DNA from: an uncultured Bacillales bacterium
Lineage (GTDB): Bacteria; Bacillota_I; Bacilli_A; RFN20; CAG-826
Assembly (NCBI GenBank): GCA_946612115.1
Contig: CAMOEI010000001.1
Location: forward strand, 130,936 to 194,935
DNA length: 64,000 nucleotides
Direction of reading: 5' to 3'
Part shown: one piece after another, positions 1-64,000 of the stretch
How positions within the stretch are numbered: the stretch's first letter is position 1
How the letters are laid out: every line of letters starts with the position of its first letter
The notes under the pieces: generated by a model
Databases searched by the model: none
What the model was told of the DNA's origin: nothing
What the model saw: only the letters and a program-made list of their open reading frames with translations
Program-made: the position numbers and the translations under genes

Positions 1-2
1 TG

Positions 3-161
3 GTTAGAGAAGTTGATGATATCTCAGTAGGTATATCTTCCGGAGCAGCTTTAGCTGCAGCGGTTAAAGTCGCTAATAGAAAAGAGGCTGAAGGTAAAAA
101 TATTGTTGTGATTTTCCCTGATGGAGGAGATCGCTACTTATCCACAAAATTATTTAATTAG
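3..161 (+). CDS. cysK: cysteine synthase (O-acetylserine sulfhydrylase), C-terminal fragment; 5' end lies outside the window
   Basis: Frame-3 translation ...[38 protein letters not shown] matches the conserved CysK/CysM C-terminus (PLP-fold family). TAG stop at 159-161. Confidence 0.6.
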
Positions 162-190
162 TTCACTTATTTAAGTGGACTTTTTAATAT
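162..190 (+). terminator. rho-independent terminator after cysK
   Basis: Inverted repeat gttcactta/taagtggac followed by a T-run. Confidence 0.5.
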
Positions 191-213
191 CTGTTCTTTA
201 ATTTTTATAAATT

Positions 214-1380
214 ATGTGTAGAATAAAACACATGGAAAATGAAGAAAAAAAGCAAAAGCCTGTTTTAGATTTCTTAATCAAGACTCTTAACGGGATGGCG
301 TATGGCTTATTCGCTACTTTGATTATCGGAACAATCTTTGAAACGATTGGAACTTTATTTAATTATGGAAGTGGTAACGCCTTTTGTGATTTCATGGTTA
401 AAGTCTTTGGAACCGGAAAAAGTGGAATTAGTTTTGTTTTACAAGTCTTAACCGGAGCAGGAATTGGAGTAGGAATTGCTTTATCTTTAAAATTTGATCC
501 ACTTAAAACTATTGTTTTAGCGGGTGTAGGAATGACCGCGGCGTATTTCTCTTTGACCACTAAATTTGTGGAGAATATGTCAAGTGAAACCTACTTAGGT
601 TCGTTTGCTTTAAAAATCGGAGATCCTTTAACAATATATTTAGTGTGTATTTCGGTGGCTCTATTAATGAAAATCGTCTTAGTCAAGAAAACACCCGTCG
701 ATATTTTAATCGTTCCTCTATTCGGCCTTTTTGTCGGTTTAATCGCTAGTTTTGCTTTAGGATTTGTCTCCATTTTCATTACTTATGCGATTCAGTGGCT
801 AGTTAACGCTGGTACAAGTGCTGTTCCATTTGTGATGGGAATAGTGGTTGCTATTTTAATGGGAATGGCACTAACCGCCCCAATTAGTAGTGCAGCAATT
901 GCTGCAATGGTATTTACTATTCCAGTTGGAGCAGATTTAGCAAACTATCAAGGATTAATTATCGCCAGTGGAGCTGCGATTGTTGGCTGTTCAACTCAAA
1001 TGGTCGGATTTGCTATTCAATCAAGAAAAGATAATAACATTGGAATGTGTCTATCAATTGGTATTGGAACATCAATGCTTCAATTTAAAAATATCCTAAA
1101 GAAACCTTTGGTTTGGTTACCTACAATTATTGCTTCCGCCATCTTAGGACCTATTAGCACAATGTGGCTTAAACTTGAATGCTTAGGTAGTGCAGCAGGA
1201 ATGGGAACAGCGGGCTTAGTTGGTCAAATCGGAACAATTGCCTCTATGGGAGTCGATAAATGGCAAACCTGGGTTGGAATATTTGGATTACAAATCATCC
1301 TTCCAATGGTGTTAGTTTTTGCACTAGATTTATTATTTAGAAAATTAGGGTGGATTAAAGAAGGAGATTTAAAAGTCTAA
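214..1380 (+). CDS. polytopic membrane permease, PTS-EIIC-like (PF13303-type) family; function uncertain
   Basis: 388-aa ORF with about 10 hydrophobic Gly/Ala-rich helices and no soluble domain. Its stop overlaps the next ORF (TAATG). Confidence 0.45.
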   Translation: MCRIKHMENEEKKQKPVLDFLIKTLNGMAYGLFATLIIGTIFETIGTLFNYGSGNAFCDFMVKVFGTGKSGISFVLQVLTGAGIGVGIALSLKFDPLKTIVLAGVGMTAAYFSLTTKFVENMSSETYLGSFALKIGDPLTIYLVCISVALLMKIVLVKKTPVDILIVPLFGLFVGLIASFALGFVSIFITYAIQWLVNAGTSAVPFVMGIVVAILMGMALTAPISSAAIAAMVFTIPVGADLANYQGLIIASGAAIVGCSTQMVGFAIQSRKDNNIGMCLSIGIGTSMLQFKNILKKPLVWLPTIIASAILGPISTMWLKLECLGSAAGMGTAGLVGQIGTIASMGVDKWQTWVGIFGLQIILPMVLVFALDLLFRKLGWIKEGDLKV

Positions 1381-1856
1381 TGAAAAAGAAGATGTCAAAT
1401 GAAACAAAAATCAAACTCATCTATTCTGGCGAATTAGTGGTTATCGCTTTAATTATCCTTGTGATTTCAATTTTAAAATTTACTGGTGTGATGCCCACTA
1501 AGCAAACTAGACTTTTAGTCTACAATATTATTTCTTTAATCGGATTTGTGTGGATTGTCGTGGACTTTGTTTGGTCTATCGCCTCTAAAAAAAGAAGACA
1601 AAAGACATGCTTTTTAGATAAATTCTTAATGCTACCAGCAGGATTATACATCTTATTTTTTGATATAATGTGTTTTGCAAAATTCTTTACATATGAAGAG
1701 GCCATTGTTCAATATTCCATAGCTGGAATTTTGATGTATTTAGCGGTTATTGAACTCTTTATGGCGGTTTATCACTGGTTTAAACCAGTGCCTCAAATTC
1801 TAGAAGCGATAGAAGAGGCTAATAAGCCAGAAGAAAATATCGATCAAAAAATATAA
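1380..1856 (+). CDS. small integral membrane protein (4 TM), unknown function
   Basis: 158-aa hydrophobic ORF, translationally coupled (TAATG) to the upstream permease. Confidence 0.4.
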   Translation: MKKKMSNETKIKLIYSGELVVIALIILVISILKFTGVMPTKQTRLLVYNIISLIGFVWIVVDFVWSIASKKRRQKTCFLDKFLMLPAGLYILFFDIMCFAKFFTYEEAIVQYSIAGILMYLAVIELFMAVYHWFKPVPQILEAIEEANKPEENIDQKI

Positions 1857-1893
1857 GAAAATAGCGAAGTAGGAAATAAAAGTGAAGAAAAAT

Positions 1894-1922
1894 AAGGGAC
1901 AGGTATCTGTCCTTTTATTTTA
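1894..1922 (+). terminator. rho-independent terminator
   Basis: gggacag-gtatc-ctgtcc hairpin followed by ttttatttt. Confidence 0.55.
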
Positions 1923-2009
1923 TAACTCCACATTTTTTTAATTTAATTAATGAAATAATTAAGAAAGTTGACTAAAATTATAACTAAGAAAGAAGGACAT
2001 AATAACTAT

Positions 2010-3470
2010 ATGGCAAATTTGAAAGAAAGAATTTGTATTATTGGTGGTGGACCAGCTGGTCTTTCTGCTGCGATGTATCTTGAGAAAAAAGGATACGAAA
2101 ACTATGTTATTTATGAAAAATTAAACAAAGTTGGCGGAAAATGTTGGTCTCCAAAAATGAAGGTCAAACATAATGGTGTCGAAGAAGAAAAGAGTTTCGA
2201 AACCGGTGCGATTATGGGCGCCATTACCTATCACGCAGTTAGCGAGATGGAAGAATTTGGTGGCTATTATCACTGTGGACCACAATGGGCTGAAAAAGAG
2301 CCTAACATGAGAAGAGAATTCCGTACATTAGATGGTAAAGTCGATGAATGGAATAATCCAAAAGTTGATTTTAGCTTCAAAAAACTCTTTGGTTTATTAA
2401 AACTTAAGAAACAAATGAAGAAACTCAACAAGATCATGCAAACCAAATATAAAGGTTATGACTGCTATGGTCACTTAGGTGTTGCTAAAGGTGAATATTA
2501 TGGTATCTCCAAAGGTGTCGATGGATATTGCGGAGCAACCAAAGAAGATTCATTCCCTAACTACATCAAAGGAACAAACCCAAATCTTAAAGATTTAGCA
2601 TTACCATTCTCTGAATTCTGTAAGATTAACGGTGTTGAAGAAGTCCAAAGAATTTGGATCGCTCCATTCACCAGCTTCGGATATGGTTATTTCGATGAAA
2701 TCCCAGCCGCATTAGTCATGAAATATCTTGACGTTACTACCGCGATTGAATTCGTTCACATGGGATTATGGACATGGCCAGAAGGAACTCAACAAATCTA
2801 CGTTCACGTTAACGAAAAATTAAAACACCCAGCAGTGTTAGAAACTGAAGTCGTTAAAGTTGAAAGACCTGATGGAAAGATTAAAGTCACCATCAAAGGT
2901 AAAGACGGAAAGACCAAGGTTGAAGAATTCGATAAATTAATCGTTACTACCCCACTTGATTACTTCAAGGATTATGCGGACGCTAGCGATGAAGAAAAAG
3001 AATTATTCTCCAAGATCGTTCACGAAAGATATATTGACTATATCGCTACCTTCGAAGAAGGTAAATCACCAAATATTTCTGGTTACTTAGTGGAAAACAT
3101 GGTCCCAGAAAGATTAGGCCACGCGATGGTTTATTACAATAGATGGCAATATCTTGATAGAGACTGCCCAGCTACTGTTTACGCCTTAGCTAACCACACT
3201 GGAGATCCAGACAAGAAATATGAAGATGTCCAAAAGATGATGGACGAAGATATGGCCAGAGTCGGCTTCCCAATCAAAGAAAAACACTTTGCTCAAGAAG
3301 TTTATTACTGCCCACACGTTTCTTGTAAGGATTACGCTGAAGGATGGTATGACCGCCTCGAAGCTTTACAAGGTTATAAGAACACCTATTACGCTGGAGA
3401 AATTCTCTCCTTCGGTGATATGGAAGATACTTGTGCCGCTAGTAAAGATATCATCGGTAGATTCTTCTAA
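2010..3470 (+). CDS. FAD/NAD(P)-binding flavoprotein of the amine-oxidase / protoporphyrinogen-oxidase / phytoene-desaturase superfamily
   Basis: N-terminal Rossmann dinucleotide motif ICIIGGGPAGLSAAMYLEKKGY...EKLNKVGGK. About 490 aa. The ORF-track start at 1968 is a TTG; the first ATG (2010) is preferred. First gene of the candidate glycoside-ester module. Confidence 0.6.
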   Translation: MANLKERICIIGGGPAGLSAAMYLEKKGYENYVIYEKLNKVGGKCWSPKMKVKHNGVEEEKSFETGAIMGAITYHAVSEMEEFGGYYHCGPQWAEKEPNMRREFRTLDGKVDEWNNPKVDFSFKKLFGLLKLKKQMKKLNKIMQTKYKGYDCYGHLGVAKGEYYGISKGVDGYCGATKEDSFPNYIKGTNPNLKDLALPFSEFCKINGVEEVQRIWIAPFTSFGYGYFDEIPAALVMKYLDVTTAIEFVHMGLWTWPEGTQQIYVHVNEKLKHPAVLETEVVKVERPDGKIKVTIKGKDGKTKVEEFDKLIVTTPLDYFKDYADASDEEKELFSKIVHERYIDYIATFEEGKSPNISGYLVENMVPERLGHAMVYYNRWQYLDRDCPATVYALANHTGDPDKKYEDVQKMMDEDMARVGFPIKEKHFAQEVYYCPHVSCKDYAEGWYDRLEALQGYKNTYYAGEILSFGDMEDTCAASKDIIGRFF

Positions 3471-3486
3471 GAATAATCAAATAACT

Positions 3487-3512
3487 AAGCCCTCACTAGA
3501 GGGCTTTTTTAT
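3487..3512 (+). terminator. rho-independent terminator
   Basis: agccctc-acta-gagggct hairpin followed by tttttatttttc. Confidence 0.6.
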
Positions 3513-3578
3513 TTTTCTACAAAACTTTACAAATATTATTATTTATATATAATAAATAGACTATAGGAGGAAAATACA

Positions 3579-5447
3579 TTGAATAACTCTAGTGCTGTTA
3601 AACCAAAACAAAAAGTAGCAAATTCTAAAATAAAAGTTCCAGTGTTCTTCACTGTTGATGATAACTATATTCCTTTTATGACAATCACCTTAAAAAGTAT
3701 TGTCGATCACTCAAAGAAAAACATCATATACGAAATCTATGTCATTCATAGCGGACTTTCCGTTGAAAGTAAAAGAAGAGTCAAAGCGGTCACCAATAAG
3801 AAAAACTTTGTTTTTCATTTTGTTAACGTCTTCTTAAAAGTTCAAAATCTAGCGATTAGATTAGATGTTAGAGATTATTACACATCTTCAACATATTATC
3901 GTTTATTCTTGCCAGATTTATTCCCGCAAATCTCTAAAGCGATTTATATCGATAGTGATATCGTTGTTAGAGAAGATATCGCTAATTTATTTAATATCGA
4001 TTTAGAAGATAAATTATTAGGCGTTGTTCCTGATGGATCAGTCCAAATTTATCCTGAATTTATCAAATATGTTGAAACTGTTATCGCAGTTGACCACAAA
4101 GAATACTTTAACGCTGGGGTTTTATTAATGAACTTTAAAGGCCTAAGAGCGTTTAAATTTGAACAAAAATGTTTCAAATTGCTCTCTAAAGTCTCCTTCA
4201 AAGTAGCTCAAGACCAAGATATTTTAAACTTCATTACCAAGGGTAAAGTTAAATTTATAGACCCTAGATGGAACGTTATGCCTTTAGGAGAAAAAGTCGA
4301 AGATCCATATCTAGTTCACTATAATTTAATCCTTAAGCCTTGGAAACATGAAAATATCATGTATGAAGAATATTTCTGGGACGTCGCTGAAAAGCTCAAT
4401 CTCAAATATGAACTTTATGGAAGAATGATGCTCATCCCTAAAGAATTAAAAGAACAAGATTTCTTAGGAATTGAAATGGTCAAAAAGCTCTGTTTAGCGG
4501 AAGTAGAAAAAGTCGATACATATTACGCACCTATATATTCGCAAAAAGATATTATTGAAAGAAGAAATAGACAAAATTTATTTGAAGAATTGTCTTTCAA
4601 GAATATGAATTACCCACATCACGGGGAACGTCAAGCAATCTTAGATAAGATTGTGGAATATGAAAAGGCTGGCAAATTCGATCAAGATGTCGAAAATGAT
4701 CCACCATATAAACCAATTACTGTAGAAGGAATTGATTTCTTAAGAAAGAAACCACATAACAAATTTAAAAGTGCATTCGCTAATTGGTATTCCTTTAAAT
4801 ATTTCAATCATTTAATCGATAAAGGACAAATCATTATTGATGGCTATGAAGGAGTTCATAACTTAAAAGAAGTGACCACAGGAGCGGTTATTACTGCGAA
4901 TCACTTCTCCCCATTTGATAGCATTCCTTTACACAAGATCTTTAAGCAAGTTAAAAAGAATCGTAAACTCTTTAAAATTATTCGTGAAGGAAATTATTCC
5001 TTCCCAGGACTTTACGGTTTCTTTATGAGAAACTGTAACTCCATCCCTTTAGCGAGCAATTTAGAAGTTATGAGACATACTTTAAATGCGATTGACACGG
5101 TTTTATCTCGTGGGGATTATTTACTCGTTTACGCTGAACAATCGATGTGGTGGAATTATAAAAAACCAAAACCAACCAAATTAGGAGCCTTTAAGTGGGC
5201 TAGTAAAAATAATGTTCCTGTCATTCCTACTTTTATTACGATGAGAGATACAGGTGCTTTAGACGGAGAAGGATTCCCAATTAAAGCTTATACTTTACAT
5301 ATTCTTCCTGCCATTTATCCAAAAAGTAACCTTTCTATTGGAGAAAACGCTTTATATTTAAAGTCGGAAAACGATAAGGCTTGGAAAGAAGTCTATGAAC
5401 GAGTGTATGGAGAAAAACTTACATATCTATGTAATGAGGACAAATAA
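3579..5447 (+). CDS. bifunctional glycosyltransferase family 8 (N-terminal) / lysophospholipid-type acyltransferase (PlsC/LPLAT, C-terminal) fusion protein
   Basis: N-terminal domain has GT8 hallmarks: VFFTVDDNYIPF, the DxD motif YIDSDIVV, and NAGVLLMN. C-terminal domain carries the LPLAT HX4D motif (ITANHFSPFD) and FPGLYGFF/ VYAEQS motifs. TTG start at 3579 with AGGAGG 8 nt upstream. Stop overlaps the next gene (TAATG). Confidence 0.65.
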   Translation: MNNSSAVKPKQKVANSKIKVPVFFTVDDNYIPFMTITLKSIVDHSKKNIIYEIYVIHSGLSVESKRRVKAVTNKKNFVFHFVNVFLKVQNLAIRLDVRDYYTSSTYYRLFLPDLFPQISKAIYIDSDIVVREDIANLFNIDLEDKLLGVVPDGSVQIYPEFIKYVETVIAVDHKEYFNAGVLLMNFKGLRAFKFEQKCFKLLSKVSFKVAQDQDILNFITKGKVKFIDPRWNVMPLGEKVEDPYLVHYNLILKPWKHENIMYEEYFWDVAEKLNLKYELYGRMMLIPKELKEQDFLGIEMVKKLCLAEVEKVDTYYAPIYSQKDIIERRNRQNLFEELSFKNMNYPHHGERQAILDKIVEYEKAGKFDQDVENDPPYKPITVEGIDFLRKKPHNKFKSAFANWYSFKYFNHLIDKGQIIIDGYEGVHNLKEVTTGAVITANHFSPFDSIPLHKIFKQVKKNRKLFKIIREGNYSFPGLYGFFMRNCNSIPLASNLEVMRHTLNAIDTVLSRGDYLLVYAEQSMWWNYKKPKPTKLGAFKWASKNNVPVIPTFITMRDTGALDGEGFPIKAYTLHILPAIYPKSNLSIGENALYLKSENDKAWKEVYERVYGEKLTYLCNEDK

Positions 5448-6067
5448 TGTACTTTTTAGCAATTATTTTAATTTGTAGTTTTATAATCTATCTCCCTCAT
5501 GCGATTATCAATCCATGGAACTTACCTAATCCGTGGTTATATTATTTTCTCGCAGTGGCCATCTACGTTATTGGAGAAGTTATTTTAGACGGAGTTATCG
5601 CTTTTATTATTCGTCGACTCCCAGAGAAGTGGATGAATCCAAGAAAAGGGATGATTCATGCCAGCGATAAAGAACTTAAGTTCTTAAAAGCTATTAAAGT
5701 CGAGAGTTGGAAGCGTTTCATGCCTGATTTAGGAATGTTTACCAAATTCCAAAAAGGAAAATTAGATGATCCATATAATAACGAATATATTCATCGTTAT
5801 ATTGTTGAAGCTAGTTATGGGGTAGTGATCCATTATTTAAGCGTTCCATTCGGCTTTTTGATTCTTTTACTCGGATTAATCGAACCAAATAACTTGACGA
5901 CGTGGTCAATAGGTTTACCAGTTATCTTTGTTAACTCAGTCTTGATTCTCGCCCCGGCGTTAACATTAAAATATAACATTCCTCGTCTATTAAGGATTTA
6001 TGACCTTAATGAACGATTAAAAGCGAAAAAAGAGGCTAAATTAGCTAAAGAAAACGAAAATAAATAA
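5447..6067 (+). CDS. 4-TM membrane protein resembling the CrtO family (glycosyl-4,4'-diaponeurosporenoate acyltransferase)
   Basis: 206 aa with four hydrophobic helices. Cytoplasmic loop W..R..PDLG and C-terminal KYNIPRLLRI resemble the S. aureus CrtO motifs W.HKILDG and QRYNRPRLTQLLRI; this comparison is from memory, not a computed alignment. Translationally coupled to the GT8/LPLAT gene. Confidence 0.45.
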   Translation: MYFLAIILICSFIIYLPHAIINPWNLPNPWLYYFLAVAIYVIGEVILDGVIAFIIRRLPEKWMNPRKGMIHASDKELKFLKAIKVESWKRFMPDLGMFTKFQKGKLDDPYNNEYIHRYIVEASYGVVIHYLSVPFGFLILLLGLIEPNNLTTWSIGLPVIFVNSVLILAPALTLKYNIPRLLRIYDLNERLKAKKEAKLAKENENK

Positions 6068-6078
6068 TTAGACAAAAG

Positions 6079-6120
6079 AAATGGATGTAAAGAGAAATTA
6101 ACATTCATTTTTTTCTTTTT
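6079..6120 (+). terminator. rho-independent terminator
   Basis: aaatggatgt ... acattcattt hairpin followed by a long T-run. Confidence 0.5.
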
Positions 6121-6189
6121 CTTGCAGTATATCTACTTAATAATTATTATTTATATAGCGTGTACATATTAATTAAGGACTAAATAATA

Positions 6190-7827
6190 ATGACTATTGC
6201 AGAAAAAATTGTTCATTTAAGAGTTGTTAATAATATTTCTCAAGAAGAACTCGCAACTAAACTTAACGTTACTAGACAAACAGTCAGTAAGTGGGAAAGC
6301 GGAGACACTCTTCCTCAATTAGATAAAGTTAGCGAACTTTGTGAATTATTTAAAATAACCGCTGATGAATTAATTAACGATAATGTTGTTATCCATCGCG
6401 GAAAGCAACTAGTGCCAAGCATTGGAGAAGATGTGAAAACCAAATATTTTGGCACTGATGGCTTTAGAGGAGAGGTCAATAAAGTATTAACTTGTGACCA
6501 CGCCTATAAAATCGGTCGATTCTTAGGATGGTTTTACGGAAATCCAAAATATAACGGACAAAAACCAGGATATCGACCAAAGGTTGTTATCGGTAAAGAT
6601 ACCAGAAGATCTTCATATATGTTAGAGTATGCGGTCGCTAGTGGATTAGCGGCTAGTGGAGCGGATGTCTGTTTACTTCACGTAACGACTACACCAAGCG
6701 TTTCTTACATAGTAAGACAAGACTATTTTGACTGCGGAGTAATGATTACCGCAAGCCACAATCCTTTCTATGATAACGGAATTAAAGTTATTAACTGTAA
6801 CGGAGAGAAATTAGAAGACGCAGTTGCAGTATTAATCGAAGCCTATATTGACGGAGATTTAAAGAAATTAGGTGTTGAAGGAGATGACCTCCCATTCGCG
6901 GAAAGAGGAGAAATCGGTCAAATCATCGATTATAGCTCCGGAAGAAATCGATACATTGGTTATCTCATCTCATTAGCAAAACACTCCATGAAGAGCCTAA
7001 AAATCGGCTTAGACTGCGCTAACGGGGCGAGCTGGATGATTGCCAAAAGTGTTTTTGACGCTTTAGGAGCCCAAACCTTTGTTATTAATAACAATCCAGA
7101 TGGTTTAAATATTAATTTAGATGCTGGAAGTACACATATTGAAAATTTCTGTAAATACGTTAAACAAAATAAACTAGATCTCGGCTTTGCCTTTGACGGA
7201 GACGCTGATAGATGTATCGCTGTAGATGAATCTGGTAGAGAAGTTGATGGAGATAAGATTATGTACTTATTATCCAATAAACTTAAAGCGGAAGGCTCAT
7301 TAGACAAAGACACATTAGTAACGACAATTATGTCTAACTCAGGTCTATTTAAAGCCTTAAAACAAGTTGGGATTTCTGTCACACAAACTAAGGTTGGAGA
7401 CCGTTTCGTTTACGAAAGAATGCAAAATGAAGGCTATGCCTTAGGTGGAGAGCAATCCGGTCACATTATCATTAAAAAGTATGCGACTACTGGAGATGGC
7501 ATCTTAACTGCGATTATGGTCACTGAAGAAGTATTAGAAAGAAAAGCAAAGCTTTCAACTTTAGTTGCCCCAGTTAAGCTCATCCCACAAGTCACTAAAA
7601 ACGTTAGAGTGACTAATAAGGCTGCAGTTATCGCTGATGAACTTGTTCAAGCTAAATTTAAAGAAGTGAATGATGAAATCGGAGATAATGGAAGAGCGTT
7701 ATTAAGACAAAGTGGAACTGAACCAGTTGTTAGAATAACAATTGAATTAGATAATAAAGCCAAAGTTGATGAATATGTCGAAAAGATTTATAACGTCATC
7801 AAGAAAAGAGGATATATCTGTGAATAA
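6190..7827 (+). CDS. glmM: phosphoglucosamine mutase with an N-terminal XRE-type helix-turn-helix domain (HTH::GlmM fusion)
   Basis: Residues 1-63 form a classic HTH_3 (ISQEELATKLNVTRQTVSKWESGDTLPQLDKVSEL). From about residue 85 the sequence is GlmM: KYFGTDGFRGEVN, the active-site serine loop ITASHNPFYDNGIK, DGDADRC, and GGEQSGH. Single uninterrupted ORF. Confidence 0.8.
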   Translation: MTIAEKIVHLRVVNNISQEELATKLNVTRQTVSKWESGDTLPQLDKVSELCELFKITADELINDNVVIHRGKQLVPSIGEDVKTKYFGTDGFRGEVNKVLTCDHAYKIGRFLGWFYGNPKYNGQKPGYRPKVVIGKDTRRSSYMLEYAVASGLAASGADVCLLHVTTTPSVSYIVRQDYFDCGVMITASHNPFYDNGIKVINCNGEKLEDAVAVLIEAYIDGDLKKLGVEGDDLPFAERGEIGQIIDYSSGRNRYIGYLISLAKHSMKSLKIGLDCANGASWMIAKSVFDALGAQTFVINNNPDGLNINLDAGSTHIENFCKYVKQNKLDLGFAFDGDADRCIAVDESGREVDGDKIMYLLSNKLKAEGSLDKDTLVTTIMSNSGLFKALKQVGISVTQTKVGDRFVYERMQNEGYALGGEQSGHIIIKKYATTGDGILTAIMVTEEVLERKAKLSTLVAPVKLIPQVTKNVRVTNKAAVIADELVQAKFKEVNDEIGDNGRALLRQSGTEPVVRITIELDNKAKVDEYVEKIYNVIKKRGYICE

Positions 7828-8494
7828 GTTAAATATTAAAACTTCTGAATTATTTCACACTGAAGAAACCTATTTAAGAGAAGTCTTCAATAATTCGACT
7901 TATCCTTGGGAAATTCTCCCTCAAATCAAAGAGATTTGTAAAAGAGTCCTAGAAAGTGGTTTACCAGGGTATCACCTTCTAAAAGAAGGAGTGTTAGTAG
8001 GAGAAAACGTTAAAATCTCTCCTTTCGCCACAATTGAACCGCCTTGCATCATCGGAAAAGACACTGAACTTCGTCCAGGAGCGTTTATTAGAGGAAATGT
8101 CATCATTGGAGAAAGCTGTGTCATCGGTAATTCAAGCGAATTAAAAAATTCAATATTATTGAATCACGTCCAAGTTCCACATTATAACTATGTTGGAGAT
8201 TCAATCTTAGGAGATTACGCTCATATGGGAGCGGGATCAATTCTCTCAAATTTAAAAAGTGGAGGTAAAAACATTACCATTCACGGAGATAAAGAATATG
8301 AGACTGGTTTAAGAAAAATCGGAGCGTTCCTTGGAGAACACGCTGATATTGGATGCGGAAGCGTTCTTAATCCAGGAACCATCATTGGTAAAAACACCAA
8401 TGTCTATCCATTAAGTATGTTAAGAGGGTGCTATCCAGAAAATAGCATCGTCAAAGAAAACAACAAAGTTGTTGATAAAGATTTAAATCGATAA
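7820..8494 (+). CDS. stand-alone left-handed beta-helix (hexapeptide-repeat) acetyltransferase, GlmU C-terminal-domain-like
   Basis: Hexapeptide repeats throughout (IIGKDTELRPGAFIRGNVIIGESCVIGNSSEL...). The likely start is the GTG at 7820 with a GAGGA RBS, overlapping the glmM stop; the ORF track extends the frame back to 7766. Confidence 0.55.
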   Translation: MNKLNIKTSELFHTEETYLREVFNNSTYPWEILPQIKEICKRVLESGLPGYHLLKEGVLVGENVKISPFATIEPPCIIGKDTELRPGAFIRGNVIIGESCVIGNSSELKNSILLNHVQVPHYNYVGDSILGDYAHMGAGSILSNLKSGGKNITIHGDKEYETGLRKIGAFLGEHADIGCGSVLNPGTIIGKNTNVYPLSMLRGCYPENSIVKENNKVVDKDLNR

Positions 8495-8510
8495 TTGGAG
8501 GTATAGAAAA

Positions 8511-9233
8511 ATGAAAGTAGTTGTCGGCACAAATGAAGAGATCAGCAAGCAAATTGCTGAAGAATTTATCAAACAAGTTCAAAAGAAACCAAATTCAGTT
8601 TTAGGTTTAGCCACAGGAACATCCCCATTACAAGTCTACGCAAATCTGGTCGAGGCTAATAAAAGTGGAAGAGTTTCCTTTAAAGATGTTGTGACATTTA
8701 ATCTAGATGAATATATCGGATTAGAAGGAACACACAATCAATCTTATCGATATTTCATGAATGAAAATTTATTCAATCACATCGATATCGATAAATCTAA
8801 GACCCATGTTTTAAAAGGTGTTGGTGATTATTTGGATTACGCTAATAAATACGATGATTTAATCGCTTCCTTTGGCGGAATTGATTTACAAATCCTTGGT
8901 ATTGGTAGTGATGGACATATCGCTTTTAATGAACCAGGCACCTCATTTGATAGTCTTACTCACGTTGCCGATTTAGCGGAATCAACTATTGTTGATAACT
9001 CTAGATTATTCAATGATATCTCAGAAGTTCCTACTAAAGCAGTGACCATGGGATTAAAAAGCATTATGAATGCGAAAAAGATTGTCTTGATCGCTACTGG
9101 TAAAAACAAAGCTAAAGCCATTAAAGAATTATTAACTGGCGATAAGAGCGAAGAAAATCCTGCTAGTGTTCTTATCGATCATCCAGATGTCACCATCTAC
9201 GTCGATAAAGATGCTTATAGTTTAGTTAAATAA
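8511..9233 (+). CDS. nagB: glucosamine-6-phosphate deaminase
   Basis: MKVVVGTNEEISKQIAEEF...LGLATGTSPL...ILGIGSDGHIAFNEPGTSF is the canonical NagB/6-phosphogluconolactonase fold. RBS GGAGG upstream. Confidence 0.85.
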   Translation: MKVVVGTNEEISKQIAEEFIKQVQKKPNSVLGLATGTSPLQVYANLVEANKSGRVSFKDVVTFNLDEYIGLEGTHNQSYRYFMNENLFNHIDIDKSKTHVLKGVGDYLDYANKYDDLIASFGGIDLQILGIGSDGHIAFNEPGTSFDSLTHVADLAESTIVDNSRLFNDISEVPTKAVTMGLKSIMNAKKIVLIATGKNKAKAIKELLTGDKSEENPASVLIDHPDVTIYVDKDAYSLVK

Positions 9234-9252
9234 ACTAATTTATAAAAAATAA

Positions 9253-9279
9253 GGTGGAAATTATTTCCGCCTTTTTTTA
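9253..9279 (+). terminator. rho-independent terminator
   Basis: ggtggaaa-ttat-ttccgcc hairpin followed by ttttttt. Confidence 0.55.
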
Positions 9280-9289
9280 TTATTAACAT

Positions 9290-10069
9290 ATGGGTGTGCA
9301 CAGTATCAGAGGAGTTAATTACTTCGACGATTTAGGTGATATAGAAACAATTGATAATAGAAAGATTAAACCAAATCTATTATTTCGTAGTGGTCATTTA
9401 TCTAACTTAAAAGAGAAAGCACAAAAGAAATTCGCTGAAAAAGTTGATGTCATTATCGATTTAAGAACTCAAGAAGAAATCGAAGATCGCCCAGATAAAT
9501 ATTTATCAAAAGTGGAATATCATCATTTCCCACTTGTGGAAAATGAAGATAATCCTGCAGTCACTAAAGAAAACAGGATGAAAATCTTAGAATATATCAT
9601 GGAAAACGAAGGTGGCTCTAAAGCCCATATCGTCACTTTATATAAAAAGATTGTTGGAAAACCTTGTGCGATCGAAGGGATTAGAAAAGTCTTTAGATTT
9701 CTCATCGATAATAAGGGAGAAAAATCTATTGATATTCACTGCACTCAAGGAAAAGATCGTACCGGAGTGACTTACGCTTTGATTTTAACTGCGTTAGGAG
9801 TTAGTAAAGAAAACGTTATTAAAATGTATCGAGCATTTAACAGATATACTTGGTTTTTTAAGTTTTATGTCTTTTTAGGAATGGTTTTAGTGGTCTCTCC
9901 TAGAAAAGCTAGAGCCTTAGATCTCACTTTAAGTGCGAAAAAACTCTATATTCAATCTCTATTCGATGAATTAGATAAGGAATATAATGGAGTTGATAAT
10001 TATTTGAAATCAGTTATTGGGTTATCTGATGAAGATTTAAAAACCCTCAAAGAATGTTATACTTATTAA
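9290..10069 (+). CDS. protein-tyrosine phosphatase, Y_phosphatase3 (PF13350) family
   Basis: CX5R P-loop in the family-typical context IHCTQGKDRTGV. Confidence 0.7.
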   Translation: MGVHSIRGVNYFDDLGDIETIDNRKIKPNLLFRSGHLSNLKEKAQKKFAEKVDVIIDLRTQEEIEDRPDKYLSKVEYHHFPLVENEDNPAVTKENRMKILEYIMENEGGSKAHIVTLYKKIVGKPCAIEGIRKVFRFLIDNKGEKSIDIHCTQGKDRTGVTYALILTALGVSKENVIKMYRAFNRYTWFFKFYVFLGMVLVVSPRKARALDLTLSAKKLYIQSLFDELDKEYNGVDNYLKSVIGLSDEDLKTLKECYTY

Positions 10070-10094
10070 AGTATATATAGATAAGGAGTTATTT

Positions 10095-11054
10095 ATGAAA
10101 CACTTAATCATTTTAAATGAGAAAGCTGGTGCGATTAAAAACTTTGAAGAATTCAAAGCGGAAGTCGAATCATCTTTCAAAGGACTTGACTATGAGATTT
10201 ATAAGACCGAAGGTCCTAGACTCGTCATTCCATTTTTAAGAAAATATCTTACTGACCACAAAAAAGACACAGTGAGAATTTACGCTTGCGGAGGAGACGG
10301 CACAATTCATGAAGTAGTTAACGCAATCTATGGCTATGAAAACGCTGAACTCGCCATTATCGCCGTTGGAACTGGTAATGACTTTGTCAAAATCTATTCC
10401 AAAGAAAAAGATTGGGATCACATCGTTAAAGAAAGAACTGGTGAAGCTAGATTTAAAAGCTTTAAATCCTTAATTAACGGTAAAGTTGAAAAGGTTGACT
10501 TAAGTAGAATCAGCGGACCTTCTTTAGAAGAGCCATGGTATTCCAATAACGTTATTAACTTTGGTTTTGATGCGATTGTTGGAGCTAAAGGTAACGAAAA
10601 TAAATTAAAAGGAAAGAAAAATCCATATGGTCCTGCCGCGATTATTCCTGCGATTTTAGGTGGTAGATTTAATAAGACCATCGTTAAAGCGGACGGAGAG
10701 CAACTCAACAAGAAGAGAATGCTTCTTGCTTCTTTAAGCCAAGGACAATGGGTTGGTGGACAATATCACGCTTCTCCAAAAAGTGATAACACTGATGGAT
10801 TAATCGATGTTGTCATCCTTAAATGTATGTCTTTAGCGAGATTAATGATTCAATATTTCGGTAGATACACCAAAGGTGAACACCTCGATAATGAAAAATT
10901 AATGAAGAGAATTATCTATAAGAGAGCTAAAGAAGTGGAGATTATCGCTCCAAAAGATATCGACATCTGTGTTGATGGAGAAATCATCAAAGGCAAGGAA
11001 TTCAAAGTTGAAGTTGTTCCTGGAGCCTTAAAACTTGTTATTCCTAACGATTAA
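10095..11054 (+). CDS. diacylglycerol/lipid kinase family protein (DagK/YegS-type catalytic domain)
   Basis: DAGK_cat motifs ACGGDGTIHEVVN and AIIAVGTGNDF. RBS AAGGAG. Confidence 0.75.
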   Translation: MKHLIILNEKAGAIKNFEEFKAEVESSFKGLDYEIYKTEGPRLVIPFLRKYLTDHKKDTVRIYACGGDGTIHEVVNAIYGYENAELAIIAVGTGNDFVKIYSKEKDWDHIVKERTGEARFKSFKSLINGKVEKVDLSRISGPSLEEPWYSNNVINFGFDAIVGAKGNENKLKGKKNPYGPAAIIPAILGGRFNKTIVKADGEQLNKKRMLLASLSQGQWVGGQYHASPKSDNTDGLIDVVILKCMSLARLMIQYFGRYTKGEHLDNEKLMKRIIYKRAKEVEIIAPKDIDICVDGEIIKGKEFKVEVVPGALKLVIPND

Positions 11055-11059
11055 TTAAT

Positions 11060-11872
11060 ATGATTGTTGAACTTTGCGTCATTCTTATCGACTTACTTTT
11101 TACAACTTTAATTACCTTATTTTGTATTCCAGTAGGTCGTGGATATCACTATTTCGCCCCATTTTTACTTTTGATTGCCGGCTATATCGTCGGAATGATT
11201 ATTATGTGGTGCGTTTTAAGCGCCTTCACTTTAGTGGTCTCTAAAAAGAAGAAATACGTAAAGCCGATGAAATGGGCAAATTTCTGGCTTACTGAAGCGA
11301 TTAGTTATATCGACATCCATTCAGGAGCAAGGATGAAGATCACTTATAAAGAACCTCTTCCTAATGAGAGATATTTATTAGTCTGTAATCATTTATCTAA
11401 ATTCGATCCGATGCTATTAACAAAAGTTTATGGCCATAAAGGTTTATCCTTTATCTCTAAACCAACAAACTTCAAAATCCCAATCGGAGGAAGATTTATG
11501 AGAGGGGCTTGCTATTTATCAATCGATAGATTTGATAAGCTCCAATCATTAACGGTTATGAATGATGCAGCGGAGTTAATTAAAAATAATTACACCTCCG
11601 TTGGAGTCTTCCCAGAAGGAACTAGATCTTTAGATGGTTCTTTAGGTCAATTCCATGAAGGAGTCTTCCAAATCGCTAAAAAAGCGAATTGTCCAATCGT
11701 CATTGTGACAATAAGTGGAACGGAAAACATTCATAAGAATTTCCCATTTAAACCAACAAAAGTAAACTTAGTTATTCATAAAGTTTTATATCCAAATGAA
11801 CATAATGTCATGATTGCTAAACAGATTAGTGATTACGCAAGAAACATTATGTTTGAGGAATTAAAGAAATAG
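11060..11872 (+). CDS. plsC: 1-acyl-sn-glycerol-3-phosphate acyltransferase (LPLAT), membrane-anchored
   Basis: N-terminal TM helices, then the HX4D motif (CNHLSKFD), FPEGTRS and a proline motif. Confidence 0.75.
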   Translation: MIVELCVILIDLLFTTLITLFCIPVGRGYHYFAPFLLLIAGYIVGMIIMWCVLSAFTLVVSKKKKYVKPMKWANFWLTEAISYIDIHSGARMKITYKEPLPNERYLLVCNHLSKFDPMLLTKVYGHKGLSFISKPTNFKIPIGGRFMRGACYLSIDRFDKLQSLTVMNDAAELIKNNYTSVGVFPEGTRSLDGSLGQFHEGVFQIAKKANCPIVIVTISGTENIHKNFPFKPTKVNLVIHKVLYPNEHNVMIAKQISDYARNIMFEELKK

Positions 11873-11895
11873 ACCCTCAAGGGTCTTTTCTTTTA
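11871..11895. terminator. bidirectional terminator between convergent plsC and hydrolase genes
   Basis: Perfect palindrome agaccctc-a-agggtct flanked by A/T runs on both sides. Confidence 0.6.
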
Positions 11896-12825
11896 CTTAT
11901 CTTCTAAAAATTCATCAAGAATTCTTTTATATCTTTTCGTGTCGGTAACAAAGCTCACTCCGTGATCTGTATTAGGGAAGAGTTCGTATCTTACTTTATC
12001 TTCATTTTCGTAATAGATTCTTTCACTAAATTGATGAGGGACAATAGTGTCTTTATCCCCGTGAATAATCATCACTTTACATTTGGAGTTTTTCACACTT
12101 TTAGAAGCATCTAGTTGATTTAAAGATGTATGTCCAAAGATGATTAATGACAAATTAGCGATTGGAAACATAATTCTTGGATTGAGTTTTAAAGTTGTTT
12201 GAATTGTTTCATTAATTATTTCTTTAGGAGTGGAATAAGGACAATCAGCGATGATTTTCGCTGGTTTAGGTAAATGCTCTGCAGCGAATAAAACAGAAGC
12301 TGCTCCCATAGAAATACCCATTAAGATTAATTCGATGTCTTGGCCAAATTCTTCATAGGCGTAATTTACCCAACTAAGAACATCTTTATGTTCTCTAACA
12401 CCAAAGGTGATAGAGTGGCCCTTACTTTCTCCATGTCCTCGCTCATCAATTAAGATAACGTTATACCCTTTATCGATGATATATTTACCCGCTCCAGAGA
12501 AATCTCTAATTCCAGTTCCGCGATACCCGTGACACATAATCACGACTTTTTTAGATTTTTTATTTTTATAAACTCTCGCGTGAAGTCTTTTATGATCAAA
12601 TGATTTGATATAAGCATCGACATAAGGAACATCTAATATCGCTTGGATGAGTTTAATGATGTCGTAATTAATACCTAATATTTCAGTGGCAGGAGTTAAA
12701 GCGAAGTCATCATTTTGATTTTTATGAGGTGTATAAAAAGAACCGTGATAAATCACGAATAGTCCAAGTAAAAATAGAAGTAATAGACCTCCAATTATTC
12801 CTAAGACGATATATAAATAAATCAT
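11893..12825 (-). CDS. alpha/beta-hydrolase (S9/esterase-lipase type) with N-terminal membrane anchor
   Basis: GXSXG nucleophile elbow (GISMGAA), HGYRG, and downstream Asp/His catalytic positions. N-terminal TM. Confidence 0.65.
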   Translation of the reverse strand: MIYLYIVLGIIGGLLLLFLLGLFVIYHGSFYTPHKNQNDDFALTPATEILGINYDIIKLIQAILDVPYVDAYIKSFDHKRLHARVYKNKKSKKVVIMCHGYRGTGIRDFSGAGKYIIDKGYNVILIDERGHGESKGHSITFGVREHKDVLSWVNYAYEEFGQDIELILMGISMGAASVLFAAEHLPKPAKIIADCPYSTPKEIINETIQTTLKLNPRIMFPIANLSLIIFGHTSLNQLDASKSVKNSKCKVMIIHGDKDTIVPHQFSERIYYENEDKVRYELFPNTDHGVSFVTDTKRYKRILDEFLEDK

Positions 12826-12870
12826 ATATTAATTATTAATTTTACTAAGAAGATGTCAAAGAATTTTCAA

Positions 12871-13506
12871 TTATTCTTCTAGTAAAATTCTCCCTAATCT
12901 AATATGCGTCGCTCCTGTTTTAATCGCTGAGAGATAATCATCGCTCATACCCATCGATAAATAAGGTAAAGAGATATTAAATTTCTTTTCTAATTCATCT
13001 CTTAAATCTTTTAGTTTTTGAAATTGCTCTTCGGTGTTTAGACTATCTTTAACCGCCATCATCATTAGTCCGACGAGTTTGATATTTGGGTATTTTAGGA
13101 CCTCTTGAACAAATTCTTCTACGTTGTAGAAAGGAACTCCGTTTTTACTTTCTTCTAGATTAATTGATACCTCGATAAAAGTATTTAATGGGGTGGTTCT
13201 ATGTTCATTAATTAACTTAGCGAGTTCTAGGCTATCAAGGGAGTGAAGATAATCAATTTTATTGATAACTTGCTTTGCTTTATTTCTTTGTAAATGGCCA
13301 ATAAAATGCCATGTAATATCTTGATAGTTAGATAAGTTATCGTATTTCAAAAGAAAAGAATCGACCCTGTTTTCTCCAAAGTCTTTAATCCCTGCTTCAT
13401 ATAAATCTAGCATCTGATCGCTAGCTAGATATTTAGTTGCCGCGACAATCGTCACATTTTCAGGAATTGATTTAATAAAATCAGAGATGTCTTTTCTAAC
13501 TTTCAT
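12871..13506 (-). CDS. yggS: YggS-family pyridoxal-phosphate homeostasis protein (alanine racemase N-terminal-like)
   Basis: 211 aa, starting MKVRKDISDFIKSIPENVTIVAATKY and ending ...HIRLGRILLEE, which is the YggS/PLPHP signature. Confidence 0.7.
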   Translation of the reverse strand: MKVRKDISDFIKSIPENVTIVAATKYLASDQMLDLYEAGIKDFGENRVDSFLLKYDNLSNYQDITWHFIGHLQRNKAKQVINKIDYLHSLDSLELAKLINEHRTTPLNTFIEVSINLEESKNGVPFYNVEEFVQEVLKYPNIKLVGLMMMAVKDSLNTEEQFQKLKDLRDELEKKFNISLPYLSMGMSDDYLSAIKTGATHIRLGRILLEE

Positions 13507-13582
13507 ATCAAAATTGTAATCAGTAATGTTTATAGATGCAAATTATGTTGTCTAAAAAACTTCTTTATCTAATAATAAAAGC

Positions 13583-15421
13583 ATGGAAACATTCTCTAAA
13601 GACGAGACAACTTTTAAAGATGAGGCTTTATTAGAACCATTAGATTTTTATAAGTCTCAACTAAAAGACGCTTTTCACGATAACGCGGAAGAATATTTTG
13701 ATAAACTCACAAAAAAATCAAAGATTGATGTCGAAGCTAATCGACTTGCTTGTAAAAAATATTACGAAGAATGTAAGTCAGTTGATTCTTTGAAAAAAGA
13801 TAAAAGTGGAAAAGTTGGTTTAAAGGCTCTATTTATCGTCTTTCTCGTCTTTTTAGCGATAGCGATAACTATTATCATTACCTTGACATTTACTAATCCA
13901 GGATTACTCCATTTAGCGGTTTCTATCGCAGTTCCTATAGGAGCGGCGGGATTAATCGCTTTATGTATTGTTGGTATTGTTAAACAAAACAAATTAATTT
14001 CAGGATTAAATGAAGAAATCGATAAACATAACGGAATTGCTAGCAAATGCAAAGATGAGGCAAGCCAATTAATCGCAGGATTAAATAGACTCTTTGAGTC
14101 TAATATGGCGGTTCATCTCATGTCTAAAACCACTCCAGTCGTGGATTTAGATCAAGATTTTGATCCGGAGAAATATTCCTATTTACACGAAAAATATGGT
14201 TATGAAACATCTAATAGAAAAGATGAATCCATTCTTTTTGTTCAATCAGGTCATATCTTAGGCAACCCTTTCATCATCGAAAGAGTCTATAACCAAAACA
14301 TGGTTAATCATGTCTACACTGGCACTTTAACTATTTCATGGACTGAAAGAGTGAGCAACGGAAAAGGTGGCTATACAACTGTAGTGAGAACACAGACATT
14401 AACCGCTCATGTGACCGCACCTTTACCAAATTATTGGACGAGCACGAGATTAATTTTTGGTAGTGAAGCCGCTCCTAGATTATCTTTTTCTAGACATCCT
14501 ACTGGGCACGGAAATGACGATGATAAAGCCTTAGAAAGATACGTTAAGAAATTCGATAAGGAATTAGATAAAAAAGTCGCGAAAGATTTAAAAGATGGAA
14601 ATGCCTCTTTTACGAGATTATATAACGAAACATTTGAAGCTTTATTTAACGCTCTAGATAGAGATAATGAAACTGAGTTTAGACTTCTTTTCACCCCTCT
14701 TGCTCAAAAGAATATGATTAATCTAATTAGAGATGTTGATAATATCGGTTATGGTGATGACTTCTCTTTTATAAAGAGAAAAGAGCTTAATTATATCAAC
14801 GCAAGTCATTTAAACGCTTCAAAAACGCTTGATTATGGACCTGAAAATATCCGCCATTTTGACTATGATATCGTTCGCTCTAATTTTATTAATTACTGCG
14901 ATACATATTGCAAGGAAATCTATTTCGCTTTAGCCCCGTTAATTTGCATTCCGTTATATCAACAACATAAAACTAGAGAATATATTTATAACGGACAATT
15001 TGGTCATAATATTACTCAAGCCGAAGCTGAAAGCGCGGCTAATAAACATAGTTGGAATTTATTTAAACATCCGGCAACTAGAAGTTTAGGTGTTATCTTA
15101 AAGAGTCGATTTGAAAAGGTAAACGAAACAGTGGATGAATGTATCATTACCGCTCATTCATTTTCAGGCACTGATCGAGTGACTTATGTTTCGGTTTATG
15201 GAGGAGATGGACATTATCATCAAGTTCCTGTTCACTGGGTGGAATATAATCCAATCAGTCAAGATACTTGCTTTGCTATAGGTAGAGCAAAAGAAGATAA
15301 TTATGTCGACTTCTCCGATAAATATACCGCTGGAGATTATAATAAATTATTATCTCGCTACAATATTCAAGATACTGTATTATATAGAAAAGGGTTATAT
15401 TCTTTCGTTAAGAAAGATTAA
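13583..15421 (+). CDS. large membrane protein of unknown function (soluble N-term, 2 TM at about aa 80-135, 470-aa C-terminal domain); LemA-associated
   Basis: 612-aa ORF with strong hydrophobic hairpin ALFIVFLVFLAIAITIIITL...AVSIAVPIGAAGLIALCIVGIV. No domain recognised by eye. Directly upstream of lemA with a 32-nt gap. Confidence 0.5.
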   Translation: METFSKDETTFKDEALLEPLDFYKSQLKDAFHDNAEEYFDKLTKKSKIDVEANRLACKKYYEECKSVDSLKKDKSGKVGLKALFIVFLVFLAIAITIIITLTFTNPGLLHLAVSIAVPIGAAGLIALCIVGIVKQNKLISGLNEEIDKHNGIASKCKDEASQLIAGLNRLFESNMAVHLMSKTTPVVDLDQDFDPEKYSYLHEKYGYETSNRKDESILFVQSGHILGNPFIIERVYNQNMVNHVYTGTLTISWTERVSNGKGGYTTVVRTQTLTAHVTAPLPNYWTSTRLIFGSEAAPRLSFSRHPTGHGNDDDKALERYVKKFDKELDKKVAKDLKDGNASFTRLYNETFEALFNALDRDNETEFRLLFTPLAQKNMINLIRDVDNIGYGDDFSFIKRKELNYINASHLNASKTLDYGPENIRHFDYDIVRSNFINYCDTYCKEIYFALAPLICIPLYQQHKTREYIYNGQFGHNITQAEAESAANKHSWNLFKHPATRSLGVILKSRFEKVNETVDECIITAHSFSGTDRVTYVSVYGGDGHYHQVPVHWVEYNPISQDTCFAIGRAKEDNYVDFSDKYTAGDYNKLLSRYNIQDTVLYRKGLYSFVKKD

Positions 15422-15453
15422 CAATACATTTACACATTATAGGAGGAAATATA

Positions 15454-16116
15454 ATGGCTAATGAATTAGATGAATTAACTGGTCCTGTTAATAAAGAAGG
15501 ACGAGATGTTAACGTTATCGAAAAACAATTAAAAGTGGAGATGACCACTGGATTAAAGGTCCTCAATGTTGTCTGTATCTTCCCTGGAGTGCTTTTACTT
15601 GGCTTGCCAACAATCATTTGGTTATTTAAAAAAGCGAAGGCAAAAGAACACTTCCTCAAGTTACAACAAAAGATTCAACATGACGCCTCTCAAATCGATA
15701 ACTATTTAGAACAGCGAGTGATGATTTTACAAAACGTTGCTAAATTACTTGATAAGGCAATTGATTTAGATAAATCAACATTCACAGAAATCGCTAAACT
15801 TAGAAGCGGTGGAAATCTTAATGACGCGGCAGCGGGAATCGATTCTGTTAATAAAGCGATTAACGTTCAACTTGAAGCTTATCCTGATTTAAGAAGTCAT
15901 GGAGAAATCGCTGATGCGATGCAACAAAACTCTTATTTGCAAAAAGAGATTACTGCAGCTAGAGAAGTCTATAACGACACAGTTGCTCAGTGGAATAGAG
16001 ATATCGAAACTTGGGGCGCGAAAAAATATGTGGCCGCAAGAGATGGCTATCACACCAGAATTCCATTTACAACTAGTAGCGAAATTAAACAAGCTGCACG
16101 TGGCACATTTTTCTAA
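15454..16116 (+). CDS. lemA: LemA family protein
   Basis: Single N-proximal TM followed by LemA-domain motifs (LEAYPDLRS, AAREVYNDTVAQWNRDIETW). RBS AGGAGG. Confidence 0.8.
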   Translation: MANELDELTGPVNKEGRDVNVIEKQLKVEMTTGLKVLNVVCIFPGVLLLGLPTIIWLFKKAKAKEHFLKLQQKIQHDASQIDNYLEQRVMILQNVAKLLDKAIDLDKSTFTEIAKLRSGGNLNDAAAGIDSVNKAINVQLEAYPDLRSHGEIADAMQQNSYLQKEITAAREVYNDTVAQWNRDIETWGAKKYVAARDGYHTRIPFTTSSEIKQAARGTFF

Positions 16117-16134
16117 TATATAAGGAGAACAAAA

Positions 16135-16686
16135 ATGAAATACAAATGTAAAGTCTGTGGACAAATCGTTGAAGTCGCCGAAGGCGAACCATGTCCAATC
16201 TGTGGAGCAAGTCACGATAAACTCGTTCCAATCGAAGAAGAAAAATCAAACGAAAAATTATCTTGGGCCTGCGAGCACAATATCGGAGTGGCTAAAGGCG
16301 TAGATGAATTCGTCTATCAAGGATGTAAAGATCACTTCAAAGGTGAATGTAGCGAAGTCGGAATGTATCTAGCAATGGCTAGACAAGCTTTAAGAGAAGG
16401 CTATCCTGAAGTCGCATTGCTCTTTGAGCAAATCGCTAAAGAAGAAGCGGAACACGCTGCTAGATTTGCTGAAATGCTCGGTGAAGTCGTCAGTGAATCA
16501 ACCAAAGAAAATATCGAAAAGATGTTAGCGGGTGAAAATGGCGCCTGCCAATCTAAATTAGATATCGCTAAAAAAGCTAAAGAACTCGGTTATGATGCAA
16601 TTCATGATTCGGTTCACGAAATGGCAAGAGACGAAGCTAGACACGGCAAGGCTCTAGAAGCGGTGTTAAAAAGATATTTTAAATAA
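16135..16686 (+). CDS. reverse rubrerythrin (N-terminal rubredoxin-like Cys4 domain + ferritin-like di-iron domain)
   Basis: CKVCGQ...CPICG at the N-terminus. Di-iron ligand helices EEAEHAARF and EARHGKALE. Confidence 0.8.
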   Translation: MKYKCKVCGQIVEVAEGEPCPICGASHDKLVPIEEEKSNEKLSWACEHNIGVAKGVDEFVYQGCKDHFKGECSEVGMYLAMARQALREGYPEVALLFEQIAKEEAEHAARFAEMLGEVVSESTKENIEKMLAGENGACQSKLDIAKKAKELGYDAIHDSVHEMARDEARHGKALEAVLKRYFK

Positions 16687-16705
16687 GTAAATTATATCTA
16701 AGATT

Positions 16706-16736
16706 AGGAGCAAATTTATTGCTCCTTTTTCTTTTA
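16706..16736 (+). terminator. rho-independent terminator after rubrerythrin
   Basis: Perfect 8-bp stem aggagcaa / ttgctcct followed by ttttctttt. Confidence 0.7.
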
Positions 16737-16754
16737 GAAAATATAATAAAGAAT

Positions 16755-17987
16755 ATGGGAACTCCATTAGCGGAATTAATTAGACCTTCATCACTAGATG
16801 AAATGGTGGGACAAGAACACTTATTCAATAAGAATAGTTTATTTAGAAAGATGATTTCTAAAAACATTATTCCGAATATGATTTTTTATGGTCCTCCTGG
16901 AGTGGGCAAGACTACAGTCGCTAATATAATCGCCAAAAACACTGAGATGTTACTTTGTAAACTTAACGGAACCACCGCAAGTTTAGACGATGTTAAAAAA
17001 GTGATTGATGAATCAAAAAGTGTTTTCGCAGGTAAGGGAGTTTTACTTTATTTAGATGAAATCCAATACTTCAATAAAAAGCAGCAGCAATCTTTATTAG
17101 AGTACGTTGAAAAAGGACTAATTACCTTAATTGCTTCAACAACTGAAAACCCATATTTTTATATCTATCCCGCTTTATTATCTAGATGTAATGTTTTTGA
17201 ATTTAAAGCGATTACCACAAAAGATATCAAAAAAGGATTAAAAAGAATTGTTGAATTAGAGAAAATCAAGATTGATGAGGATGCTTTAGACTTATTAAGT
17301 CTATCTTCTAATGGAGATATGAGAAAAGCGGTCAACAATCTAGAATTTGTTCATAACGCTTTAGGAAGTAAACAAATTAGAAAAGTGGACGTTGACCAAA
17401 TAGTGGATAAAGCCCATATCGTCTACGATAAAAGCGAAGATAAACATTATGATCATTTAAGTGCACTAATGAAATCCTTAAGAGGAAGCGATCCAGATGC
17501 AGCGATTTTCTATATGGCCAAGATGCTTGAAGCAGGCGATTTACAAGCGGTTTGTAGAAGAATATTATGCTCAGTAAATGAAGATGTTGGTTTAGCCTAC
17601 CCTTCATTAATTCCAATCGTCAAGTCTTGCGTTGATACCGCCCTTCAACTTGGAATGCCAGAAGCTAAACTTCCTTTAAGTAATGCCGTTATTTTAATTG
17701 CTACTGCACCAAAAAGTAATAGCGCGTATCTAGCCTATGCTAAAGCGGTTGAAGACATTAATATGGGTAAAGGAGTAGGAGTGCCTAGACAACTTCAAAA
17801 CACCCACTTCGACGGGGAAGATGCTTTAGTGAAAGGTCAAAATTATTTATATCCTCATGACTATAAGAATCACTGGGTCAAACAACAATATTTGCCAGAT
17901 GATGTTAAAGATAGACATTATTACCTTTATGGTAATAACAAATTTGAACAAGCTTTAAAAGAATATTGGGAAAAGATTAAGAAATAA
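16755..17987 (+). CDS. rarA: replication-associated recombination protein A (AAA+ ATPase RarA/MgsA)
   Basis: PLAELIRPSSLDEMVGQEHL, Walker A GPPGVGKTT, and C-terminal MgsA helical domains. The ORF-track TTG at 16719 lies inside the terminator stem, so ATG 16755 is preferred. Confidence 0.8.
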   Translation: MGTPLAELIRPSSLDEMVGQEHLFNKNSLFRKMISKNIIPNMIFYGPPGVGKTTVANIIAKNTEMLLCKLNGTTASLDDVKKVIDESKSVFAGKGVLLYLDEIQYFNKKQQQSLLEYVEKGLITLIASTTENPYFYIYPALLSRCNVFEFKAITTKDIKKGLKRIVELEKIKIDEDALDLLSLSSNGDMRKAVNNLEFVHNALGSKQIRKVDVDQIVDKAHIVYDKSEDKHYDHLSALMKSLRGSDPDAAIFYMAKMLEAGDLQAVCRRILCSVNEDVGLAYPSLIPIVKSCVDTALQLGMPEAKLPLSNAVILIATAPKSNSAYLAYAKAVEDINMGKGVGVPRQLQNTHFDGEDALVKGQNYLYPHDYKNHWVKQQYLPDDVKDRHYYLYGNNKFEQALKEYWEKIKK

Positions 17988-18892
17988 TGGATAGTTTAAA
18001 AAGTTTACTCGATCAAAAGAAATATGATTTAGTGCTTACCTTAACTGAAGGTAGCAAATCTCCAAATGACTTATTTTATCGAATAAGCGCTTTTATCTAT
18101 TTAGGTAAATATGAAGATGCTTTATATGTCATTCAAGATAATCAATCAATATTAGAGACAAATCTAGTAAGCTTAATTTCCGCTCATATCAATTTACTTT
18201 GCATCTTAGGAAGATTCGAACAAGCTTATAGCACCCTGGATTATTACAATAACCTACCTTATCAGTCTCAAGCCGTGGAAGAAATCTTAAGAAAAATGCC
18301 TCAAGTCATCGCTTTAGAAGAAAAGAAAAATTCTCAAGTTAAATATTACGATGATGAACAAGTTGAACAAATGCTCTCAAGCAATATCAGTGAAGACGTC
18401 CTTCTCGGATTAGATATTGTTAGAAAAAGAGATGTTTTATCTTTCCTCCCATTTTTAGAAAAAGTGATGCTTAATTTTCCTAAGCAATCAATTAGAAACT
18501 ACACCTTGATGCTTTTAGTGCAAAAAGAAGTCGATCGAAATATCAAAATTCTTCATCAGGGAGAAATTATTGAAGTAAATCCTAAATTATTAACTGCTCC
18601 ATTTACCTCGATTACATTTAATGAAGTAATTCGTAATTTTGACCGTGAGTTTAAAGATCCAACATTATCTCAAACCGCCACACAATTATTTTCAGAATAT
18701 TCCTTATATCTATATCCTCGAGACTATAAATACACCGCAAACGAATTAACTGGCATCTTTTATCTCATCGCCAAAGAATATATTAACGATCCAGTATTCG
18801 AGTTAGAAGATTACTGTGATACTAATGGTTTAGATATCTATAAGATATCTAGTGCGATTAAGGAAATTAAAGATATCATCGAAGATTTCTAA
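17987..18892 (+). CDS. hypothetical soluble protein (301 aa), translationally coupled to rarA
   Basis: ATG overlaps the rarA stop (TAATGG). Helical, TPR-like N-terminal region. No recognisable motif. Confidence 0.5.
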   Translation: MDSLKSLLDQKKYDLVLTLTEGSKSPNDLFYRISAFIYLGKYEDALYVIQDNQSILETNLVSLISAHINLLCILGRFEQAYSTLDYYNNLPYQSQAVEEILRKMPQVIALEEKKNSQVKYYDDEQVEQMLSSNISEDVLLGLDIVRKRDVLSFLPFLEKVMLNFPKQSIRNYTLMLLVQKEVDRNIKILHQGEIIEVNPKLLTAPFTSITFNEVIRNFDREFKDPTLSQTATQLFSEYSLYLYPRDYKYTANELTGIFYLIAKEYINDPVFELEDYCDTNGLDIYKISSAIKEIKDIIEDF

Positions 18893-18913
18893 TAAAATTT
18901 CTTTAATTTGATT

Positions 18914-18944
18914 AGGCACGAAAAAATATCGTGCTTTTTGTTTG
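18914..18944 (+). terminator. rho-independent terminator
   Basis: gcacga-aaaaatat-cgtgc hairpin followed by tttttgtttg. Confidence 0.55.
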
Positions 18945-19003
18945 TCTTAAATTATGAATTAATTTATAATTTATCTCGCATGTAGAAAATAAGGAGATAC
19001 TAT

Positions 19004-20278
19004 ATGGAAAGAAAAGTAACACAATTAGAAAATTGTCGCGTTCAAGTCGACGTCGTTGTTCCTACCGAAGTTTGGAAAGCGGCCCAAGAAAAAAGCATGA
19101 AGAAATTATGCGCTGAAGTTACTGTCGATGGTTTTAGAAAAGGTAAAGCACCAGAAGCAGTCGCTAGAAAGCACGTCAATTATGAAAAGATGCTTGATAA
19201 CGCGATTAACTCAGTCTTACCAGAAGCATATAAAGATGTGCTTGAAAATGAGAAGATTGAACCATATGCTCAACCAAAGGTTGATATTACCAAAATCAGC
19301 GATCACGATTTAGAAGTTAGATTTGTAATCGTTACCGCACCAAAAGTTGAACTCGGCCAATATAAGGACTTAGAAATCGGTAAAAAAGAAGTAAAAGTTA
19401 CCGCTAAAGAAGTCGAAGAAGCGATTGAAAACTTAAGAATTCAAAATGCTTCCTTAGTCGTTAAAGAAGCAGAAGCTGCTAATGGAGACACTGTTGTCTT
19501 TGATTTTGCAGGTACAGTGGACGGCAAAGCCTTTGAAGGTGGAAGCGCCCAAAACTATGAATTAGTCTTAGGTAGCCATAGTTTCGTTCCTGGCTTTGAA
19601 GAACAACTCGTTGGAGTTAAAGCTGGCGAACACCGTGATGTCAAAGTGACATTCCCAGAAAATTACGTTCCAGAACTCGCTAGTAAAGAAGCGGTCTTTG
19701 CTTGTGATGTTCACGAAGTGAAAGAAAGAAAATTACCTGAATTAAGTGAAGAATTCGTTAAAGATTTAGCGATTAAAGGTGTTGAAACTCTCGAAGCCTT
19801 AAAAGAAAACAAAAAAGAAGAATTAAAGTCTCAAAAAGAAGCTCAAAACAAGAAAGAGTACATCGCAAAACTTTACGAAAAGATTGCTAAAGGCAGCAAA
19901 ATTGAAATTCCAGAAGAAATGGTGGAAGAACAAGCTAACAACATGCAAAAAGACATGGAGCAAAGAATGGCTCAAAGTGGCTTAAATCTTGAAAGCTATC
20001 TTCAATTCACTGGACAAACTAAAGAACAATTCGTTGCTAAATTAAAAGAAGATGCCAAAAAAGACATCACCAACTACTTCATCTTAGAAGAAGTTGCTAG
20101 AAAAGAATCTTTCGAAGTTAGCGATAAAGATGTCGAAGAAGAAATGAAAAAACTCGCTAAAGAGTACAACATGAAGCTCGAAGACGTCAAAAAAGCTTTA
20201 GAAAAACAATTCGATCAATTCAAGCACAATTTAAGAATGACTAAGGTTGAAGAAAAATTAGTCGAATTAAATAAATAA
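19004..20278 (+). CDS. tig: trigger factor
   Basis: 424 aa with N-terminal ribosome-binding domain, FKBP-type PPIase core (FDFAGTVDGKAFEGGSAQNYELVLGS) and C-terminal arm. RBS AAGGAG. Confidence 0.9.
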   Translation: MERKVTQLENCRVQVDVVVPTEVWKAAQEKSMKKLCAEVTVDGFRKGKAPEAVARKHVNYEKMLDNAINSVLPEAYKDVLENEKIEPYAQPKVDITKISDHDLEVRFVIVTAPKVELGQYKDLEIGKKEVKVTAKEVEEAIENLRIQNASLVVKEAEAANGDTVVFDFAGTVDGKAFEGGSAQNYELVLGSHSFVPGFEEQLVGVKAGEHRDVKVTFPENYVPELASKEAVFACDVHEVKERKLPELSEEFVKDLAIKGVETLEALKENKKEELKSQKEAQNKKEYIAKLYEKIAKGSKIEIPEEMVEEQANNMQKDMEQRMAQSGLNLESYLQFTGQTKEQFVAKLKEDAKKDITNYFILEEVARKESFEVSDKDVEEEMKKLAKEYNMKLEDVKKALEKQFDQFKHNLRMTKVEEKLVELNK

Positions 20279-20310
20279 TTATTTTAGAAAACCAAAGGAG
20301 GTGCGTATCC

Positions 20311-22641
20311 ATGAGTGAAAAACCAGATACCCTTACTCTTCCCCTTTTGATTACTAGATCGCCAGTTTTATACCCACTCAATAGTAGAACTATTGATGTC
20401 GGTAGAGAAATGTGCATCAATGCAGTCAATGTCTCCAAAGACAAGGCTGACGCTTTATTATTTGTTTCTTCTCAAAACGATTACTCAATTGATAATCCTA
20501 ACGAAACTCAAATCTATCAAATTGGATTATTAGCTAGAGTAGCGTTTTCTAATTCCACAGGAAGCGGAAGACTCAAAATTAGAGTGGAAGCGATTAAAAG
20601 AGCAGCTTTATCAAATATCCATTACGATAACGAAGATAAATGTTATGTCGCTGATGGAACGTTATTAGATGAAGTCGTCGTTTCAGCGGAAAAAGACCGT
20701 CAAATGATGCTTAGATTTAGCACATTAATCAATAACAACATTAAAGCTTTAGATAAATTATCTAAGCATTTAGTTAATCTCATCGGAATGGAAGGCAAAG
20801 CTCTTGAAATTGCTTACGGCATTTGCTGTCAATTTGATGGCTCGAATCAATATAAGCAATCCATTTTAGAAAGCAACGATGTCGATTACATTTGCGATAA
20901 CGCTGAAGTTTTAATTTCTAGCGACAAATATAAAGATGAAATCGATAACTCTATCGAAGAAAAAGTTAGAGAAAATGCGATGAAATCTCAAAAAGATTAT
21001 TTCACTAGAGAAAAAATCAAAGCATTAAAGGATTCTTTAGGTGAAGATGACTTAGGAAATAACGATCCTGATAAGATTCTTCAAAGATTAGAGTCTAATC
21101 CATATCCAGAGCACATCAAAACTAAAGTCAAATCGGAAATTAAGAAGTTCCAAATGATGCCTCAAGGTTCCCTTGAAGGTGCCTTGATTCTTTCTTATTT
21201 AGATGTGGTGATGAATCTTCCATGGTGGGAGAAAACCGAAGATAACAACGATTTAAAAAATGTCGAAGCGATTCTTGATGAAGATCATTATGGCTTAGAA
21301 AATCCTAAAAAGAGAATTGTTGAATATTTAGCAGTTAAAAAGTTAACTGGTAATTTAAAAAGCCCAATTTTATGTTTCTTTGGCCCGCCAGGAACAGGTA
21401 AAACTTCTTTAGGAAAATCTATCGCTAGAGCGTTAGGAAGAAAATTCTTCAAATGCTCTTTAGGTGGAATTTCTGATGAAGCCGAAATTAGAGGACATAG
21501 AAGAACATATGTTGGCTCTTTACCAGGTAGAATCATTCAAGGGATGAGAAAAGCGGGCACTAATAACCCTGTTTTCCTCCTCGACGAAGTCGATAAACTT
21601 GCTTCTTCTTATAAAGGAGACCCTGCAAGTGCTTTACTTGAAGTCCTTGATCCAGAACAAAACTTCATGTTTAACGATAACTATGTCGAAGAGCCATACG
21701 ATTTAAGCGATGTCTTATTTATTTGCACCGCAAACTATTTAGAAAATATCCCTGGTCCTTTAAGAGATAGATTGGAGCTCATCCAATTATCTAGCTATAC
21801 CGAAATCGAAAAGAAACATATCGCTTTCGAACATTTAATCAAAAAGCAAATCGCTCTTAACGGTTTAAAAGAAGAACAAGTATCTTTCACTGATGAAGCG
21901 ATTACCTATATTTTACGTTACTACACACGTGAAGCAGGTGTTCGTGACTTAGAAAGAAAGATTGCGTCTTGTTTAAGAAAAGTCGCAGTTGAAGTTGTTA
22001 AAAACCCTGAATCTGAACATATCGTAATTGATGAAAAGAAGGTTAGAGAATATCTAGGTCCTGAAATCTTTGATTACGGTAAAAAAGATAAAGAAAAACA
22101 AGTCGGAGTTATTACCGGACTTGCCTATACTGAATATGGAGGAGACATACTTCCTATTGAAGTGACCTATTTTAAAGGTAAAGGCGGGTTAGTACTTACC
22201 GGTAAACTTGGAGATGTCATGAAAGAATCAGCAACCATCGCTCTTGACTATGTCAAGGCCAATGCTGAAAAATATCAAATTGATCCAAAACTCTTTATGG
22301 AAAATGATATTCATATCCACGTTCCAGAAGGAGCAGTTCCTAAAGATGGACCTAGCGCTGGAGTGGCGATCACTTTAGCGGTTATTTCCGCTTTATCTAA
22401 AAAGCCAGCTTCTCCAGATATCGCTTTAACTGGCGAAGTGACTTTAAGAGGTTTAGCCTTACCAATTGGTGGGTTAAAAGAAAAATCTCTTGCCGCTGCT
22501 AGAAGTGGAATAAAAACAATCATCGTTCCTTACGAAAATAAAAAAGACGTTGAGGAGCTTCCAAAAGAAGTTAAAGAGATTTTGAAGATTGAATACATGA
22601 AGTGCGTCGATGACGCTTATAAAGTGTTCTTCGGAGAATAA
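20311..22641 (+). CDS. lon: ATP-dependent Lon protease
   Basis: N-terminal Lon domain, Walker A GPPGTGKTS, and proteolytic Ser-Lys dyad (PKDGPSAGVA...K). 776 aa. Confidence 0.9.
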   Translation: MSEKPDTLTLPLLITRSPVLYPLNSRTIDVGREMCINAVNVSKDKADALLFVSSQNDYSIDNPNETQIYQIGLLARVAFSNSTGSGRLKIRVEAIKRAALSNIHYDNEDKCYVADGTLLDEVVVSAEKDRQMMLRFSTLINNNIKALDKLSKHLVNLIGMEGKALEIAYGICCQFDGSNQYKQSILESNDVDYICDNAEVLISSDKYKDEIDNSIEEKVRENAMKSQKDYFTREKIKALKDSLGEDDLGNNDPDKILQRLESNPYPEHIKTKVKSEIKKFQMMPQGSLEGALILSYLDVVMNLPWWEKTEDNNDLKNVEAILDEDHYGLENPKKRIVEYLAVKKLTGNLKSPILCFFGPPGTGKTSLGKSIARALGRKFFKCSLGGISDEAEIRGHRRTYVGSLPGRIIQGMRKAGTNNPVFLLDEVDKLASSYKGDPASALLEVLDPEQNFMFNDNYVEEPYDLSDVLFICTANYLENIPGPLRDRLELIQLSSYTEIEKKHIAFEHLIKKQIALNGLKEEQVSFTDEAITYILRYYTREAGVRDLERKIASCLRKVAVEVVKNPESEHIVIDEKKVREYLGPEIFDYGKKDKEKQVGVITGLAYTEYGGDILPIEVTYFKGKGGLVLTGKLGDVMKESATIALDYVKANAEKYQIDPKLFMENDIHIHVPEGAVPKDGPSAGVAITLAVISALSKKPASPDIALTGEVTLRGLALPIGGLKEKSLAAARSGIKTIIVPYENKKDVEELPKEVKEILKIEYMKCVDDAYKVFFGE

Positions 22642-22642
22642 A

Positions 22643-23218
22643 ATGACCATCAATTTTTCTAACGCTAGTTTTGTTAAAAGCACTCCTTCGATTAAAGAAG
22701 CCCCAAAAGGGCAATATCCAGAAGTTCTTTTAGTTGGCAAATCTAATGTTGGAAAAAGTTCCCTAATTAATGCCTTGTGCAATAAGAAATCTTTAGCGTA
22801 TACCTCTTCTAAACCAGGCCATACACGTTTACTTAATTATTATAATATTGATAATAAATTATATTTAGTGGATGCTCCTGGATATGGTTACGCTAAAGGT
22901 GGGATCGATTTAGATAAGCTCTTTTCAGATGTGATGAATGATTATTTCACCAATGCGACAAGAGTAAAACTCGTTTTAGTCCTGTTAGATTCAAGAAGAG
23001 AATTAGGGGAAAACGATATAGAAATTATCAATTATTTAATTGATAAAGATATCAACTATGCCTTAGTGATGACTAAGCTAGATAAGATTAATCAAAGCGA
23101 AAGACATCACTTAGTAAAACATTTAAAGGAAGTTGGAGTGGATGAAAGTAAAGTATTGTTTACTTCTATTTTAAAACCTAGGACTTTTGATTCGCTTCGC
23201 TCCCTTATACAAATGTAA
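22643..23218 (+). CDS. engB: ribosome biogenesis GTP-binding protein YihA/YsxC
   Basis: G1 motif GKSNVGKSSLINAL, G3 DAPGYG, G4 TKLD. The ORF-track start at 22610 is trimmed to ATG 22643 just after the lon stop. Confidence 0.85.
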   Translation: MTINFSNASFVKSTPSIKEAPKGQYPEVLLVGKSNVGKSSLINALCNKKSLAYTSSKPGHTRLLNYYNIDNKLYLVDAPGYGYAKGGIDLDKLFSDVMNDYFTNATRVKLVLVLLDSRRELGENDIEIINYLIDKDINYALVMTKLDKINQSERHHLVKHLKEVGVDESKVLFTSILKPRTFDSLRSLIQM

Positions 23219-23254
23219 TGTAGATATTTATTATTTTTTTAGTATAATAAATGC

Positions 23255-23458
23255 GTTCGATGAATTAGAGGAGTAATCAAAACTTCTTCTTATAGAGAGC
23301 TAGGGACGGTGGAAGCCTAGTAGAAAGGTTTGATGAAGGTCGCTAAGGAGAACTGATTCTAATAATTTAGAGTAATGAAGTGCTAGTGAAATATCACTAG
23401 AACTAAGGTGGTACCACGTTAATCGCGTCCTTAGAAATAAGGACTTTTATTTTATTTA
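23255..23458 (+). promoter_or_regulatory. T-box riboswitch leader of valS (promoter -10 TATAAT at 23243-23248; T-box sequence; terminator/antiterminator)
   Basis: Conserved T-box sequence aactaAGGTGGTACCACGtt at 23399-23417. Intrinsic terminator gtcctta-gaaa-taaggac plus T-run at 23426-23455. A GTC (Val) codon at about 23339 in the putative specifier region. Lies in the 250-nt untranslated gap before valS. Confidence 0.7.
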
Positions 23459-23468
23459 GGAGGGTCTT

Positions 23469-26057
23469 ATGTTAGAAAAAAGATATTCCCCAAAAGATGT
23501 TGAAGCGGGTAAATATGAAACCTGGAAATCAAAAGGTTACTTTACCGCTGGAGATAAAAGTAAACAGCCATTTTCTATGGTTATTCCTCCACCAAACGTC
23601 ACTGGTAAATTACATTTAGGTCACGCTTGGAACACAACTATTCAAGATATCATTGCCCGATATAAAAAGATGAAGGGCTATGATGTTTTATGGCTTCCAG
23701 GAATGGATCACGCTGGCATTGCTACCCAAGCAAAAGTTATGCAAAAGCTAGTTTCTATGGGAGTGGATGTCACTAAAATTACTAGAGAAGAATTCTTAAA
23801 ATACGCTTGGGAATGGAAAGCAGAATACGCAGAAAATATTCACCAGCAATGGGCGAAAATGGGCTTAATGCTCGACTTTAGTCGAGAAAGATTTACTTTA
23901 GACGAAGGACTTAATCTCGCTGTTAGAAGAGTGTTCGTCGATTTATATCAAAAAGGGCTCATTTATCAAGGAGAAAGAATTATCTCTTGGGATCCAGTCC
24001 AACAAACAGCTTTAAGCAATATCGAAGTCATTCACCAAGATGATGAAGGCTATATGTATTACTTCAAATATCATCTCGTTGATAGCGATGAATATATCGA
24101 AGTAGCGACAACTAGACCAGAAACAATGTTTGGAGATGTCTGTGTCTGTGTCAATCCAAAAGATCCTCAATATACTCATATTCACGGTAAAAAAGTGATC
24201 AATCCTGCAAACGGAGAAATCATTCCAATTATTTGTGATGAATATGTTGAAATCGGTTTTGGAACAGGAGCGATGAAATGTACTCCTGCTCATGACCCAA
24301 ATGACTTTATCATCGGTAAAAAATATGGTTTAGAAATGCCAATCATCTTTAATAAAGATGCAACGATGAATGAGAAGTGCGGCAAATATCAAGGAATGGA
24401 TCGATTTGTCTGTCGAGAAGCCTTGTTAAAAGATATTGATTCTCGAGGCGATTTTATCAAAAAAGAAAAGATCGTTCACGCGGTTGGACACTCCGAAAGA
24501 AATAACTGTGTTGTTGAACCAATGCTTTCAAAACAATGGTTTGTCAAAATGAAACCATTAGCGCAAGCGGCCATCGACGCTCAAAAGAATGAAAACTATG
24601 TTAATTTCGTTCCAAAAAGATTTGAGCATACATTCCTCCAATGGATGGAAAACATCGAAGACTGGTGCATTTCTCGTCAATTGTGGTGGGGTCATAGAGT
24701 CCCAGCTTGGACTAACAAAGTTACTGGTGAAGTTTTAGTGGCGATGGAAGCTCCTAAAGATATTGAAAACTGGGAACAAGATAGCGATGTCTTAGATACT
24801 TGGTTTTCTAGTGGATTATGGCCGTTTTCCACATTGGGTTGGCCAAATGAAACCGAAGATTATAAGAGATATTTCCCAACCTCAGTGTTAGTTACTGCCT
24901 ACGACATTATTTTCTTCTGGGTTAGTAGAATGATTTTCCAATCACTTAATATTACTGAGAAAAAACCATTTGAGAATGTAGTCATTCACGGACTTGTCCG
25001 TGATGAAAAAGGTCGTAAGATGTCTAAATCACTAGGTAACGGTATTGATCCAATTGAAGTTATCGATCAATACGGTGTTGATGCGCTTAGATATTTCTTA
25101 ACGACTAATTCCACTCCAGGACAAGACATGAGATATATCGATGAAAAAGTCTCTAGTAGTGCAAATTATTTAAACAAGATTTGGAACTCTGCTAGATATG
25201 TTTTAAGCGTCATCCCAGAAGATTATAAAGAAGTGGAGTTAGATCCAAAGAAATTAACTAGTGTTGACCGCTGGATTTTAAATAGACTAATGATGACGAT
25301 TAAAAATGTCACAAACAACATGGAGAAGTACGATTTCAATGCCGCTAGCAGCCACTTATATAACTTCGTCTATGATGATTTCTGCTCTCAATATCTAGAA
25401 ATGAGTAAAGTCAAACTCAATAGTGACAACGAATTTGAAATTAATCAAACTAGAACAATCTTATTGAAATGTCTTAAAGACATTATCTTACTCATTTATC
25501 CTTACACTCCATTTATCGCTGAAGAATTATATCAAAATCTTCCAACTCACTTAGAAAGCATCATGCTTGAAACTTATCCAGTCGTTGAGAAGAAATTTGT
25601 CTCTAAATTAAGTGATAACGAAGTGAACTTATTATTCGATTTTATTAAAGAAGTTAGAAACTATAAGATCGTTAACGGTTTATCTCCTAATGCGAATCTA
25701 GATTTAACAATCGGATTAAAGATTGAAGTCAGCGATGATTTCTATCTCTATTTGAATAGATTCACCTTTACCGAAGTTAAAACAGCAAAAGAGCCATTAA
25801 GCGGAAGTGGAGAAATATTCTCTTATCCATTTGGTAGCTTGCTCATCTCCTCGGGAGCGAATAAAGAAGAGATGATTTCTAAACTACAAAAGCAAATCGA
25901 AGTCGAAGAAAGTGAAATTTCTCGAGGCGAAAAAATGCTTTCAAATCCAGGCTTCTTAGCCAAAGCCCCAAAGGAAAAAGTGGAGTCTGAAAAAGAAAAA
26001 CTAGCTCTCCACAAAGCCAACTTAGCGAGCTTAAAAGAAAAATTATCAAAAATTTAA
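23469..26057 (+). CDS. valS: valyl-tRNA synthetase
   Basis: HIGH (PPPNVTGKLHLGHAW) and KMSKS motifs. 862 aa with C-terminal coiled-coil. RBS GGAGGG. Confidence 0.95.
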   Translation: MLEKRYSPKDVEAGKYETWKSKGYFTAGDKSKQPFSMVIPPPNVTGKLHLGHAWNTTIQDIIARYKKMKGYDVLWLPGMDHAGIATQAKVMQKLVSMGVDVTKITREEFLKYAWEWKAEYAENIHQQWAKMGLMLDFSRERFTLDEGLNLAVRRVFVDLYQKGLIYQGERIISWDPVQQTALSNIEVIHQDDEGYMYYFKYHLVDSDEYIEVATTRPETMFGDVCVCVNPKDPQYTHIHGKKVINPANGEIIPIICDEYVEIGFGTGAMKCTPAHDPNDFIIGKKYGLEMPIIFNKDATMNEKCGKYQGMDRFVCREALLKDIDSRGDFIKKEKIVHAVGHSERNNCVVEPMLSKQWFVKMKPLAQAAIDAQKNENYVNFVPKRFEHTFLQWMENIEDWCISRQLWWGHRVPAWTNKVTGEVLVAMEAPKDIENWEQDSDVLDTWFSSGLWPFSTLGWPNETEDYKRYFPTSVLVTAYDIIFFWVSRMIFQSLNITEKKPFENVVIHGLVRDEKGRKMSKSLGNGIDPIEVIDQYGVDALRYFLTTNSTPGQDMRYIDEKVSSSANYLNKIWNSARYVLSVIPEDYKEVELDPKKLTSVDRWILNRLMMTIKNVTNNMEKYDFNAASSHLYNFVYDDFCSQYLEMSKVKLNSDNEFEINQTRTILLKCLKDIILLIYPYTPFIAEELYQNLPTHLESIMLETYPVVEKKFVSKLSDNEVNLLFDFIKEVRNYKIVNGLSPNANLDLTIGLKIEVSDDFYLYLNRFTFTEVKTAKEPLSGSGEIFSYPFGSLLISSGANKEEMISKLQKQIEVEESEISRGEKMLSNPGFLAKAPKEKVESEKEKLALHKANLASLKEKLSKI

Positions 26058-26066
26058 TAGAGAATT

Positions 26067-26092
26067 AGACCTACTAAGTAGGTCTTTTTTCT
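26067..26092 (+). terminator. rho-independent terminator after valS
   Basis: agacctact-a-agtaggtct palindrome followed by tttttc. Confidence 0.7.
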
Positions 26093-26220
26093 TATTCAAA
26101 AAAAGTTCAAGAAATTTTTTAAATTTTCCAAAAAATCGCCCTATTGATAAATGAGAGCACTTCGGATAATTCGTCAGGATCGAGGCGAAAAGAAATAGTC
26201 TCTCAACGGAGGACATTTTT

Positions 26221-26403
26221 ATGAAATACACATTAATGAATGAACAAGAATTAGCTAATGAAGTTAGCGGTGCAGCAATTACCCTCGCTGGCGTCATGGC
26301 GATTTTAGCAACCGCGGTCATCGCTGTTGTGATTTACAAGTTATTCTTATCTAAAAAAGGCACAACACAAGTTCCTGGTGGATGGAAATTCAGCTGGAAT
26401 TGA
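26221..26403 (+). CDS. small single-TM protein (60 aa) translationally coupled to radC
   Basis: Hydrophobic core AAITLAGVMAILATAVIAVVIYKLFL. Its stop overlaps the radC start as TGATG. GGAGGA RBS upstream. Confidence 0.4.
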   Translation: MKYTLMNEQELANEVSGAAITLAGVMAILATAVIAVVIYKLFLSKKGTTQVPGGWKFSWN

Positions 26404-27080
26404 TGGGTAAAATTATTGATTTACCACCTCTAGATAGACCGAGAGAAAAAGCCAAAAGATATGGTCTAGAATCACTAAGCGATGTCGAACTTATCGCCTT
26501 ACTAATCTCTAAAGGTTATCAAGGAAATAACGCTTATGACATCGCTAGTGAATTACTTTCTAAAGCAGGCGGTCTAGTTAATTTAAGCAAAACTCCAACT
26601 AATGAATACGTCAAAACCAAAGGAATCAAAAGTGTCAAAGCCCTCACTTTGGCTGCAATTTTCGAGTTACATCGTCGGCTTTCTACTAAGGAAATTGAAC
26701 AAGAAGAAGTAGACGCAAGCGAAACTTATTTGTATAACAAATATAAATCAAAAGTAGCTAGTTCTCATCAAGAAAATCTATTTATCATTGTCACCAATAG
26801 TAGAAATAAGATTATCCACGAGAAACTTTTATATAGTGGCACTAGTAATAACATCGTCTTTTCTTATAAAGATATTTGGAGAGAAATCTTTTCTCATAAT
26901 GGAAAAGGATTTTATCTAATCCATAATCATCCAGATGGAGACGCTACTCCAAGCCAAAAAGATATCATCTTCACCAAAGAGATCTATCGAGAAAGTAAAA
27001 GACTAGAAACTCCTCTTATTGACCACCTTATTATTGGCGAAAGAAATTACTCTTCTTTGAAAAGTAAATTTTCTAGTTGA
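26403..27080 (+). CDS. radC: RadC-like JAB/MPN domain protein
   Basis: N-terminal HhH region (LPPLDRPREKAKRYG..LSDVELIALLI) and JAMM motif HNHPDGDATPSQKD. The ORF-track start at 26382 is trimmed to ATG 26403. Confidence 0.8.
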   Translation: MGKIIDLPPLDRPREKAKRYGLESLSDVELIALLISKGYQGNNAYDIASELLSKAGGLVNLSKTPTNEYVKTKGIKSVKALTLAAIFELHRRLSTKEIEQEEVDASETYLYNKYKSKVASSHQENLFIIVTNSRNKIIHEKLLYSGTSNNIVFSYKDIWREIFSHNGKGFYLIHNHPDGDATPSQKDIIFTKEIYRESKRLETPLIDHLIIGERNYSSLKSKFSS

Positions 27081-27084
27081 AGAT

Positions 27085-27215
27085 TAATTATATCTTATGA
27101 TATATTACTTTCGTTGTCGCCTCACTAGCTACAACCGCATAGAAGAGGTTTTCAAAACTTTAACGAAGTTACCTTCATAGCGAGTCCTTAGTGAAATCTC
27201 AAAAAAGGAGGGACA
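27085..27215 (+). promoter_or_regulatory. candidate ribosomal-protein L21 leader (autoregulatory 5' UTR of the rplU-prp-rpmA operon)
   Basis: About 130-nt structured untranslated region immediately upstream of rplU. An L21 leader occupies this position in Bacillota. Not verified against a covariance model. Confidence 0.35.
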
Positions 27216-27217
27216 TT

Positions 27218-27526
27218 ATGTACGCCATTATTGAAACTGGTGGAAAACAAATCAGAGTAGAAGTTGGTTCCAGAATCTTTGTTGAAAAGCTTGATGCTGA
27301 AGCCGGTTCTAATGTCACAATTGACAAAGTATTACTCGTTTGCGATAAGAAAGCCAAAGTTGGAACCCCATATGTTGAAGGAGCCAACGTTGTTGCAAAA
27401 GTCGAAAAACATGGTAAGTCCAAAAAGATTCGTGTTTTCACTTATAAGAACAAGGCTAACGAAAGACGCACTTTAGGTCATCGTCAACCTTACACATGCT
27501 TAGTAATTGAAAGCATTAACGCTTAA
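27218..27526 (+). CDS. rplU: 50S ribosomal protein L21
   Basis: [17 protein letters not shown]... RBS AAAGGAGGG. The ORF-track start at 27191 is trimmed to the ATG at 27218. Confidence 0.9.
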
Positions 27527-27532
27527 TCAAAA

Positions 27533-27841
27533 ATGATCAAAGCAGAAATCAAAAGGGATGAAGCAACAGGAATAATTACTTCAATAGAGGTTAAGGGACA
27601 CTCTAATAAAGATACCTACGGAAAAGATCTTGTGTGCGCTGCAATAAGCGCTATATTGACCGGAGGGTTTAACGCCTTACAAGACAAAGAATATCAATTC
27701 ATCTTGGAAAGCGGACACGCTCTAGTAAAAGCCCTAGATATCCCGAGTGACTATGACTCAGTTGTCTTAAAGACAATCGAAGTTCAACTAAAGACCGTTG
27801 AAGAAAGTGAACCTGAATTCGTCCAAGTCAAAAATCTATAG
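27533..27841 (+). CDS. prp: ribosomal-processing cysteine protease Prp
   Basis: The GH..CAAIS catalytic His/Cys arrangement (KGHSNKDTYGKDLVCAAISAIL). Conserved position between rplU and rpmA. Confidence 0.8.
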   Translation: MIKAEIKRDEATGIITSIEVKGHSNKDTYGKDLVCAAISAILTGGFNALQDKEYQFILESGHALVKALDIPSDYDSVVLKTIEVQLKTVEESEPEFVQVKNL

Positions 27842-27859
27842 AAAGGATGAATCACAATT

Positions 27860-28144
27860 ATGATGTTTAAATTAAATTTGCAACTCTTCGCTTCTAAAAA
27901 AGGTGTCGGTTCTACTAAAAACGGACGTGACTCTGCTGGACGTAGGTTAGGTGCTAAAGTGGCTGATGGACAATGGTGCCACGCTGGTAGCATTATCTAT
28001 CGTCAAAGAGGTACAAGAATCTATCCAGGAGAAAATACCAAACTTGGTAAAGACGATACAGTCTTCGCCACAGCTAGCGGTATTGTCAAATACGAAAGAA
28101 TTGGAAAAGATCGCAAGCAAGTGAGAGTTATCGCTGACAAATAA
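27860..28144 (+). CDS. rpmA: 50S ribosomal protein L27 (with N-terminal propeptide cleaved by Prp)
   Basis: [25 protein letters not shown] carries the F/ASKK cleavage motif. L27 core. Confidence 0.9.
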
Positions 28145-28167
28145 TATAGCGAAACAAAATGATAACT

Positions 28168-28195
28168 AGACCACATTAATTTGTGGTCTTTTATT
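28168..28195 (+). terminator. rho-independent terminator
   Basis: agaccaca-ttaatt-tgtggtct followed by a T-run. Confidence 0.65.
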
Positions 28196-28219
28196 ATATT
28201 TTGTATATAATATAAGTGT

Positions 28220-29497
28220 ATGTTTATCGATCGTGCAATTATTGAAGTTAGAAGTGGAAAAGGTGGAGATGGCGCCATCGCTTTTAGAAGAGAGAAGTAC
28301 GTTCCTAAAGGTGGCCCTGCTGGGGGTAACGGAGGAAGAGGTGCTTCAGTTATTTTAAAAGCTAATAGTCACATCAACACTTTATTTAACTTTAGACATT
28401 CCAAATGCTTCATCGGACCAGATGGAGAAAAAGGTGGAATTAAAAATCAATATGGACATCATAGCGATGACATTTATGTAGAGGTTCCAGTGGGCACAGT
28501 GGTCTATGAGGAAAAAGGACATAAGTTCTTAGGTGATTTATCTAAAGATGGATTAGAACTTAAAGTCGCTAAAGGTGGAAGAGGTGGAAGAGGAAACACT
28601 TGTTTTAAAAGTTCCACCAATCGAGTTCCAAAGATTGCAGAAAATGGCGAACCAGGAGAATCAAAAAGATTAATTTTAGAATTAAAATTACTCGCTGATG
28701 TTGGACTCGTTGGTTTTCCTAGTGTTGGTAAATCTACTTTATTATCAGTCGTAAGCAGTGCTCGACCAGAAATTGCAGATTATCCATTTACCACAATCGT
28801 TCCTAATTTAGGGGTTGTTAATGTTAAAGGTGAATCAAGCTTTGTGATGGCGGATCTTCCAGGAATTATTGAAGGCGCCCATCAAGGTAAAGGTTTAGGT
28901 TTACAGTTTTTAAGGCATATCGAAAGATGTCGAATCATTGTCCATGTTGTAGACATGGGTGAAAGTGGTAGAGACCCTTACGAAGATTATCAAATTATTA
29001 ACAAAGAGCTAAAAGAATATGGCTTTGGATTAGATAAACGTCCAGTTATTGTCGTTGCTAGCAAGATGGATGAAGAAGGCGCTAAAGAAAGATTAAAAGC
29101 ATTTGAAAAGAAAGCGAAAGTGAAGTGTATTCCAATCTCTTCTTTATTAGAGGAAGGAATTGATGAACTTATTTATAAATGCGCTGACTTATTAAAAGTC
29201 ACTCCTTTATTCCCACTTTACGATGAGGAACAACTTGAAGCGACAAACAAAGTTTATTCCTTGCCAGACGAAGAAAAAGCTTTTGAAATCAAACATCCTA
29301 ACGATTACACCTGGGTCATCACCGGAGATAAAATTGTTAAGTTTTATAAGATGACAAATATTTCTACTGACGAAGGTATGATGAGACTTTTAACAAAGTT
29401 AAGAGAATTAAAAGTTGATGATAAATTAGAGCAAATGGGCGCTAAAGATGGCGATCAAGTCATCTTAGATGATTTCACATTTGAATATTACAGGTAA
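28220..29497 (+). CDS. obg: GTPase Obg
   Basis: Glycine-rich Obg fold (GGDGAIAFRREKYVPKGGPAGGNGGRG), G domain GFPSVGKST, and C-terminal OCT/TGS domain. Confidence 0.9.
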   Translation: MFIDRAIIEVRSGKGGDGAIAFRREKYVPKGGPAGGNGGRGASVILKANSHINTLFNFRHSKCFIGPDGEKGGIKNQYGHHSDDIYVEVPVGTVVYEEKGHKFLGDLSKDGLELKVAKGGRGGRGNTCFKSSTNRVPKIAENGEPGESKRLILELKLLADVGLVGFPSVGKSTLLSVVSSARPEIADYPFTTIVPNLGVVNVKGESSFVMADLPGIIEGAHQGKGLGLQFLRHIERCRIIVHVVDMGESGRDPYEDYQIINKELKEYGFGLDKRPVIVVASKMDEEGAKERLKAFEKKAKVKCIPISSLLEEGIDELIYKCADLLKVTPLFPLYDEEQLEATNKVYSLPDEEKAFEIKHPNDYTWVITGDKIVKFYKMTNISTDEGMMRLLTKLRELKVDDKLEQMGAKDGDQVILDDFTFEYYR

Positions 29498-29499
29498 TT

Positions 29500-30240
29500 A
29501 TGAAACTAAAAGAGTATTTAAAAGTCATTGAAGAATTTATTGCCGACTACCTAGAGAAAAGTCACCAAAAGCAATATGTTTTAGGTCTTTCTGGTGGAGT
29601 TGATTCATCTTTAGTGGCTGCTTTGACTAAAGAAGCGGTTGGAAAAGATAAATTAACTTGTATCATGATTCCAATCAATTCACATCCAAGTGATCTAATT
29701 GACGCTAAAGAACTTGCAGAAGATTTTGATTTAAATTATGAAGTTATCGATTTAAGCAAAGCTTATCACGAAGTTGTTGAAGCTTTTGAATCTCAAGGCA
29801 TTGAATTAGATCGAAGCACAAAAGCAAATATCAAAGTTAGATTAAGAATGACCACTTTATATGGCTACGCACAAAAAGTTGGTGGACTCGTCATCGGAAC
29901 AGATAACGCTGATGAAAAATATACTGGCTATTTCACTAAATACGGAGATGGTGGAGTTGATATTCAACCAATCACCCATCTATTAAAAAGCGAAGTTGTT
30001 GAAGCCAGTAAGATTATGGGAGTTAAAAAGCATCTTGCCGAAAGAGTTCCAACTGCAGGATTATTCGAAGGACAAACCGATGAAACAGAAATGCGTGTGA
30101 AATATGATGTTTTAGATGCATATTTATCAGGTAAAGAAATTGATGAAGCTAGCAAAGAAAGAATTGAATATCTTCACCGCATTAGCGAACATAAAAGAGT
30201 CCCAATTCCAGAATGTGAGGAATTTAATAGAGATGAGTAA
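29500..30240 (+). CDS. nadE: NH3-dependent NAD+ synthetase
   Basis: PP-loop SGGVDSS, 246 aa. Confidence 0.85.
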   Translation: MKLKEYLKVIEEFIADYLEKSHQKQYVLGLSGGVDSSLVAALTKEAVGKDKLTCIMIPINSHPSDLIDAKELAEDFDLNYEVIDLSKAYHEVVEAFESQGIELDRSTKANIKVRLRMTTLYGYAQKVGGLVIGTDNADEKYTGYFTKYGDGGVDIQPITHLLKSEVVEASKIMGVKKHLAERVPTAGLFEGQTDETEMRVKYDVLDAYLSGKEIDEASKERIEYLHRISEHKRVPIPECEEFNRDE

Positions 30241-30325
30241 CAAAAATAATATAATTATTTTCTCTTGTCTATTAAGCGCATTTATTGGTGTGGTATTTTT
30301 ATTATTATTTCTTCTCACAAATTAG
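30233..30325 (+). CDS. candidate 30-aa hydrophobic micropeptide between nadE and ruvA
   Basis: MSNKNNIIIFSCLLSAFIGVVFLLLFLLTN. The ATG is embedded in the nadE stop region. Ends 12 nt before ruvA. Could be a chance ORF in AT-rich DNA. Confidence 0.2.
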   Translation: MSNKNNIIIFSCLLSAFIGVVFLLLFLLTN

Positions 30326-30337
30326 GAGGAAACAAAG

Positions 30338-30889
30338 ATGATTTATTTTTTAAGAGGCAAAGTAAGTGAAATCACTAACGATTCAGTCGTTTTAGATGTT
30401 AGAGATGTCGGCTATCAATTCTTAGTTAGTCACATTGATGAATATCATCTAGGCGAAGATGTTTTAGTGTATACATATAATGTAGTTAGAGAAGATGAAA
30501 ACTATCTAGTCGGTTTTAAATCAACCGAAGAAAGAGATGTTTTCATGTCTTTGATCAAAGTTAAAGGATTAGGACCTAAAACTGTTATTAACGCTTTAAG
30601 CGCGACTACCCCTCAAGATGTTATTAATGCAATTAGCTCAAATAATGTCGCATTCTTAAAGAAACTTCCAGGATTAGGCGCTAAGGCAGCTGGACAGATT
30701 ATTCTCGACTTAAAAGGAGAATTAACCGGCAGCAAAGGTAATCCAAAGCAATATGAAGAAGTCTACGACGCTTTAAAATCCTTGGGATTTAAAGGTGCTG
30801 CCATTGACCGCGTTTTAGCAACTATTAACGAACCAAATGCTTCTACTGAAGATATCTTAAGAATCGCACTTAGCAAATTAAAGAAATAA
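30338..30889 (+). CDS. ruvA: Holliday junction DNA helicase RuvA
   Basis: OB fold, HhH pair ([33 protein letters not shown]). RBS AGGAGG. Confidence 0.85.
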
Positions 30890-30891
30890 TT

Positions 30892-31896
30892 ATGAGTAGA
30901 CTACTAGACGCCAAACCAAATATTAACGATGAATCTTTTGATTCTTCTTTAAGACCTCTTTCGTTAAGCGAATATGTCGGTCAAAAAGACCTTAAAGAAA
31001 ACCTTAAGGTTTTTATTGGTGCGGCTTTACACCGTCAAGAACCTCTTGATCACGTCTTATTATATGGCCCTCCAGGACTAGGAAAAACAACCTTGGCTCA
31101 TGTCATCGCTCATGAAATGGGAACCAATATCCGCGTTGTTACTGGAACCACAATTGAAAAAACTGGAGATCTAGCAGCAATATTAAGCGAACTAGAACCT
31201 GGCGATATTTTATTTATTGATGAAATACATAGACTCCCTCGAGTAGTGGAAGAATCTTTATATTCAGCGATGGAAGATTTCCGATTCGATATTATTATCA
31301 ATCGCGAATCGACAAGTAAGTCATTAAGTATAAATCTCCCTCCATTTACTTTAATTGGAGCGACCACTAGAGCAGGAGATTTATCTAGCCCTTTAAGAGC
31401 GAGATTTGGAATTGTTGAGAAGATCAACTTTTATACAGAAGACGAAATTAAAAGTATCGTTAAAAGAACTTCAAGAGTTCTCAAAACTGAAATCGATGAA
31501 AACGCGGCGAGTGAAATCGCGAAAAGAAGTCGTGGAACTCCAAGAATCGCAAATAGGTTATTTAGAAGAGTTAGAGACTTCGCTAATTATGTTCATAAAG
31601 ATACAATCAGCTATGCTGATGCAAAGCAGGCTTTGGAGCAATTAAAAGTGGATTCTATCGGACTAGACGATGTCGATATCCGTTATTTAAGAACGTTAAT
31701 TGAAAGGTTTAAGGGTGGTCCAGTAGGTCTAGATACACTCGCTAACGCCATCGGAGAGGAAATTATGAACCTCGAAGATGTTTACGAGCCTTACTTATTA
31801 CAAATTGGTTTTATCGATCGAACCCCTCGAGGTAGAGTGGCTCGTGAGAAAGCATATAAACACTTAAAGATTTGTTATCAACAAACTTTATTGTAG
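30892..31896 (+). CDS. ruvB: Holliday junction DNA helicase RuvB
   Basis: Walker [10 protein letters not shown], sensor motifs, and C-terminal winged helix. Confidence 0.9.
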
Positions 31897-32020
31897 TGTA
31901 ATTTTTCAATTCTCTTTAATATACGCGCACACACATTTATGTTGAAATGAAATCAGCATTAATGTATTTTATTTAATAGCGTTTACGCGCTTAGGTTTAT
32001 TAAACCTCGGAGGTAACAAG

Positions 32021-34720
32021 ATGAGAAGACTTTGGGCACATATCATCATCATATTTACAGCTTTAGTCGCTGTGTTTGCTTTTACTCCAAATTTAATCAA
32101 GCAAATCAGCACTAATGGAAATTACGAACAACGTCGTCGTTTCACTTATCAATTAACTCAAAGAGAGGAAATCGATGAGGACGACAAACCAAAAGAAATC
32201 ACAGAGAATTCCGCTAAAGAAATGGCGAAGACTATGGAATCACGCTTAATCAAATACGGCGTCACTTCATATGAAATCACCACCAGTGGAAGCGATATTG
32301 TCGATATCACCTATAAGGCTGATGCAGATCAATACACTCAAATCTCCAATGTTTTGACATCCTCTGGATCTTTTGCCCTTGTTAACTCAAATAATGATTT
32401 AGTCGAAGGATCAACCTTCTTAAGAGGAAGTGCCTACCTCAAAAATGTCCAAGTCAACGAATACCCAACTGTTATCATCCCAATCAAAACCGACTCCACC
32501 GAGTGGGAAGCTCTTATTACAGGTGCTAAAGAACATCCTGAAAGTGAAACCACTGGAGAAGGAGAAGAGGCTGAAACCACCGAAAACGCAGTTTTATATT
32601 TATTAAGAAACTATCAAAAAGGTGATACCTATCAAACTCTCACCGAAACAAATAAACTGGCCGAAAAAACTTTATTAAAGTTTACCTTCGCTCCAGATAA
32701 TGAAGATGAACTTTATTACGATAGCAATAAGAATTCTTTATCCCAAGTTTGTGGATTTAGTGATTCTAACGGAAACGGCTATGCCGATCCTAGCGAAGTG
32801 AGCGCTGCTTTTAACCAAGCTGACTACTTATTAAATTTATTACACACCTCAGCCTTAGATTATGATGTCAAATGTATTAGAGGCTTAGAAAGTGGAACAG
32901 AGATGTATGTCGACGCTAAAGTTGAAGAAGTTATTTCTTATTCTAAGATTAACTGGAATCACACTTTAACTGCTGTCTTAGCCGGTATTGTTATTACTGC
33001 TTTACTTTTAGTAGTTTTCTATCGCTTAGGAGCGTTAAATGCTTTAGGAACAACATTATTATCAGTCTTCCTCGCTTTCTTATTTATGGTGAAAGCCGGA
33101 CTAGAATATAACACCTTAGCGGTTGTTGGATTAATTCTCGTCGCTATTGTTAGCTTAATCAGCAATATTATTTATCTAAATAAACTCAAAGATGAATCCT
33201 ATAAAGGACGTCTACTTAAAAAGGCTAATGCTGAAGCCAGCAAGAAGAGTTTACTCCCAATTATCGATATTCATATCGTTAGCATTGCCGTTAGCTTAAT
33301 GTGCTACTTATTAGGAGGAGCATCTTTACACTCATTTGCTTCTGTCTTCCTTCTAGGAAGCTTAGCTTCTTTAATCATTAACACATTAGGAACCAAAGGT
33401 TCAATGTGGCTAGCCACTAACGCGACAGGATTAACCGGAAAATATGAATGTTTCGGAATCGATAGCGCTCACGTTCCAAATCACATGGCAGAAGAAAAAC
33501 AAACCTATTTTGGCAATTACGCTGATAAAAACTTTGAAAAGAGTAAGAAGCCTGTTGCTTTAGTAGCCTCTATCTTATTTGTTGCTTCTGTTGTTGGAAT
33601 GATCGTCAGCGGAGTCTTAACTGGTGGAAATATGCTCAAACCAGTTTCTAGTAAAGTAGTGGGCAATGAAATTTATTTCACTAACACCATCCAACTCATC
33701 GACGAAGATAGCAAATCAAAACTCGACGATGAATCATTCAAACGTATTTTAAGCTATGTCTATATCCAAAAAGACGCTAATACGCCAATTGATCAAGCTA
33801 ATCCAGATACATATGTCACTTTAGATACCTATGTCTCTAGCTTTAAATCATTTACAACAAGCGAAAGCAAAACTGTTGATTCTTTAACAAAGAATTATCA
33901 AACAACATATTATGTTATTTCACTAAAATCAGTTTTAAATCAAAATGTTACTACTCAAGTTAAAGATGACACAACTACTGAAGCGATGAGTCTTGAAACT
34001 GTTTTAAATAACTTATTTGAACTTGAACCAGATCACTTATTCAATAAAGATGACACCAAGATTGAATTAAAGAAAATTACCACTCATGTTAATAAGAGTG
34101 AAACCGATTGGTCAAAGGTCTTACTTGCAACAAGTATTGCTATTGCAATATCTACAGTCTATTTATTACTCAGATATCGCTTATCTCGCGGTTTAGCAAG
34201 TCTTGTTTTCCCTGTTATTACAAGTGTGACAGTTGCTGGTTTACTAGTTTTATTAAGCCTACCAGGACTCGCTATTCCAAGCGGAGCGTTTGTCGCTTTA
34301 CCAATTACAACCTTAATTACTTACTTCTTCGTTATCATCTTCGCCAATAAAGAGCGAGAAATGATTCTCGAAGAGAGAAATAGAGATAACACAGTGGAAT
34401 ACCGTTTAGACGTTTCTAAACGCGCTTTAGGTATCAGCTATACCCCAATTATTATTTCCGCAGTTATCGCTTGCTATTTATTCATCAATTTCTTCGGATT
34501 TGGTCCAGCAAGCGCCAGCTACATCTATTTAGTTGGTTTACTCGGAATGATTATTGCTCTTGTTTATTTCTCAATCCTTTACGTTCCAGTAAGTAACTTC
34601 TTCTTCAAATTATTTAAGGGTGTTCAATTCCCTAAACTTCAAAGAAAAGCAAAGAAAGAGAAAGTTAAACAAAAATCCGCTGAGCCTGAAGAAGCAATCT
34701 TCATCGGAATCAACGACTAA
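32021..34720 (+). CDS. secDF: fused protein-export membrane protein SecDF
   Basis: 899 aa. Two RND-like 6-TM bundles (..GALNALGTTLLSVFLAFLFMV.. and ..YRLSRGLASLVFPVITSVTVAGLL..) separated by periplasmic domains. Single fused polypeptide, as in Mollicutes and many Bacillota. RBS GGAGG. Confidence 0.75.
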   Translation: MRRLWAHIIIIFTALVAVFAFTPNLIKQISTNGNYEQRRRFTYQLTQREEIDEDDKPKEITENSAKEMAKTMESRLIKYGVTSYEITTSGSDIVDITYKADADQYTQISNVLTSSGSFALVNSNNDLVEGSTFLRGSAYLKNVQVNEYPTVIIPIKTDSTEWEALITGAKEHPESETTGEGEEAETTENAVLYLLRNYQKGDTYQTLTETNKLAEKTLLKFTFAPDNEDELYYDSNKNSLSQVCGFSDSNGNGYADPSEVSAAFNQADYLLNLLHTSALDYDVKCIRGLESGTEMYVDAKVEEVISYSKINWNHTLTAVLAGIVITALLLVVFYRLGALNALGTTLLSVFLAFLFMVKAGLEYNTLAVVGLILVAIVSLISNIIYLNKLKDESYKGRLLKKANAEASKKSLLPIIDIHIVSIAVSLMCYLLGGASLHSFASVFLLGSLASLIINTLGTKGSMWLATNATGLTGKYECFGIDSAHVPNHMAEEKQTYFGNYADKNFEKSKKPVALVASILFVASVVGMIVSGVLTGGNMLKPVSSKVVGNEIYFTNTIQLIDEDSKSKLDDESFKRILSYVYIQKDANTPIDQANPDTYVTLDTYVSSFKSFTTSESKTVDSLTKNYQTTYYVISLKSVLNQNVTTQVKDDTTTEAMSLETVLNNLFELEPDHLFNKDDTKIELKKITTHVNKSETDWSKVLLATSIAIAISTVYLLLRYRLSRGLASLVFPVITSVTVAGLLVLLSLPGLAIPSGAFVALPITTLITYFFVIIFANKEREMILEERNRDNTVEYRLDVSKRALGISYTPIIISAVIACYLFINFFGFGPASASYIYLVGLLGMIIALVYFSILYVPVSNFFFKLFKGVQFPKLQRKAKKEKVKQKSAEPEEAIFIGIND

Positions 34721-34727
34721 CAAAAAT

Positions 34728-34753
34728 AGCTACACATTTTGTGTAGCTTTTTA
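34728..34753 (+). terminator. rho-independent terminator/attenuator 6 nt upstream of recJ
   Basis: agctacaca-ttt-tgtgtagct followed by ttttaaaatt. Confidence 0.55.
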
Positions 34754-34758
34754 AAATT

Positions 34759-36312
34759 ATGAATAAATCACTTTTAGAACGATTATTAGAATATTACGAT
34801 ATCGACTACTCCAAATATCTAGAATTAACTAGTCCAAAGTCCTTATCTAATTTTGCTAGTGGACATAAATTTGATGATATTGATAAGGCCGTTAAATTAG
34901 TTAAAGATGTCGTTAAAAATAACGGCAAGATTATTATTTATGGCGATTATGACTGCGATGGAGTGATGGGGGCAAGCATCTTAAAAAAGATGTTCCAACT
35001 TGATAACTATGTCGTCGATCATTATTTACCTAACCGCTATTTAGATGGCTATGGGCTAAATATGGCTCATGCAAAAGAATATGTTGGTAAATATGACTTA
35101 GTAATCACTGTCGATAACGGAATAAGCGCTTTTGAGCCAATTGAATATTTGCACAATAACGGCGTCAAGGTTTTAGTTCTTGATCACCATCAAGCGCAAG
35201 ATACTTTACCGTTAGCGGATGCGATTTGTCACCCAACAGTCACTCATTTTGGAGAAACCGCCAGTAGTGGGGCATTTACCGCATTTATCTACTCAATATC
35301 CTATTTAGGATATATCGATAAATATTTAGCTACTCTAGCGGGTATTTCTTTAATCAGTGACATGATGCCTTTACTCGATTATAACCGTAACTTATTAAGG
35401 GCTATTTTTATAGATTATAAAGTCGATGAATTTTTACCAATTAGCCTATTAGCAGATCACGAAGCTCTTGATGAAAATGTCATTGGAATGAAAATCGCCC
35501 CTCGAGTTAATTCAATCGGTAGATTAACTAGCGATACATCAATCAATAAAATTGTTGATTTCTTTACGAGCGATGATGAGAGCTTCATATTATCCTACTA
35601 TTCATATATTTTAGAAATGAACGAATCTCGAAAAGAACTCTCAAAGCCTGAGCAATATGATCTTTCATATAATAAGAATGATGAAGCGATTGTCATCTCT
35701 GGAGATTTTAAAGAAGGAATCATTGGCTTGCTCGCTAATAGCTTAATGAATAAGTATCATAAGCCGACAATTGTTTTTACCAAAGCGGAAGACGGTTCTT
35801 TAAAAGGAAGCGCTAGAGCTCCTGAAGGATTTAATGTTGTCGAAGCCTTTACTAATTCAAGTGATTTATTATTAGCGTTTGGCGGTCACGCTGGAGCGGG
35901 TGGTTGCTCAATTAGTAAAGATAACTTTGAAGAATTTAAAGCTAGATTCATTAATGAAGCAAAGCTTCACCCAATTGTTAAAGTCGAGCATCCTTATATC
36001 GATATTGGAATGAATGAACTTTCTTTTGAGAATTATTATTTAATTCAATCTTTTTCTCCATTTGGAGAATCTTGGCCAAGTCCAATATTGCGTCTTAGAC
36101 ATATCAAGGTCTCTAATCTATTGTATTCTAGAGATGGAAAACATATTATTACTTCTTTGGGGCAATCTTTGAAGATAGTTTATTTCTCTTATCCACCAGA
36201 ATTAAAGAATTCTAGCTATGTCAATTTATATGGTTCATTAAACTTAAAATCATATAACGGAAAGAGCTATGTTGAGTTCAGTTGTAAAGATTTTGACTCA
36301 GCTTTAGATTAA
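34759..36312 (+). CDS. recJ: single-stranded-DNA-specific exonuclease RecJ (short DHH/DHHA1 form)
   Basis: DHH motifs IIIYGDYDCDGVMG, VLVLDHHQ and the DHHA1 region GGHAGAGG. Conserved secDF-recJ-relA synteny. Confidence 0.75.
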   Translation: MNKSLLERLLEYYDIDYSKYLELTSPKSLSNFASGHKFDDIDKAVKLVKDVVKNNGKIIIYGDYDCDGVMGASILKKMFQLDNYVVDHYLPNRYLDGYGLNMAHAKEYVGKYDLVITVDNGISAFEPIEYLHNNGVKVLVLDHHQAQDTLPLADAICHPTVTHFGETASSGAFTAFIYSISYLGYIDKYLATLAGISLISDMMPLLDYNRNLLRAIFIDYKVDEFLPISLLADHEALDENVIGMKIAPRVNSIGRLTSDTSINKIVDFFTSDDESFILSYYSYILEMNESRKELSKPEQYDLSYNKNDEAIVISGDFKEGIIGLLANSLMNKYHKPTIVFTKAEDGSLKGSARAPEGFNVVEAFTNSSDLLLAFGGHAGAGGCSISKDNFEEFKARFINEAKLHPIVKVEHPYIDIGMNELSFENYYLIQSFSPFGESWPSPILRLRHIKVSNLLYSRDGKHIITSLGQSLKIVYFSYPPELKNSSYVNLYGSLNLKSYNGKSYVEFSCKDFDSALD

Positions 36313-36425
36313 ACTACAAATTCTATTTATAAAGGTCGAAGAAATCTCAATGATTAATCGGCTTTTTTATTTTGTGTTTTTTTATTCCTTTATAAAAGAA
36401 ATAAATAAGACTAAAATATTGAAGT

Positions 36426-38642
36426 ATGGAAGCTAATGAAAAACTTTTAGTCAATGGTGGTTATCCTTTACACACCTTTGAACAACTCGAAGAGCTCTAT
36501 AAAGAATATATCAGCAATGAAGATGATCTTAAGGCGATTAAAAGCGCCTATGATTTTATCATTGAGAAACACAAAGGCCAATTTAGAAAAAGCGGTGAAC
36601 CTTATTACCATCACTTAATCGAAGTTGCCTATATTTTAGCCGGCTTACACGTTGGACCTAGCACGATTATCGCTGGTTTGCTTCACGATGTCGTTGAAGA
36701 CACTGATGTTCCTATCGAAGAAATTCAAAGACGATGGGGAGAAGAAGTTGCTAAGATTGTCGACGCTTTAACTAAGATTCAAAGATTAAAACTTTCAAAA
36801 ATTGAAAGCGAAGATTTCGAGGCTGAAGATCACCGTAAGATTTTCATCGGAATGGCTAAAGACATACGCGTCATCATCATTAAGCTCGCGGATCGTTTAC
36901 ACAACATGAGAACATTAGCCTCATTAAAGCCAGAAAGACAAATTGCTTTATCAAAAGAAACAAAAGAAGTCTTTGTTCCAATCGCTCATAGATTAGGTCT
37001 AGACAAGATTAAATGCGAACTCTTCGACTTATGCTTAAAGTATTTAGAGCCAAAAAGATATCAAGAAATCACTGAATTATTGGCCACTAAAGAAAAATAC
37101 TTATCTAAGTCACTTAGTGTCTTCCAAAAGAAGATCGCGGATATCATTTATTCACATGGTATCCCATTTGAAATCACCAGTAGAGTTAAATCTATATCTT
37201 CGATATATGAAAAGATGTATATCAAAGGTCATCAGTTTGATGAAATCTACGACATCCTTGCTTTACGTATCATTTGCGAAACAGAGATGCAGTGTTATGA
37301 AATCCTTGGATTAATTCACCAAACATACACCCCATTACCAGGTAGATTTAAAGACTATATCGCAATGCCTAAACCAAATATGTATCAATCTTTACATACC
37401 ACGGTTATTTCTGGAGACGGCAACTTCTATGAAGTTCAAATCAGAACCAAATTCATGGATCAAGTTGCTGAAGAAGGTGTTGCCGCTCACTGGGCATATA
37501 AAGAGAAGAGTAATTACAACCCAACTCAAGAGCAAAAAGAAATTGAAGATAAATTGCACTGGTTTAGAGACTTTGTCTCTTTCACCAATGATGATAGCGG
37601 TAGCGCAAGCGAATACATGGATACGCTCACCCATGATATTTTTGAAGCGAACGTCTACGTATTCACACCTAATGGAAAAGTCATCGAACTTCCTAATGGT
37701 TCAACCCCAATTGACTTTGCCTACCGTATTCACACCAAAGTTGGTGACAGTGCGGTTGGCAGTTTAGTTAATGGAGCAATGGTCCCACTTAACACAGTAT
37801 TGAAAACTGGAGATATGGTGGAAATCAAAACAAGCAAGACATCTCCAGGTCCAAACGAAGGATGGCTTGAATTTGTTAAATCCAATTTAGCGAAATCTCA
37901 GATTAAGAAATTCTTAAATCAAAAGAACGCTGAATTATTAAAAGATGAAAAGATTGCCAAAGGCAAACAGTCCGCATTAGACGCTTTTAAAGACCGTGGG
38001 GTTGAAGAAGCGCAGATGATGGAGTATTTATCTAGCGAAAAGGTTTTGACCGAATTCGGGTTTGATAATGTTGACGATTTATTAATCGGCATTTCAAATA
38101 GAAAGCCAGTTCCTGGTGCCATCATTGAATTCTTAAAGCTTAAAAAACCAACTGTTTTAAAACAGTTAAAGAAAAAAGTAAACGTTGATAATGACTCAAT
38201 TCCAGTATATTGCCGTGGTGCAGATCGAATCGCCATTCAATTAGCGAGCTGCTGTACTCCAATTCCTGGAGATAACATCATCGGATATATCACTCGAGGA
38301 AAAGGTATAACCGTTCATCGATGTAATTGTCCGAATGTCGCTAATGAAAAGCAAAGATTAATCGATGTTTATTGGAAAGAAAATATTGCCTTATCGACTT
38401 ATCCAGTCGACTTGTCTATTGAAGCTAATGATCGACCTAACTTATTAATCGACATTATGAATACGATGAGTTTTAACAAGGTTAGCTTGTCTTCTATTCA
38501 CGCTCAAGTGGCGCATCATAACCGCACATTATGTTTGGTCACTATGACGATTTATGTCAGCGACGCTAAAAGATTAAATGATATTTTTAATATCATTCTT
38601 AACATCAAAGGCGTTTATAACGTTAAAAGAGTTATTCACTAA
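36426..38642 (+). CDS. relA: bifunctional (p)ppGpp synthetase/hydrolase Rel
   Basis: HD hydrolase domain (HHLIEVAYIL..HDVVEDT), synthetase domain, TGS and ACT domains. 738 aa. Confidence 0.9.
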   Translation: MEANEKLLVNGGYPLHTFEQLEELYKEYISNEDDLKAIKSAYDFIIEKHKGQFRKSGEPYYHHLIEVAYILAGLHVGPSTIIAGLLHDVVEDTDVPIEEIQRRWGEEVAKIVDALTKIQRLKLSKIESEDFEAEDHRKIFIGMAKDIRVIIIKLADRLHNMRTLASLKPERQIALSKETKEVFVPIAHRLGLDKIKCELFDLCLKYLEPKRYQEITELLATKEKYLSKSLSVFQKKIADIIYSHGIPFEITSRVKSISSIYEKMYIKGHQFDEIYDILALRIICETEMQCYEILGLIHQTYTPLPGRFKDYIAMPKPNMYQSLHTTVISGDGNFYEVQIRTKFMDQVAEEGVAAHWAYKEKSNYNPTQEQKEIEDKLHWFRDFVSFTNDDSGSASEYMDTLTHDIFEANVYVFTPNGKVIELPNGSTPIDFAYRIHTKVGDSAVGSLVNGAMVPLNTVLKTGDMVEIKTSKTSPGPNEGWLEFVKSNLAKSQIKKFLNQKNAELLKDEKIAKGKQSALDAFKDRGVEEAQMMEYLSSEKVLTEFGFDNVDDLLIGISNRKPVPGAIIEFLKLKKPTVLKQLKKKVNVDNDSIPVYCRGADRIAIQLASCCTPIPGDNIIGYITRGKGITVHRCNCPNVANEKQRLIDVYWKENIALSTYPVDLSIEANDRPNLLIDIMNTMSFNKVSLSSIHAQVAHHNRTLCLVTMTIYVSDAKRLNDIFNIILNIKGVYNVKRVIH

Positions 38643-38653
38643 GAGGTATAAAA

Positions 38654-39949
38654 ATGGAAATTATCAAAAATGTTAAAGGTACTCATGACATCTACGGGGA
38701 AGAAAATAACGCCTACGAGATGGTTGAGAACTTAATGAAATCAGTTGCAGAATTATATGCTTATCACGGAGTAAGACCTCCTGTGCTCGAATCTAATTCT
38801 GTCTTTGTTCGTGGAGTCGGTTCTTCTAGCGATATCGTTAGAAAAGAAATGTACACATTTAAAGACCACGGTGATCGCGATATTACCTTAAGACCAGAAT
38901 TTACCGCTGGTATTATGAGAATGGTTGTTCAAAATAAACTCTACGCCACAAACGAATTACCTCTTAAGTTATATTACTTAGGTCCAGTATTCAGATATGA
39001 AAGACCTCAATTAGGACGATATCGTCAATTTAACCAATTCGGAGTTGAATGTATCGGACACGCTTCATATATGCAAGATGTGGACGTGATTGCGATGGCG
39101 TATACCATCCTCACTAGCCTTGGTTTAGATGGAGTGACTATCAAAATCAACACTCTTGGAGATGATGAAAGTAGAAATAACTATCGTGAAGCTTTAAAGA
39201 GCTATTTCGCTAAACATATTAGAAATATGTGTGAGGACTGCAAAACCAGATTTGAATTAAATCCATTACGTATTTTAGACTGCAAAGTTCCTGAAGATCG
39301 TCCATACATTGATAACGCTCCTGTTATTAACGACTATCTTTCTGAATCTAGTAAAGAAAGATTCTCTAAAGTCTTGAACGCTTTAGAAACTCTCCAAATT
39401 CCATATGAAATCGATTCCTCTTTAGTAAGAGGATTAGACTATTATTCAGAAACAGTCTTTGAATTCCACTATAAGAGCAAAAAAGGCATTGACTACGGTG
39501 CTGTTGGCGCTGGCGGACATTATGGCAAACTCATGAGCGAACTCGGTGGACCAGATTATCCAGGAGTTGGATTTAGTTTCGGCATCGAAAGAGTGGTGTC
39601 TGTCTTAAAAGACGATGAGCTACTTGAAAACATCAAAGATGAATTAGATGCTTACGTTATGCCATTAGGCGAAGAGAGCAATCTTTACGCCGAAGAAATT
39701 GCTGTTTTCTTAAGAAATAGTGGTGGTTATCGCGTTGATGTATGCGCAGATAACTGCAAGATGGGCGCGATGTTTAAGCGCGCCAGTACAAAAGGAGCAA
39801 AATACGCCTTAATCGTTGGTGAAACTGAAGTTAATGAACAAACAGTGGTCATCAAGGATTTACAAACACAAGAACAAAATAAAGTGAAGGTTGAAGAACT
39901 TGTCACTAAATTTGATGAATTATTTAATTCTTCTAAAGAAGAGGAGTGA
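38654..39949 (+). CDS. hisS: histidyl-tRNA synthetase
   Basis: Class II motifs 1, 2 and 3 (..GVGFSFGIERV..) and C-terminal anticodon-binding domain. Confidence 0.9.
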   Translation: MEIIKNVKGTHDIYGEENNAYEMVENLMKSVAELYAYHGVRPPVLESNSVFVRGVGSSSDIVRKEMYTFKDHGDRDITLRPEFTAGIMRMVVQNKLYATNELPLKLYYLGPVFRYERPQLGRYRQFNQFGVECIGHASYMQDVDVIAMAYTILTSLGLDGVTIKINTLGDDESRNNYREALKSYFAKHIRNMCEDCKTRFELNPLRILDCKVPEDRPYIDNAPVINDYLSESSKERFSKVLNALETLQIPYEIDSSLVRGLDYYSETVFEFHYKSKKGIDYGAVGAGGHYGKLMSELGGPDYPGVGFSFGIERVVSVLKDDELLENIKDELDAYVMPLGEESNLYAEEIAVFLRNSGGYRVDVCADNCKMGAMFKRASTKGAKYALIVGETEVNEQTVVIKDLQTQEQNKVKVEELVTKFDELFNSSKEEE

Positions 39950-39957
39950 TTAACAAC

Positions 39958-41694
39958 ATGAAAAGAACATCATTTAACACCGACTTATCGATTAAAAATG
40001 TCGGTGAAGAAGTATCTCTTATCGGATGGGTGAGCAAGAAAAGGAATCTTGGCTCAATCGTCTTTATCGATTTAAGAGATCGTAGTGGAATTATCCAAAT
40101 TACCGTTAATGAAGGAGTGGAGATTCCAGATATTCGTAACGAATATATCATTAGAGTAGAAGGAAAGGTTTCTAAGAAAGAAAAAGCCAATCCTAATCTT
40201 AAAACGGGCGAAATTGAAGTCCTTGCTAGCAAAATTGAAGTTATTAATACCGCTAAGCAGACTCCACTTATCATCGCCGATGAAACAGACGCCTTAGAAG
40301 ATACAAGATTAAAATATCGCTATCTCGACTTACGTCGTCCAATCATGCAACATTATCTTGATATTAGACATTCGATCAAGATGACAGTTCATGAATATCT
40401 TTCTAAAGAAAGATTTATTGAGGTTGAAACCCCAATTTTAACCTTGTCTACTCCTGAAGGAGCAAGAGACTATTTAGTTCCTTCTAGAGTCCATCACGGC
40501 AAATTCTACGCTCTTCCACAAAGTCCACAAATCTTTAAGCAGCTCTTAATGATTGGTGGAATGGAAAGATATTACCAAATCGCAAGATGCTTTAGAGACG
40601 AAGACCTTAGAGCGGATAGACAACCAGACTTTACTCAAATTGATATCGAAACATCATTCCTTGATCAAGATCAGTTCTTAACGATGATGGAAGGTCTCAT
40701 TAAAGACATCTTTAAACGCACCATCAATTATGATGTGAAACTTCCATTAAGAAGAATGCCTTATAAAGAAGCAATGGATAACTATGGTAGTGATAAACCT
40801 GACACCAGATTTGATATCAAATTAAATGATGTCCAAGATATCTTCGCTAATAGCGAATTCGGTGGTTTTAAAGATGTTGAAGCAATTCGTGCAATTGTTA
40901 TTAACAAAGTTGCAAGTGTCACTAGTCGTAAAGTTATCGATTCCTTGACTTTAGAAGCGAAGAAGTTCGGTTTAGGAGGATTATCAATCCTCAAAGTTGA
41001 AAACGGTGAATTAACCGGTTCGTTTGCTAAATTCTTATCAGATGCTGAAGTCAAAGCCTTAAAAGAAAGACTACACTTAGTGGATGATGATTTATTAATC
41101 ATCGCCGCAGGTAAATATAATCGTGTCTGCCCATTATTAGGCGCGCTTAGATTACGTTACGCTAGAGAACTCGGTTTAATCAAACCAAACACCTATGATT
41201 TATTATGGGTAGTGGATTTTCCTCTTTTCGAAAGAGATGTTGAAAATGGTCAAATCACTAGCACCCATCACCCATTTACACGCCCACGTGACGAAGATTT
41301 AAAATATCTCGACACCGATCCAACCAAGATTTTATCCTATGCTTATGACATAGTCATAAATGGTTACGAAGCTGGTGGTGGATCTTTAAGAATTTACGAC
41401 CAAGATGTTCAAAAGAAAATCTTCCAAGTCCTTGGACTTAGCGATGAAGATATCAAACGTAAATTCGGTTTCTTTGTTGACGCTTTCCAATACGGCACAC
41501 CTCCACACGCGGGTATGGCCTTCGGCTTAGATAGATTAACGATGATTTTAGGCGGCACAGAAAATATTAGAGATGTTATTGCCTTCCCTAAGAATTTATC
41601 CGCTGTCTGTCCAATGTCAGGAGCACCAAACATCGTAGATGAACAACAATTATCCGACTTAGGAATTGCTGTTACAGATTACGAAAATCAATAG
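39958..41694 (+). CDS. aspS: aspartyl-tRNA synthetase
   Basis: N-terminal OB fold, class II core (QIARCFRDEDLRADRQPDFTQID, GGGSLRI, AFGLDRL). Start trimmed to ATG 39958 with GAGGAG RBS; the ORF track starts at 39946. Confidence 0.9.
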   Translation: MKRTSFNTDLSIKNVGEEVSLIGWVSKKRNLGSIVFIDLRDRSGIIQITVNEGVEIPDIRNEYIIRVEGKVSKKEKANPNLKTGEIEVLASKIEVINTAKQTPLIIADETDALEDTRLKYRYLDLRRPIMQHYLDIRHSIKMTVHEYLSKERFIEVETPILTLSTPEGARDYLVPSRVHHGKFYALPQSPQIFKQLLMIGGMERYYQIARCFRDEDLRADRQPDFTQIDIETSFLDQDQFLTMMEGLIKDIFKRTINYDVKLPLRRMPYKEAMDNYGSDKPDTRFDIKLNDVQDIFANSEFGGFKDVEAIRAIVINKVASVTSRKVIDSLTLEAKKFGLGGLSILKVENGELTGSFAKFLSDAEVKALKERLHLVDDDLLIIAAGKYNRVCPLLGALRLRYARELGLIKPNTYDLLWVVDFPLFERDVENGQITSTHHPFTRPRDEDLKYLDTDPTKILSYAYDIVINGYEAGGGSLRIYDQDVQKKIFQVLGLSDEDIKRKFGFFVDAFQYGTPPHAGMAFGLDRLTMILGGTENIRDVIAFPKNLSAVCPMSGAPNIVDEQQLSDLGIAVTDYENQ

Positions 41695-41718
41695 TTTATA
41701 AACAAAGTTTATAATAAA

Positions 41719-41746
41719 TACTAAATTTCTACTAATTTACTACTAC
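41719..41746 (+). repeat. three tandem TACTAA(A/T/C) heptamers with exact 11-bp phasing, upstream of tkt
   Basis: TACTAAA at 41719, TACTAAT at 41730, TACTACa at 41741; 21-48 nt upstream of the tkt start codon. Confidence 0.6.
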
Positions 41747-41766
41747 ACAAAAAGGAGAACAAAGTA

Positions 41767-43740
41767 ATGAAAGAAATTGACAAATTAAGCATCGCAACGA
41801 TCCGTAGCTTATGTATCGACATGATTAATAAGGCTAATTCCGGACACCCAGGAATGGCTCTTGGCAGTGCGCCAATCCTTTATACCTTATTCACTAAGCA
41901 TTTAGTTAGTGACCCTAAGGATCCAGAATGGATTAATAGAGACCGTTTTGTCTTATCTGCAGGACATGCTTCTAGCTTGCTATACACCATGCTCCACTTA
42001 AGTGGATATGAAGTTAGCCTAGATGATTTGAAACAATTTAGGCAAATCGATTCGCTTACTCCAGGACACCCAGAATATCACTGGACAAAAGGCGTCGACG
42101 CTACTAGTGGACCTTTAGGTCAAGGTATAGCTCAAGCAGTTGGTATGGCTTTAGCGGAAGAATCTATCGCTGCCAATTATAACGAAGGCAAGAGAATTAT
42201 GGACCATTACACATATGTTTTATGCGGGGATGGATGTTTACAAGAAGGCTTGTCCCAAGAAGCAATCAGCTTTGCTGGACACCAAAAATTAAACAAATTA
42301 ATTCTTTTCTATGATGCAAATGAAGTCACATTAGATGGCTCACTTGATTTGTCGTTCTCTGAAAATACAAAATTAAGATTTGAGGCTAGTGGATGGAAAG
42401 TCTTAGAAGTTAAAGATGGAAACGATGTTGAAGCAATCGATAAAGCGATTGAAGAAGCAAAGAAATCCAAAGATAAGCCAGTGATGATTTTAGTTCACAC
42501 TGTTATCGGCTATGGTAGTGCAAAACAAGGAACATCTAAAGTTCATGGTTCTCCTTTAGGAGCGGAAGATGGACACCACGCCAAAGTTGATGTTTATGGA
42601 TTTGATCACGAAGATTTCTACGTTCCAGAAGAAGTGAGAAAACATTTCCAAGAAACATTTGTTTCTAGAGGCGAAAAAGCTCACGAAAAATATAATAAAG
42701 ATTTCGAATCATATCGCAAAGACCATAAGGCTGACGCCGAACGTTTCGAATCCTTAAAAGGATTAGATATTTCTAAATATGTTCCAGAAGAAATGCCAGA
42801 TTTCGTTAGTGGAAGCGCAACTAGCACCCGTGTTGCTAGCGGAAAAGCATTAAATGCTTATATGCTCAATGTTCCAATGCTCGTCGGTGGATCTGCTGAC
42901 GTTGCCGGAAGCGTTATGACTAAATTAGATAACGGAGTTAATTTTGCTCCAGGTCATAGAGAAGGCCACAACGTCAACTGGGGAATTAGAGAATTCGCTA
43001 TGGGATGTATGCAAAACGGTATGCTCCTCCACGGTGGAATTCGTAGTTATGTTGGCTGCTTCGCTGTATTCAGCGATTATATGAAACCTGCCATTAGAAT
43101 GGCGGCGTTAAGCCACTTACCAGGTATTTATTTATTCTCTCATGATAGTATCGCTGTTGGAGAAGATGGTCCAACTCATCAACCAATTGAACAATTAGCG
43201 ATGTTAAGAAGCATTCCTAACGTTAACGTTATTCGACCAGCGGACGAAAGAGAAACATTCGCTGCTTGGAAGATTGCTCTTAAGAGCACTAAAACTCCAA
43301 CTGCCTTAATCCTCTCTAGACAAAATCTTCCATTATTAGAAGGAAGTAGTGCTGAAGGAGTTGAAAAAGGTGGATATGTTGTCTCCTACGAAAAGAAGAA
43401 AATCGACTTAGTGTTAATCGCTACTGGTAGTGAAGTTAGTTTAGCAATTGAAGCTCAACAAAAGCTTCTTGAAAAGAAGATTGATGTTAGAGTAGTTTCT
43501 TTACCTTCTTGGGAATTATTTGCTGCTCAAGAACCTTCTTATAGAAAAGAAGTTTTACAATTACCAAGTGAAAGAAGAGTCTCTGTTGAGATGCTTTCAA
43601 CCTTTGGTTGGGGCAAATGGGCTAAATACCATATGGGCTTAGACAATTTCGGTGCAAGCGCTCCAGCAAAAGACGTCATTAAGAAATTTGATTTCACAAG
43701 CGACCATTTAGTGGCAATGTGTGAAGAAATTTTGAAATAA
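41767..43740 (+). CDS. tkt: transketolase
   Basis: TPP-binding motifs (GHPGMALGSAPILYTLF, GDGCLQEG..). 657 aa. RBS AAGGAG. Confidence 0.9.
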   Translation: MKEIDKLSIATIRSLCIDMINKANSGHPGMALGSAPILYTLFTKHLVSDPKDPEWINRDRFVLSAGHASSLLYTMLHLSGYEVSLDDLKQFRQIDSLTPGHPEYHWTKGVDATSGPLGQGIAQAVGMALAEESIAANYNEGKRIMDHYTYVLCGDGCLQEGLSQEAISFAGHQKLNKLILFYDANEVTLDGSLDLSFSENTKLRFEASGWKVLEVKDGNDVEAIDKAIEEAKKSKDKPVMILVHTVIGYGSAKQGTSKVHGSPLGAEDGHHAKVDVYGFDHEDFYVPEEVRKHFQETFVSRGEKAHEKYNKDFESYRKDHKADAERFESLKGLDISKYVPEEMPDFVSGSATSTRVASGKALNAYMLNVPMLVGGSADVAGSVMTKLDNGVNFAPGHREGHNVNWGIREFAMGCMQNGMLLHGGIRSYVGCFAVFSDYMKPAIRMAALSHLPGIYLFSHDSIAVGEDGPTHQPIEQLAMLRSIPNVNVIRPADERETFAAWKIALKSTKTPTALILSRQNLPLLEGSSAEGVEKGGYVVSYEKKKIDLVLIATGSEVSLAIEAQQKLLEKKIDVRVVSLPSWELFAAQEPSYRKEVLQLPSERRVSVEMLSTFGWGKWAKYHMGLDNFGASAPAKDVIKKFDFTSDHLVAMCEEILK

Positions 43741-43747
43741 AGAAATT

Positions 43748-44167
43748 ATGGAATTAACCAGAAACCAAACTCATTACATCATCATGTCCGTTATTTATAA
43801 CGAACTTATCGATTTCAACTTTGGAAGCGATAATTTTGTTCGTGACGCTAGAGAATTAATTTCAAGCTTGGCGGAAAAGCCTTTTGAAGAAGTTGATCCT
43901 TATATCACTAACACAGTTATGACTTCCTTACAAAAATATGGTGAGATCAAAAGCGCTTACGAACCTCATCTTAAAAACTGGAGATGGGAAAGATTGCCTT
44001 TATTAACTCAAGCCATACTCTTAATGAGTTATACTCATTACTATTTCATTGAAAAAGTCGATAAGAGCGTTGTCATTAATATCGCTGTTAACTTAGCAAA
44101 GAAATATATCGATGATAAACAAGCAAAGTTTATTAACGGCATCCTCGATAAAGGAGTTCTTGCTTAA
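43748..44167 (+). CDS. nusB: transcription antitermination factor NusB
   Basis: 139 aa with C-terminal NusB signature VVINIAVNLAKKY...AKFINGILDKG. Confidence 0.7.
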   Translation: MELTRNQTHYIIMSVIYNELIDFNFGSDNFVRDARELISSLAEKPFEEVDPYITNTVMTSLQKYGEIKSAYEPHLKNWRWERLPLLTQAILLMSYTHYYFIEKVDKSVVINIAVNLAKKYIDDKQAKFINGILDKGVLA

Positions 44168-45291
44168 TGTACGAATCTTCGCCAGTTATATCTGTTAGCG
44201 AGGTCAATACTTATATCAAATCCCTTTTAACAACTGATCCTAAACTAAAGTTTATTCGAGTAAAAGGGGAGATAAGTAATTTTAAACTCTACCCAAGTGG
44301 TCACTTATATTTCTCTATTAAAGATGAAACTTCGGTGATCAGTGCGGTGATGTTTGCTAATTACGCTTCTAGATTAGTCTTTAAACCAGAAAATGGAGAC
44401 GAAGTGGTGGTTCTCGCTAGTGTGGACGCCTATGTTCCTAGAGGAAATTACAACTTGCAAGTCTATGAGATGGAGGAAATTGGATTAGGTCAACAGCTAG
44501 TTGAACTAGAAAAATTAAAGAAACAATTAGCAAGCGAAGGATATTTTGATGCTTCAAGAAAAAGAGCGATCAATATCTACCCAAAAGCCATCGGAGTAAT
44601 CACCGCTCCTAATGGAGCAGCGGTTAGAGATATCATCACAAACATTAAAAGAAGATATCCAATTACCGACATTTATGTCTTTCCTAGTCTTGTTCAGGGA
44701 GAACAAGCTCCAAAAGAGTTATTAAAAGCTTTTAAAGTCTCCCAAGAATATCCTCTAGATACCTTAATTATTGGTCGAGGCGGAGGAGCAAGTGAAGACC
44801 TTAGCGCCTTCAACGATGAAACTCTTGTTAGAGCGGTCGCTACTAGTAAATGTCCAATAATTTCTGCAGTAGGACACGAAATCGACAGCACCTTAATCGA
44901 TTTTATTGCCGATAAACGCGCTTCAACCCCCACAGGAGCCGCGGAATTAGCAACGGTGGACATCCGTGAGATCGAGAAAGAATTCGCTTATTCTAGCCTC
45001 TCTATGGAGCAAGCTTTAGCAAATAAGATAAATGAGCGAAAAGAAGAACTAAGCGAATTAAAAGAAGAACTCGATGATTCGTTAAAAGAATTAATTGAGA
45101 ACCAAAAAGAAGAACTTGAGGTTTTAAAAAATAAACTTCACTTATTAAACCCAAAAACAATTTTACAAAGAGGTTATTCGATCTCTTTAGATAAACATGG
45201 CAACGCCATTAAGTCATCAAAATCCCTAAATAGTGGGGATGAGATGAAAACGTTATTCGCTGATGGAGAAGTATCTAGCGTTATCAAATAA
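44167..45291 (+). CDS. xseA: exodeoxyribonuclease VII large subunit
   Basis: N-terminal OB fold, catalytic core, and C-terminal coiled-coil. TAATG coupling to nusB. Confidence 0.85.
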   Translation: MYESSPVISVSEVNTYIKSLLTTDPKLKFIRVKGEISNFKLYPSGHLYFSIKDETSVISAVMFANYASRLVFKPENGDEVVVLASVDAYVPRGNYNLQVYEMEEIGLGQQLVELEKLKKQLASEGYFDASRKRAINIYPKAIGVITAPNGAAVRDIITNIKRRYPITDIYVFPSLVQGEQAPKELLKAFKVSQEYPLDTLIIGRGGGASEDLSAFNDETLVRAVATSKCPIISAVGHEIDSTLIDFIADKRASTPTGAAELATVDIREIEKEFAYSSLSMEQALANKINERKEELSELKEELDDSLKELIENQKEELEVLKNKLHLLNPKTILQRGYSISLDKHGNAIKSSKSLNSGDEMKTLFADGEVSSVIK

Positions 45292-45302
45292 GGAGCAATC
45301 AC

Positions 45303-45500
45303 ATGGAAAAAGAATTTGATTTTGAAAAAGAACTCAACCGATTAAAAGACATCGTTAACAAAATCCAAAATAGTGATGTCTCTTTAGATGAGAGTTTAAA
45401 ACTATACGAAGAAGGCAATAAAATTATTGTCGAGTTAACAGAAGAGCTTAAAAAAGCAGAAGACAAAGTCGAAAAAGTCATTGAGGCTAATAAAAAATAA
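45303..45500 (+). CDS. xseB: exodeoxyribonuclease VII small subunit
   Basis: 65-aa helical protein FEKELNRLKDIVNKIQNSDVSLDESLKLYEEG. Confidence 0.8.
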   Translation: MEKEFDFEKELNRLKDIVNKIQNSDVSLDESLKLYEEGNKIIVELTEELKKAEDKVEKVIEANKK

Positions 45501-47347
45501 TGTCAAAAAAGGAACTTAAAAGAATTGATTTAAAATCAATCCAAAATCCTGATTTCTTGAAAAGCATGAATCACAGGGAGTTGGAGCTTTTAAGTGACGA
45601 CATTAGACATTATATTCTTGAAAGTGTTTCAAAAAATGGTGGGCACTTATCAAGTAACCTCGGAGTAGTTGAAGCAACGATTGCTTTATGCAAAGTCTTT
45701 GACTTCAAAAAAGATAAAATCATCTTTGATGTTGGCCATCAATCCTATACATATAAGATTTTAACCGGAAGAAGTTTGGATAACTTAAGACAAAAAGACG
45801 GTGTTAGCGGTTATCAAAAGATGAGTGAATCTAGTTATGATCACTTTGAAGCCGGGCACTCCTCAACAAGTATTAGCGTCGCTAACGGGATGGCGATTGC
45901 TAGAGACCTCAACAAAGAGAAATATAATATCATCGCCTTTATCGGAGACAGCGCTTTACAAAACGGTTTAGCTTTGGAAGCTTTAAACAATTTAGCACAG
46001 TCTAATCACAAAGTGATTATTGTGGTTAACGATAACGAGATGTCAATCTCTAAACCTGTTGGCGGATTATCTAGCGTGTTTAGAAGATTCTCAACATCAA
46101 GTTTCTATAGAAAAGGTAAATCTGCCGCTAGAAAAATTTTCGGATGGAATAGATTTGGCAGATGGTTATTATCGGGATTTGGCGCTTTTAAAAACTGGTT
46201 CAAAAGAAAAGTAATCAATATGACTTTATTCGATAACCTCGGTTATAGTGTTATCGGACCAATCGATGGGCATTACTTTAGACAGCTTGAAAACGCTTTT
46301 AATCGCGCTAAAAAGATTAATAATTCAGTTGTTGTTCATATCAAAACAGTGAAAGGCAAAGGATATCCTTACGCTGAAGATGATGAGTTAGGTGATTGGC
46401 ATGGAGTTAGTTCCTTTAATATCGATACTGGTGAACTTGCTAGTAAAGATGGAACAGTGTCTTGGAGTGAGCAATATAAGCTTCTTTTAAAGCACGAGAT
46501 GTCAGTTAACGATAAAATCGTTACAATCGTTCCTGCAACTGGACACGGTAGCGCTTTAGATTCTTTATTTGATATCTATCCAAAACGTATGATTGATGTT
46601 GGAATCAGTGAAGAGCACGCCTTTACTTTAGCGGGTGGGCTTGCTGTAAGTGGGTATCACCCAGTGGTCTCCATTTATTCGACTTTCTTACAAAGAAGCT
46701 ACGACGAATTATCTCATGATGTTGCTAGATTAAATTTAGACATGACCATTTTGATCGACCGTGCTGGATTAGTGGGAAGTGATGGAGATACTCATCAAGG
46801 AATCTATGATGAAGCATTTTTATACACCATTCCAAATGTCACGATTACAATGGCTAGTAGAGCTAGTGAAGCTTTATCTTTAATGAAAGAATCTTTATGC
46901 CACCATGGGGTGTTCGCAATTAGATATCCTCGTGAATTCTTTATGAATAAAGAAGATGGCGTTAAAAAGATTCCATACGGAAGTTGGAAAGTTGAATTAG
47001 AGGGAAGTAAGACTGCAATTATTTCTGCTGGTCCATTAACCTTAAAACTCAAATCCAAACTTATTGAACTCAATAAAGATGTAACTTTATTTAATGCGAT
47101 TTATCTTAGACCATTAGATGAATCTAAGCTTTTAAGTTTGCTTGATTATTCAAAGATTATTATTTATAACCCATACGCGACAAAAGAAGGTTTTGCTTCG
47201 GCGGTAAAGAGCTTCTTAATTGATCATAACTATAAAGGCGAAGTTATTACAAAGACCGTCCCAACAACGTTTGTTAAGCACGCCTCAATCGAAGAACAAA
47301 GACAAGAATTTAATCTAACAATCGATGATATCATCGATTCTTTATAA
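45500..47347 (+). CDS. dxs: 1-deoxy-D-xylulose-5-phosphate synthase
   Basis: TPP motifs GHLSSNLG, GDSALQNG. 615 aa with transketolase-like middle and C-terminal domains. ATAATG coupling to xseB. Confidence 0.85.
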   Translation: MSKKELKRIDLKSIQNPDFLKSMNHRELELLSDDIRHYILESVSKNGGHLSSNLGVVEATIALCKVFDFKKDKIIFDVGHQSYTYKILTGRSLDNLRQKDGVSGYQKMSESSYDHFEAGHSSTSISVANGMAIARDLNKEKYNIIAFIGDSALQNGLALEALNNLAQSNHKVIIVVNDNEMSISKPVGGLSSVFRRFSTSSFYRKGKSAARKIFGWNRFGRWLLSGFGAFKNWFKRKVINMTLFDNLGYSVIGPIDGHYFRQLENAFNRAKKINNSVVVHIKTVKGKGYPYAEDDELGDWHGVSSFNIDTGELASKDGTVSWSEQYKLLLKHEMSVNDKIVTIVPATGHGSALDSLFDIYPKRMIDVGISEEHAFTLAGGLAVSGYHPVVSIYSTFLQRSYDELSHDVARLNLDMTILIDRAGLVGSDGDTHQGIYDEAFLYTIPNVTITMASRASEALSLMKESLCHHGVFAIRYPREFFMNKEDGVKKIPYGSWKVELEGSKTAIISAGPLTLKLKSKLIELNKDVTLFNAIYLRPLDESKLLSLLDYSKIIIYNPYATKEGFASAVKSFLIDHNYKGEVITKTVPTTFVKHASIEEQRQEFNLTIDDIIDSL

Positions 47348-47388
47348 TATTAGTTAACATAATATAAGATTGCATTTATAATGTTAAT

Positions 47389-48576
47389 ATGGCAAGAATT
47401 ATTGCGCATATTGACTTAAATGCTTTTTTTGTAAGAGCGGAAGAAATTAGAAATCCTTCCTTAGAAGATAAACCAGTCGCAATCGGTCACTTAGGTCGAG
47501 CGGGGGTCGTTTCAACTTGCTCATATAAAGCTAGAGAATTTGGAGTGAGAAGCGCGATGCCGATGAATAAGGCTGTCGAACTATGTCCAAATTTAATCAT
47601 TCTTCCTGGAGATTATCGCTTTTATAGCACTTTAAGTCACGAATTTAAAAAATATATCCGTCAATTAACTCCTCTAGTGGAATCTGCTTCGGTTGATGAA
47701 CTATATGCAGATTTTACCGACATCATCAAAAAAGGAACAAATGTCGAAGAGTTTTTTAGGCAGATACAATATAACTTATTTAAGAATACCGGCTTAAAAT
47801 GCTCTATTGGAGTCGCCCCAACAAAGTTTTTAGCGAAGATGGGTAGCGATTATAAAAAGCCAATGGGATTGACTATCATCAGAAGAAAAGATGTTCAAAA
47901 GATCATCTGGCCTTTACCTATTGAAGATATGTATGGGATTGGCAAGAAAAGCGCTCCAAGATTAAAAAGAATTGGAATTAACACGATAGGTGATTTAGCA
48001 AAAGCGTTAAACTCCAAAGATGAAAATGTTCTAAACTTACTTGGGAAATTTTCAGAAGAGTTAACCCTTTGGGTTAATGGATATGGAAGTGACAAGATTG
48101 AAACTGAAGCTTGGGATCCTAAATCAATTGGTAATTCCACAACATTAAAAGAAGACACGAATAGATTTGAAACCATCAAAGATACTTTTTATATGCTCGC
48201 TAGTGAAGTTAGTGAAAGAGCGAAAAAAGAAGGAAAGATTGGTTCAACTATTCAAATAATGGCTAAAGATACAGACTATAAAGCTCATAACAAATCGATT
48301 ACTTTAGTAAATAAAACTAATAGCGAAAAAGATATTTATGACGCAGCGATAAAACTCTACGAAAAGAATTTCTTAGATCTAACCGTTAGAGCGGTTGGAG
48401 TGTGCCTACAAAACCTCATCGATATTAAAGAGATGAAAGTGCAGATGACTTTCTACGATTATCAAAAGCATGAAGAGGAAAGCAAAACCAAATTACTAAT
48501 AAACGATTTGAACCGTAAGATTAAAGGTTCACCTTTAAAAAGGGCTAGCGAGGTGAAAAAAGATGGAACTAACTGA
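47389..48576 (+). CDS. dinB: DNA polymerase IV (Y-family)
   Basis: IAHIDLNAFF, SIDE-like catalytic residues, HhH, little-finger domain. Confidence 0.85.
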   Translation: MARIIAHIDLNAFFVRAEEIRNPSLEDKPVAIGHLGRAGVVSTCSYKAREFGVRSAMPMNKAVELCPNLIILPGDYRFYSTLSHEFKKYIRQLTPLVESASVDELYADFTDIIKKGTNVEEFFRQIQYNLFKNTGLKCSIGVAPTKFLAKMGSDYKKPMGLTIIRRKDVQKIIWPLPIEDMYGIGKKSAPRLKRIGINTIGDLAKALNSKDENVLNLLGKFSEELTLWVNGYGSDKIETEAWDPKSIGNSTTLKEDTNRFETIKDTFYMLASEVSERAKKEGKIGSTIQIMAKDTDYKAHNKSITLVNKTNSEKDIYDAAIKLYEKNFLDLTVRAVGVCLQNLIDIKEMKVQMTFYDYQKHEEESKTKLLINDLNRKIKGSPLKRASEVKKDGTN

Positions 48577-49444
48577 TGCATTAAGCAATTACATCCAATA
48601 TCTCCTCGTTGAAAAGGGTCTTTCAAAGAAAACAATTGAAGCCTATCGAGATGACTTATTGAAGTTTTTTGATTTCTTCCCAGAAAAAAGAAAAGTGGAA
48701 GATTTGAAATCTGAAGATATCCTAATTTTCTTCGGAAATGAAATGAATGAAGGGAAAAATATTTCGACCTCATTAAGAAGATTATCTTCCCTAAAAAATT
48801 TCTATCTCTTTCTAAAGAAAGAAGGCTTATTTTTAGATGAGCTTCCTGAGATTGAACCAGTTAAAAAGCCGTCTCATTTGCCAACTTGCTTAAGCGTTGA
48901 AGAAGTTGAAGCTTTATTAGACGCTCCTAATCTAAAAACACCTAGCGGGATAAGAGATAAAGCAATGCTTGAACTAATGTACGCAAGTGGGTTACGTGTT
49001 AGCGAACTAGTCGGATTAGAAAAAAGTAATGTCAATCTCAAAAAAGGAATTGTCACCATCTTTGGAAAAGGGGCGAAGGAAAGAAAAGTTCCAATGGGGG
49101 ATTTCGCCAGTGAATATGTTGTTAAATATATCAACTCTGCTAGAAACAAATTTCACGGGGAAAAATCAAAATATTTATTCTTAAATAAACAAGGTAAACC
49201 AATCAGTAGAATTTATTTCTTTAAACAAATAAGAAAATACGCAAAAGATGCTGGGATAGAAAAAGATATTTCCCCACACACTTTAAGACACTGCTTCGCT
49301 ACTCATATGTTAGAGGGCGGGGCGAATCTTAGAACTGTACAAGAAATGCTAGGTCACACCAACATTGCCACAACGCAAATTTATACCCATGTTTCTAGTC
49401 GTAGAATTATCAATGCGTATGATTTGTTTATGAACAAAAAATGA
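48563..49444 (+). CDS. xerD: tyrosine recombinase XerC/XerD family
   Basis: N-terminal core-binding domain (TIEAYRDDL), catalytic R..HxxR..Y (HTLRHCFATHML..TQIYTHV). Confidence 0.75.
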   Translation: MELTDALSNYIQYLLVEKGLSKKTIEAYRDDLLKFFDFFPEKRKVEDLKSEDILIFFGNEMNEGKNISTSLRRLSSLKNFYLFLKKEGLFLDELPEIEPVKKPSHLPTCLSVEEVEALLDAPNLKTPSGIRDKAMLELMYASGLRVSELVGLEKSNVNLKKGIVTIFGKGAKERKVPMGDFASEYVVKYINSARNKFHGEKSKYLFLNKQGKPISRIYFFKQIRKYAKDAGIEKDISPHTLRHCFATHMLEGGANLRTVQEMLGHTNIATTQIYTHVSSRRIINAYDLFMNKK

Positions 49445-49477
49445 TTTACAATATAGGTAACTGAAAGGAAATATATT

Positions 49478-50695
49478 ATGTCATATAGATACAAGAGAAT
49501 CTTTGTTATCGTCGCAGATTCAGCAGGAATCGGCTATGAACCTGATGCTCACAATTTTTATAATGGAGATCATGATGACTGGGGTAGTAACACCTTTGTT
49601 CACATCTCTGAAAAAATGCCTCATGGTTTAAATATTCCGAATATGAATGCGATTGGTATCCATGATTTAGATAATAACATCGTTGGAACTAGTAAAGTTA
49701 GTCATCCTCATTCTTACGTCGCTAGAGCTAGAGAAGCTAGTAACGGTAAGGACACGATGACTGGTCACTGGGAGATGATGGGTATAAATACCCAAGTTCC
49801 ATTTAAAACCTTCACCGATACCGGATTCCCTAAGGAATTAATCGATGAATTAGAAAGAAGAACTGGTCATAAAGTAATCGGCAATAAATCCGCTAGTGGA
49901 ACCGAGATTTTAAAAGAATTAGGCGAAGAACAAATGAGAGACAATTCTCTCATCGTCTATACATCTAGCGATTCTGTCTTACAAATCGCTGCCCATGAAA
50001 AAGTCACTGGAGTAGAAGAATTATATCGTTGCTGTGAAATTGCTCGAGAGATTTGTATGAAGCCAGAATGGATGGTTGGTAGAGTTATCGCTAGACCATA
50101 TATCGGCGATAATAAAGATAATTTCAAAAGAACGAGTAACCGTCACGATTTAGCTCTTAGACCAACTCTTCCAACAGTGATGAACGTCCTTCAAGATAAT
50201 GGCCTATTAACTAACTGCATTGGAAAAATCGGCGACATCTTTGATGGATATGGAGTTGGTAAGACTCAAAAGACCATTTCTAATGAGGACGGAATGGATA
50301 AAACCATTAAAGAATTAGTGGATGTTGATTTCACCGGATTATGCTTTGTTAACTTAGTGGAATTCGATAGTGAATACGGTCATAGAAGAAACCCAATCGG
50401 TTATGGAGAATGTTTAGAAAGATTTGATATCAGAGTGGGAGAATTCATGAAAAAGATGCATGATGATGATTTATTAATCATCACCGCAGACCACGGTAAC
50501 GATCCAACCTGGTGGGGAACAGATCACACCAGAGAAAAAATTCCATTATTGATGTATTCTCCAAGTATTAAAAACGGAAGATATCTCGAAGAAAGAGAGT
50601 GCTTCGGAGATGTTGGGGCGACAGTGTTAGAAAATTTCCACCTCAAACTTCCAAATAACTTAATTGGAAAACCAATCAAAGAATTATTCGAATAA
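49478..50695 (+). CDS. deoB: phosphopentomutase
   Basis: RIFVIVADSAGIG metal-binding N-terminus; alkaline-phosphatase-like core. 405 aa. Confidence 0.85.
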   Translation: MSYRYKRIFVIVADSAGIGYEPDAHNFYNGDHDDWGSNTFVHISEKMPHGLNIPNMNAIGIHDLDNNIVGTSKVSHPHSYVARAREASNGKDTMTGHWEMMGINTQVPFKTFTDTGFPKELIDELERRTGHKVIGNKSASGTEILKELGEEQMRDNSLIVYTSSDSVLQIAAHEKVTGVEELYRCCEIAREICMKPEWMVGRVIARPYIGDNKDNFKRTSNRHDLALRPTLPTVMNVLQDNGLLTNCIGKIGDIFDGYGVGKTQKTISNEDGMDKTIKELVDVDFTGLCFVNLVEFDSEYGHRRNPIGYGECLERFDIRVGEFMKKMHDDDLLIITADHGNDPTWWGTDHTREKIPLLMYSPSIKNGRYLEERECFGDVGATVLENFHLKLPNNLIGKPIKELFE

Positions 50696-50702
50696 GAAAA
50701 TA

Positions 50703-50728
50703 AGTGTCTAGGAAACTAGGCACTTTTA
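50703..50728. terminator. bidirectional terminator between convergent deoB and ABC permease genes
   Basis: agtgtctag-gaaa-ctaggcact hairpin flanked by A/T runs. Confidence 0.55.
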
Positions 50729-51486
50729 ATTTGAATAAATCTTTTAACGATATAAATAATCAAACTCACTATGAGCATTATTGCAATCGCAATAAATGAA
50801 TAGGCAAAAGTGGAGACAAGTCCATTATATTGATTAATAAACGAGACCGAAATCGCTCTACCTAAGCCATATACCGAAGAGGAAGAAGTAAGGACTTCCG
50901 CCATAATTTCGATTTTAAAAGATAAAGCAAAACTTGATACCAAACCCAAGGCGATATGTGGGAACGCTAGTGGTAATTTGATTTTAAAGTTATTTAAAAG
51001 GGCATTAGCGCTATCAACTCTCATAGCCATGAGTATTTGTGTGTCTAAATTAGAATAGCCGCTTATCGTGGCTTCATAAACCATTGGAAAGACAATGACC
51101 ATCACGATATATATCGGAGCGTTTTTAAAACCTACTAAAACCATCAATAAATAAACTAAAGCGGCAGTAGGAACTGCCTTCAAGGCAATCATCGTTGGAT
51201 TAAAGATATGTTTCATCTTTAGATGATTACCAACAATCATCCCTAAAATAATCGCTAAAATTGAGGAAATGGAGAATCCAATAAGCATTCTAGATAAAGA
51301 TCCCCATATGCATTTATATAAGTATGGGTCTCCAAAATAGGTGAACGCTTCCTTTAATGTGGTAATCGGACCAGGAAAAATTAGATTACTTTGACCAGCG
51401 GCAAAATATATGACGGTCCAGATTCCAAAAAATAGAAGGATTCCGAGTATTGAGAAAGTATATTTATTGATAAATAACTTCTTCAC
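50716..51486 (-). CDS. ABC transporter permease (binding-protein-dependent inner-membrane component, SsuC/TauC/NMT1-associated type)
   Basis: 6-TM permease with EAA-like loop. Overlaps the upstream SBP gene. Confidence 0.7.
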   Translation of the reverse strand: MKKLFINKYTFSILGILLFFGIWTVIYFAAGQSNLIFPGPITTLKEAFTYFGDPYLYKCIWGSLSRMLIGFSISSILAIILGMIVGNHLKMKHIFNPTMIALKAVPTAALVYLLMVLVGFKNAPIYIVMVIVFPMVYEATISGYSNLDTQILMAMRVDSANALLNNFKIKLPLAFPHIALGLVSSFALSFKIEIMAEVLTSSSSVYGLGRAISVSFINQYNGLVSTFAYSFIAIAIMLIVSLIIYIVKRFIQIKSA

Positions 51487-52417
51487 TTAATTCTCCATAA
51501 GTATTATTTGTGATGAGATTGACGAAATCTTGGATATCTTGTTTAGCATCTATCGCTTTGCGATAACCAAGTCCTAATCCGTTGTTATTGTTTTTGGTAG
51601 CTTTATAAATAACTTCAGCAGTGAAGCCCATCTTGTGTGCTTGTTCGGTTTCGCTTCCAAGTCCTTTAACATAGTTTCTTAAAGTGCCTGGAGTCTTTAA
51701 CCCCGCTTTAATATCACCTTCGATATTTTCCAAGAATTCATTAACCTTAGCCTTATCAGCATTTTTATTTACGAAGATTGACGCTTGCATGATTTGTTTA
51801 CCGCCACTTCTGATATTAAAAGCATCTCTAGCTGATTCATAAATCTTAGAAACACTATTAGTGTTTGTGACAATTGGTTCTGCGGTGAAGATATAATCGA
51901 GTTGAACAGTGGTGGTCTCGTCGACTTTATAATTTCCTCCGTTATTGATAGCCAGAGCGGTTTTATTGGCGGCGTCGACATCGTATAAATCTAATTCAAG
52001 ATTGCTATATAGATATTTAAAGACTTTGCCAGGGATATCAGTTGGTTGGAAATACATCACTTTATCTCCGTTATTTAAAACTCCATCATCATCTTTTCCG
52101 GTAGATAATAGATAGAAGTTTCCAAAGGAAACAGTTGCCGCAAGTAAGTAATTAGCGCCTTGTTTAATCTTTGTTAATCCTCCATGAGTTGGGGCGACAA
52201 TAATGTCATATTCATTAGTCATGAATTTAGGCATTAAAGCATTTTGTGGATCGGTTGTTGTTTCTAATGCATTTGCGTATCCAGATAACGCCACAGCAGG
52301 TGCACCTGTAGGGGCGAGCATTTTAAGATCTGTTTTATGGTAGGAAACATTGTTTCCAGTATTGGTACACGCTGATAATGTAGCGATTAATCCAAGTAAT
52401 AATAATTGTTTTTTCAT
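51464..52417 (-). CDS. ABC transporter substrate-binding lipoprotein (NMT1/SsuA-like)
   Basis: Lipobox signal peptide MKKQLLLLGLIATLSAC. Periplasmic binding fold. Confidence 0.7.
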   Translation of the reverse strand: MKKQLLLLGLIATLSACTNTGNNVSYHKTDLKMLAPTGAPAVALSGYANALETTTDPQNALMPKFMTNEYDIIVAPTHGGLTKIKQGANYLLAATVSFGNFYLLSTGKDDDGVLNNGDKVMYFQPTDIPGKVFKYLYSNLELDLYDVDAANKTALAINNGGNYKVDETTTVQLDYIFTAEPIVTNTNSVSKIYESARDAFNIRSGGKQIMQASIFVNKNADKAKVNEFLENIEGDIKAGLKTPGTLRNYVKGLGSETEQAHKMGFTAEVIYKATKNNNNGLGLGYRKAIDAKQDIQDFVNLITNNTYGELSEEVIYQ

Positions 52418-52464
52418 AGTTTTTTTACCTCGTTGTTATTTTACATAAATAACTATATAATAAG

Positions 52465-52480
52465 TGTGATTTAAATCACG
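52465..52480. promoter_or_regulatory. CRP/FNR-type operator TGTGA-N6-TCACg in the divergent SBP / crp-like intergenic region
   Basis: TGTGATTTAAATCACG matches the TGTGA-N6-TCACA consensus in 9 of 10 arm positions. It overlaps a TATAAT -10 box (52456-52461) and ends 4 nt before the Crp/Fnr gene ATG. About 48-63 nt upstream of the SBP start on the opposite strand. Confidence 0.55.
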
Positions 52481-52483
52481 CAT

Positions 52484-53083
52484 ATGGAAAATATTCTCTT
52501 ATCCTTATCAAAAGAAGAACTTAAAAGTCTCAAAATAGTGGAACTCCATAAAGGAACAACTCTATTTTTAGAAGGTGACGAGTGTAAAAATGTCGGAATA
52601 GTTAAATCTGGTGAGTTGATAATTAAGTCATTTTTAAAAAGTGGAAAAGAGATTACATATAATGTAATAGAACCTGGTTCAATGTTTGGCAATAATTTAA
52701 TTTTCTCTTCGACGCCTAAATATCGAGGAGACGTTGTTGCCGAAAAAGATTCAGAAATATATCTTTTGAGCAAAGAAACATTGTTAGGACTGTTATCAAA
52801 AAATCAAAAATTCCTTTTAGCGTATCTGAATTATCAATCAGATTTTTCTAAGTCGCTCAATTTACAGATCAAATTATTGAGTTTAGACTCCGCAGAAGAC
52901 AGATTTGAATATTATCTTACATTTAATAAAAATATAATTAGATATAAAAGCATCTCTGAATTAGCTAGAAGATTGTTTTTATCTAGAGAAACATTAAGTA
53001 GATTAATTAGTCAGATGAGCAAAAATAAAGTTATTCATATTAAAGATAAAACAATCACGCTCATGGTGGATAAACAAAATTAG
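52484..53083 (+). CDS. Crp/Fnr family transcriptional regulator
   Basis: N-terminal cNMP-binding beta-roll (LFLEGDECKNVGIVKSGEL) and C-terminal HTH (SISELARRLFLSRETLSRLISQM). Confidence 0.8.
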   Translation: MENILLSLSKEELKSLKIVELHKGTTLFLEGDECKNVGIVKSGELIIKSFLKSGKEITYNVIEPGSMFGNNLIFSSTPKYRGDVVAEKDSEIYLLSKETLLGLLSKNQKFLLAYLNYQSDFSKSLNLQIKLLSLDSAEDRFEYYLTFNKNIIRYKSISELARRLFLSRETLSRLISQMSKNKVIHIKDKTITLMVDKQN

Positions 53084-53097
53084 TAGATAATTAGTAG
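53080..53097 (-). repeat. two TTAGTAG (reverse complement CTACTAA) heptamers phased 11 bp at the Crp/Fnr gene stop
   Basis: TTAGTAG at 53080 and at 53091. Related to the TACTAAT arrays elsewhere in the window. Confidence 0.4.
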
Positions 53098-53107
53098 GTG
53101 GAAAATT

Positions 53108-53140
53108 CCAGGGAATGTGGAAAATTTCCCTGGTTTTTAT
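53108..53140 (+). terminator. rho-independent terminator after Crp/Fnr gene
   Basis: ccagggaa-tgtggaaaat-ttccctgg followed by tttttatttg. Confidence 0.65.
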
Positions 53141-53263
53141 TTGTGTGAATATGTCCAAATACTTAAAATTATATTGTTTTCTATTTCCTTATACTTTGTA
53201 TACTTTTACTTTTAGTTAACATAATGGTAATTATGCGAAGTTATTATATTTGAGATAAAGAAA

Positions 53264-53293
53264 GGATGTGAATTGCCCACATCCATTCTTTTT
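53264..53293. terminator. terminator hairpin downstream of nadD/yqeK (readable on both strands)
   Basis: ggatgtg-aattgcc-cacatcc followed by attcttttt on +; preceded by a T-rich stretch on the - strand. Confidence 0.5.
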
Positions 53294-53313
53294 AGCCAAT
53301 TACGCTTTCGCTT

Positions 53314-54408
53314 CTAGAGATAATAATCTTTTAAACAGGCTAGCGTTAATCTATTTCTATAATCGATTCTATGTCGATCATAATATTCAATATTGCTTGT
53401 CATTACAGCTTTAAAGCCATCTTTTAAACTACTTTCCATAGCATTTATTAGTGATTTTGAGTTAAATCCGCGAGTTGGTTCTATTTTATCTGCACAATAC
53501 ACTATTCTTGCTACCTCAGAGATGTTTCCATTACCTGTCGTGTGGAATTTTATAGCCTCTAAGACCACCGGATCTTTGACTCCGAACTCCTTTTCGGCTA
53601 AATATGCACCAACAAATTGATGATAAAGGTCTTCTTGGATATCCAAATACTCAGGAAAATATTTTTCCACTATTTTGTTTTGCTCTACTTGAGGCATTTC
53701 TTTGCCAACATCATGTAATAAAGCAGCCAAATATGCCTTCTTAGCGTCTTTTAATCCATTTGCTAATGCAATCTCGTAAGACAATCTAGCAACGCTCATA
53801 GAGTGAGTAAAACGATATTCATTCATCATCGTACTTATTTTATTAATAAAATAAAGTTTATGGTCAATCATGTAGTTAATCACAGAATCAGTAGTTTCTA
53901 AAGATGAACCATTTCTAATTTCTGTGGAACTAATATCAATGTCTTCGCCTTTTACCGCCTTCATATTGAAGCGCTTTATATTAGTGGCAAGTTCTTCGCT
54001 ATTTAGACGGCCATAATAAATAACCTGCGCTAATTTAGCAATCTCATCAGCGTCTTTCCATCTATGGAAACTATCAACTTGATCTCCGCCAATTAGAAGA
54101 AAGAGTTTATCTTCTGGATACATTTCTTTGAAATGTTTAACTGTATCTATCGAATAATTTACATCATTAGGAAGCTTAGCTTCGTAATCCGAAACAAAGA
54201 AAGTATTTTCCTCGCCAAAATCTTTAATGGCAAGTTCCACCATTTTGAGTTTATCTTCTATTGGTGCGCTTTCATTTTTCCAAACAGAAATCTTTGCAGG
54301 AATAAAAAAGACAACTGCATCAAATTGCTCACTTGCCTTTTTTGCCATATTTAAGTGGCCTAGATGAATTGGATCAAAGGCCCCACCGAATAAAATGATA
54401 TTTTTCAT
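53314..54408 (-). CDS. nadD: nicotinate-nucleotide adenylyltransferase fused to HD-domain phosphohydrolase YqeK
   Basis: N-terminal (H/T)xGH nucleotidyltransferase motif FGGAFDPIHLGHL. C-terminal HD domain (LHDVGKE.., YCADKIEP). 364 aa. Confidence 0.8.
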   Translation of the reverse strand: MKNIILFGGAFDPIHLGHLNMAKKASEQFDAVVFFIPAKISVWKNESAPIEDKLKMVELAIKDFGEENTFFVSDYEAKLPNDVNYSIDTVKHFKEMYPEDKLFLLIGGDQVDSFHRWKDADEIAKLAQVIYYGRLNSEELATNIKRFNMKAVKGEDIDISSTEIRNGSSLETTDSVINYMIDHKLYFINKISTMMNEYRFTHSMSVARLSYEIALANGLKDAKKAYLAALLHDVGKEMPQVEQNKIVEKYFPEYLDIQEDLYHQFVGAYLAEKEFGVKDPVVLEAIKFHTTGNGNISEVARIVYCADKIEPTRGFNSKSLINAMESSLKDGFKAVMTSNIEYYDRHRIDYRNRLTLACLKDYYL

Positions 54409-54702
54409 TTATTTCTTAAGTTTGATTTTTGGATTTTCTTTATTCCTACGGAATAAAATGATGACTCTTCCCACCATGCTGACAACTTCAGCATTCAACT
54501 TACTAGATAAATCTAAAGTTAACTCCATAATTGGAGTGGTCGCCGATTTTAAAACCTCCACTCTAATGAGTTCTCTAGCAGTAAGTGCTTTATCTAATAC
54601 ATCAATAAGGGCGTTGGTGACTTCACTTTTACCGACTTGATATTTTGTTTTATCAGTAGCAATAATCGCTCTTAATTGAGCTTTTTCGGATTTACTAAGC
54701 AT
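54409..54702 (-). CDS. yhbY: RNA-binding CRS1/YhbY (YqeI) domain protein
   Basis: 97 aa. KSEKAQLRAI...VGKSEVTNAL..ARELIRVEVL is the YhbY fold. Confidence 0.8.
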   Translation of the reverse strand: MLSKSEKAQLRAIIATDKTKYQVGKSEVTNALIDVLDKALTARELIRVEVLKSATTPIMELTLDLSSKLNAEVVSMVGRVIILFRRNKENPKIKLKK

Positions 54703-54703
54703 T

Positions 54704-55840
54704 TTATCTCACCTTAGATAAACATTCCTTCACGGCTACGCCTTTAGGGAGAAGGATCCTGATCTTTTGTCCTCTTCCTCTTAAAGAGAACCATCCTAAA
54801 CCTTCAACAGCAATATCATGTCTTAAATCATCGCTTTCAAGGTCGTATTCAAACATATCGTAGTCTCTAAAGGAGACAAAACGATCACTTGCAGGTTTTA
54901 AGTTCTTTCTTTTTCTAATGCTTTCAAGCATATCGTCAACTTTTTCAATTGAAGTTACTTTTAATTCAGCCTTTTCTGAGGTGAAACAACGCACAGATGT
55001 GTATTTGCCTTTCACGAGGTAGAAACAAGCAAGGTTGCCAACTAAAATTGCGCTTCCACCGGCGATAAATTTTCTGGTCATGTTCACTTCTTTTTTAGGA
55101 GTGATAACAGATTGAACTGATTTTTCAACCTTAGAAAGAACACTCGTGGAATCGCTTAAGTCCGGTAATTCATAGAAGAAACTAGAATTGGAAAGAGGAA
55201 TTTCTAATACATTAGAAGCTGTTCCTGGATATAATTCAGTTTTAATTTGCCATTTGGTTTTATTGACATAGTTCTTAAGTAAGCGATTGATAAATGTGGT
55301 TTTACCACTATTTAAATCACCGATAAGGTAGACATCTCTGCCTCTTCTTTCTTCATTAATCTTTTTAAGATTACTGTTGATGTCTTCATTGTCATTATTA
55401 CCAATTAAGCGAATGCTAATTGGGTTAATTCCAACTTCTGAGAATCTCTCATCGAGATATCTGATGAGCATTTCATCAGTGACATTTGAAGGGAATAAGT
55501 CTCTTTTAGAACCAAGGACAACAATGTCTAATTTCTTAATTTTCTTTGCGACATCAGGGTTTAATGTGCCATTAAATGAGAATAAATCAACAATCCAGAC
55601 GATAAGAGCATCTGTCGCAACAGCGTCTTTTAAGATTTTGAGGATATCTTTATCGGTTTCATGATCAAGATTTGAACCATTAAGCTCAAGCATCTTTTCA
55701 TAACATGAGTTACAGTATGGGATTTTTGGAACACCATTTTCAACGATGTTACGCGAAATAAAACCAGGAAGTTTCTTACTATCTGTTTGTAAGATAGCTC
55801 CACAGTTATGACATCTAAGAACTCTTTTTGCCACTGCCAT
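54704..55840 (-). CDS. yqeH: ribosome biogenesis GTPase YqeH (circularly permuted GTPase with N-terminal zinc ribbon)
   Basis: Start trimmed to MAVAKRVLRCHNCGAIL (Cys4 zinc finger), with GGAGG 10 nt upstream; the ORF track extends it to 55948, overlapping yqeG. G4-G1-G3 permuted order (LGSKRDL ... GDLNSGKTTFIN). Confidence 0.8.
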   Translation of the reverse strand: MAVAKRVLRCHNCGAILQTDSKKLPGFISRNIVENGVPKIPYCNSCYEKMLELNGSNLDHETDKDILKILKDAVATDALIVWIVDLFSFNGTLNPDVAKKIKKLDIVVLGSKRDLFPSNVTDEMLIRYLDERFSEVGINPISIRLIGNNDNEDINSNLKKINEERRGRDVYLIGDLNSGKTTFINRLLKNYVNKTKWQIKTELYPGTASNVLEIPLSNSSFFYELPDLSDSTSVLSKVEKSVQSVITPKKEVNMTRKFIAGGSAILVGNLACFYLVKGKYTSVRCFTSEKAELKVTSIEKVDDMLESIRKRKNLKPASDRFVSFRDYDMFEYDLESDDLRHDIAVEGLGWFSLRGRGQKIRILLPKGVAVKECLSKVR

Positions 55841-55841
55841 A

Positions 55842-56363
55842 TTATTTGTTCCTCCAATCCACGAGATTGCCTCTTTTTTTGTGATATTTTCTAATCGGTC
55901 TATCAAATAGACGATTAAAGTGTGTAGTAATTTGGTCTTCTTTAACAATCTTTTCTGTAAGAACGACCTTAATATTTGCTCCTCTGCCCGCCAATACGTC
56001 CGTCATCATCTGATCGCCGACGAGCATGACTTCGTTAGGATCGAGATTACGTTTAGACATCTCGGCTTTGATTCTCCTAGAAAATGGTTTTCTAGCCGAT
56101 GCTAAGAATTCGATACCGAGTTCATTAGCATAACCGCTAACACGGTTAGGGCGGTTGTTTGAGATAATAATTGGCTTAATCCCGTTTTCAATCAAACCTT
56201 TAACATAGTTAATTGTTCTTTCTTGAGGATGTTTGGCTTTAAACGAATCAAGCGTGTTATCTAGATCCATAAAAAGCGTCTTGATTCCATTCCTTTTGTA
56301 GAAATCGTATTCAATTTCGTAAATTGAAGCCGAATGTGCAAATGGAATGAATTTTTTAAACAT
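55842..56363 (-). CDS. yqeG: YqeG-family HAD phosphatase
   Basis: HAD motif I FMDLDNTL, motif III/IV (VGDQMMTDV). 173 aa. Confidence 0.8.
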   Translation of the reverse strand: MFKKFIPFAHSASIYEIEYDFYKRNGIKTLFMDLDNTLDSFKAKHPQERTINYVKGLIENGIKPIIISNNRPNRVSGYANELGIEFLASARKPFSRRIKAEMSKRNLDPNEVMLVGDQMMTDVLAGRGANIKVVLTEKIVKEDQITTHFNRLFDRPIRKYHKKRGNLVDWRNK

Positions 56364-56471
56364 ATTAAACCTAATATTGATTGTAAACGAAAAAGTCCTA
56401 TTTTAATAGACTTTTAATTAAAAACATCACTTTAATTTTCTTATATAAAGAAAAAAGTAGTCAATTATTTA

Positions 56472-56500
56472 TACTAATTAACTACTAATTTTCTACTAAT
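56472..56500 (+). repeat. three perfect TACTAAT heptamers with exact 11-bp phasing
   Basis: TACTAAT at 56472, 56483 and 56494, in the AT-rich gap between the parC stop (56527) and the yqeG start (56363). Confidence 0.65.
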
Positions 56501-56526
56501 AAAATCTTATAATATAATTAATTATA

Positions 56527-59169
56527 TTAGTCGTCTAGATCATCAAAGATTGAGATCTGTTCGAAGGTTGTTTCTTCCTTTTTTTCTGGTTTATTTTCAA
56601 TCTTGATTTCTTCAGCTTCTTCGGTCTCATTTTCCGCTATCTCTTCATCTAATGGTTTAGCTGTTTCTTTGACTAAAATTGGATGTGAGATATTGTCCTT
56701 ACCAATATTTTCGATATTGGTGTCAAAAGCAAAGGAGATTGATTGTTTTGCTAATACCTCATCAATGTTCTTCTTGGCGTATTGAGCTTCTGTATTCTTT
56801 AAATCATCGAGAACCAAAGTCTTTGTAGTACGGTCATTAAGATAAAGATTTATCTTAAGAGGTTCATCTTTATAAACCTTTAATACAGAGATAATGTTGT
56901 GTGGCTCACCTTTGAAACATTGTAAGATAGTTTGCGGTTTACCTAATCTATTCGTGCGTGTGAATTTATTAATATCAGTTACACGCATATGCGCTTTATT
57001 TGTCAAAAGAACAATTTTATTGTTCTTATCTTCCTCGTCGAAAGATAATAGACCTGCTAAGTAGGCATTACCTAATCCAGAGAAGGATTTAACTCCACCG
57101 GCTTTGCTTCCTAAAACAGTAAGCTCGTTTTCGTTGAATAATGAACATCTACCATTATTAGTTACAACTAATAAATCACTGTTTCCGGAGATTAATCTAA
57201 TTCCAACAATCGAATCTCTAGATAAGAGTTTCATGTATTTGACTGGACGAGAATGTTTAGATAAATCAAGCGAAGAAACCGCCATTCTCTTAATTTGACC
57301 AAACTTGGTCAAGATAGCGAGATATAAATCATCACGTTTTTCGCTTAAAGACATAACCTTGATGATTTTTTCTCCACTAGCTAATGTTGTAAATTCATTA
57401 ACGTGGCTCCCTTCATCTTTCCATTTAGTGTCTGTCAATTTATGAACAGGGATGGTCAAATAGTTTCCTTGATTTGTAAAACAAATCAAATAATCGGTTG
57501 TCATCGCTTTGCCGATTCCAACTAACATATCCCCATCTTTTAAGCCTGGTAGATCACCATTACTAGAAGAATAGCTTCTAATTGAGCTACGTTTCAAATA
57601 ACCATCATAACTAACAGAAACCATAACTTCTTCTTTGGCGATAAGCTCACGCTTATCAATTTCTTTAGTTTCGCCCTTTTCAATTATTTGAGTTCTTCTT
57701 TCGTCCCCATATTTTTCTGCAACAGCTTTTAAATCTTTGATTAAAACTCTATTGAGTTTTGCAGGATCTTCAAGAATTCCAGTTAAGGTTTCGATTTCTT
57801 TACTTAATTGTTTCTTTTCAGCTTCTAAAGTTAACTCATCAGTGTGGCTTAACTTATATAAAGGCATGGTCACAATTGCTTCAGCTTGTTCGTTAGATAA
57901 ACCGTATTTAGCAATTAAGTTGACCTTACTATCGGCCTTGTCTTTACTCTTTTTAATGATCTCGACAACCTCGTTGATGTTAAGGCTTGCTAAGATTAAT
58001 CCTTCAACGATATGAAGTCTATCTTGGCACTTCTTTAAATCATATTTACTCTTGCGAGTAACAACATCAACTTGGTGAGCAATATAAGCATCAACATAGT
58101 CGAGTAAATTTAATGTTCTAGGACGTCCATCAACAATCGCCACCATGTTTGCGGTATATCCACAGACAAGGTTCGTCTTCTTCATTAAATATTGTAAAAT
58201 CAAGTCCGCTTTCGCGTTCTTTTTAACGTCTATAACGATTCTGATTCCCTTGTAATCAGATTCATCTCTAACTTCAATAATTCCATCAATCGCTTTAGAG
58301 TGACGAATCTTATCAATTTCGAAAACTAATTGAATTTTCACCACTTTATAAGGAATTTCTGTGATGATAATTTGATTGCAATCTTTTTGTTCGACAATTT
58401 CAGTTTTGCCTGCAACTTCAATTCTTCCTCTTCCAGTTAAATAGATTGATTTGAGTCCTTCAGACTCATAAATAAATCCACCGCCTGGAAAATCAGGACC
58501 TTTAACAAATTCCATGAGCTCTTCACAAGTTGCAGTCTTGTGTCCAATACGATAAACAACGGCATCAATAACCTCCTTGAGGTTATGTGGTGGAATTTCA
58601 GTCGCTAAAGCAACCGCAATACCTTCAGTTCCGTTAACGAGTAAATTTGGGAATCTAGAAGGCAAAACAACTGGTTCGAATTCTGTATCATCGAAGTTAA
58701 GCTGCATATCTACAGTGTCTTTTTCGATATCTCTTACTAATTCGTTAGAAAGCTCACTTAATCTACTTTCAGTATAACGATAAGCTGCTGGAGAATCTCC
58801 ATCGATCGAACCATTATTACCTTGGAAGTCAATTAATGGGGCTCTCACTTTCCAATCTTGGCTCATTCTGGCTAACGCTTCATAAATTGAAGTATCGCCA
58901 TGTGGGTGATAAGTACCCATAACAGCACCAACTGTGTGAGCACATTTTTTTGTTGGTTTGTTAAAAGTGTTTCCACTTTTATACATTGAGAAAATAATAC
59001 GTCTTTGAACTGGTTTTAATCCATCTCTAACATCTGGGATAGCACGATCTTGGATGACATATTTAGCATAAGTTGCATATCTATCACCCATGACATCTTC
59101 AAGGGTTTCAACCGAAATATTCTCTTCGAATAAATCTTCTTGGACAGGAACTTCTTTTTTTCTTGCCAT
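56527..59169 (-). CDS. parC: type II topoisomerase A subunit; assigned topoisomerase IV ParC (GyrA not excluded)
   Basis: Catalytic Tyr region (..AAYRYTE), WHD/tower domains, beta-pinwheel C-terminal domain, acidic tail. Adjacent to a B subunit and divergent plsY, as in B. subtilis plsY-parE-parC. Confidence 0.7.
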   Translation of the reverse strand: MARKKEVPVQEDLFEENISVETLEDVMGDRYATYAKYVIQDRAIPDVRDGLKPVQRRIIFSMYKSGNTFNKPTKKCAHTVGAVMGTYHPHGDTSIYEALARMSQDWKVRAPLIDFQGNNGSIDGDSPAAYRYTESRLSELSNELVRDIEKDTVDMQLNFDDTEFEPVVLPSRFPNLLVNGTEGIAVALATEIPPHNLKEVIDAVVYRIGHKTATCEELMEFVKGPDFPGGGFIYESEGLKSIYLTGRGRIEVAGKTEIVEQKDCNQIIITEIPYKVVKIQLVFEIDKIRHSKAIDGIIEVRDESDYKGIRIVIDVKKNAKADLILQYLMKKTNLVCGYTANMVAIVDGRPRTLNLLDYVDAYIAHQVDVVTRKSKYDLKKCQDRLHIVEGLILASLNINEVVEIIKKSKDKADSKVNLIAKYGLSNEQAEAIVTMPLYKLSHTDELTLEAEKKQLSKEIETLTGILEDPAKLNRVLIKDLKAVAEKYGDERRTQIIEKGETKEIDKRELIAKEEVMVSVSYDGYLKRSSIRSYSSSNGDLPGLKDGDMLVGIGKAMTTDYLICFTNQGNYLTIPVHKLTDTKWKDEGSHVNEFTTLASGEKIIKVMSLSEKRDDLYLAILTKFGQIKRMAVSSLDLSKHSRPVKYMKLLSRDSIVGIRLISGNSDLLVVTNNGRCSLFNENELTVLGSKAGGVKSFSGLGNAYLAGLLSFDEEDKNNKIVLLTNKAHMRVTDINKFTRTNRLGKPQTILQCFKGEPHNIISVLKVYKDEPLKINLYLNDRTTKTLVLDDLKNTEAQYAKKNIDEVLAKQSISFAFDTNIENIGKDNISHPILVKETAKPLDEEIAENETEEAEEIKIENKPEKKEETTFEQISIFDDLDD

Positions 59170-59171
59170 AA

Positions 59172-61106
59172 TTATTTGACCTCCTTGATAAATGTATCGA
59201 CTTTATTAAAGTCGACATTCTCTTCAACCCACTGTTTTCTTAAACTTGCATCTCTACCCATGAGGATATTAACACGCTTTTCAACGAGGAATGGATCATT
59301 GATATCAACTTGAATGAGGAGTCTAGTTCTTGGGTCCATAGTTGTTTCTTTAAGTTGAATAGCATCCATTTCACCAAGACCTTTATAACGGTTAATTTTA
59401 TATCCGGCACCGACCTTCTTTTTCGCAGCTTCAAGTTGAGCGTCATCCCAAGCGTATTCTTGGATTAATTGACGATTCACTTCTTTAAAAACACGATATA
59501 AAGGTGGGACAGCGATATAAATATGACCGCTTGTTATAAGCTGCCTCATATAGTGATAGAAGAATGTCAGCAAAAGAGTTTGAATATGAGCACCATCGGT
59601 ATCAGCATCAGTCATGATGATGATTTTGCCATAATGGATATCTTCAATATCAAAACTCTGTCCAAAACCTGCACCAACTGTGTTAATAATTGTTGCGATT
59701 TCTTCGTTGTGCAATAATTTTTCCATTGAAATAGAATCTGTATTAAGCGGTTTACCACGTAGTGGTAAGATTGCTTGATGGATTCTATCTCTTCCTTTTT
59801 TTGCAGTTCCTCCAGCGGAATCACCCTCGACGATAAAGAGCTCGTTTTTAAGGTAGTCTTTAGATTGAGCAGGAGTGAGTTTATCAGAAAGAATTACTTC
59901 TTGTTTGGCTTTTTTAGAACTTCTTGCTTCATCTTTCGCTTTTCTTGCAGCAAGTCTTGCTTGCTGGCTATCAACACACTTCTTAATGATATTGATCGCG
60001 TTTTCTTTATTTTCAGTAAGATAATAAGTAAACTTATTATAAATTAAATTAGAAACAACTTGATAGGCTGCTGGAGTACCTAATTTTCCTTTGGTTTGAC
60101 CTTCAAATTCCAATAATTCTTCAGGGACTTTTAAGGAAACAATTGCAGTTAATCCTTCACGAATATCACTGCCTTCAAGTTTCTTTCCTTTGAGTAAATT
60201 TGCCATTTCGGCAAAATCGTTGACCGCTCTAGTGATACCAGCTCTAAATCCAGATTCGTGTGTACCACCATCACCGGTTTTAACATTGTTAACGTAAGAA
60301 TATACAACTTCGTTGTAATCTTCGTAGCAATATTGAATTGCAATTTCAGTTTCAATATTGGTAATTGGATCAATTTCAGAAAAACTTACCACATCGATGA
60401 TTGGTTTTTTCTCGGCGTTGAGGAGATTAATATACTCCACCAAGCCTTTTTCGTAATAATATTCTTGTTTTTGACCGGTCTTTTCATCAACAATGATGAA
60501 ACGAACTCCTTTCATCAAAAACGCAGATTCTTGCAAGTGAGAGGAAATAGTATCAAATTTAAAATCGACGGTTGAGAAAATTGCAGGATCAGGGAGGAAT
60601 CTAACAAGTGTTCCATGCTTTTTGGTGTCTCCAATTCTTTCAAGAGGAGTAACCATGTGACCTCCGTTTTCAAAGCGTAAATGATAAATACCACCGTTTC
60701 TATAAACGGTGACATCGCACATTAAACTTAAAGCATTGGTTACCGAAGCACCAACACCATGGAGTCCACCAGCACTTTTATAGACAGAGGAATTAAACTT
60801 ACCACCAGCGTGTAATTCTGTGAAAACAATTTCCACACCAGGGCGTCCAGTTTCCTTATTAATGTCAACTGGAATACCTCTACCTTCATCTAAAACAGAG
60901 CAACTTCCATCCTTATGAAGAGTGACGATAATTTGACTTCCGAATCCACTTAAAGCTTCATCGACAGCGTTATCGACAACTTCCCAAACAAGGTGATGGA
61001 GACCACTTGAATTTGTGCTTCCGATATACATTGCAGGTCTTTTACGAACACCTTCAAGGCCTTGCAAAATGTGAATATCATTTGCAGTATATTGTCTCTC
61101 CGCCAT
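59172..61106 (-). CDS. parE: type II topoisomerase B subunit; assigned ParE (GyrB not excluded)
   Basis: GHKL ATPase (..HLVWEVVDNAVDEAL.., GLHGVGASV), transducer, TOPRIM (EGDSAGG), PLYRGK-like C-terminal motif. 644 aa. Confidence 0.7.
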   Translation of the reverse strand: MAERQYTANDIHILQGLEGVRKRPAMYIGSTNSSGLHHLVWEVVDNAVDEALSGFGSQIIVTLHKDGSCSVLDEGRGIPVDINKETGRPGVEIVFTELHAGGKFNSSVYKSAGGLHGVGASVTNALSLMCDVTVYRNGGIYHLRFENGGHMVTPLERIGDTKKHGTLVRFLPDPAIFSTVDFKFDTISSHLQESAFLMKGVRFIIVDEKTGQKQEYYYEKGLVEYINLLNAEKKPIIDVVSFSEIDPITNIETEIAIQYCYEDYNEVVYSYVNNVKTGDGGTHESGFRAGITRAVNDFAEMANLLKGKKLEGSDIREGLTAIVSLKVPEELLEFEGQTKGKLGTPAAYQVVSNLIYNKFTYYLTENKENAINIIKKCVDSQQARLAARKAKDEARSSKKAKQEVILSDKLTPAQSKDYLKNELFIVEGDSAGGTAKKGRDRIHQAILPLRGKPLNTDSISMEKLLHNEEIATIINTVGAGFGQSFDIEDIHYGKIIIMTDADTDGAHIQTLLLTFFYHYMRQLITSGHIYIAVPPLYRVFKEVNRQLIQEYAWDDAQLEAAKKKVGAGYKINRYKGLGEMDAIQLKETTMDPRTRLLIQVDINDPFLVEKRVNILMGRDASLRKQWVEENVDFNKVDTFIKEVK

Positions 61107-61191
61107 ACTATACCTCCTTTGCTGAGGACAATTATAAACGGAAAATATTGAAAATATAAAGCAATTTAGTAGAATAGATAAAGGTCAAAAA

Positions 61192-61953
61192 ATGGATATT
61201 ATTTTATATAATATAGGTCTTGCAATTTTAATAACAATCATCGGATATTTCTTTGGCGCAATCCCAAATGGTATTTGGATTGGAAAACTATTTTTTAAGA
61301 AAGATCCTCGTGATTATGGAAGCAAAAACAGCGGTGCGACCAATGTTGGCAGAGTTTTTGGCAAAAAAGTAGGTGCAATTTGCATCCTGTTAGACGCAAT
61401 CAAGGTAATCATTCCGATTTACTTAGTTTGGTTGTTTATGATTAAAGTGCCGATGTATAACAATTTACCTTTAATGGCAGATATCCAGACCAAATACACA
61501 GTTGGTGATGCAAATTACCTAGTTAGATGGCCGATGTATTGGCTAGTCATTTTAGGCGCAAGTATTGGTCACTGCTATCCAATTTATGAACAATTTAAAG
61601 GAGGAAAAAACGTTTCAACGTTTTATGGCTCTTTATTAGGTTCAACTTGGCTATTAGGATTACCGACCGTTGCATTTTTCGTTATTATCTTAAAGCTCAA
61701 AAAATACGTCTCATTATCAAGCATTCTTAGCTCTTGGTTTGGAACTATATTAGCGTGGATTTGGGCAATTTTATCTCTTACAGTAATCCCTGTCGAATAC
61801 ATTAGTCTAGCAACTTATGGCGTTTGTCTAGACTGCAATTATATCTTCGCAATTGTCATCACTTTATCGGCGATGATTTTAACCTTAAGGCACTCACAGA
61901 ACATCCAAAGAATCAAAGCCGGAACCGAAAGCAAGATTAAATGGATGAAATAA
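61192..61953 (+). CDS. plsY: glycerol-3-phosphate acyltransferase PlsY
   Basis: SKNSGATNVGR motif. 5-6 TM. 253 aa. Confidence 0.8.
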   Translation: MDIILYNIGLAILITIIGYFFGAIPNGIWIGKLFFKKDPRDYGSKNSGATNVGRVFGKKVGAICILLDAIKVIIPIYLVWLFMIKVPMYNNLPLMADIQTKYTVGDANYLVRWPMYWLVILGASIGHCYPIYEQFKGGKNVSTFYGSLLGSTWLLGLPTVAFFVIILKLKKYVSLSSILSSWFGTILAWIWAILSLTVIPVEYISLATYGVCLDCNYIFAIVITLSAMILTLRHSQNIQRIKAGTESKIKWMK

Positions 61954-61956
61954 TCG

Positions 61957-61985
61957 ATTAGTATTAAATTAGTAATTATTTAGTA
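61957..61985 (-). repeat. three ATTAGTA/TTTAGTA heptamers (reverse complement TACTAAT/TACTAAA) with exact 11-bp phasing immediately after the plsY stop
   Basis: ATTAGTA at 61957 and 61968, TTTAGTA at 61979. Confidence 0.6.
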
Positions 61986-62005
61986 TTTATATCAATATGT
62001 GAATT

Positions 62006-62042
62006 AGGTTTTCCACAATATGACGAAAACCTATTTTTATTA
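62006..62042 (+). terminator. rho-independent terminator of plsY
   Basis: aggttttc-cacaatatgac-gaaaacct followed by atttttatta. Confidence 0.65.
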
Positions 62043-62152
62043 TCAATCACTATATAATAGTGTACATTTGGTTTTTCATTGACTTTTAGGCGTTTTAGGA
62101 CGTTTTTATAGCTTGTTCGAGGAATTGCTCCACCTCAGCTGTTTTAAGCCAT

Positions 62153-62192
62153 AAAAAAGCACCGTTTTTATTAATTACGGTGCATTTTATTA
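62153..62192. terminator. bidirectional terminator downstream of the UPF0154 gene (- strand); possible 3' end of a + strand small transcript
   Basis: aaaaaa-gcaccgt-ttttattaatt-acggtgc-attttatt. Confidence 0.6.
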
Positions 62193-62209
62193 TAACCTAT
62201 TTAGATAAG

Positions 62210-62431
62210 TTATTTTTGTTGCCTTTTAACAGCGTTCATTGTTCTTAAAATGTCCGCTTCTGAAGGCTTTTTACCCATGCTCATGTATAGAGCTCTAATC
62301 ATTCCTTCATTAATTGGAGGATTCTTTTCAAGTTGTCTTTTGAAATAGAATCTCGCTCCGAAGAATCCGGCGACTAATCCGACCACTAAGGCAACAACGA
62401 TAAGTCCAATTGCTAATCCAACTGACATCAT
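62210..62431 (-). CDS. yneF: UPF0154 (YneF-like) small membrane protein
   Basis: 73 aa with an N-terminal TM then KNPPINEGMIRALYMSMGKKPSE, which is the YneF family signature. Confidence 0.7.
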   Translation of the reverse strand: MMSVGLAIGLIVVALVVGLVAGFFGARFYFKRQLEKNPPINEGMIRALYMSMGKKPSEADILRTMNAVKRQQK

Positions 62432-62445
62432 ATTCTCGTTATCTC

Positions 62446-63003
62446 CTAGGCTCTTCCGTCGTAATCACCATTGTCTGTTCTTACAAGAACAGTTTCACCT
62501 TCTTCGATGAATAATGGGACTCTAACTTTTAAACCGGTCTCAAGTTCAGCATCTTTCATTGCTTTATTAACTGTGTCACCTCTAATAGCTGGTTCGCAGT
62601 GTGTAATTTTTAAAGCAACCTTTGCTGGTAAGTTGATACCAAGGATTTCTCCTTCATAACTGGTAATTTCAACGATTTCTTCGCCTTTTAAGAAGTTCAT
62701 TTCCCAAGTTAATCTTTCTTTATTGATTTCAACTTGTTCATATGTTTCTTGATCCATGAAGCAAAGAGCATCTCCAGTATCATATAGATACTGCATTTGA
62801 CGCTTGTCTAATCTAATGGTTTCGATAGCGTATCCACTATTGCGAGCCATTTCTGTGACAGCACCACTACGAAGATTTTTGACTTTGACTTTTGCGACCA
62901 TCTTTCTCATCGCAGTTTTATTTAATAAAATGTCTAAAACTTGATAGATGTTACCTTCTTCGATGAAATAATTACCAGGTCTTAATTCAGTAACGTTAAC
63001 CAT
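62446..63003 (-). CDS. efp: elongation factor P
   Basis: MVNVTELRPGNYF..., KOW-like N-domain with the conserved modifiable loop (..KPGKG-like RSGAV..), two OB domains. 185 aa. Confidence 0.9.
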   Translation of the reverse strand: MVNVTELRPGNYFIEEGNIYQVLDILLNKTAMRKMVAKVKVKNLRSGAVTEMARNSGYAIETIRLDKRQMQYLYDTGDALCFMDQETYEQVEINKERLTWEMNFLKGEEIVEITSYEGEILGINLPAKVALKITHCEPAIRGDTVNKAMKDAELETGLKVRVPLFIEEGETVLVRTDNGDYDGRA

Positions 63004-63051
63004 AATTTAATTCCTTTCTTTATAAATTCCATTTGGTATTATACCAAATAA

Positions 63052-63687
63052 TTAATTAGTTAAAAAGTGGTTAAATTTAAGCTCGAATTCCATGGAGGAA
63101 TTTTGACCATGTCCAGGATACACTTTTGTTTCTTTTGGAAGGGTCTTGAGTTTTTCTAATGAAGCGTTAACCTTTCGATGATCTCCAGTTGGCAAATCAT
63201 CTCTTCCAATCGACATATAAAATAGAGTGTCTCCAGAAATAAGTACTTTATTATTTATAAAATAATAGCAAACACTGCCTTCTGTATGAAACGGGGTGTG
63301 TATCACTTTAATTTGTTCTTCTTTTAATAAGTTTAAAACCTCTCCATCTTTGATGGTTTTAGGTTCTTTTTCCACTACGCACTGTGTATCTTCAAAATAA
63401 GAGCAATTGAGTTTTGGATTTGTTAATAAACTAACGTCATTTTCATGAATATAGATCTCGATGTCATATTCGTTAACTAGTCTATTAACTCCTCTTATAT
63501 GGTCAAAATGACCATGAGTTAATAAAATGGCTATTGGTTTTAAAGAATTCTTCTTAAGATAGTTGATAACACTATCGTTATCTTGAGAAGGATCAATTAT
63601 GATGGCAGAGTTATCAGCATCGCTTACAACGTAAGTGTTCGCAGATAGGTCATCATAATCGTTATAGAAGAATTTTTCGAATTTCAT
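63052..63687 (-). CDS. MBL-fold metallo-hydrolase
   Basis: HxHxDH motif LTHGHFDHIRG, plus later His/Asp ligands. 211 aa. Confidence 0.75.
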   Translation of the reverse strand: MKFEKFFYNDYDDLSANTYVVSDADNSAIIIDPSQDNDSVINYLKKNSLKPIAILLTHGHFDHIRGVNRLVNEYDIEIYIHENDVSLLTNPKLNCSYFEDTQCVVEKEPKTIKDGEVLNLLKEEQIKVIHTPFHTEGSVCYYFINNKVLISGDTLFYMSIGRDDLPTGDHRKVNASLEKLKTLPKETKVYPGHGQNSSMEFELKFNHFLTN

Positions 63688-63720
63688 TTTTTCAAATAGA
63701 AAAAAATAGGGATGACCCTA

Positions 63721-63885
63721 TTATTTTTTCTTCTCACGGTGAAGTGTTTTCTTTTGACAACGTGGGCAATATTTTTGTTTTTCTAAGCGATCAGGATTTG
63801 CCTTTTTATTTTTAGATGTGAGGTAGTTTTCTTCACCACATTCTGTACATTTTAATGTAATTGAGATTCTTTCTTCTTTTGCCAT
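63721..63885 (-). CDS. rpmG: 50S ribosomal protein L33 (not in the supplied ORF track; below size cutoff)
   Basis: Reverse-complement translation [53 protein letters not shown], a Cys4 zinc-ribbon L33. GGAGA RBS upstream at about 63893. Confidence 0.8.
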
Positions 63886-64000
63886 TGGATAGTCTCCTTA
63901 AATCGCTGAATATATTAACACATCAAATTGAATAATAAAAGTATATTTTTATTACTCACGATGCTAAAATACACGATATGAGAAAAAGAAACGAAACTCG

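Follow-up and report, generated by a model that had tools for sequence, protein, structure and literature searches.

The window analysed here is a stretch of 64,000 nucleotides from an uncultured Bacillales bacterium. The interval under study contains three consecutive open reading frames on the + strand (Table 1), just as an earlier note on this DNA had described; its reading frames, domains, motifs, TAATG overlap and dxs gene all stand, but its single terminator-bounded unit of three genes does not. The 5′ bound of gene 1 is the terminator of the upstream gene. In the gap between genes 1 and 2 a strong intrinsic terminator, for which none of 200 shuffled sequences gave an equally good fold, is followed by a near-consensus promoter, and gene 2 then has its own ribosome-binding site (AGGAGG, 3565-3570) and a TTG start codon at 3579. 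The terminator and promoter thus make gene 1 monocistronic, with genes 2 and 3 as a separate bicistronic operon, so that the interval is two independent units. The A+T-rich hairpin beyond gene 3 was not called by the consensus terminator scan; it is the probable terminator of the operon.

Table 1. Features of the interval and of related genes in the window.
Feature	Position	Strand	Evidence or context
Upstream gene, 158-aa 4-TM protein	1380-1856		5′ of gene 1
Intrinsic terminator of upstream gene	1894-1915	+	Terminator scan; fold -13.4 kcal/mol, z -2.8
Gene 1, FAD-dependent polyunsaturated fatty-acid isomerase homologue, 486 aa	2010-3470	+	Match to PDB 2B9W
Strong intrinsic terminator, then T run, in gene 1/gene 2 gap	3487-3506	+	-16.9 kcal/mol, z -6.0
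Sigma-70-type promoter-like site, TTTACA-16-TATAAT	3526-3553	+	11/12 consensus matches
Gene 2, GT8 glycosyltransferase::PlsC-type acyltransferase fusion, 622 aa, no TM segment	3579-5447	+	
GT8 domain, aa 22-257	3642-4349	+	Pfam Glyco_transf_8, 9.4e-48
Acyltransferase module, ~aa 349-622	4623-5444	+	Pfam Acyltransferase PF01553, 2.7e-11, core aa 426-553
Gene 3, CrtO-family 4-TM membrane protein, 206 aa	5447-6067	+	Pfam CrtO; AF2; conserved residues
Weak A+T-rich hairpin, then U run	~6075-6114	+	-11.9 kcal/mol, z -2.2
PlsC gene	11060-11872		Housekeeping
dxs	45500-47347		In nusB-xseA context
PlsY gene	61192-61953		Housekeeping

Gene 1 matches the Pfam family Amino_oxidase (1.7e-12) and aligns over its full length, in two stretches, with the polyunsaturated fatty-acid isomerase (PAI) of P. 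acnes (PDB 2B9W, E 1.6e-104). Its homologues are found in MAGs of Clostridia and Bacilli with identities of 66-87%, and because nearly all are 485-486 aa in length the true start is the ATG at 2010, within the open reading frame that runs from 1968. The protein groups with PAI, and not with protoporphyrinogen or putrescine oxidases. The PAI residues R88, F168 and F193 (2B9W numbering), which we take to be those that bind the substrate, are conserved in the alignment. Gene 1 is the longer of the two by ~60 aa and carries insertions at query aa 45-52 and 158-193; it also differs from PAI in its source, a rumen/gut Firmicute. Judged by its sequence, the product is most likely a soluble FAD enzyme that isomerizes a double bond in free polyunsaturated fatty acids (e.g. 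linoleate); PAI is itself described as a soluble monomer containing FAD (PMC2885616).

The copies of gene 1 with 83-87% identity are solitary and lie in unrelated neighbourhoods. At the closest loci of the cassette formed by genes 2 and 3 (L002 and L003) the upstream 4-TM gene directly abuts the fusion, with no gene 1 between them. The earlier note had assigned the flavoprotein a role as desaturase/oxidase partner to the other two genes; being a PAI homologue that is transcribed separately and is absent from 80/80 related loci, it does not have that role, and gene 1 lies outside the glycolipid cassette.

This bears on the first of two product classes previously offered, in which the three genes would be a staphyloxanthin-like module making a carotenoid glycoside ester by desaturation or oxidation, glycosylation and finally CrtO acylation. 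Gene 1 is, broadly speaking, a member of the amine-oxidase/phytoene-desaturase superfamily, gene 3 has a Pfam CrtO match over threshold, and dxs is present in the window as claimed. However, the crtI family model gives gene 1 a score of 20 bits against a cut-off of 238, and dxs, 40 kb distant, has a housekeeping context. No SQS_PSY, crtM- or crtN-type gene was found within the 64-kb window, and no such carotenoid gene adjoins the cassette at any locus. The flanks of 79/80 related loci lack an amine-oxidase-type flavoprotein, the other (L066) having one Rossmann-only match, while the Pfam-annotated neighbours on seven contigs with distant CrtO-like genes include no carotenoid family. The hosts of the cassette, moreover, are gut and rumen anaerobes. 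A carotenoid module is extremely improbable, and already largely refuted. What survives of the earlier interpretation is the pairing of the GT8::acyltransferase fusion with the CrtO-like protein and its second option, a lipid-type glycoside ester, which is the most reasonable reading; the product of genes 2 and 3 is most probably an acylated membrane glycolipid.

The union of a GT8 glycosyltransferase with a PlsC-type HX4D acyltransferase in one polypeptide is borne out for gene 2 by Pfam and by the motifs present. The GT8 DxD motif is D125-S-D127 (nt 3951-3959), with a second motif H247..KPW255, and the HX4D motif of the acyltransferase is H442-F-S-P-F-D447 (nt 4902-4919), with further conserved blocks EGN (470-472), YAEQS (518-522) and PVIP (547-550). 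DxD, H..KPW and HX4D are invariant, which makes catalysis plausible. The NCBIfam PlsC model scores 26.6 bits on the acyltransferase domain, far under its cut-off of 103, and structure comparison places PatA on top, barely ahead of GPAT and PlsC. The domain is distinguished from all three by a conserved N-terminal extension (ER..IL.KI..E..GKFD.DVENDPP), by its fusion to GT8 and by the lack of any match in a PDB sequence search with its profile.

The nearest structures to the GT8 domain are LPS/O-antigen and protein glycosyltransferases (cf. LgtC, WbbM and GlyE), and the nearest NCBIfam model is an LPS galactosyltransferase, far under its cut-off. These matches would suit a module that decorates a non-lipid acceptor, where GT8 would act on a surface glycan, a teichoic-acid-type polymer or a protein, and the acyltransferases would modify the polymer or its anchor. 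LgtC and the WbbM C-terminal domain are retaining GT8 galactosyltransferases with LPS or O-antigen glycans as substrates; the GT8 domain studied here occurs in Gram-positive lineages, fused with or coupled to lipid acyltransferases. Against a non-lipid acceptor, the PlsC/GPAT superfamily moves long acyl chains onto glycerol- or lipid-type acceptors, and to our knowledge the O-acylation of polysaccharides uses other families. As partner the module has either a CrtO-type lipid acyltransferase or a lipid-flippase-like protein, its neighbours vary, and 0/81 loci lie within a polysaccharide or Wzx/Wzy-type locus. We therefore regard a non-lipid acceptor as quite improbable.

The resemblance of gene 3 to CrtO holds at the level of the HMM: Pfam CrtO (PF18927) scores 51.4 bits (1.6e-13; cut-off 27.3), with a match that spans 1-121 of the 123 profile positions, so that all three proteins are matched by HMM (Amino_oxidase; Glyco_transf_8 with PF01553; CrtO). 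The first ~58 residues, including two TM helices, lie outside this model. Both motifs noted earlier were located, WKRFMPDLG at aa 88-96 and KYNIPRLLRI at aa 175-184, and their key residues are conserved. The 4-TM topology agrees with four hydrophobic segments and with four TM helices in the AF2 model (pLDDT 89). Across CrtO-like sequences that are 22-39% identical to gene 3, K103 (nt 5753-5755) and H129 (nt 5831-5833) are invariant and E121 (nt 5807-5809) is nearly so. Lysine and arginine are abundant in the conserved loop and in the C-terminal tail, both of which should therefore be cytoplasmic; by the positive-inside rule K103, H129 and E121 should thus lie on the side of the membrane where the TM-less fusion must act. 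A search of solved structures for a relative of gene 3 found none.

The TAATG overlap at the gene 2/gene 3 junction is present in the sequence, consistent with translational coupling, and at 17/17 loci the CrtO-like gene lies 3′ of the fusion at a spacing of -4 to +4 nt. With the CrtO-like protein as starting point, a search found 37 loci (31-70% identity). Wherever these reach the upstream gene, it is a PlsC-type acyltransferase (30/30), with HX4D in all 12 checked, and among those with 2 kb or more of upstream sequence all except one have GT8 before the acyltransferase. The linkage of GT8, acyltransferase and CrtO-like protein is obligate, and the fusion and the CrtO-like protein form a conserved, translationally coupled unit, in keeping with the coupling claimed earlier. 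At the loci found from the CrtO-like protein, GT8 and acyltransferase are for the most part encoded separately, as they are upstream of the distant CrtO-like genes (31-49% identity). Fused and split forms alternate in Clostridia, the split forms having normal stop codons, a ribosome-binding site and ATG. The fusion is not rare: whether fused or split, the GT8 and acyltransferase pair occurs in hundreds of genome stretches from Bacilli and Clostridia.

At ~55 clostridial loci the place of the CrtO-like gene is taken by a second acyltransferase (HX5D motif in 54/55) and a second GT8. Full flanks are available at 59 loci. Of these, 12 carry the CrtO-like gene alone, 45 the second acyltransferase and second GT8, two neither and none both; the CrtO-like gene and the second acyltransferase replace each other and are mutually exclusive. 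A flippase-like membrane protein (TIGR00374) is present at 15 of those 45 loci. Across architectures the acyltransferase-type components remain constant at two, with one or two GT8. Genes 2 and 3 are an uncharacterised pair kept across many genomes, and we found no published characterisation or biochemistry for any member of the cassette.

We propose, with a probability of roughly 0.45, that the operon (3526-6114), independent of gene 1, encodes by itself the whole pathway to a membrane lipid of the diacylated alpha-glycoside type, with three activities on two polypeptides. The retaining GT8 domain would use a UDP-sugar to attach a hexose to a small polyol, either glycerol or a C3 precursor. 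The fused PlsC/GPAT-superfamily acyltransferase would then attach a first fatty acid to give a lyso-glycolipid, and the CrtO-type protein would attach the second, its conserved His, Glu and Lys lying where the membrane meets the cytoplasm. That the product is a lipid is our inference, as are the acceptor and acyl donor, the sequence in which the steps follow one another and any catalytic role of gene 3. The presence of two acyltransferases in every architecture was counted in favour of this pathway, as were the separate housekeeping PlsC and PlsY genes that the organism has of its own (Table 1).

The order may be head-group first, by analogy with the proteobacterial SqdD/SqdA route of Rhodobacter and Sinorhizobium, likened here by description. 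SqdD (GT8, glycogenin-like) forms sulfoquinovosyl-glycerol, which SqdA acylates with acyl-ACP, the second acylation included, in a pathway reported as restricted to Alphaproteobacteria; HX5D is characteristic of SqdA, OlsF-N and SalA, which are lyso-lipid acyltransferases (bioRxiv 10.1101/2022.08.18.504050). The clostridial variant of the cassette shares the HX5D acyltransferase. Unlike the Sqd pathway, the cassette has an HX4D acyltransferase fused to GT8 and a CrtO-type membrane protein as second acyltransferase, and it lacks equivalents of sqdB and sqdC, so the sugar is not sulfoquinovose. It counts against the proposal that no SqdC-equivalent reductase or phosphatase is conserved in the cassette, so that the acceptor would have to be glycerol itself or some other compound.

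S. aureus CrtO acylates a mono-acylated glucoside, adding a second acyl chain. Gene 3 is like it in its HMM match above threshold, as a small polytopic membrane protein and in having a glycosyltransferase neighbour, and by this analogy it probably acylates a lipid-linked glycoside. It differs in its ~200 aa with four TM helices and the N-terminal region outside the model, and in its partner, GT8 plus a PlsC-type acyltransferase in place of the GT2 CrtQ. The cassette loci also differ from S. aureus in having no crtM/N/P nearby and in their hosts, anaerobic gut and rumen Firmicutes. Three further points count against the proposed pathway: the acyltransferase in the window has HX4D and not the HX5D of SqdA; the second GT8 that co-varies with the second acyltransferase is only loosely accounted for; and the catalytic role of the CrtO type rests on Staphylococcus genetics, with no solved structural relative.

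Acyl-glycosyl-diacylglycerols occur in Acholeplasma, lactobacilli and enterococci, and would be the product type if the module instead tailored an existing lipid, with GT8 acting on diacylglycerol or glycosyl-diacylglycerol and both acyltransferases esterifying sugar hydroxyls. The characterised member of the CrtO family acylates glucose at C6″, and PatA, which ranks first among the structural matches to the acyltransferase domain, acylates a mannose of a glycolipid, though its score is barely above those of GPAT and PlsC. DAG-kinase-type and PlsC genes adjoin the cassette in the window and at L002 and L003, and the flippase-like partner in Clostridia would suit any membrane glycolipid. We consider such tailoring somewhat unlikely, because the acyltransferase count is fixed at two while that of GT8 is one to two, because in the alternative architecture the second acyltransferase has the lyso-lipid HX5D motif, and because we know of no GT8 that uses diacylglycerol as acceptor.

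Genes 2 and 3, which encode a GT8::PlsC-type acyltransferase fusion of 622 aa and a CrtO-like protein of 206 aa, are a conserved module. The gene upstream, encoding a FAD flavoprotein (gene 1), has intrinsic terminators on both sides and gene 2 has a promoter of its own, so gene 1 is monocistronic and the other two make up a separate operon. An earlier note, made from the sequence alone, described the genes correctly in that the ORFs, the Pfam domains, the quoted motifs and the TAATG overlap between genes 2 and 3 are all present; its picture of one three-gene unit is contradicted by the strong terminator and the promoter that part gene 1 from genes 2 and 3. Gene 1 starts at ATG 2010 and encodes 486 aa, as do nearly all its homologues.

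Features of the window and of related loci (L handles; from other genomes and metagenomes)
Feature	Position	Strand	Remarks
Three ORFs (genes 1 to 3)	1968-6067	+	ORF calling
158-aa protein, four transmembrane (TM) helices, no Pfam family	1380-1856; L002 2603-3148; L003 9310-9933	+ (window)
Intrinsic terminator before gene 1	1894-1915
PAI-like gene (gene 1)	2010-3470; loci L082-L090		single genes
Strong intrinsic terminator between genes 1 and 2	3487-3506		-16.9 kcal/mol, z -6.0
Near-consensus promoter TTTACA-16-TATAAT	3526-3553		after the strong terminator; followed by AGGAGG site and TTG start of gene 2
Weak A+T-rich hairpin with U run	about 6075-6114		end of gene 2-gene 3 operon
Phosphoglucosamine mutase with HTH	6190-7827	+	TIGR01455 glmM, 492 bits (above cut-off); Cro/C1-type HTH_3 at aa 1-65
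242-aa left-handed beta-helix (hexapeptide) protein	7766-8494	+	overlaps glmM end by about 60 nt
nagB	8511-9233		next gene
Separate PlsC-type gene	11060-11872
Four ORFs without Pfam match at the thresholds used	13583-15421, 17987-18892, 32021-34720 (+); 51464-52417 (-)		612, 301, 899, 317 aa
T-box leader	23251-23435	+	Rfam; 5′ of class I tRNA-synthetase gene 23469-26057 (valS-like)
Ribosomal protein L21 leader	27123-27198	+	Rfam
dxs	45500-47347		nusB-xseA context
Clostridial variant	L017 7961-12572, and about 55 other Clostridia loci (L017-L081)		order: flippase-like TIGR00374/LPG_synthase_TM, GT8, GT8::acyltransferase (or split), HX5D second acyltransferase
Split GT8/acyltransferase	L019, L024, L027, L032, L034, L036-L039, L041, L042, L055, L064, L069, L070, L078
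Glyceraldehyde-3-phosphate dehydrogenase gene	L110 1886-2920; L116 1306-2337		directly 5′ of split triad
HTH ORFs adjoining cassette	L027 6574-7221; L076 646-1338	-	Clostridia loci
385-aa stop-to-stop frame	L123 146-1300		CrtO-like domain in C-terminal part only

The N-terminal part of gene 2 belongs to glycosyltransferase family 8 (Pfam Glyco_transf_8, 9.4e-48, aa 22-257), with DxD and H..KPW motifs and a GT-A fold. The C-terminal part is of the PlsC/LPLAT type (Acyltransferase PF01553, 2.7e-11, aa 426-553), with the HX4D catalytic motif, the conserved blocks and the fold. In an alignment of 26 members D125 and D127 (DxD) and H247..K253-P-W255 are invariant in the GT8 half, as are H442x4D447, E470-G-N, E520-Q-S and P547/P550 in the acyltransferase. 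The AF2 model (pLDDT 83) has a disordered linker at aa 332-347, and its C-terminal part superposes on PatA (14.2), GPAT1 (13.2), squash GPAT (13.1), PlsC (12.8), tafazzin and LpxM. The protein contains no hydrophobic segments. Source databases name it "1-acyl-sn-glycerol-3-phosphate acyltransferase" or "lipopolysaccharide biosynthesis glycosyltransferase"; against TIGR00530 (1-acyl-sn-glycerol-3-phosphate acyltransferase, PlsC proper) its acyltransferase scores 26.6 bits, the cut-off being 102.95, whereas the separate PlsC-type gene of the window reaches 82.1 bits, below the cut-off yet far above gene 2. There are at least 120 full-length homologues of the fusion (48-69% identity), and when species-representative genomes were scanned with it at least 600 stretches matched; 592 of the matches listed encode a relative.

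In about 18 Clostridia loci the two halves are parted by a single in-frame stop, the split form staying in the reading frame of the fused one. The final codons of the GT8 gene contain an AGGAGA-type ribosome-binding site, and an ATG follows a few codons on. Recoding or read-through of the stop was rejected, because every stop has such an upstream site and a downstream ATG, and TAA, TAG and TGA all occur; these are ordinary split genes.

A CrtO-like gene lies 3′ of the fusion in every Bacilli locus with downstream DNA and in locus L074, with a gap of -4 to +4 nt (17 of 17). The search from the CrtO side covered 37 loci, from seven contigs with 33-49%-identical homologues and 30 metagenome loci (31-69% identity). 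A PlsC-type acyltransferase gene is directly 5′ of the CrtO-like gene in all 30 that reach an upstream neighbour, with HX4D (NHFxxxD) in the 12 checked, and where 2 kb or more of upstream DNA is available a GT8 gene precedes it, with one exception. Here the GT8 and the acyltransferase are usually encoded by separate genes, so that the conserved entity is the GT8/acyltransferase/CrtO-like triad, of which the fusion is one form. The two are fused or adjacent in 81 of 81 loci, and in the informative CrtO-side loci. Neighbours beyond the cassette vary, and thus it behaves as a self-contained unit. The glyceraldehyde-3-phosphate dehydrogenase gene beside the split triad in two metagenome contigs may be coincidence or a tie to C3 metabolism.

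The assignment of gene 3 as CrtO-like was borne out by HMM search; it matches CrtO PF18927 at 51.4 bits (1.6e-13; gathering score 27.3) over profile positions 1-121 of 123, and cassette-linked relatives that are more distant reach 82-84 bits. The AF2 model (pLDDT 89) has four TM helices, and structure comparison found no solved structure resembling it. The long loop at aa 57-111 and the C-terminal tail contain 13 and 10 K+R respectively, so by the positive-inside rule both should be cytoplasmic. K103 and H129 are invariant in 50 family members that share only 22-39% identity with gene 3, and conservation in the same set reaches 90% or more at E76, W88, K89, G96, E121, Y176 and N177; this conservation in distant members suggests that gene 3 is an enzyme whose site, centred on His, lies at the cytoplasmic interface. 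We know of no solved structure or mechanism for the CrtO family. A profile of the gene 3 family, run against 1.84 billion representatives, gave 711 clusters, and the best 150 of the 711, inspected for domain fusions, are all single-domain and no longer than 286 aa (most 180-215), leaving no room for a second catalytic domain. In the frame at locus L123 the N-terminal ~230 aa do not match GT8 or acyltransferase profiles; it may represent another kind of fusion or be an artefact of assembly.

About 55 Clostridia loci without a CrtO-like gene have instead an extra GT8 gene upstream and an extra acyltransferase of ~260 aa downstream, with HX5D (NHTQxFAD) in 54 of 55 cases. At least 19 of them have a membrane protein in front that scores above the cut-off for LPG_synthase_TM and the "flippase-like" TIGR00374. 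Complete flanks are available for 59 loci, of which 45 carry the second acyltransferase and second GT8, 12 the CrtO-like gene only and two neither; the CrtO-like gene never occurs together with the second acyltransferase (0/59). NCBIfam gave no specific model for gene 3, the second acyltransferase or the second GT8.

Glycolipids, some of them immune ligands, are major membrane lipids and lipoteichoic-acid anchors in Firmicutes. A membrane glycolipid function of some kind is likely for the cassette (probability about 0.75). Beyond domain identity and gene linkage, we infer each of its steps. Its components would make a lipid at the cytoplasmic face of the membrane, by a UDP-sugar-dependent retaining transferase and two acyl-transfer components, with an optional lipid-flippase-like protein. 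The acyl-transfer components stay at two while GT8 numbers one or two, and the HX5D enzyme and CrtO-like protein are mutually exclusive; both facts fit two acylations of a glycosyl-glycerol, with the CrtO-like protein as putative lyso-glycolipid acyltransferase. S. aureus CrtO formally likewise adds a second acyl chain, onto a mono-acylated glucoside, in agreement with this step. A route that builds the head group first is a tentative choice, to which we give somewhat less than even odds. Its main rival, which we regard as rather unlikely, is that the cassette acylates sugar hydroxyls of a glycosyl-diacylglycerol; what is known of CrtO chemistry favours it, as does the narrow lead that PatA has in the structural comparison. 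Acylation of the 6-OH of a lipid-linked glucoside is a candidate reaction for gene 3; in its favour are K103 and H129, which are invariant, and the nearly invariant E121, all at the cytoplasmic interface.

Head-group-first synthesis has a proteobacterial parallel in sulfoquinovosyl-glycerol acylation, where SqdD (GT8, glycogenin-like) makes a glycosylated C3 head group and SqdA, an HX5D acyltransferase using acyl-ACP, performs the second acylation (bioRxiv 10.1101/2022.08.18.504050). The cassette GT8 is similarly coupled genetically to an acyltransferase, but that of the window is HX4D; HX5D is confined to the clostridial variant, and there to its second acyltransferase. On clustering the neighbouring ORFs no further family recurs with the cassette, as an associated sqdB (UDP-sulfoquinovose synthase) or sqdC (reductase) would. 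The cassette thus falls outside the SqdD/SqdA pathway and is only a possible analogue. It is a doubtful proposition that gut and rumen Firmicutes have a self-contained Gram-positive counterpart for membrane glycolipids (GT8, then PlsC-type, then second acyltransferase, head group first) in which CrtO-type four-TM proteins would be general lyso-glycolipid acyltransferases whose His/Glu/Lys active site sits at the membrane interface, the staphyloxanthin role being a specialised offshoot.

In known glycolipid routes diacylglycerol is glycosylated by GT4, GT28 or GT2 enzymes; C. difficile UgtA and UgtB are characterised clostridial examples, identified via similarity to known glycolipid glycosyltransferases, and the paper describing them mentions neither GT8 nor an acyltransferase (PMC11898633). 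In the literature searched there is no characterisation of GT8-acyltransferase (PlsC) fusions, of PF18927 or cassette-linked CrtO-like proteins or of Lachnospiraceae glycolipid acyltransferases. On this basis we class the cassette as a probable variant of bacterial glycolipid biosynthesis, widespread and testable. Conservation of a GT8 and acyltransferase cassette across hundreds of uncultured Bacilli and Clostridia from gut and rumen would point to an unrecognised lipid or route and, if true, the CrtO family would gain a function outside carotenoid pigments.

Tailoring of a carotenoid by genes 1 to 3, one option of the earlier note, is by contrast very improbable. No SQS_PSY or CrtN/CrtI-type gene was found among the scanned window ORFs, and gene 3 has no crtM/crtN/crtP/crtQ association there of the kind in the staphyloxanthin operon. 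Against the phytoene desaturase (CrtI-CrtN) family TIGR02734 gene 1 scores 20.2 bits, the cut-off being 238.1, and only its Rossmann N-terminus is matched. With gene 1 as probe, 79 of 80 related loci have no amine-oxidase-type flavoprotein, and the other (L066) has one Rossmann-only match. The Pfam-annotated neighbours in the seven contigs with distant CrtO-like genes include no carotenoid family; all the informative loci have GT8 and PlsC-type genes as neighbours. The dxs gene, taken as a hint of carotenoids, is indeed present in the window, but in a housekeeping context. Nor does the flavoprotein belong to the module as had been proposed, a gene 1 homologue occurring in none of the 80 loci around fusion relatives.

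Gene 1 matches Pfam Amino_oxidase (1.7e-12). Among all PDB sequences 2B9W is the best match (E 1.6e-104, full length, two stretches covering aa 6-486) and the next best is at 4e-07. R88, F168 and F193 of the P. acnes polyunsaturated fatty-acid isomerase (PAI) are aligned and identical in gene 1; we take them to be substrate-binding or substrate-gate residues, roles reportedly described by Liavonchanka in 2006. PAI (2B9W) is a soluble FAD-containing monomer that converts linoleate to trans-10,cis-12 CLA (PMC2885616). By sequence, gene 1 is a fatty-acid isomerase homologue outside the module. In L002 and L003, from the closest relatives of the window, a gene for a 158-aa membrane protein is followed directly by the fusion. 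Three gene 1 homologues with 83-87% identity lie in unrelated surroundings (cobW/HypA and PEPCK in one genome set, Big_2 surface proteins in another) and never adjoin GT8, acyltransferase or CrtO genes. A functional role for gene 1 as supplier of modified fatty acids to the cassette enzymes was rejected, there being no co-occurrence with the cassette. In the window the 158-aa protein gene sits 5′ of the inserted gene 1.

There are more than 1100 homologues of gene 1, and those with 80-87% identity, from MAGs and in differing neighbourhoods, carry both "Clostridia bacterium" and "Bacilli bacterium" labels. Between the same two classes the fusion is only about 42% identical, and the difference suggests recent horizontal spread of gene 1-like genes among gut and rumen bacteria. 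The PAI-like genes are candidates for trans-10,cis-12 CLA formation in the rumen, where cultured strains forming it are scarce (PMC11770317); a gene nearly identical across Clostridia and Bacilli MAGs points to candidate CLA-forming organisms.

No tRNA genes were found in the 64-kb window. Both the window and L002 have an amino-sugar gene cluster directly 3′ of the cassette. In the window its hexapeptide protein is similar to GlmU in the C-terminal acetyltransferase half alone and lacks the nucleotidyltransferase domain. The fusion of a DNA-binding domain to GlmM is unusual; the 545-aa protein is found full-length also in L002 and, divergent beside the cassette, in L013. The ORFs adjoining the cassette in L027 and L076 are similar to it only in the N-terminal XRE-type HTH, and may be regulators.

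Follow-up and report, generated by a model that had tools for sequence, protein, structure and literature searches.

Neighbouring genes for a glycosyltransferase and a subsequent sugar O-acylation are known from CrtQ/CrtO, which take part in staphyloxanthin synthesis in S. aureus, and from M. extorquens, in which META1p3663/3664 encode an adjacent glycosyltransferase and LPLAT and the latter acylates the sugar of a C30 carotenoid glucoside ester (PMC10448405). A comparable succession is found in mycobacteria, where PimA/PimB glycosylate a lipid at the cytoplasmic face and PatA, an HX4D enzyme with the LPLAT fold, O-acylates the sugar. As regards the single activities, the GT8 enzymes LgtC, the alpha-1,4-galactosyltransferase of Neisseria, and WbbM of Klebsiella, whose C-terminal GT8 domain serves galactan I, use Gram-negative lipooligosaccharide or O-antigen sugars as acceptors and have no acyltransferase domain, and in the acyltransferase PlsC the FPEGTR motif III is the phosphate-binding element.

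In the window (the whole stretch of DNA that was analysed, 64 kb), one gene joins a GT8 module to an acyltransferase module, and its features are the following:

3579..5447, + strand: GT8-acyltransferase fusion gene, 622 aa, TTG start, TAA stop at 5445-5447
3565..3570, + strand: Shine-Dalgarno sequence AGGAGG, with an 8 nt spacer before TTG 3579
3630..4577, + strand: GT8 module (GT-A fold, predicted retaining-type), residues ~18-333, Pfam PF01501
3951..3959, + strand: DxD metal and nucleotide-sugar binding motif, D125-S-D127, invariant in 41 homologs
4578..4616, + strand: variable, disordered interdomain linker, residues 334-346, pLDDT <50, with gapped and poorly conserved columns
4617..5444, + strand: LPLAT-superfamily O-acyltransferase module of the 'EQSMWWNY' subfamily, residues 347-622, Pfam PF01553
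4902..4919, + strand: HX4D catalytic motif, H442-F-S-P-F-D447, with H442 and D447 invariant
5130..5174, + strand: subfamily signature YAEQSMWWNYKKPKP, residues 518-532, standing where PlsC has FPEGTR motif III

The ORF listing and the translation give 3579..5447 as a single ORF with 0 internal stops. Upstream starts are ruled out because an in-frame TAG (3564-3566) lies 5' of the TTG, and the next canonical start, a GTG at V22, sits within the conserved first beta-strand; on the sequence, TTG 3579 is the sole plausible start, as the earlier note had read it from the AGGAGG 8 nt upstream. That note had also described one 622-aa protein of a GT8 and an LPLAT-type half, which is borne out by two Pfam domains above cutoff, and the motifs that it quoted are all in place (YIDSDIVV at 123-130, NAGVLLMN at 178-185, NHFSPFD at 441-447, FPGLYGFF at 475-482, and VYAEQS at 517-522). 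Its limit of about 330 for the GT8 part agrees with the ~333 found here, while the acyltransferase module begins at ~347 and not at 430; both limits were placed by the position of the break in relatives that are split into two genes.

By profile, fold and motifs, the N-terminal module belongs with the GT8 enzymes LgtC and WbbM. PF01501 (Glyco_transf_8, Pfam) matches residues 22-257 (E 9.4e-48, 163.4 bits against a cutoff of 24.3); residues 263-333 form a C-terminal helical region, like the extension behind the catalytic core of LgtC, and the AF2 pLDDT is mostly >90 across the module. Foldseek matched it to WbbM (6u4b, E 1e-19) and LgtC (1ss9/1g9r), both with a probability of 1.00; over the two enzymes the E values range from 1e-20 to 7e-21 by sequence and from 1e-17 to 1e-19 in Foldseek, at 26% identity. 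The GT-A fold, the DxD, DQDI(L/M)N and H-x5-KPW motifs are common to LgtC, WbbM and the module, in which the DxD, DQD and H-x5-KPW residues are intact. In the alignment of 41 homologs D125/D127, D212-Q213-D214 and H247 are all invariant; D125-S-D127 aligns with IDSD of WbbM, and the DQD and H247 also align. A search for extra GT8 or LPLAT paralogs within the 64-kb window found none.

The C-terminal module is, on profile and predicted fold, an HX4D enzyme of the PlsC/GPAT/PatA fold, but not PlsC proper. The match to PF01553 (Acyltransferase, Pfam) that the earlier note expected for this half is found at residues 426-553 (E 2.7e-11, 43.8 bits against a cutoff of 23). Compared by sequence with the PDB, the module gave no match even at E 10, and fold comparison alone found relatives: the AF2 model of the module (346-622; pLDDT 89, pTM 0.88) retrieved PlsC (5kym, E 8e-7), GPAT (1iuq/1k30) and PatA (5f2t) in Foldseek. 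With T. maritima PlsC (5KYM), GPAT/AGPAT and PatA it has in common the alpha/beta fold, the HX4D dyad, the motif II Arg and the hydrophobic VPV(I/V)P motif IV, and stand-alone homologs of 270-300 aa span its whole length. The window holds a PlsC of its own (11060..11872, 82 bits) that keeps FPEGTR; the acyltransferase domain is 22% identical to it (E 0.002), and the HX4D motif aligns with its NHLSKFD. Opposite its FPEGTRSLDG, however, stands YAEQSMWWNYKKPKP, so that (F)PEGTR, motif III of PlsC, is replaced by YAEQSMWWNY; Y518, E520, Q521, S522, W524, W525, N526, Y527, K529, P530, K531 and P532 are invariant in the homologs, and the subfamily as such has an invariant (A/P)EQSMWWNYxKPKP in contrast to the FPEGTR of PlsC. 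An N-terminal extension, 'ERxEILxKIxxxExxGKFDxDVENDPP', is likewise found in this family and not in PlsC, and TIGR00530, the profile of PlsC proper, gives the fusion 26.6 bits against a cutoff of 102.95. The LPLAT module, called complete in the earlier note, is therefore not complete in the PlsC sense.

The same signature (EHSMWWNYQKPRP) is carried by a GT2-acyltransferase fusion (P0308; 32% identity, E 6e-29), in which the 'EQSMWWNY' subfamily has been joined, as a separate event, to a membrane GT2. Neither the stand-alone acyltransferases nor the GT2 fusion matched a specific family in NCBIfam scans. Relatives are annotated as '1-acyl-sn-glycerol-3-phosphate acyltransferase' or 'LPS biosynthesis glycosyltransferase', and NCBI gives a PlsC name.

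In split relatives, the site of the linker is taken up by the stop codon of one gene and the RBS and ATG of the next. In the full-length AF2 model the interdomain geometry is uncertain (pTM 0.54), and substrate channelling is for this reason not arguable; submitted to Foldseek, this model returned GT8 matches only, and the acyltransferase module was therefore modelled alone. The fusion protein has 0 TM segments, and a hydrophobic-moment scan of it for amphipathic, membrane-binding helices gave nothing convincing.

The most informative neighbour, a translationally coupled CrtO-family gene that the earlier note did not link to the fusion, follows the fusion directly, and two putative signals precede the fusion gene:

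5447..6067, + strand: CrtO-family integral membrane protein, 206 aa, Pfam PF18927
3487..3506, + strand: intrinsic-terminator-like hairpin with a T-run, 8-bp stem with 5 GC pairs, then TTTTATTTTT
3526..3553, + strand: putative sigma-70-like promoter, TTTACA-16 nt-TATAAT, 11/12 consensus matches

PF18927 matches 5447..6067 with E 1.6e-13 (51.4 bits against a cutoff of 27.3), and the protein has four TM-like segments and a conserved E121-x3-G125-x3-H129. Its ATG overlaps the stop codon of the fusion (TAATG), an arrangement that recurs at the related loci L081 and L082, and the gene adjoins the GT8/acyltransferase pair in 33 of the best 80 of 301 candidate loci. Its product is probably, from family membership and position, a second (sugar) O-acyltransferase or a membrane partner; the family is, as we take it, defined by one genetically characterised enzyme, and the term acyltransferase is an extrapolation for 5447..6067. 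Loci without it usually contain, instead, another GT8 together with a paralog of the acyltransferase: an extra GT8 gene is adjacent in 37 loci, none of which has the CrtO-like gene (0/37), and many of these 37 also hold a second LPLAT paralog (NHTxxxD, PEAHIWPYY). This distribution suggests a non-homologous replacement of an acylation step. On the other side, the hairpin at 3487..3506 ends an upstream FAD-oxidoreductase gene and parts it from the fusion gene. Most flanking genes differ from locus to locus, and which lipid genes lie nearby depends on the lineage: a DagK/YegS-type lipid kinase and PlsC lie downstream of the pair in the window and in L001, PlsX neighbours it in Christensenellaceae, and related loci include, besides PlsX, acyl-ACP thioesterase, acyl-CoA-ligase-like and LPG_synthase_TM flippase-like genes as well as ABC (MsbA-like), MATE and MMPL exporters.

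Gut and rumen Firmicutes often carry the two modules together, either in one fused gene or in two adjacent ones. The genome scan gave 301 candidate loci, and both halves are present in all of the best 80, with 57 fused and 23 as adjacent GT8 and acyltransferase genes; at every split locus (23/23) the stop and the downstream gene share one reading frame, although in-frame splits are enriched in the best 80 because the ranking prefers single long tblastn HSPs. The GT8 gene of split relatives ends at aligned residues 305-357, and split operons of the two genes with 4-nt overlaps occur in cultured Lactobacillaceae. With G for GT8, A for acyltransferase and a prime for a second copy, the gene order is A'-G'-G-A in Furfurilactobacillus rossiae and G-A in Lactiplantibacillus sp. 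WILCCON 0030; Muricomes intestini and Bovifimicola ammoniilytica are further cultured hosts. Programmed stop-codon readthrough was considered for the split loci and rejected, since a separate RBS and ATG are present at each of the junctions and the ranking in itself favours in-frame stops. As fused and split states are intermixed on the NJ tree of acyltransferase domains, the fusion is, on this tree, one state of a gene pair prone to fusing and splitting. To call the fusion unusual, as the earlier note did, was an overstatement, whereas its proposal that the same architecture be sought elsewhere was fruitful (full-length two-domain proteins in >120 clusters at 90% identity, in addition to the fused loci), and its idea of glycosylation followed by acylation in one pathway gains comparative support from modules that are always adjacent or fused and from an acyltransferase subfamily found on a GT2 as well.

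The GT8/acyltransferase module thus probably builds an acylated membrane glycolipid. In the preferred reading, for which we see a somewhat better than even chance, 3579..5447 would be a soluble or peripheral-membrane bifunctional enzyme that, as a two-gene unit with 5447..6067, assembles an acylated alpha-glycosyl membrane lipid. We infer donor, acceptor and product alike: the GT8 domain would use a UDP-sugar to attach an alpha-hexose to a membrane lipid, most likely diacylglycerol or glycosyl-diacylglycerol, and the acyltransferase domain would next O-acylate the glycosylated product, on the sugar itself or on a neighbouring hydroxyl, with acyl-ACP or acyl-CoA as donor. The Trp-Trp-Asn-Tyr motif may serve sugar recognition in place of phosphate recognition. 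The CrtO-like protein could attach one more acyl chain to the sugar, in the manner of CrtO, which acylates O-6 of glucose during staphyloxanthin synthesis, or alternatively act as a membrane tether for the fusion enzyme, and the fusion would mark an obligatory coupling of the two activities and not a new activity. Characterised bacterial GT8s (LgtC, WaaI/J, WbbM, GlyE) mostly act on sugars or proteins and not on bare lipids, and the first acceptor is for this reason perhaps not diacylglycerol.

Literature searches on GT8-acyltransferase fusions, on CrtO-like (PF18927) proteins outside carotenoids, on Firmicutes acylated glycolipid enzymes and on the Acholeplasma monoacyl-glucolipid acyltransferase yielded no paper about this family, no lipid attributed to its genes, and no named enzyme for the extra sugar acyl chain. 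A bolder proposal, which we advance tentatively and rate as rather doubtful, is that the GT8 and 'SMWWNY' LPLAT pair, with a CrtO-family partner or a second GT8 and LPLAT paralog, makes an undescribed class of multiply acylated alpha-glycolipids. If so, many Firmicutes of gut and rumen, and Lactobacillaceae, would produce such lipids, with acyl-sugar lipids and sugar-acylated glycosyl-diacylglycerols among the candidates; SMWWNY would be the mark of an LPLAT clade that reads a sugar head group, not phosphate, and the function of CrtO-family proteins, as sugar O-acyltransferases in general, would extend far past carotenoid pigments.

It is unlikely, in our estimate, that the locus instead makes an acyl-sugar or lipoglycan primer de novo by lipidating a soluble sugar or oligosaccharide, with an alpha-linked sugar unit built by the GT8, the acyltransferase(s) as the source of its sole acyl chains, and export as the last step. 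Each locus type has two acylating components (the acyltransferase and the CrtO-like protein, or two acyltransferases), one or two GT8s per locus make a diacyl mono- or disaccharide feasible, GT8 enzymes prefer sugar acceptors, and the MsbA-like ABC, MATE, MMPL and flippase-like genes recur near the pair; however, no pathway gene for a soluble acceptor is conserved nearby, and DagK/PlsC in the window and L001 and PlsX in Christensenellaceae point to the glycerolipid pool. The acceptor is the sole difference from the membrane-lipid reading, and computation cannot separate the two.

Quite improbable are two independent enzymes, namely a housekeeping PlsC-type acyltransferase and a GT8 that acts on a non-lipid surface glycan, teichoic acid or protein. 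The source annotations of relatives as PlsC-type acyltransferase or LPS glycosyltransferase, PlsC as the top structural match of the acyltransferase module, and glycans or proteins as the usual GT8 targets would suit them, but the TIGR00530 score and the replaced motif III do not, and 11060..11872 is a separate and much better PlsC candidate. Moreover, the modules are adjacent or fused at every locus examined, across lineages without other common flanking genes, and the acyltransferase subfamily is also joined to a GT2; unrelated functions are disfavoured because this constant adjacency and the GT2 fusion are not expected for them.

A carotenoid glycoside ester would call for the FAD enzyme to oxidise a C30 carotenoid, for the GT8 to attach the sugar as a stand-in for CrtQ, and for the LPLAT, the CrtO-like protein or both to acylate that sugar; this pathway is very improbable, and the carotenoid acceptor named in the earlier note is correspondingly unlikely. 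The downstream gene does belong to the PF18927 CrtO family, the upstream gene matches Amino_oxidase/NAD_binding_8, the superfamily of CrtN and CrtP, and a glycosyltransferase and LPLAT pair does exactly such chemistry in M. extorquens (PMC10448405). However, the FAD protein fits the crtI family over the N-terminal Rossmann motif alone (20 bits against a cutoff of 238), its gene is separated from the fusion by the terminator and promoter, and it adjoins the pair in 0 of the 80 related loci. Neither a CrtM-type squalene/phytoene synthase nor a CrtN/CrtP desaturase or oxidase was found among the size-plausible ORFs of the window, all housekeeping, or among the recurrent neighbour clusters of the 80 loci; the pair occurs in anaerobes of gut and rumen and in Lactobacillaceae, and CrtQ is a GT2, whereas the glycosyltransferase here is a GT8. 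Finally, that a sequencing, assembly or frameshift artefact joined two separate genes into 3579..5447, as the 23 loci with separate genes and an in-frame stop might suggest, is refuted for practical purposes by an identical 622-aa ORF in three independent assemblies (one a 381-kb scaffold), by uninterrupted ORFs of ~590-640 aa in 57 of the 80 loci and in >120 protein clusters, by the stop-free window ORF, and by a window linker without the RBS-plus-ATG junction typical of split forms.

Among the acylated glycolipids of Gram-positive bacteria are some that anchor lipoteichoic acid in the membrane and some that serve innate and NKT-cell receptors as ligands. The GT8/acyltransferase pair is a concrete candidate module for sugar acylation, and because it is widespread, marked by a recognisable signature and split in cultured Lactobacillaceae, the question is directly testable by knockout and lipidomics. 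The generic annotations 'PlsC' and 'phospho-beta-glycosidase' on these proteins are corrected, and CrtO-family proteins are seen to occur routinely outside carotenoid pathways.

Among the known systems, the mycobacterial one is alike in its order of lipid glycosylation and sugar O-acylation by an HX4D enzyme, and PatA is among the top structural matches of the acyltransferase module, yet at 11% identity in the structural alignment; PimA/PimB are GT4 enzymes, the genes are unfused, and the acceptor, phosphatidylinositol, is unexpected in these Firmicutes. The staphyloxanthin-type cluster (crtOPQMN) differs in its carotenoid backbone genes, which were not found among the size-plausible ORFs of the window or the recurrent neighbours, and in that the hosts here are anaerobes, and CrtQ is not of the GT8 type of the fusion, which is predicted to be retaining and alpha-forming. 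CrtQ/CrtO and META1p3663/3664 nevertheless follow the same logic of neighbouring genes for glycosylation and then sugar O-acylation: S. aureus CrtO belongs to the Pfam family of the partner 5447..6067, the M. extorquens acyltransferase is an LPLAT as in the fusion, and the fusion locus, unlike either of them, has both an LPLAT and a CrtO-like protein.

The fusion of a GT8 glycosyltransferase with a lysophospholipid-type (LPLAT) acyltransferase (AT) is encoded by a single ORF (3579..5447, + strand) of 622 codons with zero internal stops in the ORF listing and the translation. As the earlier note had read it, both domains lie in one 622-aa protein, and all the motifs it quoted are found where it had placed them. 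Both Pfam domains score well above the curated cutoffs: Glyco_transf_8 at residues 22–257 (E 9.4e-48) and Acyltransferase PF01553, the family against which the C-terminal half was to be checked, at residues 426–553 (E 2.7e-11). A frameshift or assembly artefact is excluded for practical purposes because the identical, uninterrupted protein occurs in three independent assemblies, one copy lying on a 381-kb scaffold. The proposed TTG start at 3579 is well supported by elimination and sequence context, because it is the first canonical start 3' of an in-frame TAG, it follows an AGGAGG at 8 nt within a terminator/promoter context, and the next start, a GTG at codon 22, falls inside the conserved first beta-strand VPVFFTVDDNY, so that no workable alternative exists in frame; this strand is present in all homologs, each with at least a few residues N-terminal to it. 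The elements upstream of the fusion are:

3487-3506, + strand, terminator hairpin that ends the preceding gene
3526-3553, + strand, promoter-like site TTTACA-16-TATAAT, near consensus
3564-3566, + strand, in-frame stop TAG that shuts the reading frame just 5' of the fusion
3565-3570, + strand, Shine-Dalgarno AGGAGG with an 8-nt spacer to TTG 3579

The full-length AlphaFold2 model, built on 41 homologs (mean pLDDT 86.6), comprises two well-folded modules and a disordered linker (residues 334–346); transmembrane segments were looked for in the protein and none was found. The N-terminal module superposes on WbbM (6u4b) and LgtC (1ss9, 1g9r) with 26% identity and Foldseek E values of 1e-17 to 1e-19, and D125/D127 of the DxD motif, DQD 212–214 and H247-x5-KPW are invariant across the family and aligned to WbbM. 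A sequence search with the AT module detected no solved structure; the separate AlphaFold2 model of the module (pLDDT 89, pTM 0.88) shares a common fold with the solved structures of T. maritima PlsC (5kym, E 8e-7), plant GPAT (1iuq, 1k30) and mycobacterial PatA (5f2t). H442 and D447 (HX4D) and R484 are invariant. The module had been described as a complete LPLAT; however, it is not complete in the PlsC sense, since the FPEGTR of PlsC is replaced by an invariant (A/P)EQSMWWNYxKPKP and the TIGR00530 score of 26.6 bits falls far below the cutoff of 102.95. Alignment with the PlsC-like gene of the window (11060..11872; 22% identity, E 0.002) sets YAEQSMWW opposite FPEGTRS. The module is a genuine member of the LPLAT superfamily, but not a PlsC.

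The architecture, considered unusual from the sequence alone, is instead common and was found in many other genomes. A protein search with the fusion gave 1522 matches, the best 120 clusters (529–624 aa, 48–99% identity) being all two-domain; a locus scan with one genome per species gave 301 candidate loci, and both halves are covered in all of the best 80, which were analysed. These derive from metagenome-assembled gut and rumen genomes labelled Clostridia, Lachnospiraceae, Christensenellaceae, Bacilli, Ca. Scatosoma and Ca. Onthoplasma, and from the cultured Bovifimicola ammoniilytica. A continuous ORF of 554–640 aa is present in 57 of these 80 best loci, while in the other 23 an RBS and an ATG, a few to a few dozen nt after a stop at aligned residues 305–357, open a separate AT gene that begins M..ERLEILEKIEEYEK. 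This junction coincides with the disordered linker of the window protein, and the AT module therefore starts at about residue 347. In a rough NJ tree of AT domains the fused forms intermingle with the split ones, and fusion and fission have therefore occurred repeatedly; the fusion is, in the classic Rosetta-stone sense, one state of two tightly coupled genes. The AT module alone retrieves 617 clusters (E <= 1e-3) among 1.84 billion representative proteins, a mix of fused (~600 aa) and stand-alone (~270–300 aa) forms. The latter are frequent among cultured Lactobacillaceae (Secundilactobacillus, Furfurilactobacillus rossiae, Lactiplantibacillus, Companilactobacillus, and also Levilactobacillus, Ligilactobacillus and Lacticaseibacillus brantae) and present in Muricomes intestini; in all three Lactobacillaceae loci examined a GT8 gene precedes the AT gene, the two overlapping by 4 nt. 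The name 'phospho-beta-glycosidase', given to stand-alone AT proteins in several records from Lactobacillaceae and metagenomes, looks like a misannotation that has spread.

The informative partner, left unlinked to the fusion in the earlier note, is the CrtO-family gene directly downstream (5447..6067, + strand), whose ATG overlaps the TAA stop of the fusion (TAATG). Its 206-aa product, with four TM-like segments, is a member of PF18927 (CrtO, glycosyl-4,4'-diaponeurosporenoate acyltransferase; E 1.6e-13, 51 bits, cutoff 27.3); its conserved positions include E121-x3-G125-x3-H129, where the third hydrophobic segment begins. Of the 80 best loci (of 301), 33 have a homolog directly beside the GT8/AT pair, mostly downstream and twice upstream, and in two further contigs inspected (L081, L082) the gene also overlaps the stop codon with other flanks different. 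The remaining best loci form a second type without the CrtO-like gene: 37 of the 80 (of 301), all among these, carry an extra GT8 gene, often with a second AT of ~260 aa, and no locus among the 80 has both the CrtO-like gene and the extra GT8. The second AT has no Pfam match on record; since it carries NHTxxxD and PEAHIWPYYTxIRPFK, it is by its motifs clearly an LPLAT-like paralog, of the same unusual clade as the fusion AT. This family (~255–275 aa) often accompanies the pair where the CrtO-like gene is missing among the best 80 loci, and members with both motifs are found at:

8362..9153 in L005
3463..4230 in L083
6854..7681 in L084
4430..5203 in L088, the F. rossiae locus

In the simplest reading there would be two acylating components in either locus type, with the second acylation carried out alternatively by the CrtO-family protein or by the LPLAT paralog.

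A staphyloxanthin-like carotenoid cluster is hinted at by the CrtO-like gene together with an upstream FAD gene:

1968..3470, + strand, FAD/NAD-binding 'amine oxidase' superfamily protein of 500 aa, in which only the Rossmann motif matches named families

In another assembly this gene is called from a later start (486 aa). The carotenoid reading is nevertheless disfavoured: similarity of the FAD protein to the crtI family is confined to the dinucleotide-binding motif (20 bits, cutoff 238), a terminator and a promoter-like site separate its gene from the fusion, the gene is absent beside the pair in related loci, and the hosts are gut or rumen anaerobes and lactobacilli. Moreover, of ten size-plausible ORFs scanned elsewhere in the window eight are housekeeping (MgsA, RuvB, RecJ, Obg, HisS, tyrosine recombinase, DinB and a metalloenzyme-superfamily protein) and two are without a Pfam match; the ORFs 17987..18892 (+ strand) and 51464..52417 (- strand), ~300 aa each, have zero Pfam families at E <= 1e-4.

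Taken together, the neighbours indicate metabolism and export of membrane lipids, not glycosylation of proteins or wall polymers. The CrtO-like gene is followed by HTH-GlmM, hexapeptide acetyltransferase, NagB-like, Y_phosphatase3, DagK/YegS-type lipid kinase and PlsC-like genes; L001, the locus of the closest genome relative (63% identity), has GT8-AT, CrtO-like, phosphatase, DagK and PlsC without amino-sugar genes. Other lineages add PlsX, acyl-ACP thioesterase, an AMP-binding acyl-ligase-like enzyme, an LPG_synthase_TM (flippase-like) protein, MsbA-like ABC exporters and a MATE transporter, and F. rossiae TetR and MMPL; none of these neighbours is universal across the loci. Further features are:

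1380..1856, + strand, multi-pass membrane protein of 158 aa, no Pfam/NCBIfam match
6190..7827, + strand, HTH_3-GlmM ORF of 545 aa, with XRE-type HTH_3 (residues 14-61) and complete GlmM (phosphoglucosamine mutase; TIGR01455, 492 bits, residues 87-538)
7766..8494, + strand, hexapeptide-repeat protein of 242 aa similar to GlmU in its C-terminal acetyltransferase half only, without the nucleotidyltransferase domain
8511..9233, + strand, NagB-like gene, after the hexapeptide-repeat gene
13583..15421, + strand, MAG1210-family protein (NF046000, 581 bits), a name presumably derived from a Mycoplasma locus tag, which, if so, would suggest that the window comes from a Mollicutes-like or reduced Bacilli lineage

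A homolog of the 158-aa protein (48% identity) lies directly upstream of GT8-AT in L001, and it may be part of the same neighbourhood in this clade. Relative to L001, the amino-sugar trio is an insertion that separates the CrtO-like gene from the phosphatase-DagK-PlsC block; the hexapeptide-repeat gene and the 3' end of the GlmM ORF share ~60 nt. The joining of a DNA-binding domain to GlmM looks unusual, and it is called as one gene in the independent assembly L086.

The AT subfamily is also found beyond GT8. In the protein P0308 (691 aa; L090 643..2718) a membrane GT2 domain (Glyco_tranf_2_3) precedes an AT domain that has 32% identity to the window module (E 6e-29) and the same signature EHSMWWNYQKPRP; the subfamily has therefore become joined to two unrelated glycosyltransferase folds, which is difficult to account for unless the AT acts on, or together with, the product of a glycosyltransferase. 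P0267 (591 aa, high-GC organism) combines a 'SMWWNY' AT with a C-terminal SAM methyltransferase. The suggestion that one enzyme glycosylates and then acylates remains plausible, its pairing of activities now backed comparatively by the fused or adjacent modules and the GT2 fusion. Most likely the two genes serve to make an acylated alpha-glycosyl membrane lipid, for which we infer substrates, product and order of steps: the peripheral GT8-LPLAT enzyme would make this lipid, and the integral-membrane CrtO-like protein would work with it. A literature search for the GT8-AT family found no published description; the family matters mainly as it is widespread in gut Firmicutes, with tractable split-gene versions in cultured Lactobacillaceae.

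The fusion would belong with the known glycosyltransferase plus sugar-acyltransferase modules for acyl-glycolipids. A precedent for the chemistry, similar in its neighbouring glycosyltransferase and LPLAT genes, is Methylobacterium extorquens AM1, in which the LPLAT META1p3664, whose gene adjoins the glycosyltransferase gene META1p3663, is needed for acylation of a carotenoid glucoside on its glucose; in the final product the acyl group sits at glucose O-2 (PMC10448405).

Follow-up and report, generated by a model that had tools for sequence, protein, structure and literature searches.

Peptidoglycan and UDP-GlcNAc synthesis depend at their entry on GlmM, an essential enzyme. Its step is known to be controlled after translation or through RNA, by the glmS ribozyme, by GlmR, and by the interplay of CdaA with GlmM. 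Canonical glmM lies in a cdaA-cdaR-glmM operon, and its product moonlights as an inhibitor of the c-di-AMP cyclase. The canonical GlmMs of Firmicutes, like those of B. subtilis (7ojr), B. anthracis (3pdk), and S. aureus (6gyz), are dimers that are essential for the supply of peptidoglycan precursors (PMC6368335).

Enzymes joined to a DNA-binding domain are represented by BirA, PutA, NadR, and archaeal RbkR (PMC5397151), for which ligand-controlled DNA binding has been demonstrated and in which the DNA-binding fold is a winged helix or a ribbon-helix-helix. BzdR consists of an XRE helix-turn-helix (HTH) and a shikimate-kinase-like domain with undetectable activity, whereas Q1, a synthetic chimera of the BzdR HTH and the active E. 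coli shikimate kinase, is enzyme and regulator at once (PMC3602430). In NagC/Mlc (ROK) and MurR/NanR (RpiR-SIS), an HTH is combined with a sugar-phosphate-binding, enzyme-derived domain in the control of amino-sugar genes, but the sensor domains are paralogues without catalysis, and a separate protein serves as the housekeeping enzyme. To our knowledge, the combination of an active enzyme with an XRE HTH is so far a laboratory reconstruction only.

Here, we analyzed a fused HTH–GlmM protein encoded in a 64-kb stretch of DNA from an uncultured Bacillales bacterium (the window). It shares with canonical GlmM the four-domain phosphohexomutase fold and all catalytic motifs; in contrast to canonical glmM, its gene leads a glmM-LbH-nagB unit of its own, with variable upstream neighbors. 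As in BirA, PutA, NadR, and RbkR, a DNA-binding domain and what appears to be a working enzyme lie on one polypeptide, and genes of the same pathway carry a candidate operator. HTH–GlmM departs from these proteins in its DNA-binding fold (XRE), in the enzyme itself, and in the pathway served, which is the supply of UDP-GlcNAc precursors; it is known here from sequence and model. With BzdR it shares the order of XRE HTH, linker, and enzyme-type domain (PMC3602430), while BzdR has lost catalysis on a small kinase fold and HTH–GlmM keeps its catalytic residues on a 460-aa dimeric mutase. Because the catalytic motifs are intact and the equivalog score is high enough, we do not class HTH–GlmM with BzdR as a dead enzyme-like sensor; by analogy, it appears to be a natural counterpart of the evolutionary stage that Q1 represents. 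Pfam and NCBIfam searches gave no sequence relationship to NagC/Mlc or MurR/NanR, and a full-text literature search found no description of an HTH–GlmM fusion. Annotation names the fused proteins plain "phosphoglucosamine mutase", and the HTH is sometimes trimmed off.

Domains and catalytic core of the fused protein

The gene at 6190–7827 on the forward strand is a single open reading frame of 545 codons for amino acids, which starts with ATG and has no internal stop. A sequence-only reading of this DNA had described a complete HTH at residues 1–63, a linker of about 20 aa, and an intact GlmM core, and had named the failure of the N-terminal residues to match HTH_3/XRE models as the finding that would speak against it. 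All three parts were recovered in our profile searches and in the AlphaFold2 model. The XRE/Cro-C1 HTH domain (6190–6378, forward strand) covers residues 1–63 and contains the recognition helix VTRQTVSKWE. Residues 14–61 match Pfam HTH_3 (PF01381) with an E value of 1.7e-13 and 50.8 bits, against a gathering score of 23, and the model places helices at residues 3–13, 18–24, 29–37, 44–54, and 58–62, with pLDDT of 80–94 over residues 3–62. Residues 1–63 thus carry both marks of the XRE family, the HTH_3 score (Pfam) and the five-helix fold (AlphaFold2), and the AlphaFold2 model agrees with the domain boundaries of the sequence-only reading. Among relatives, the recognition helix keeps the RQ(S/T)xSKWE pattern that DNA-binding XRE proteins typically have.

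The flexible linker (6379–6441, forward strand; residues 64–84) has no secondary structure in the AlphaFold2 model, and pLDDT falls below 50 at residues 71–81. It varies in length and sequence between relatives and includes a weakly conserved D-x-(I/V)-x-I-x-R stretch. A candidate internal start that would release free GlmM, a GTG (Val82) behind GGAGAA, was found in the window only and is absent from the relatives; because it is not conserved, we rejected it as a feature of the family.

The GlmM core (6442–7827, forward strand) comprises residues 85–545 and the stop codon, with the codon of the catalytic Ser189 at 6754–6756. All four Pfam domains, PGM_PMM_I to IV, were found across residues 85–535, and the NCBIfam equivalog TIGR01455 (glmM) matches residues 87–538 with 491.8 bits, above its cut-off of 447.55. 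The closest solved structure is B. subtilis GlmM 7ojr (E 2e-115), to which the match begins at query residue 85, and AlphaFold2 models the core confidently. The four loops are intact: the phosphoserine loop TASHNP (Ser189), the Mg loop DGDADR (Asp336/338/340), the sugar loop GEQSGH (Glu421), and the phosphate loop RQSGTEPVVR (RxSGTEPxxR; Arg506 to Arg515). An alignment with unfused GlmMs shows no variation at Ser189, Asp336/338/340, Glu421, Arg506, Ser508, and Arg515. At the level of sequence and structural model, one polypeptide combines a catalytically competent enzyme with a DNA-binding domain.

Regulators often carry enzyme-derived sensor domains, as BzdR does (PMC3602430), and the GlmM body could be only the ligand sensor of a dedicated regulator modeled on BzdR, on NagC of the ROK family, or on the RpiR-SIS regulators, with a separate housekeeping GlmM encoded elsewhere. 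We consider this improbable given that the catalytic and ligand-binding motifs are invariant, the score exceeds the GlmM equivalog cut-off, and the dN/dS of the enzyme part is about 0.02–0.1. The gene also shares an operon with, and overlaps, the gene for the enzyme of the next pathway step. Neither a second glmM nor any other PGM-family gene was found within the 64-kb window, and no genome among the 80 best matches yielded both a fused and an unfused copy.

Recurrence of the fusion and selection on the HTH

We found the fusion in 56 or more species-level genomes of uncultured Bacilli and Clostridia from gut and rumen, with GC contents of 33–58%; of the 80 best GTDB species loci, about 56 carry it. 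The carriers, all of them uncultured organisms known from metagenome assemblies only, are labeled as Bacilli/Erysipelotrichaceae or as Clostridia (Acutalibacteraceae, Oscillospiraceae, Christensenellaceae, and Ruminococcus). At least 120 protein clusters have the same 545-aa architecture at 79–100% identity. The ATG start is kept in all loci, with an in-frame stop 3–90 nt upstream except in one locus. In a neighbor-joining tree of the enzyme part, the fused genes essentially form one clade, inside which three unfused genes (L054, L055, and L059) are nested; the L059 protein starts with MTTGEK..., a remnant of the HTH.

The HTH evolves with dN/dS of 0.015–0.12, as compared to 0.019–0.095 for the enzyme part (11 pairs of relatives), and purifying selection on the HTH is about as strong as on the enzyme. 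A search of a representative library gave no match over residues 1–84 and says nothing about how widespread the fusion is, the fused proteins being collapsed under unfused cluster representatives, and a search with the HTH alone returned almost solely short contig-end fragments of the fused protein.

A joining of a small regulator to glmM by mis-assembly, a missed frameshift, or a gene-calling error would be suggested by three entries that list the two parts as separate ORFs (P0391, P0479, and P0508), and by one N-terminus trimmed by the NCBI pipeline (P0274, 504 aa). A frameshift separating an upstream regulator ORF from glmM had also been named in advance as evidence against the fusion. The three split entries were considered as stand-alone xre and glmM pairs and rejected, as each is a fused gene broken by one in-frame stop (TAG/TGA) or frameshift and still has upstream the palindrome described below; being broken fused genes, they provide no "Rosetta stone" evidence. 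The fused ORF is continuous in hundreds of independent assemblies from two classes. Since the fusion recurs in at least 56 genomes and its HTH is under purifying selection, it is not an assembly join, as the sequence-only reading had concluded from the uninterrupted frame, and the artefact explanation is effectively refuted.

The operon and its candidate operators

The fused gene is followed by a gene for a left-handed beta-helix (LbH) acetyltransferase (7820–8494, forward strand) and by nagB, encoding glucosamine-6-phosphate deaminase (8511–9233, forward strand; TIGR00502, 275.4 bits against a cut-off of 236.9). The presence of these two downstream genes, proposed earlier from the letters, was confirmed by Pfam and NCBIfam matches. 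Gene callers place the LbH start at ATG 7769; reading the sequence, we find GTG 7820, behind AGAGGA, more likely, and from there the gene overlaps the glmM stop by 8 nt. The LbH protein matches Pfam Hexapep, and NCBIfam Arch_glmU at profile positions 204–391 only; its best PDB matches, 5z09 and 2ggo, are aligned over chain residues 241–389. It is similar to only the acetyltransferase half of GlmU or ST0452.

Of the 56 full-length fused loci, 49 have the LbH gene after the fused one. The gap between LbH and nagB is 16 nt, and this gene order is common to many relatives. A hairpin like that of an intrinsic terminator, with a 10-pair stem followed by the T run TTTTTATTAT (9251–9283, forward strand), is the probable end of the operon, and the sequence supports HTH-glmM, LbH, and nagB as a compact unit. 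The genes upstream of the unit vary among relatives, cdaA/cdaR linkage is absent beside the fused and unfused relatives examined, and no Rfam family matched upstream of the fused gene.

Upstream of the fused genes we found a 15-bp palindrome, GCAAC-N5-GTTGC (motif A). If up to one mismatch is allowed, it lies within 350 nt upstream in 47 of 57 fused loci and in none of 19 unfused loci (Fisher p = 5e-11). Exact copies occur in 42 loci, one in each and always upstream of the fused gene; elsewhere in 877 kb of loci there is one exact copy, with 0.84 expected. The three HTH-less genes within the fused clade also lack motif A; the HTH and motif A co-occur and are lost together. According to consensus promoters, the motif A center in the Clostridia branch precedes the putative transcription start by about 65 nt; there, the −35 begins 29–32 nt past that center in 29 of 43 loci of the clade. 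In one Bacilli sub-branch, the motif falls between the −10 and the ribosome-binding site, at about +11. Motif A is presumably not a terminator, since it has a T run on its upstream side and an A run on its downstream side, nor an ECF-sigma promoter, since a −10 CGTC is missing after TGCAAC.

We also scanned metagenome sequence for the palindrome and examined the 120 matches listed (786 kb). Most of them are at chance level and come from unrelated environments, and a regulon is not definable from them. Among these matches, only the genes at L168 and L199 resemble this HTH (49% and 40% identity). Their HTH is joined to membrane domains and not to GlmM, and they start 85–110 nt from motif A; the recognition helix of L168, VTRQTISKWE, is one residue off that of the window. 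The co-occurrence at promoters, the joint loss, and the two genes of the same HTH subtype support DNA binding and control of the own operon.

These observations also bear on the idea that the HTH is a protein–protein or localization module without DNA binding and that the palindrome belongs to another factor. XRE folds with non-DNA partners exist; the XRE-like domain of RodZ, which binds MreB, is a precedent. We regard this idea as very improbable here, because the RQ(S/T)xSKWE helix is conserved, the HTH and the palindrome are found together and lost together across the loci, and the same palindrome adjoins two other genes with this HTH subtype.

The promoter of the window differs from that of most relatives. 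Motif A is absent from it, and the sole one-mismatch site in the 64 kb is intragenic and at chance level (41794); the motif is also missing from L001, L006–L012, and L207–L210. The region instead contains a candidate operator or activator site, motif B (6086–6103, unstranded; TGTAAAGAGAAATTAACA), a near-palindrome TGTAAA-N6-TTWACA with TTAACA in the window. Motif B has one match in the 64-kb window, with 0.02 expected, and no other block is conserved when the upstream regions of the Bacilli clade are aligned; it is found upstream in 17 of 17 loci of the window's clade. Between motif B and the ATG, the sequence most like a promoter is a putative sigma-70 promoter (6122–6150, forward strand), with −35 TTGCAG at 6122–6127, a 17-nt spacer, and −10 TATTAT at 6145–6150; it is a consensus match only and was not listed by a simple scanner. 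A Shine–Dalgarno-like AAGGA, read from the sequence, follows at 6175–6179 on the forward strand, 10 nt before the ATG at 6190. The center of motif B is 27 nt before the putative −35 and about 63 nt upstream of the putative start. Across the clade, the distance from motif B to the predicted −35 is 16–19 or 27 nt, i.e., it changes in steps of about one helical turn. We take motif B to be unlike cre (CcpA), the CRP/FNR spacing, and the direct repeats of WalR/PhoP, and also unlike the GlnR/TnrA site, with 17 bp against 18 bp here.

HTH–GlmM may bind DNA elsewhere than at its own promoter in this genome, acting at distant motif A-type sites or being regulatory dead weight, while motif B belongs to another regulator, e.g., a global or a nitrogen/amino-sugar one, that would act from about −63. 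Several observations point this way. The recognition helix is nearly identical in lineages with and without motif A, and the L168 homologue with its near-identical helix adjoins motif A, so the HTH of the window would be predicted to favor sites like motif A. Motif B differs from motif A by two positions in each half-site, both fixed in exact motif A sites, and by 1 bp more in spacing; nine loci hold the two motifs side by side (L002–L005, L013, L015, L016, L021, and L034). These differences and this coexistence suggest that another regulator may bind motif B. Against this stands the strong selection on the HTH even in lineages without motif A (dN/dS of 0.07–0.11 for the window against L001 and L006). 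Hybrid sites also occur at homologous positions, GTAAA-N5-GTTGC at the motif A position in L031 and TGTAAC-N6-TTTACA in L006 where L002–L005 carry motif A; they suggest that A-type and B-type half-sites are interchangeable and hint that the same protein may bind both motifs. Motif B was seen at no other promoter in the sequence scanned, which covers the window, the relatives' loci, and the metagenome matches. On balance, we judge binding elsewhere to be unlikely.

A proposed role in transcription of the own operon

We favor, with a probability of roughly 0.55, the explanation that HTH–GlmM is a bifunctional "trigger enzyme", an active GlmM whose XRE domain binds the promoter of its own operon. 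It draws on the observations that the HTH is fused to GlmM, that the catalytic motifs are intact, that the HTH is under selection, and that HTH and palindrome occur and disappear together. The operon under control would comprise HTH-glmM, the GlcN-1-P acetyltransferase-like LbH gene, and nagB. GlmM is dimeric in solution (PMC6368335), and since GlmM enzymes are dimers, the enzyme body could provide the dimerization on which XRE domains rely, and each HTH, on a flexible tether of 20 residues, would then reach one half of a palindrome. The operator would be motif A in most of the family, whereas in the branch of the window motif A may have been lost or replaced and the conserved site would now be motif B at 6086–6103. 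From the sequences, we infer that HTH–GlmM binds sites of types A and B, with motif B as its candidate site in this genome. The sequence-only reading had proposed direct control of the operon by the enzyme; this gains support from the relatives, in which motif A stands at the promoter and is gone where the HTH is gone, but there is no motif A upstream of the gene in the window.

The metabolite sensing that the same reading raised as a possibility, the sign of the regulation, and its possible dependence on GlcN-6-P, GlcN-1-P, or the phospho-enzyme state are conjectural parts of the trigger-enzyme explanation. Because the linker is predicted to be disordered, there is no obvious allosteric route from the active site to the HTH. 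A more far-reaching and rather doubtful version takes HTH–GlmM as the sole, essential GlmM and at the same time as a flux sensor, in which ligand occupancy (GlcN-6-P, GlcN-1-P, or GlcN-1,6-bisphosphate) or phosphorylation of Ser189 would change the engagement of the HTH with the operator. The protein might then act as an activator from a site at about −65 and as a repressor from one at about +11.

The predicted operators make binding to the own promoter immediately testable with purified protein. If the trigger-enzyme explanation is true, a direct feedback loop from enzyme to promoter would operate in a large set of uncultured Firmicutes from gut and rumen, and HTH–GlmM would be a living example of an early step in the evolution from enzyme to transcription factor. 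If the flux-sensor version is also true, the demand for UDP-GlcNAc precursors would directly set the transcription of the glmM-acetyltransferase-nagB operon, and HTH–GlmM would stand beside the glmS ribozyme as its protein-based counterpart and would be a natural "missing link" of the kind that the BzdR-derived Q1 reconstructs.

Architecture and spread of the HTH-GlmM fusion

The fused gene (6190..7827, forward strand) is an uninterrupted ORF of 545 amino acids, in which a Pfam HTH_3 domain at residues 14-61 (50.8 bits versus a gathering score of 23) precedes four PGM/PMM domains at residues 85-535. TIGR01455, the NCBIfam equivalog model for GlmM, scored 491.8 bits (cut-off 447.55), and all four loops were found, namely the phosphoserine loop TASHNP (Ser189), the metal loop DGDADR, the sugar loop GEQSGH, and the phosphate loop RQSGTEPVVR, which are invariant when aligned with unfused GlmMs. 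In the AlphaFold2 model (mean pLDDT 87.9, pTM 0.82), an XRE domain of five helices (residues 3-62) is followed by an unstructured linker (64-84, with pLDDT below 50 at 71-81) and a confidently modelled GlmM body. The nearest solved structures, GlmM of B. subtilis, B. anthracis, and S. aureus, lack the extra domain, since their alignments all begin at query residue 84-85. At the sequence level, the protein passes as a GlmM and as an XRE-fold protein in every test. The sequence-only reading had described such a fusion, and the Pfam and TIGR01455 matches, the loop motifs, and the AlphaFold2 boundaries agree with it in all details; the claimed N-terminal HTH match is borne out by the HTH_3 score, and the claim that no assembly join is involved by the unbroken frame and by recurrence in other genomes.

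The first search for homologues yielded 120 or more protein clusters (79-100% identity), all of about 545 amino acids with both domain sets and, where named, called 'MAG: phosphoglucosamine mutase [Bacilli bacterium]'. When GTDB was scanned with one genome per species and the best 80 loci were kept, about 56 of these encoded the complete fusion (56-86% identity). All carriers come from metagenome assemblies, and the window itself belongs to a metagenome scaffold of 381,778 bp. The metagenome-assembled genomes on the Bacilli side (L001-L012, labelled Bacilli, Bacillales, or Erysipelotrichaceae) have a GC content of 33-38%, while those on the Clostridia side (33-58%) include Acutalibacteraceae, Oscillospiraceae, Christensenellaceae, Ruminococcus, and one Lachnospiraceae, among others. 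The start ATG is kept in every fused locus, with an in-frame stop 3-90 nt upstream of it in all except L041. The dN/dS of the HTH (0.015-0.12) is of the same order as that of the enzyme part (0.019-0.095; Nei-Gojobori). The fusion is neither an artefact nor rare.

A neighbour-joining tree built on the enzyme part groups the fused genes into what is essentially one clade, in which the Bacilli-labelled set is a single branch and three unfused genes (L054, L055, and L059) are nested. The L059 protein begins MTTGEKTSAL and passes directly into KYFGTDG (MTTGEKTSALHQPTGAAKYFGTDG, 5690-5770 of that locus), an in-frame deletion that removed the HTH and left its first residues. The picture is of a fusion that arose once, with secondary loss now and then.

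Some copies are broken. In L203 (3001-4614), as well as in L204 and L205, the fused gene has an in-frame TGA at a conserved glycine (AYRV*RFLGW), which was read directly in separate samples from JGI (L203) and ENA (L204); the truncated product, P0479, is recorded on 6 contigs, and the explanation is either a recoded stop or a pseudogene in circulation. L202 is interrupted by an in-frame TAG at the lysine of the junction, and L206 by a frameshift. Database records label HTH-GlmM proteins as 'phosphoglucosamine mutase', and in at least one NCBI record (P0274, from L017) the start was set at an internal Met, giving a protein of 504 amino acids that has lost part of the HTH and is recorded with PGM domains alone; annotations therefore under-report the fusion. 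No description of it was found in a full-text literature search.

A palindrome that accompanies the HTH

By lining up the 160 nt upstream of every fused gene, we found a 15-bp palindrome, GCAAC-N5-GTTGC (motif A), with a T run on one flank and an A run on the other. Each of 42 loci has a single exact copy, always located upstream of the fused gene, as compared to one copy elsewhere in 877 kb (0.84 expected). With up to one mismatch and within 350 nt upstream, motif A is present in 47 of 57 fused loci versus 0 of 19 unfused ones (Fisher p = 5e-11). It is missing from the HTH-less L054, L055, and L059 inside the fused clade, being reduced upstream of L059 to one degenerate half, and is retained by three of the broken copies, L203 (exact), L202, and L206 (one mismatch each).

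A metagenome scan for GCAAC-N5-GTTGCAAAA gave at least 120 matches, mostly chance, in 786 kb in total. In the DNA of the matches listed, only two genes have a similar HTH, L168 (1552-2452; 49% identity) and L199 (1299-1977; 40%); both proteins carry an XRE HTH of the same subtype (MTIGEKI...RQ.ISKWE), joined not to GlmM but to membrane domains of the multi-pass type, which in one of them match DUF6320 weakly. The recognition helix of L168 (VTRQTISKWE) is one residue apart from that of the window (VTRQTVSKWE). Motif A lies 85-110 nt upstream of each gene, with a probability of about 0.05 for either placement by chance. Because both of these non-GlmM fusions adjoin motif A, the comparison ties the palindrome to the HTH subtype and not to glmM, and the two proteins may belong to a broader self-regulated HTH-membrane family that has this operator in common.

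In the Clostridia branch, the best promoter-like -35 begins 29-32 nt past the palindrome centre in 29 of 43 loci, which places the centre at about -65 relative to predicted promoters, and a conserved GTTG(C/G)TTG overlaps the predicted -35. In L002-L005 on the Bacilli side, motif A lies between the -10 and the ribosome-binding site, with its centre at about +11 in three of the four. A fixed-register site near -65 looks like an activator position and one at +11 like a repressor position, so the sign of regulation may vary by branch.

A second motif at the window's promoter

Motif A is absent from the window's promoter; its single one-mismatch match in the 64 kb is at chance level and inside a gene. 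The promoter carries instead a near-palindrome, TGTAAA-N6-TTWACA (motif B; TGTAAAGAGAAATTAACA, 6086-6103), the sole match in the window (0.02 expected) and likewise unique when an extra 3.8 kb of L081 was scanned. It is the only conserved block across eleven aligned upstream regions of the window's clade and is present in all 17 loci examined there, including the closest relatives (94% and 91% identity). Given a putative promoter, TTGCAG-17-TATTAT (6122-6150), its centre falls at about -63, the same place as motif A in Clostridia. The centre precedes the best -35 by 16-19 nt in L002-L009; for the window and L001 the figure is 27 nt, about one helical turn more.

Two hybrids link the motifs: GTAAA-N5-GTTGC in L031 occupies the usual place of motif A (about -125 from the ATG), and TGTAAC-N6-TTTACA in L006 (2494-2511) stands exactly at the motif A position of L002-L005. 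These hybrids suggest that A-type and B-type half-sites are interchangeable. That the two motifs are not both bound by one protein is argued by the two positions per half-site at which motif B deviates and which are invariant across exact motif A sites, by its spacing, 1 bp longer, and by the presence of both motifs in nine loci; in L013, L015, L016, L021, and L034, motif B lies about 74 nt upstream of motif A. We give motif B about an even chance of being the site bound by HTH-GlmM.

Operon context and proposed self-regulation

An LbH acetyltransferase gene follows the fused gene in 49 of 56 full-length fused loci, with nagB next in many of them. In the window, its start (7766-7827) is ambiguous: gene callers take ATG 7769 (59-nt overlap with glmM), and GTG 7820 on the forward strand, preceded by AGAGGA, overlapping the glmM stop by 8 nt (GTGAATAA), and also called in the 94%-identical relative L207, is most likely. 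The LbH product matches archaeal-type GlmU or ST0452 over their acetyltransferase half only. nagB begins 16 nt past the LbH stop, behind GGAGG, and a hairpin with a T run follows it (9251-9283). Upstream neighbours vary between loci, so the fused gene is the first gene of a transcription unit of its own. NagB interconverts Fru-6-P and GlcN-6-P, GlmM interconverts GlcN-6-P and GlcN-1-P, and GlcN-1-P is then converted to GlcNAc-1-P; the unit would join these three steps, with LbH providing the last.

Just upstream of the fused gene in this gut Bacilli genome is a three-gene cluster (1968-6067), which encodes an amine-oxidase/CrtN-like desaturase (1968-3470), a 622-aa fusion of a GT8 glycosyltransferase with a PlsC-type acyltransferase (3579-5447), and a CrtO-like glycosyl-carotenoid acyltransferase (5447-6067), and resembles a glycolipid or staphyloxanthin-type pathway. 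The leader of the fused gene gave no RNA family match. Elsewhere in the window are a T-box leader (23251-23435; 113.5 bits) upstream of an 862-aa ORF (23469-26057) and a ribosomal protein L21 leader (27123-27198; 42.1 bits).

XRE domains require a dimerisation partner. GlmM is dimeric in solution (PMC6368335), and in the most economical model the enzyme dimer would hold two HTHs on flexible 20-residue tethers, presenting them to half-sites 10-11 bp apart. The disordered linker of the structural model counsels caution on any control of binding by substrate or phosphorylation. An in-frame GTG (Val82) behind a Shine-Dalgarno-like GGAG (GGAGAAGATGTG, 6421-6435), four codons ahead of the canonical GlmM N-terminus KYFGTDG, could yield free GlmM through translation starting internally, or be left over from the ribosome-binding site of the ancestral glmM; an internal start as a family feature was rejected, as the GTG is not kept in relatives.

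From its sequence, HTH-GlmM can be likened to the trigger enzymes BirA, PutA, NadR, and archaeal RbkR (PMC5397151), each of which likewise has a DNA-binding domain of its own. The synthetic Q1 chimera, in which an XRE HTH was joined to an active shikimate kinase to model BzdR evolution (PMC3602430), seems to have a natural equivalent in HTH-GlmM; a strict likeness to BzdR fails, however, because the catalytic residues of HTH-GlmM are intact. The sequence-only reading had proposed that the enzyme directly controls its own glmM-LbH-nagB module, an interpretation that is partly supported overall: upstream sequences give good support for such control across the fusion family through motif A, while in the window, which has the candidate motif B in its place, control of the operon by HTH-GlmM through motif B is plausible.
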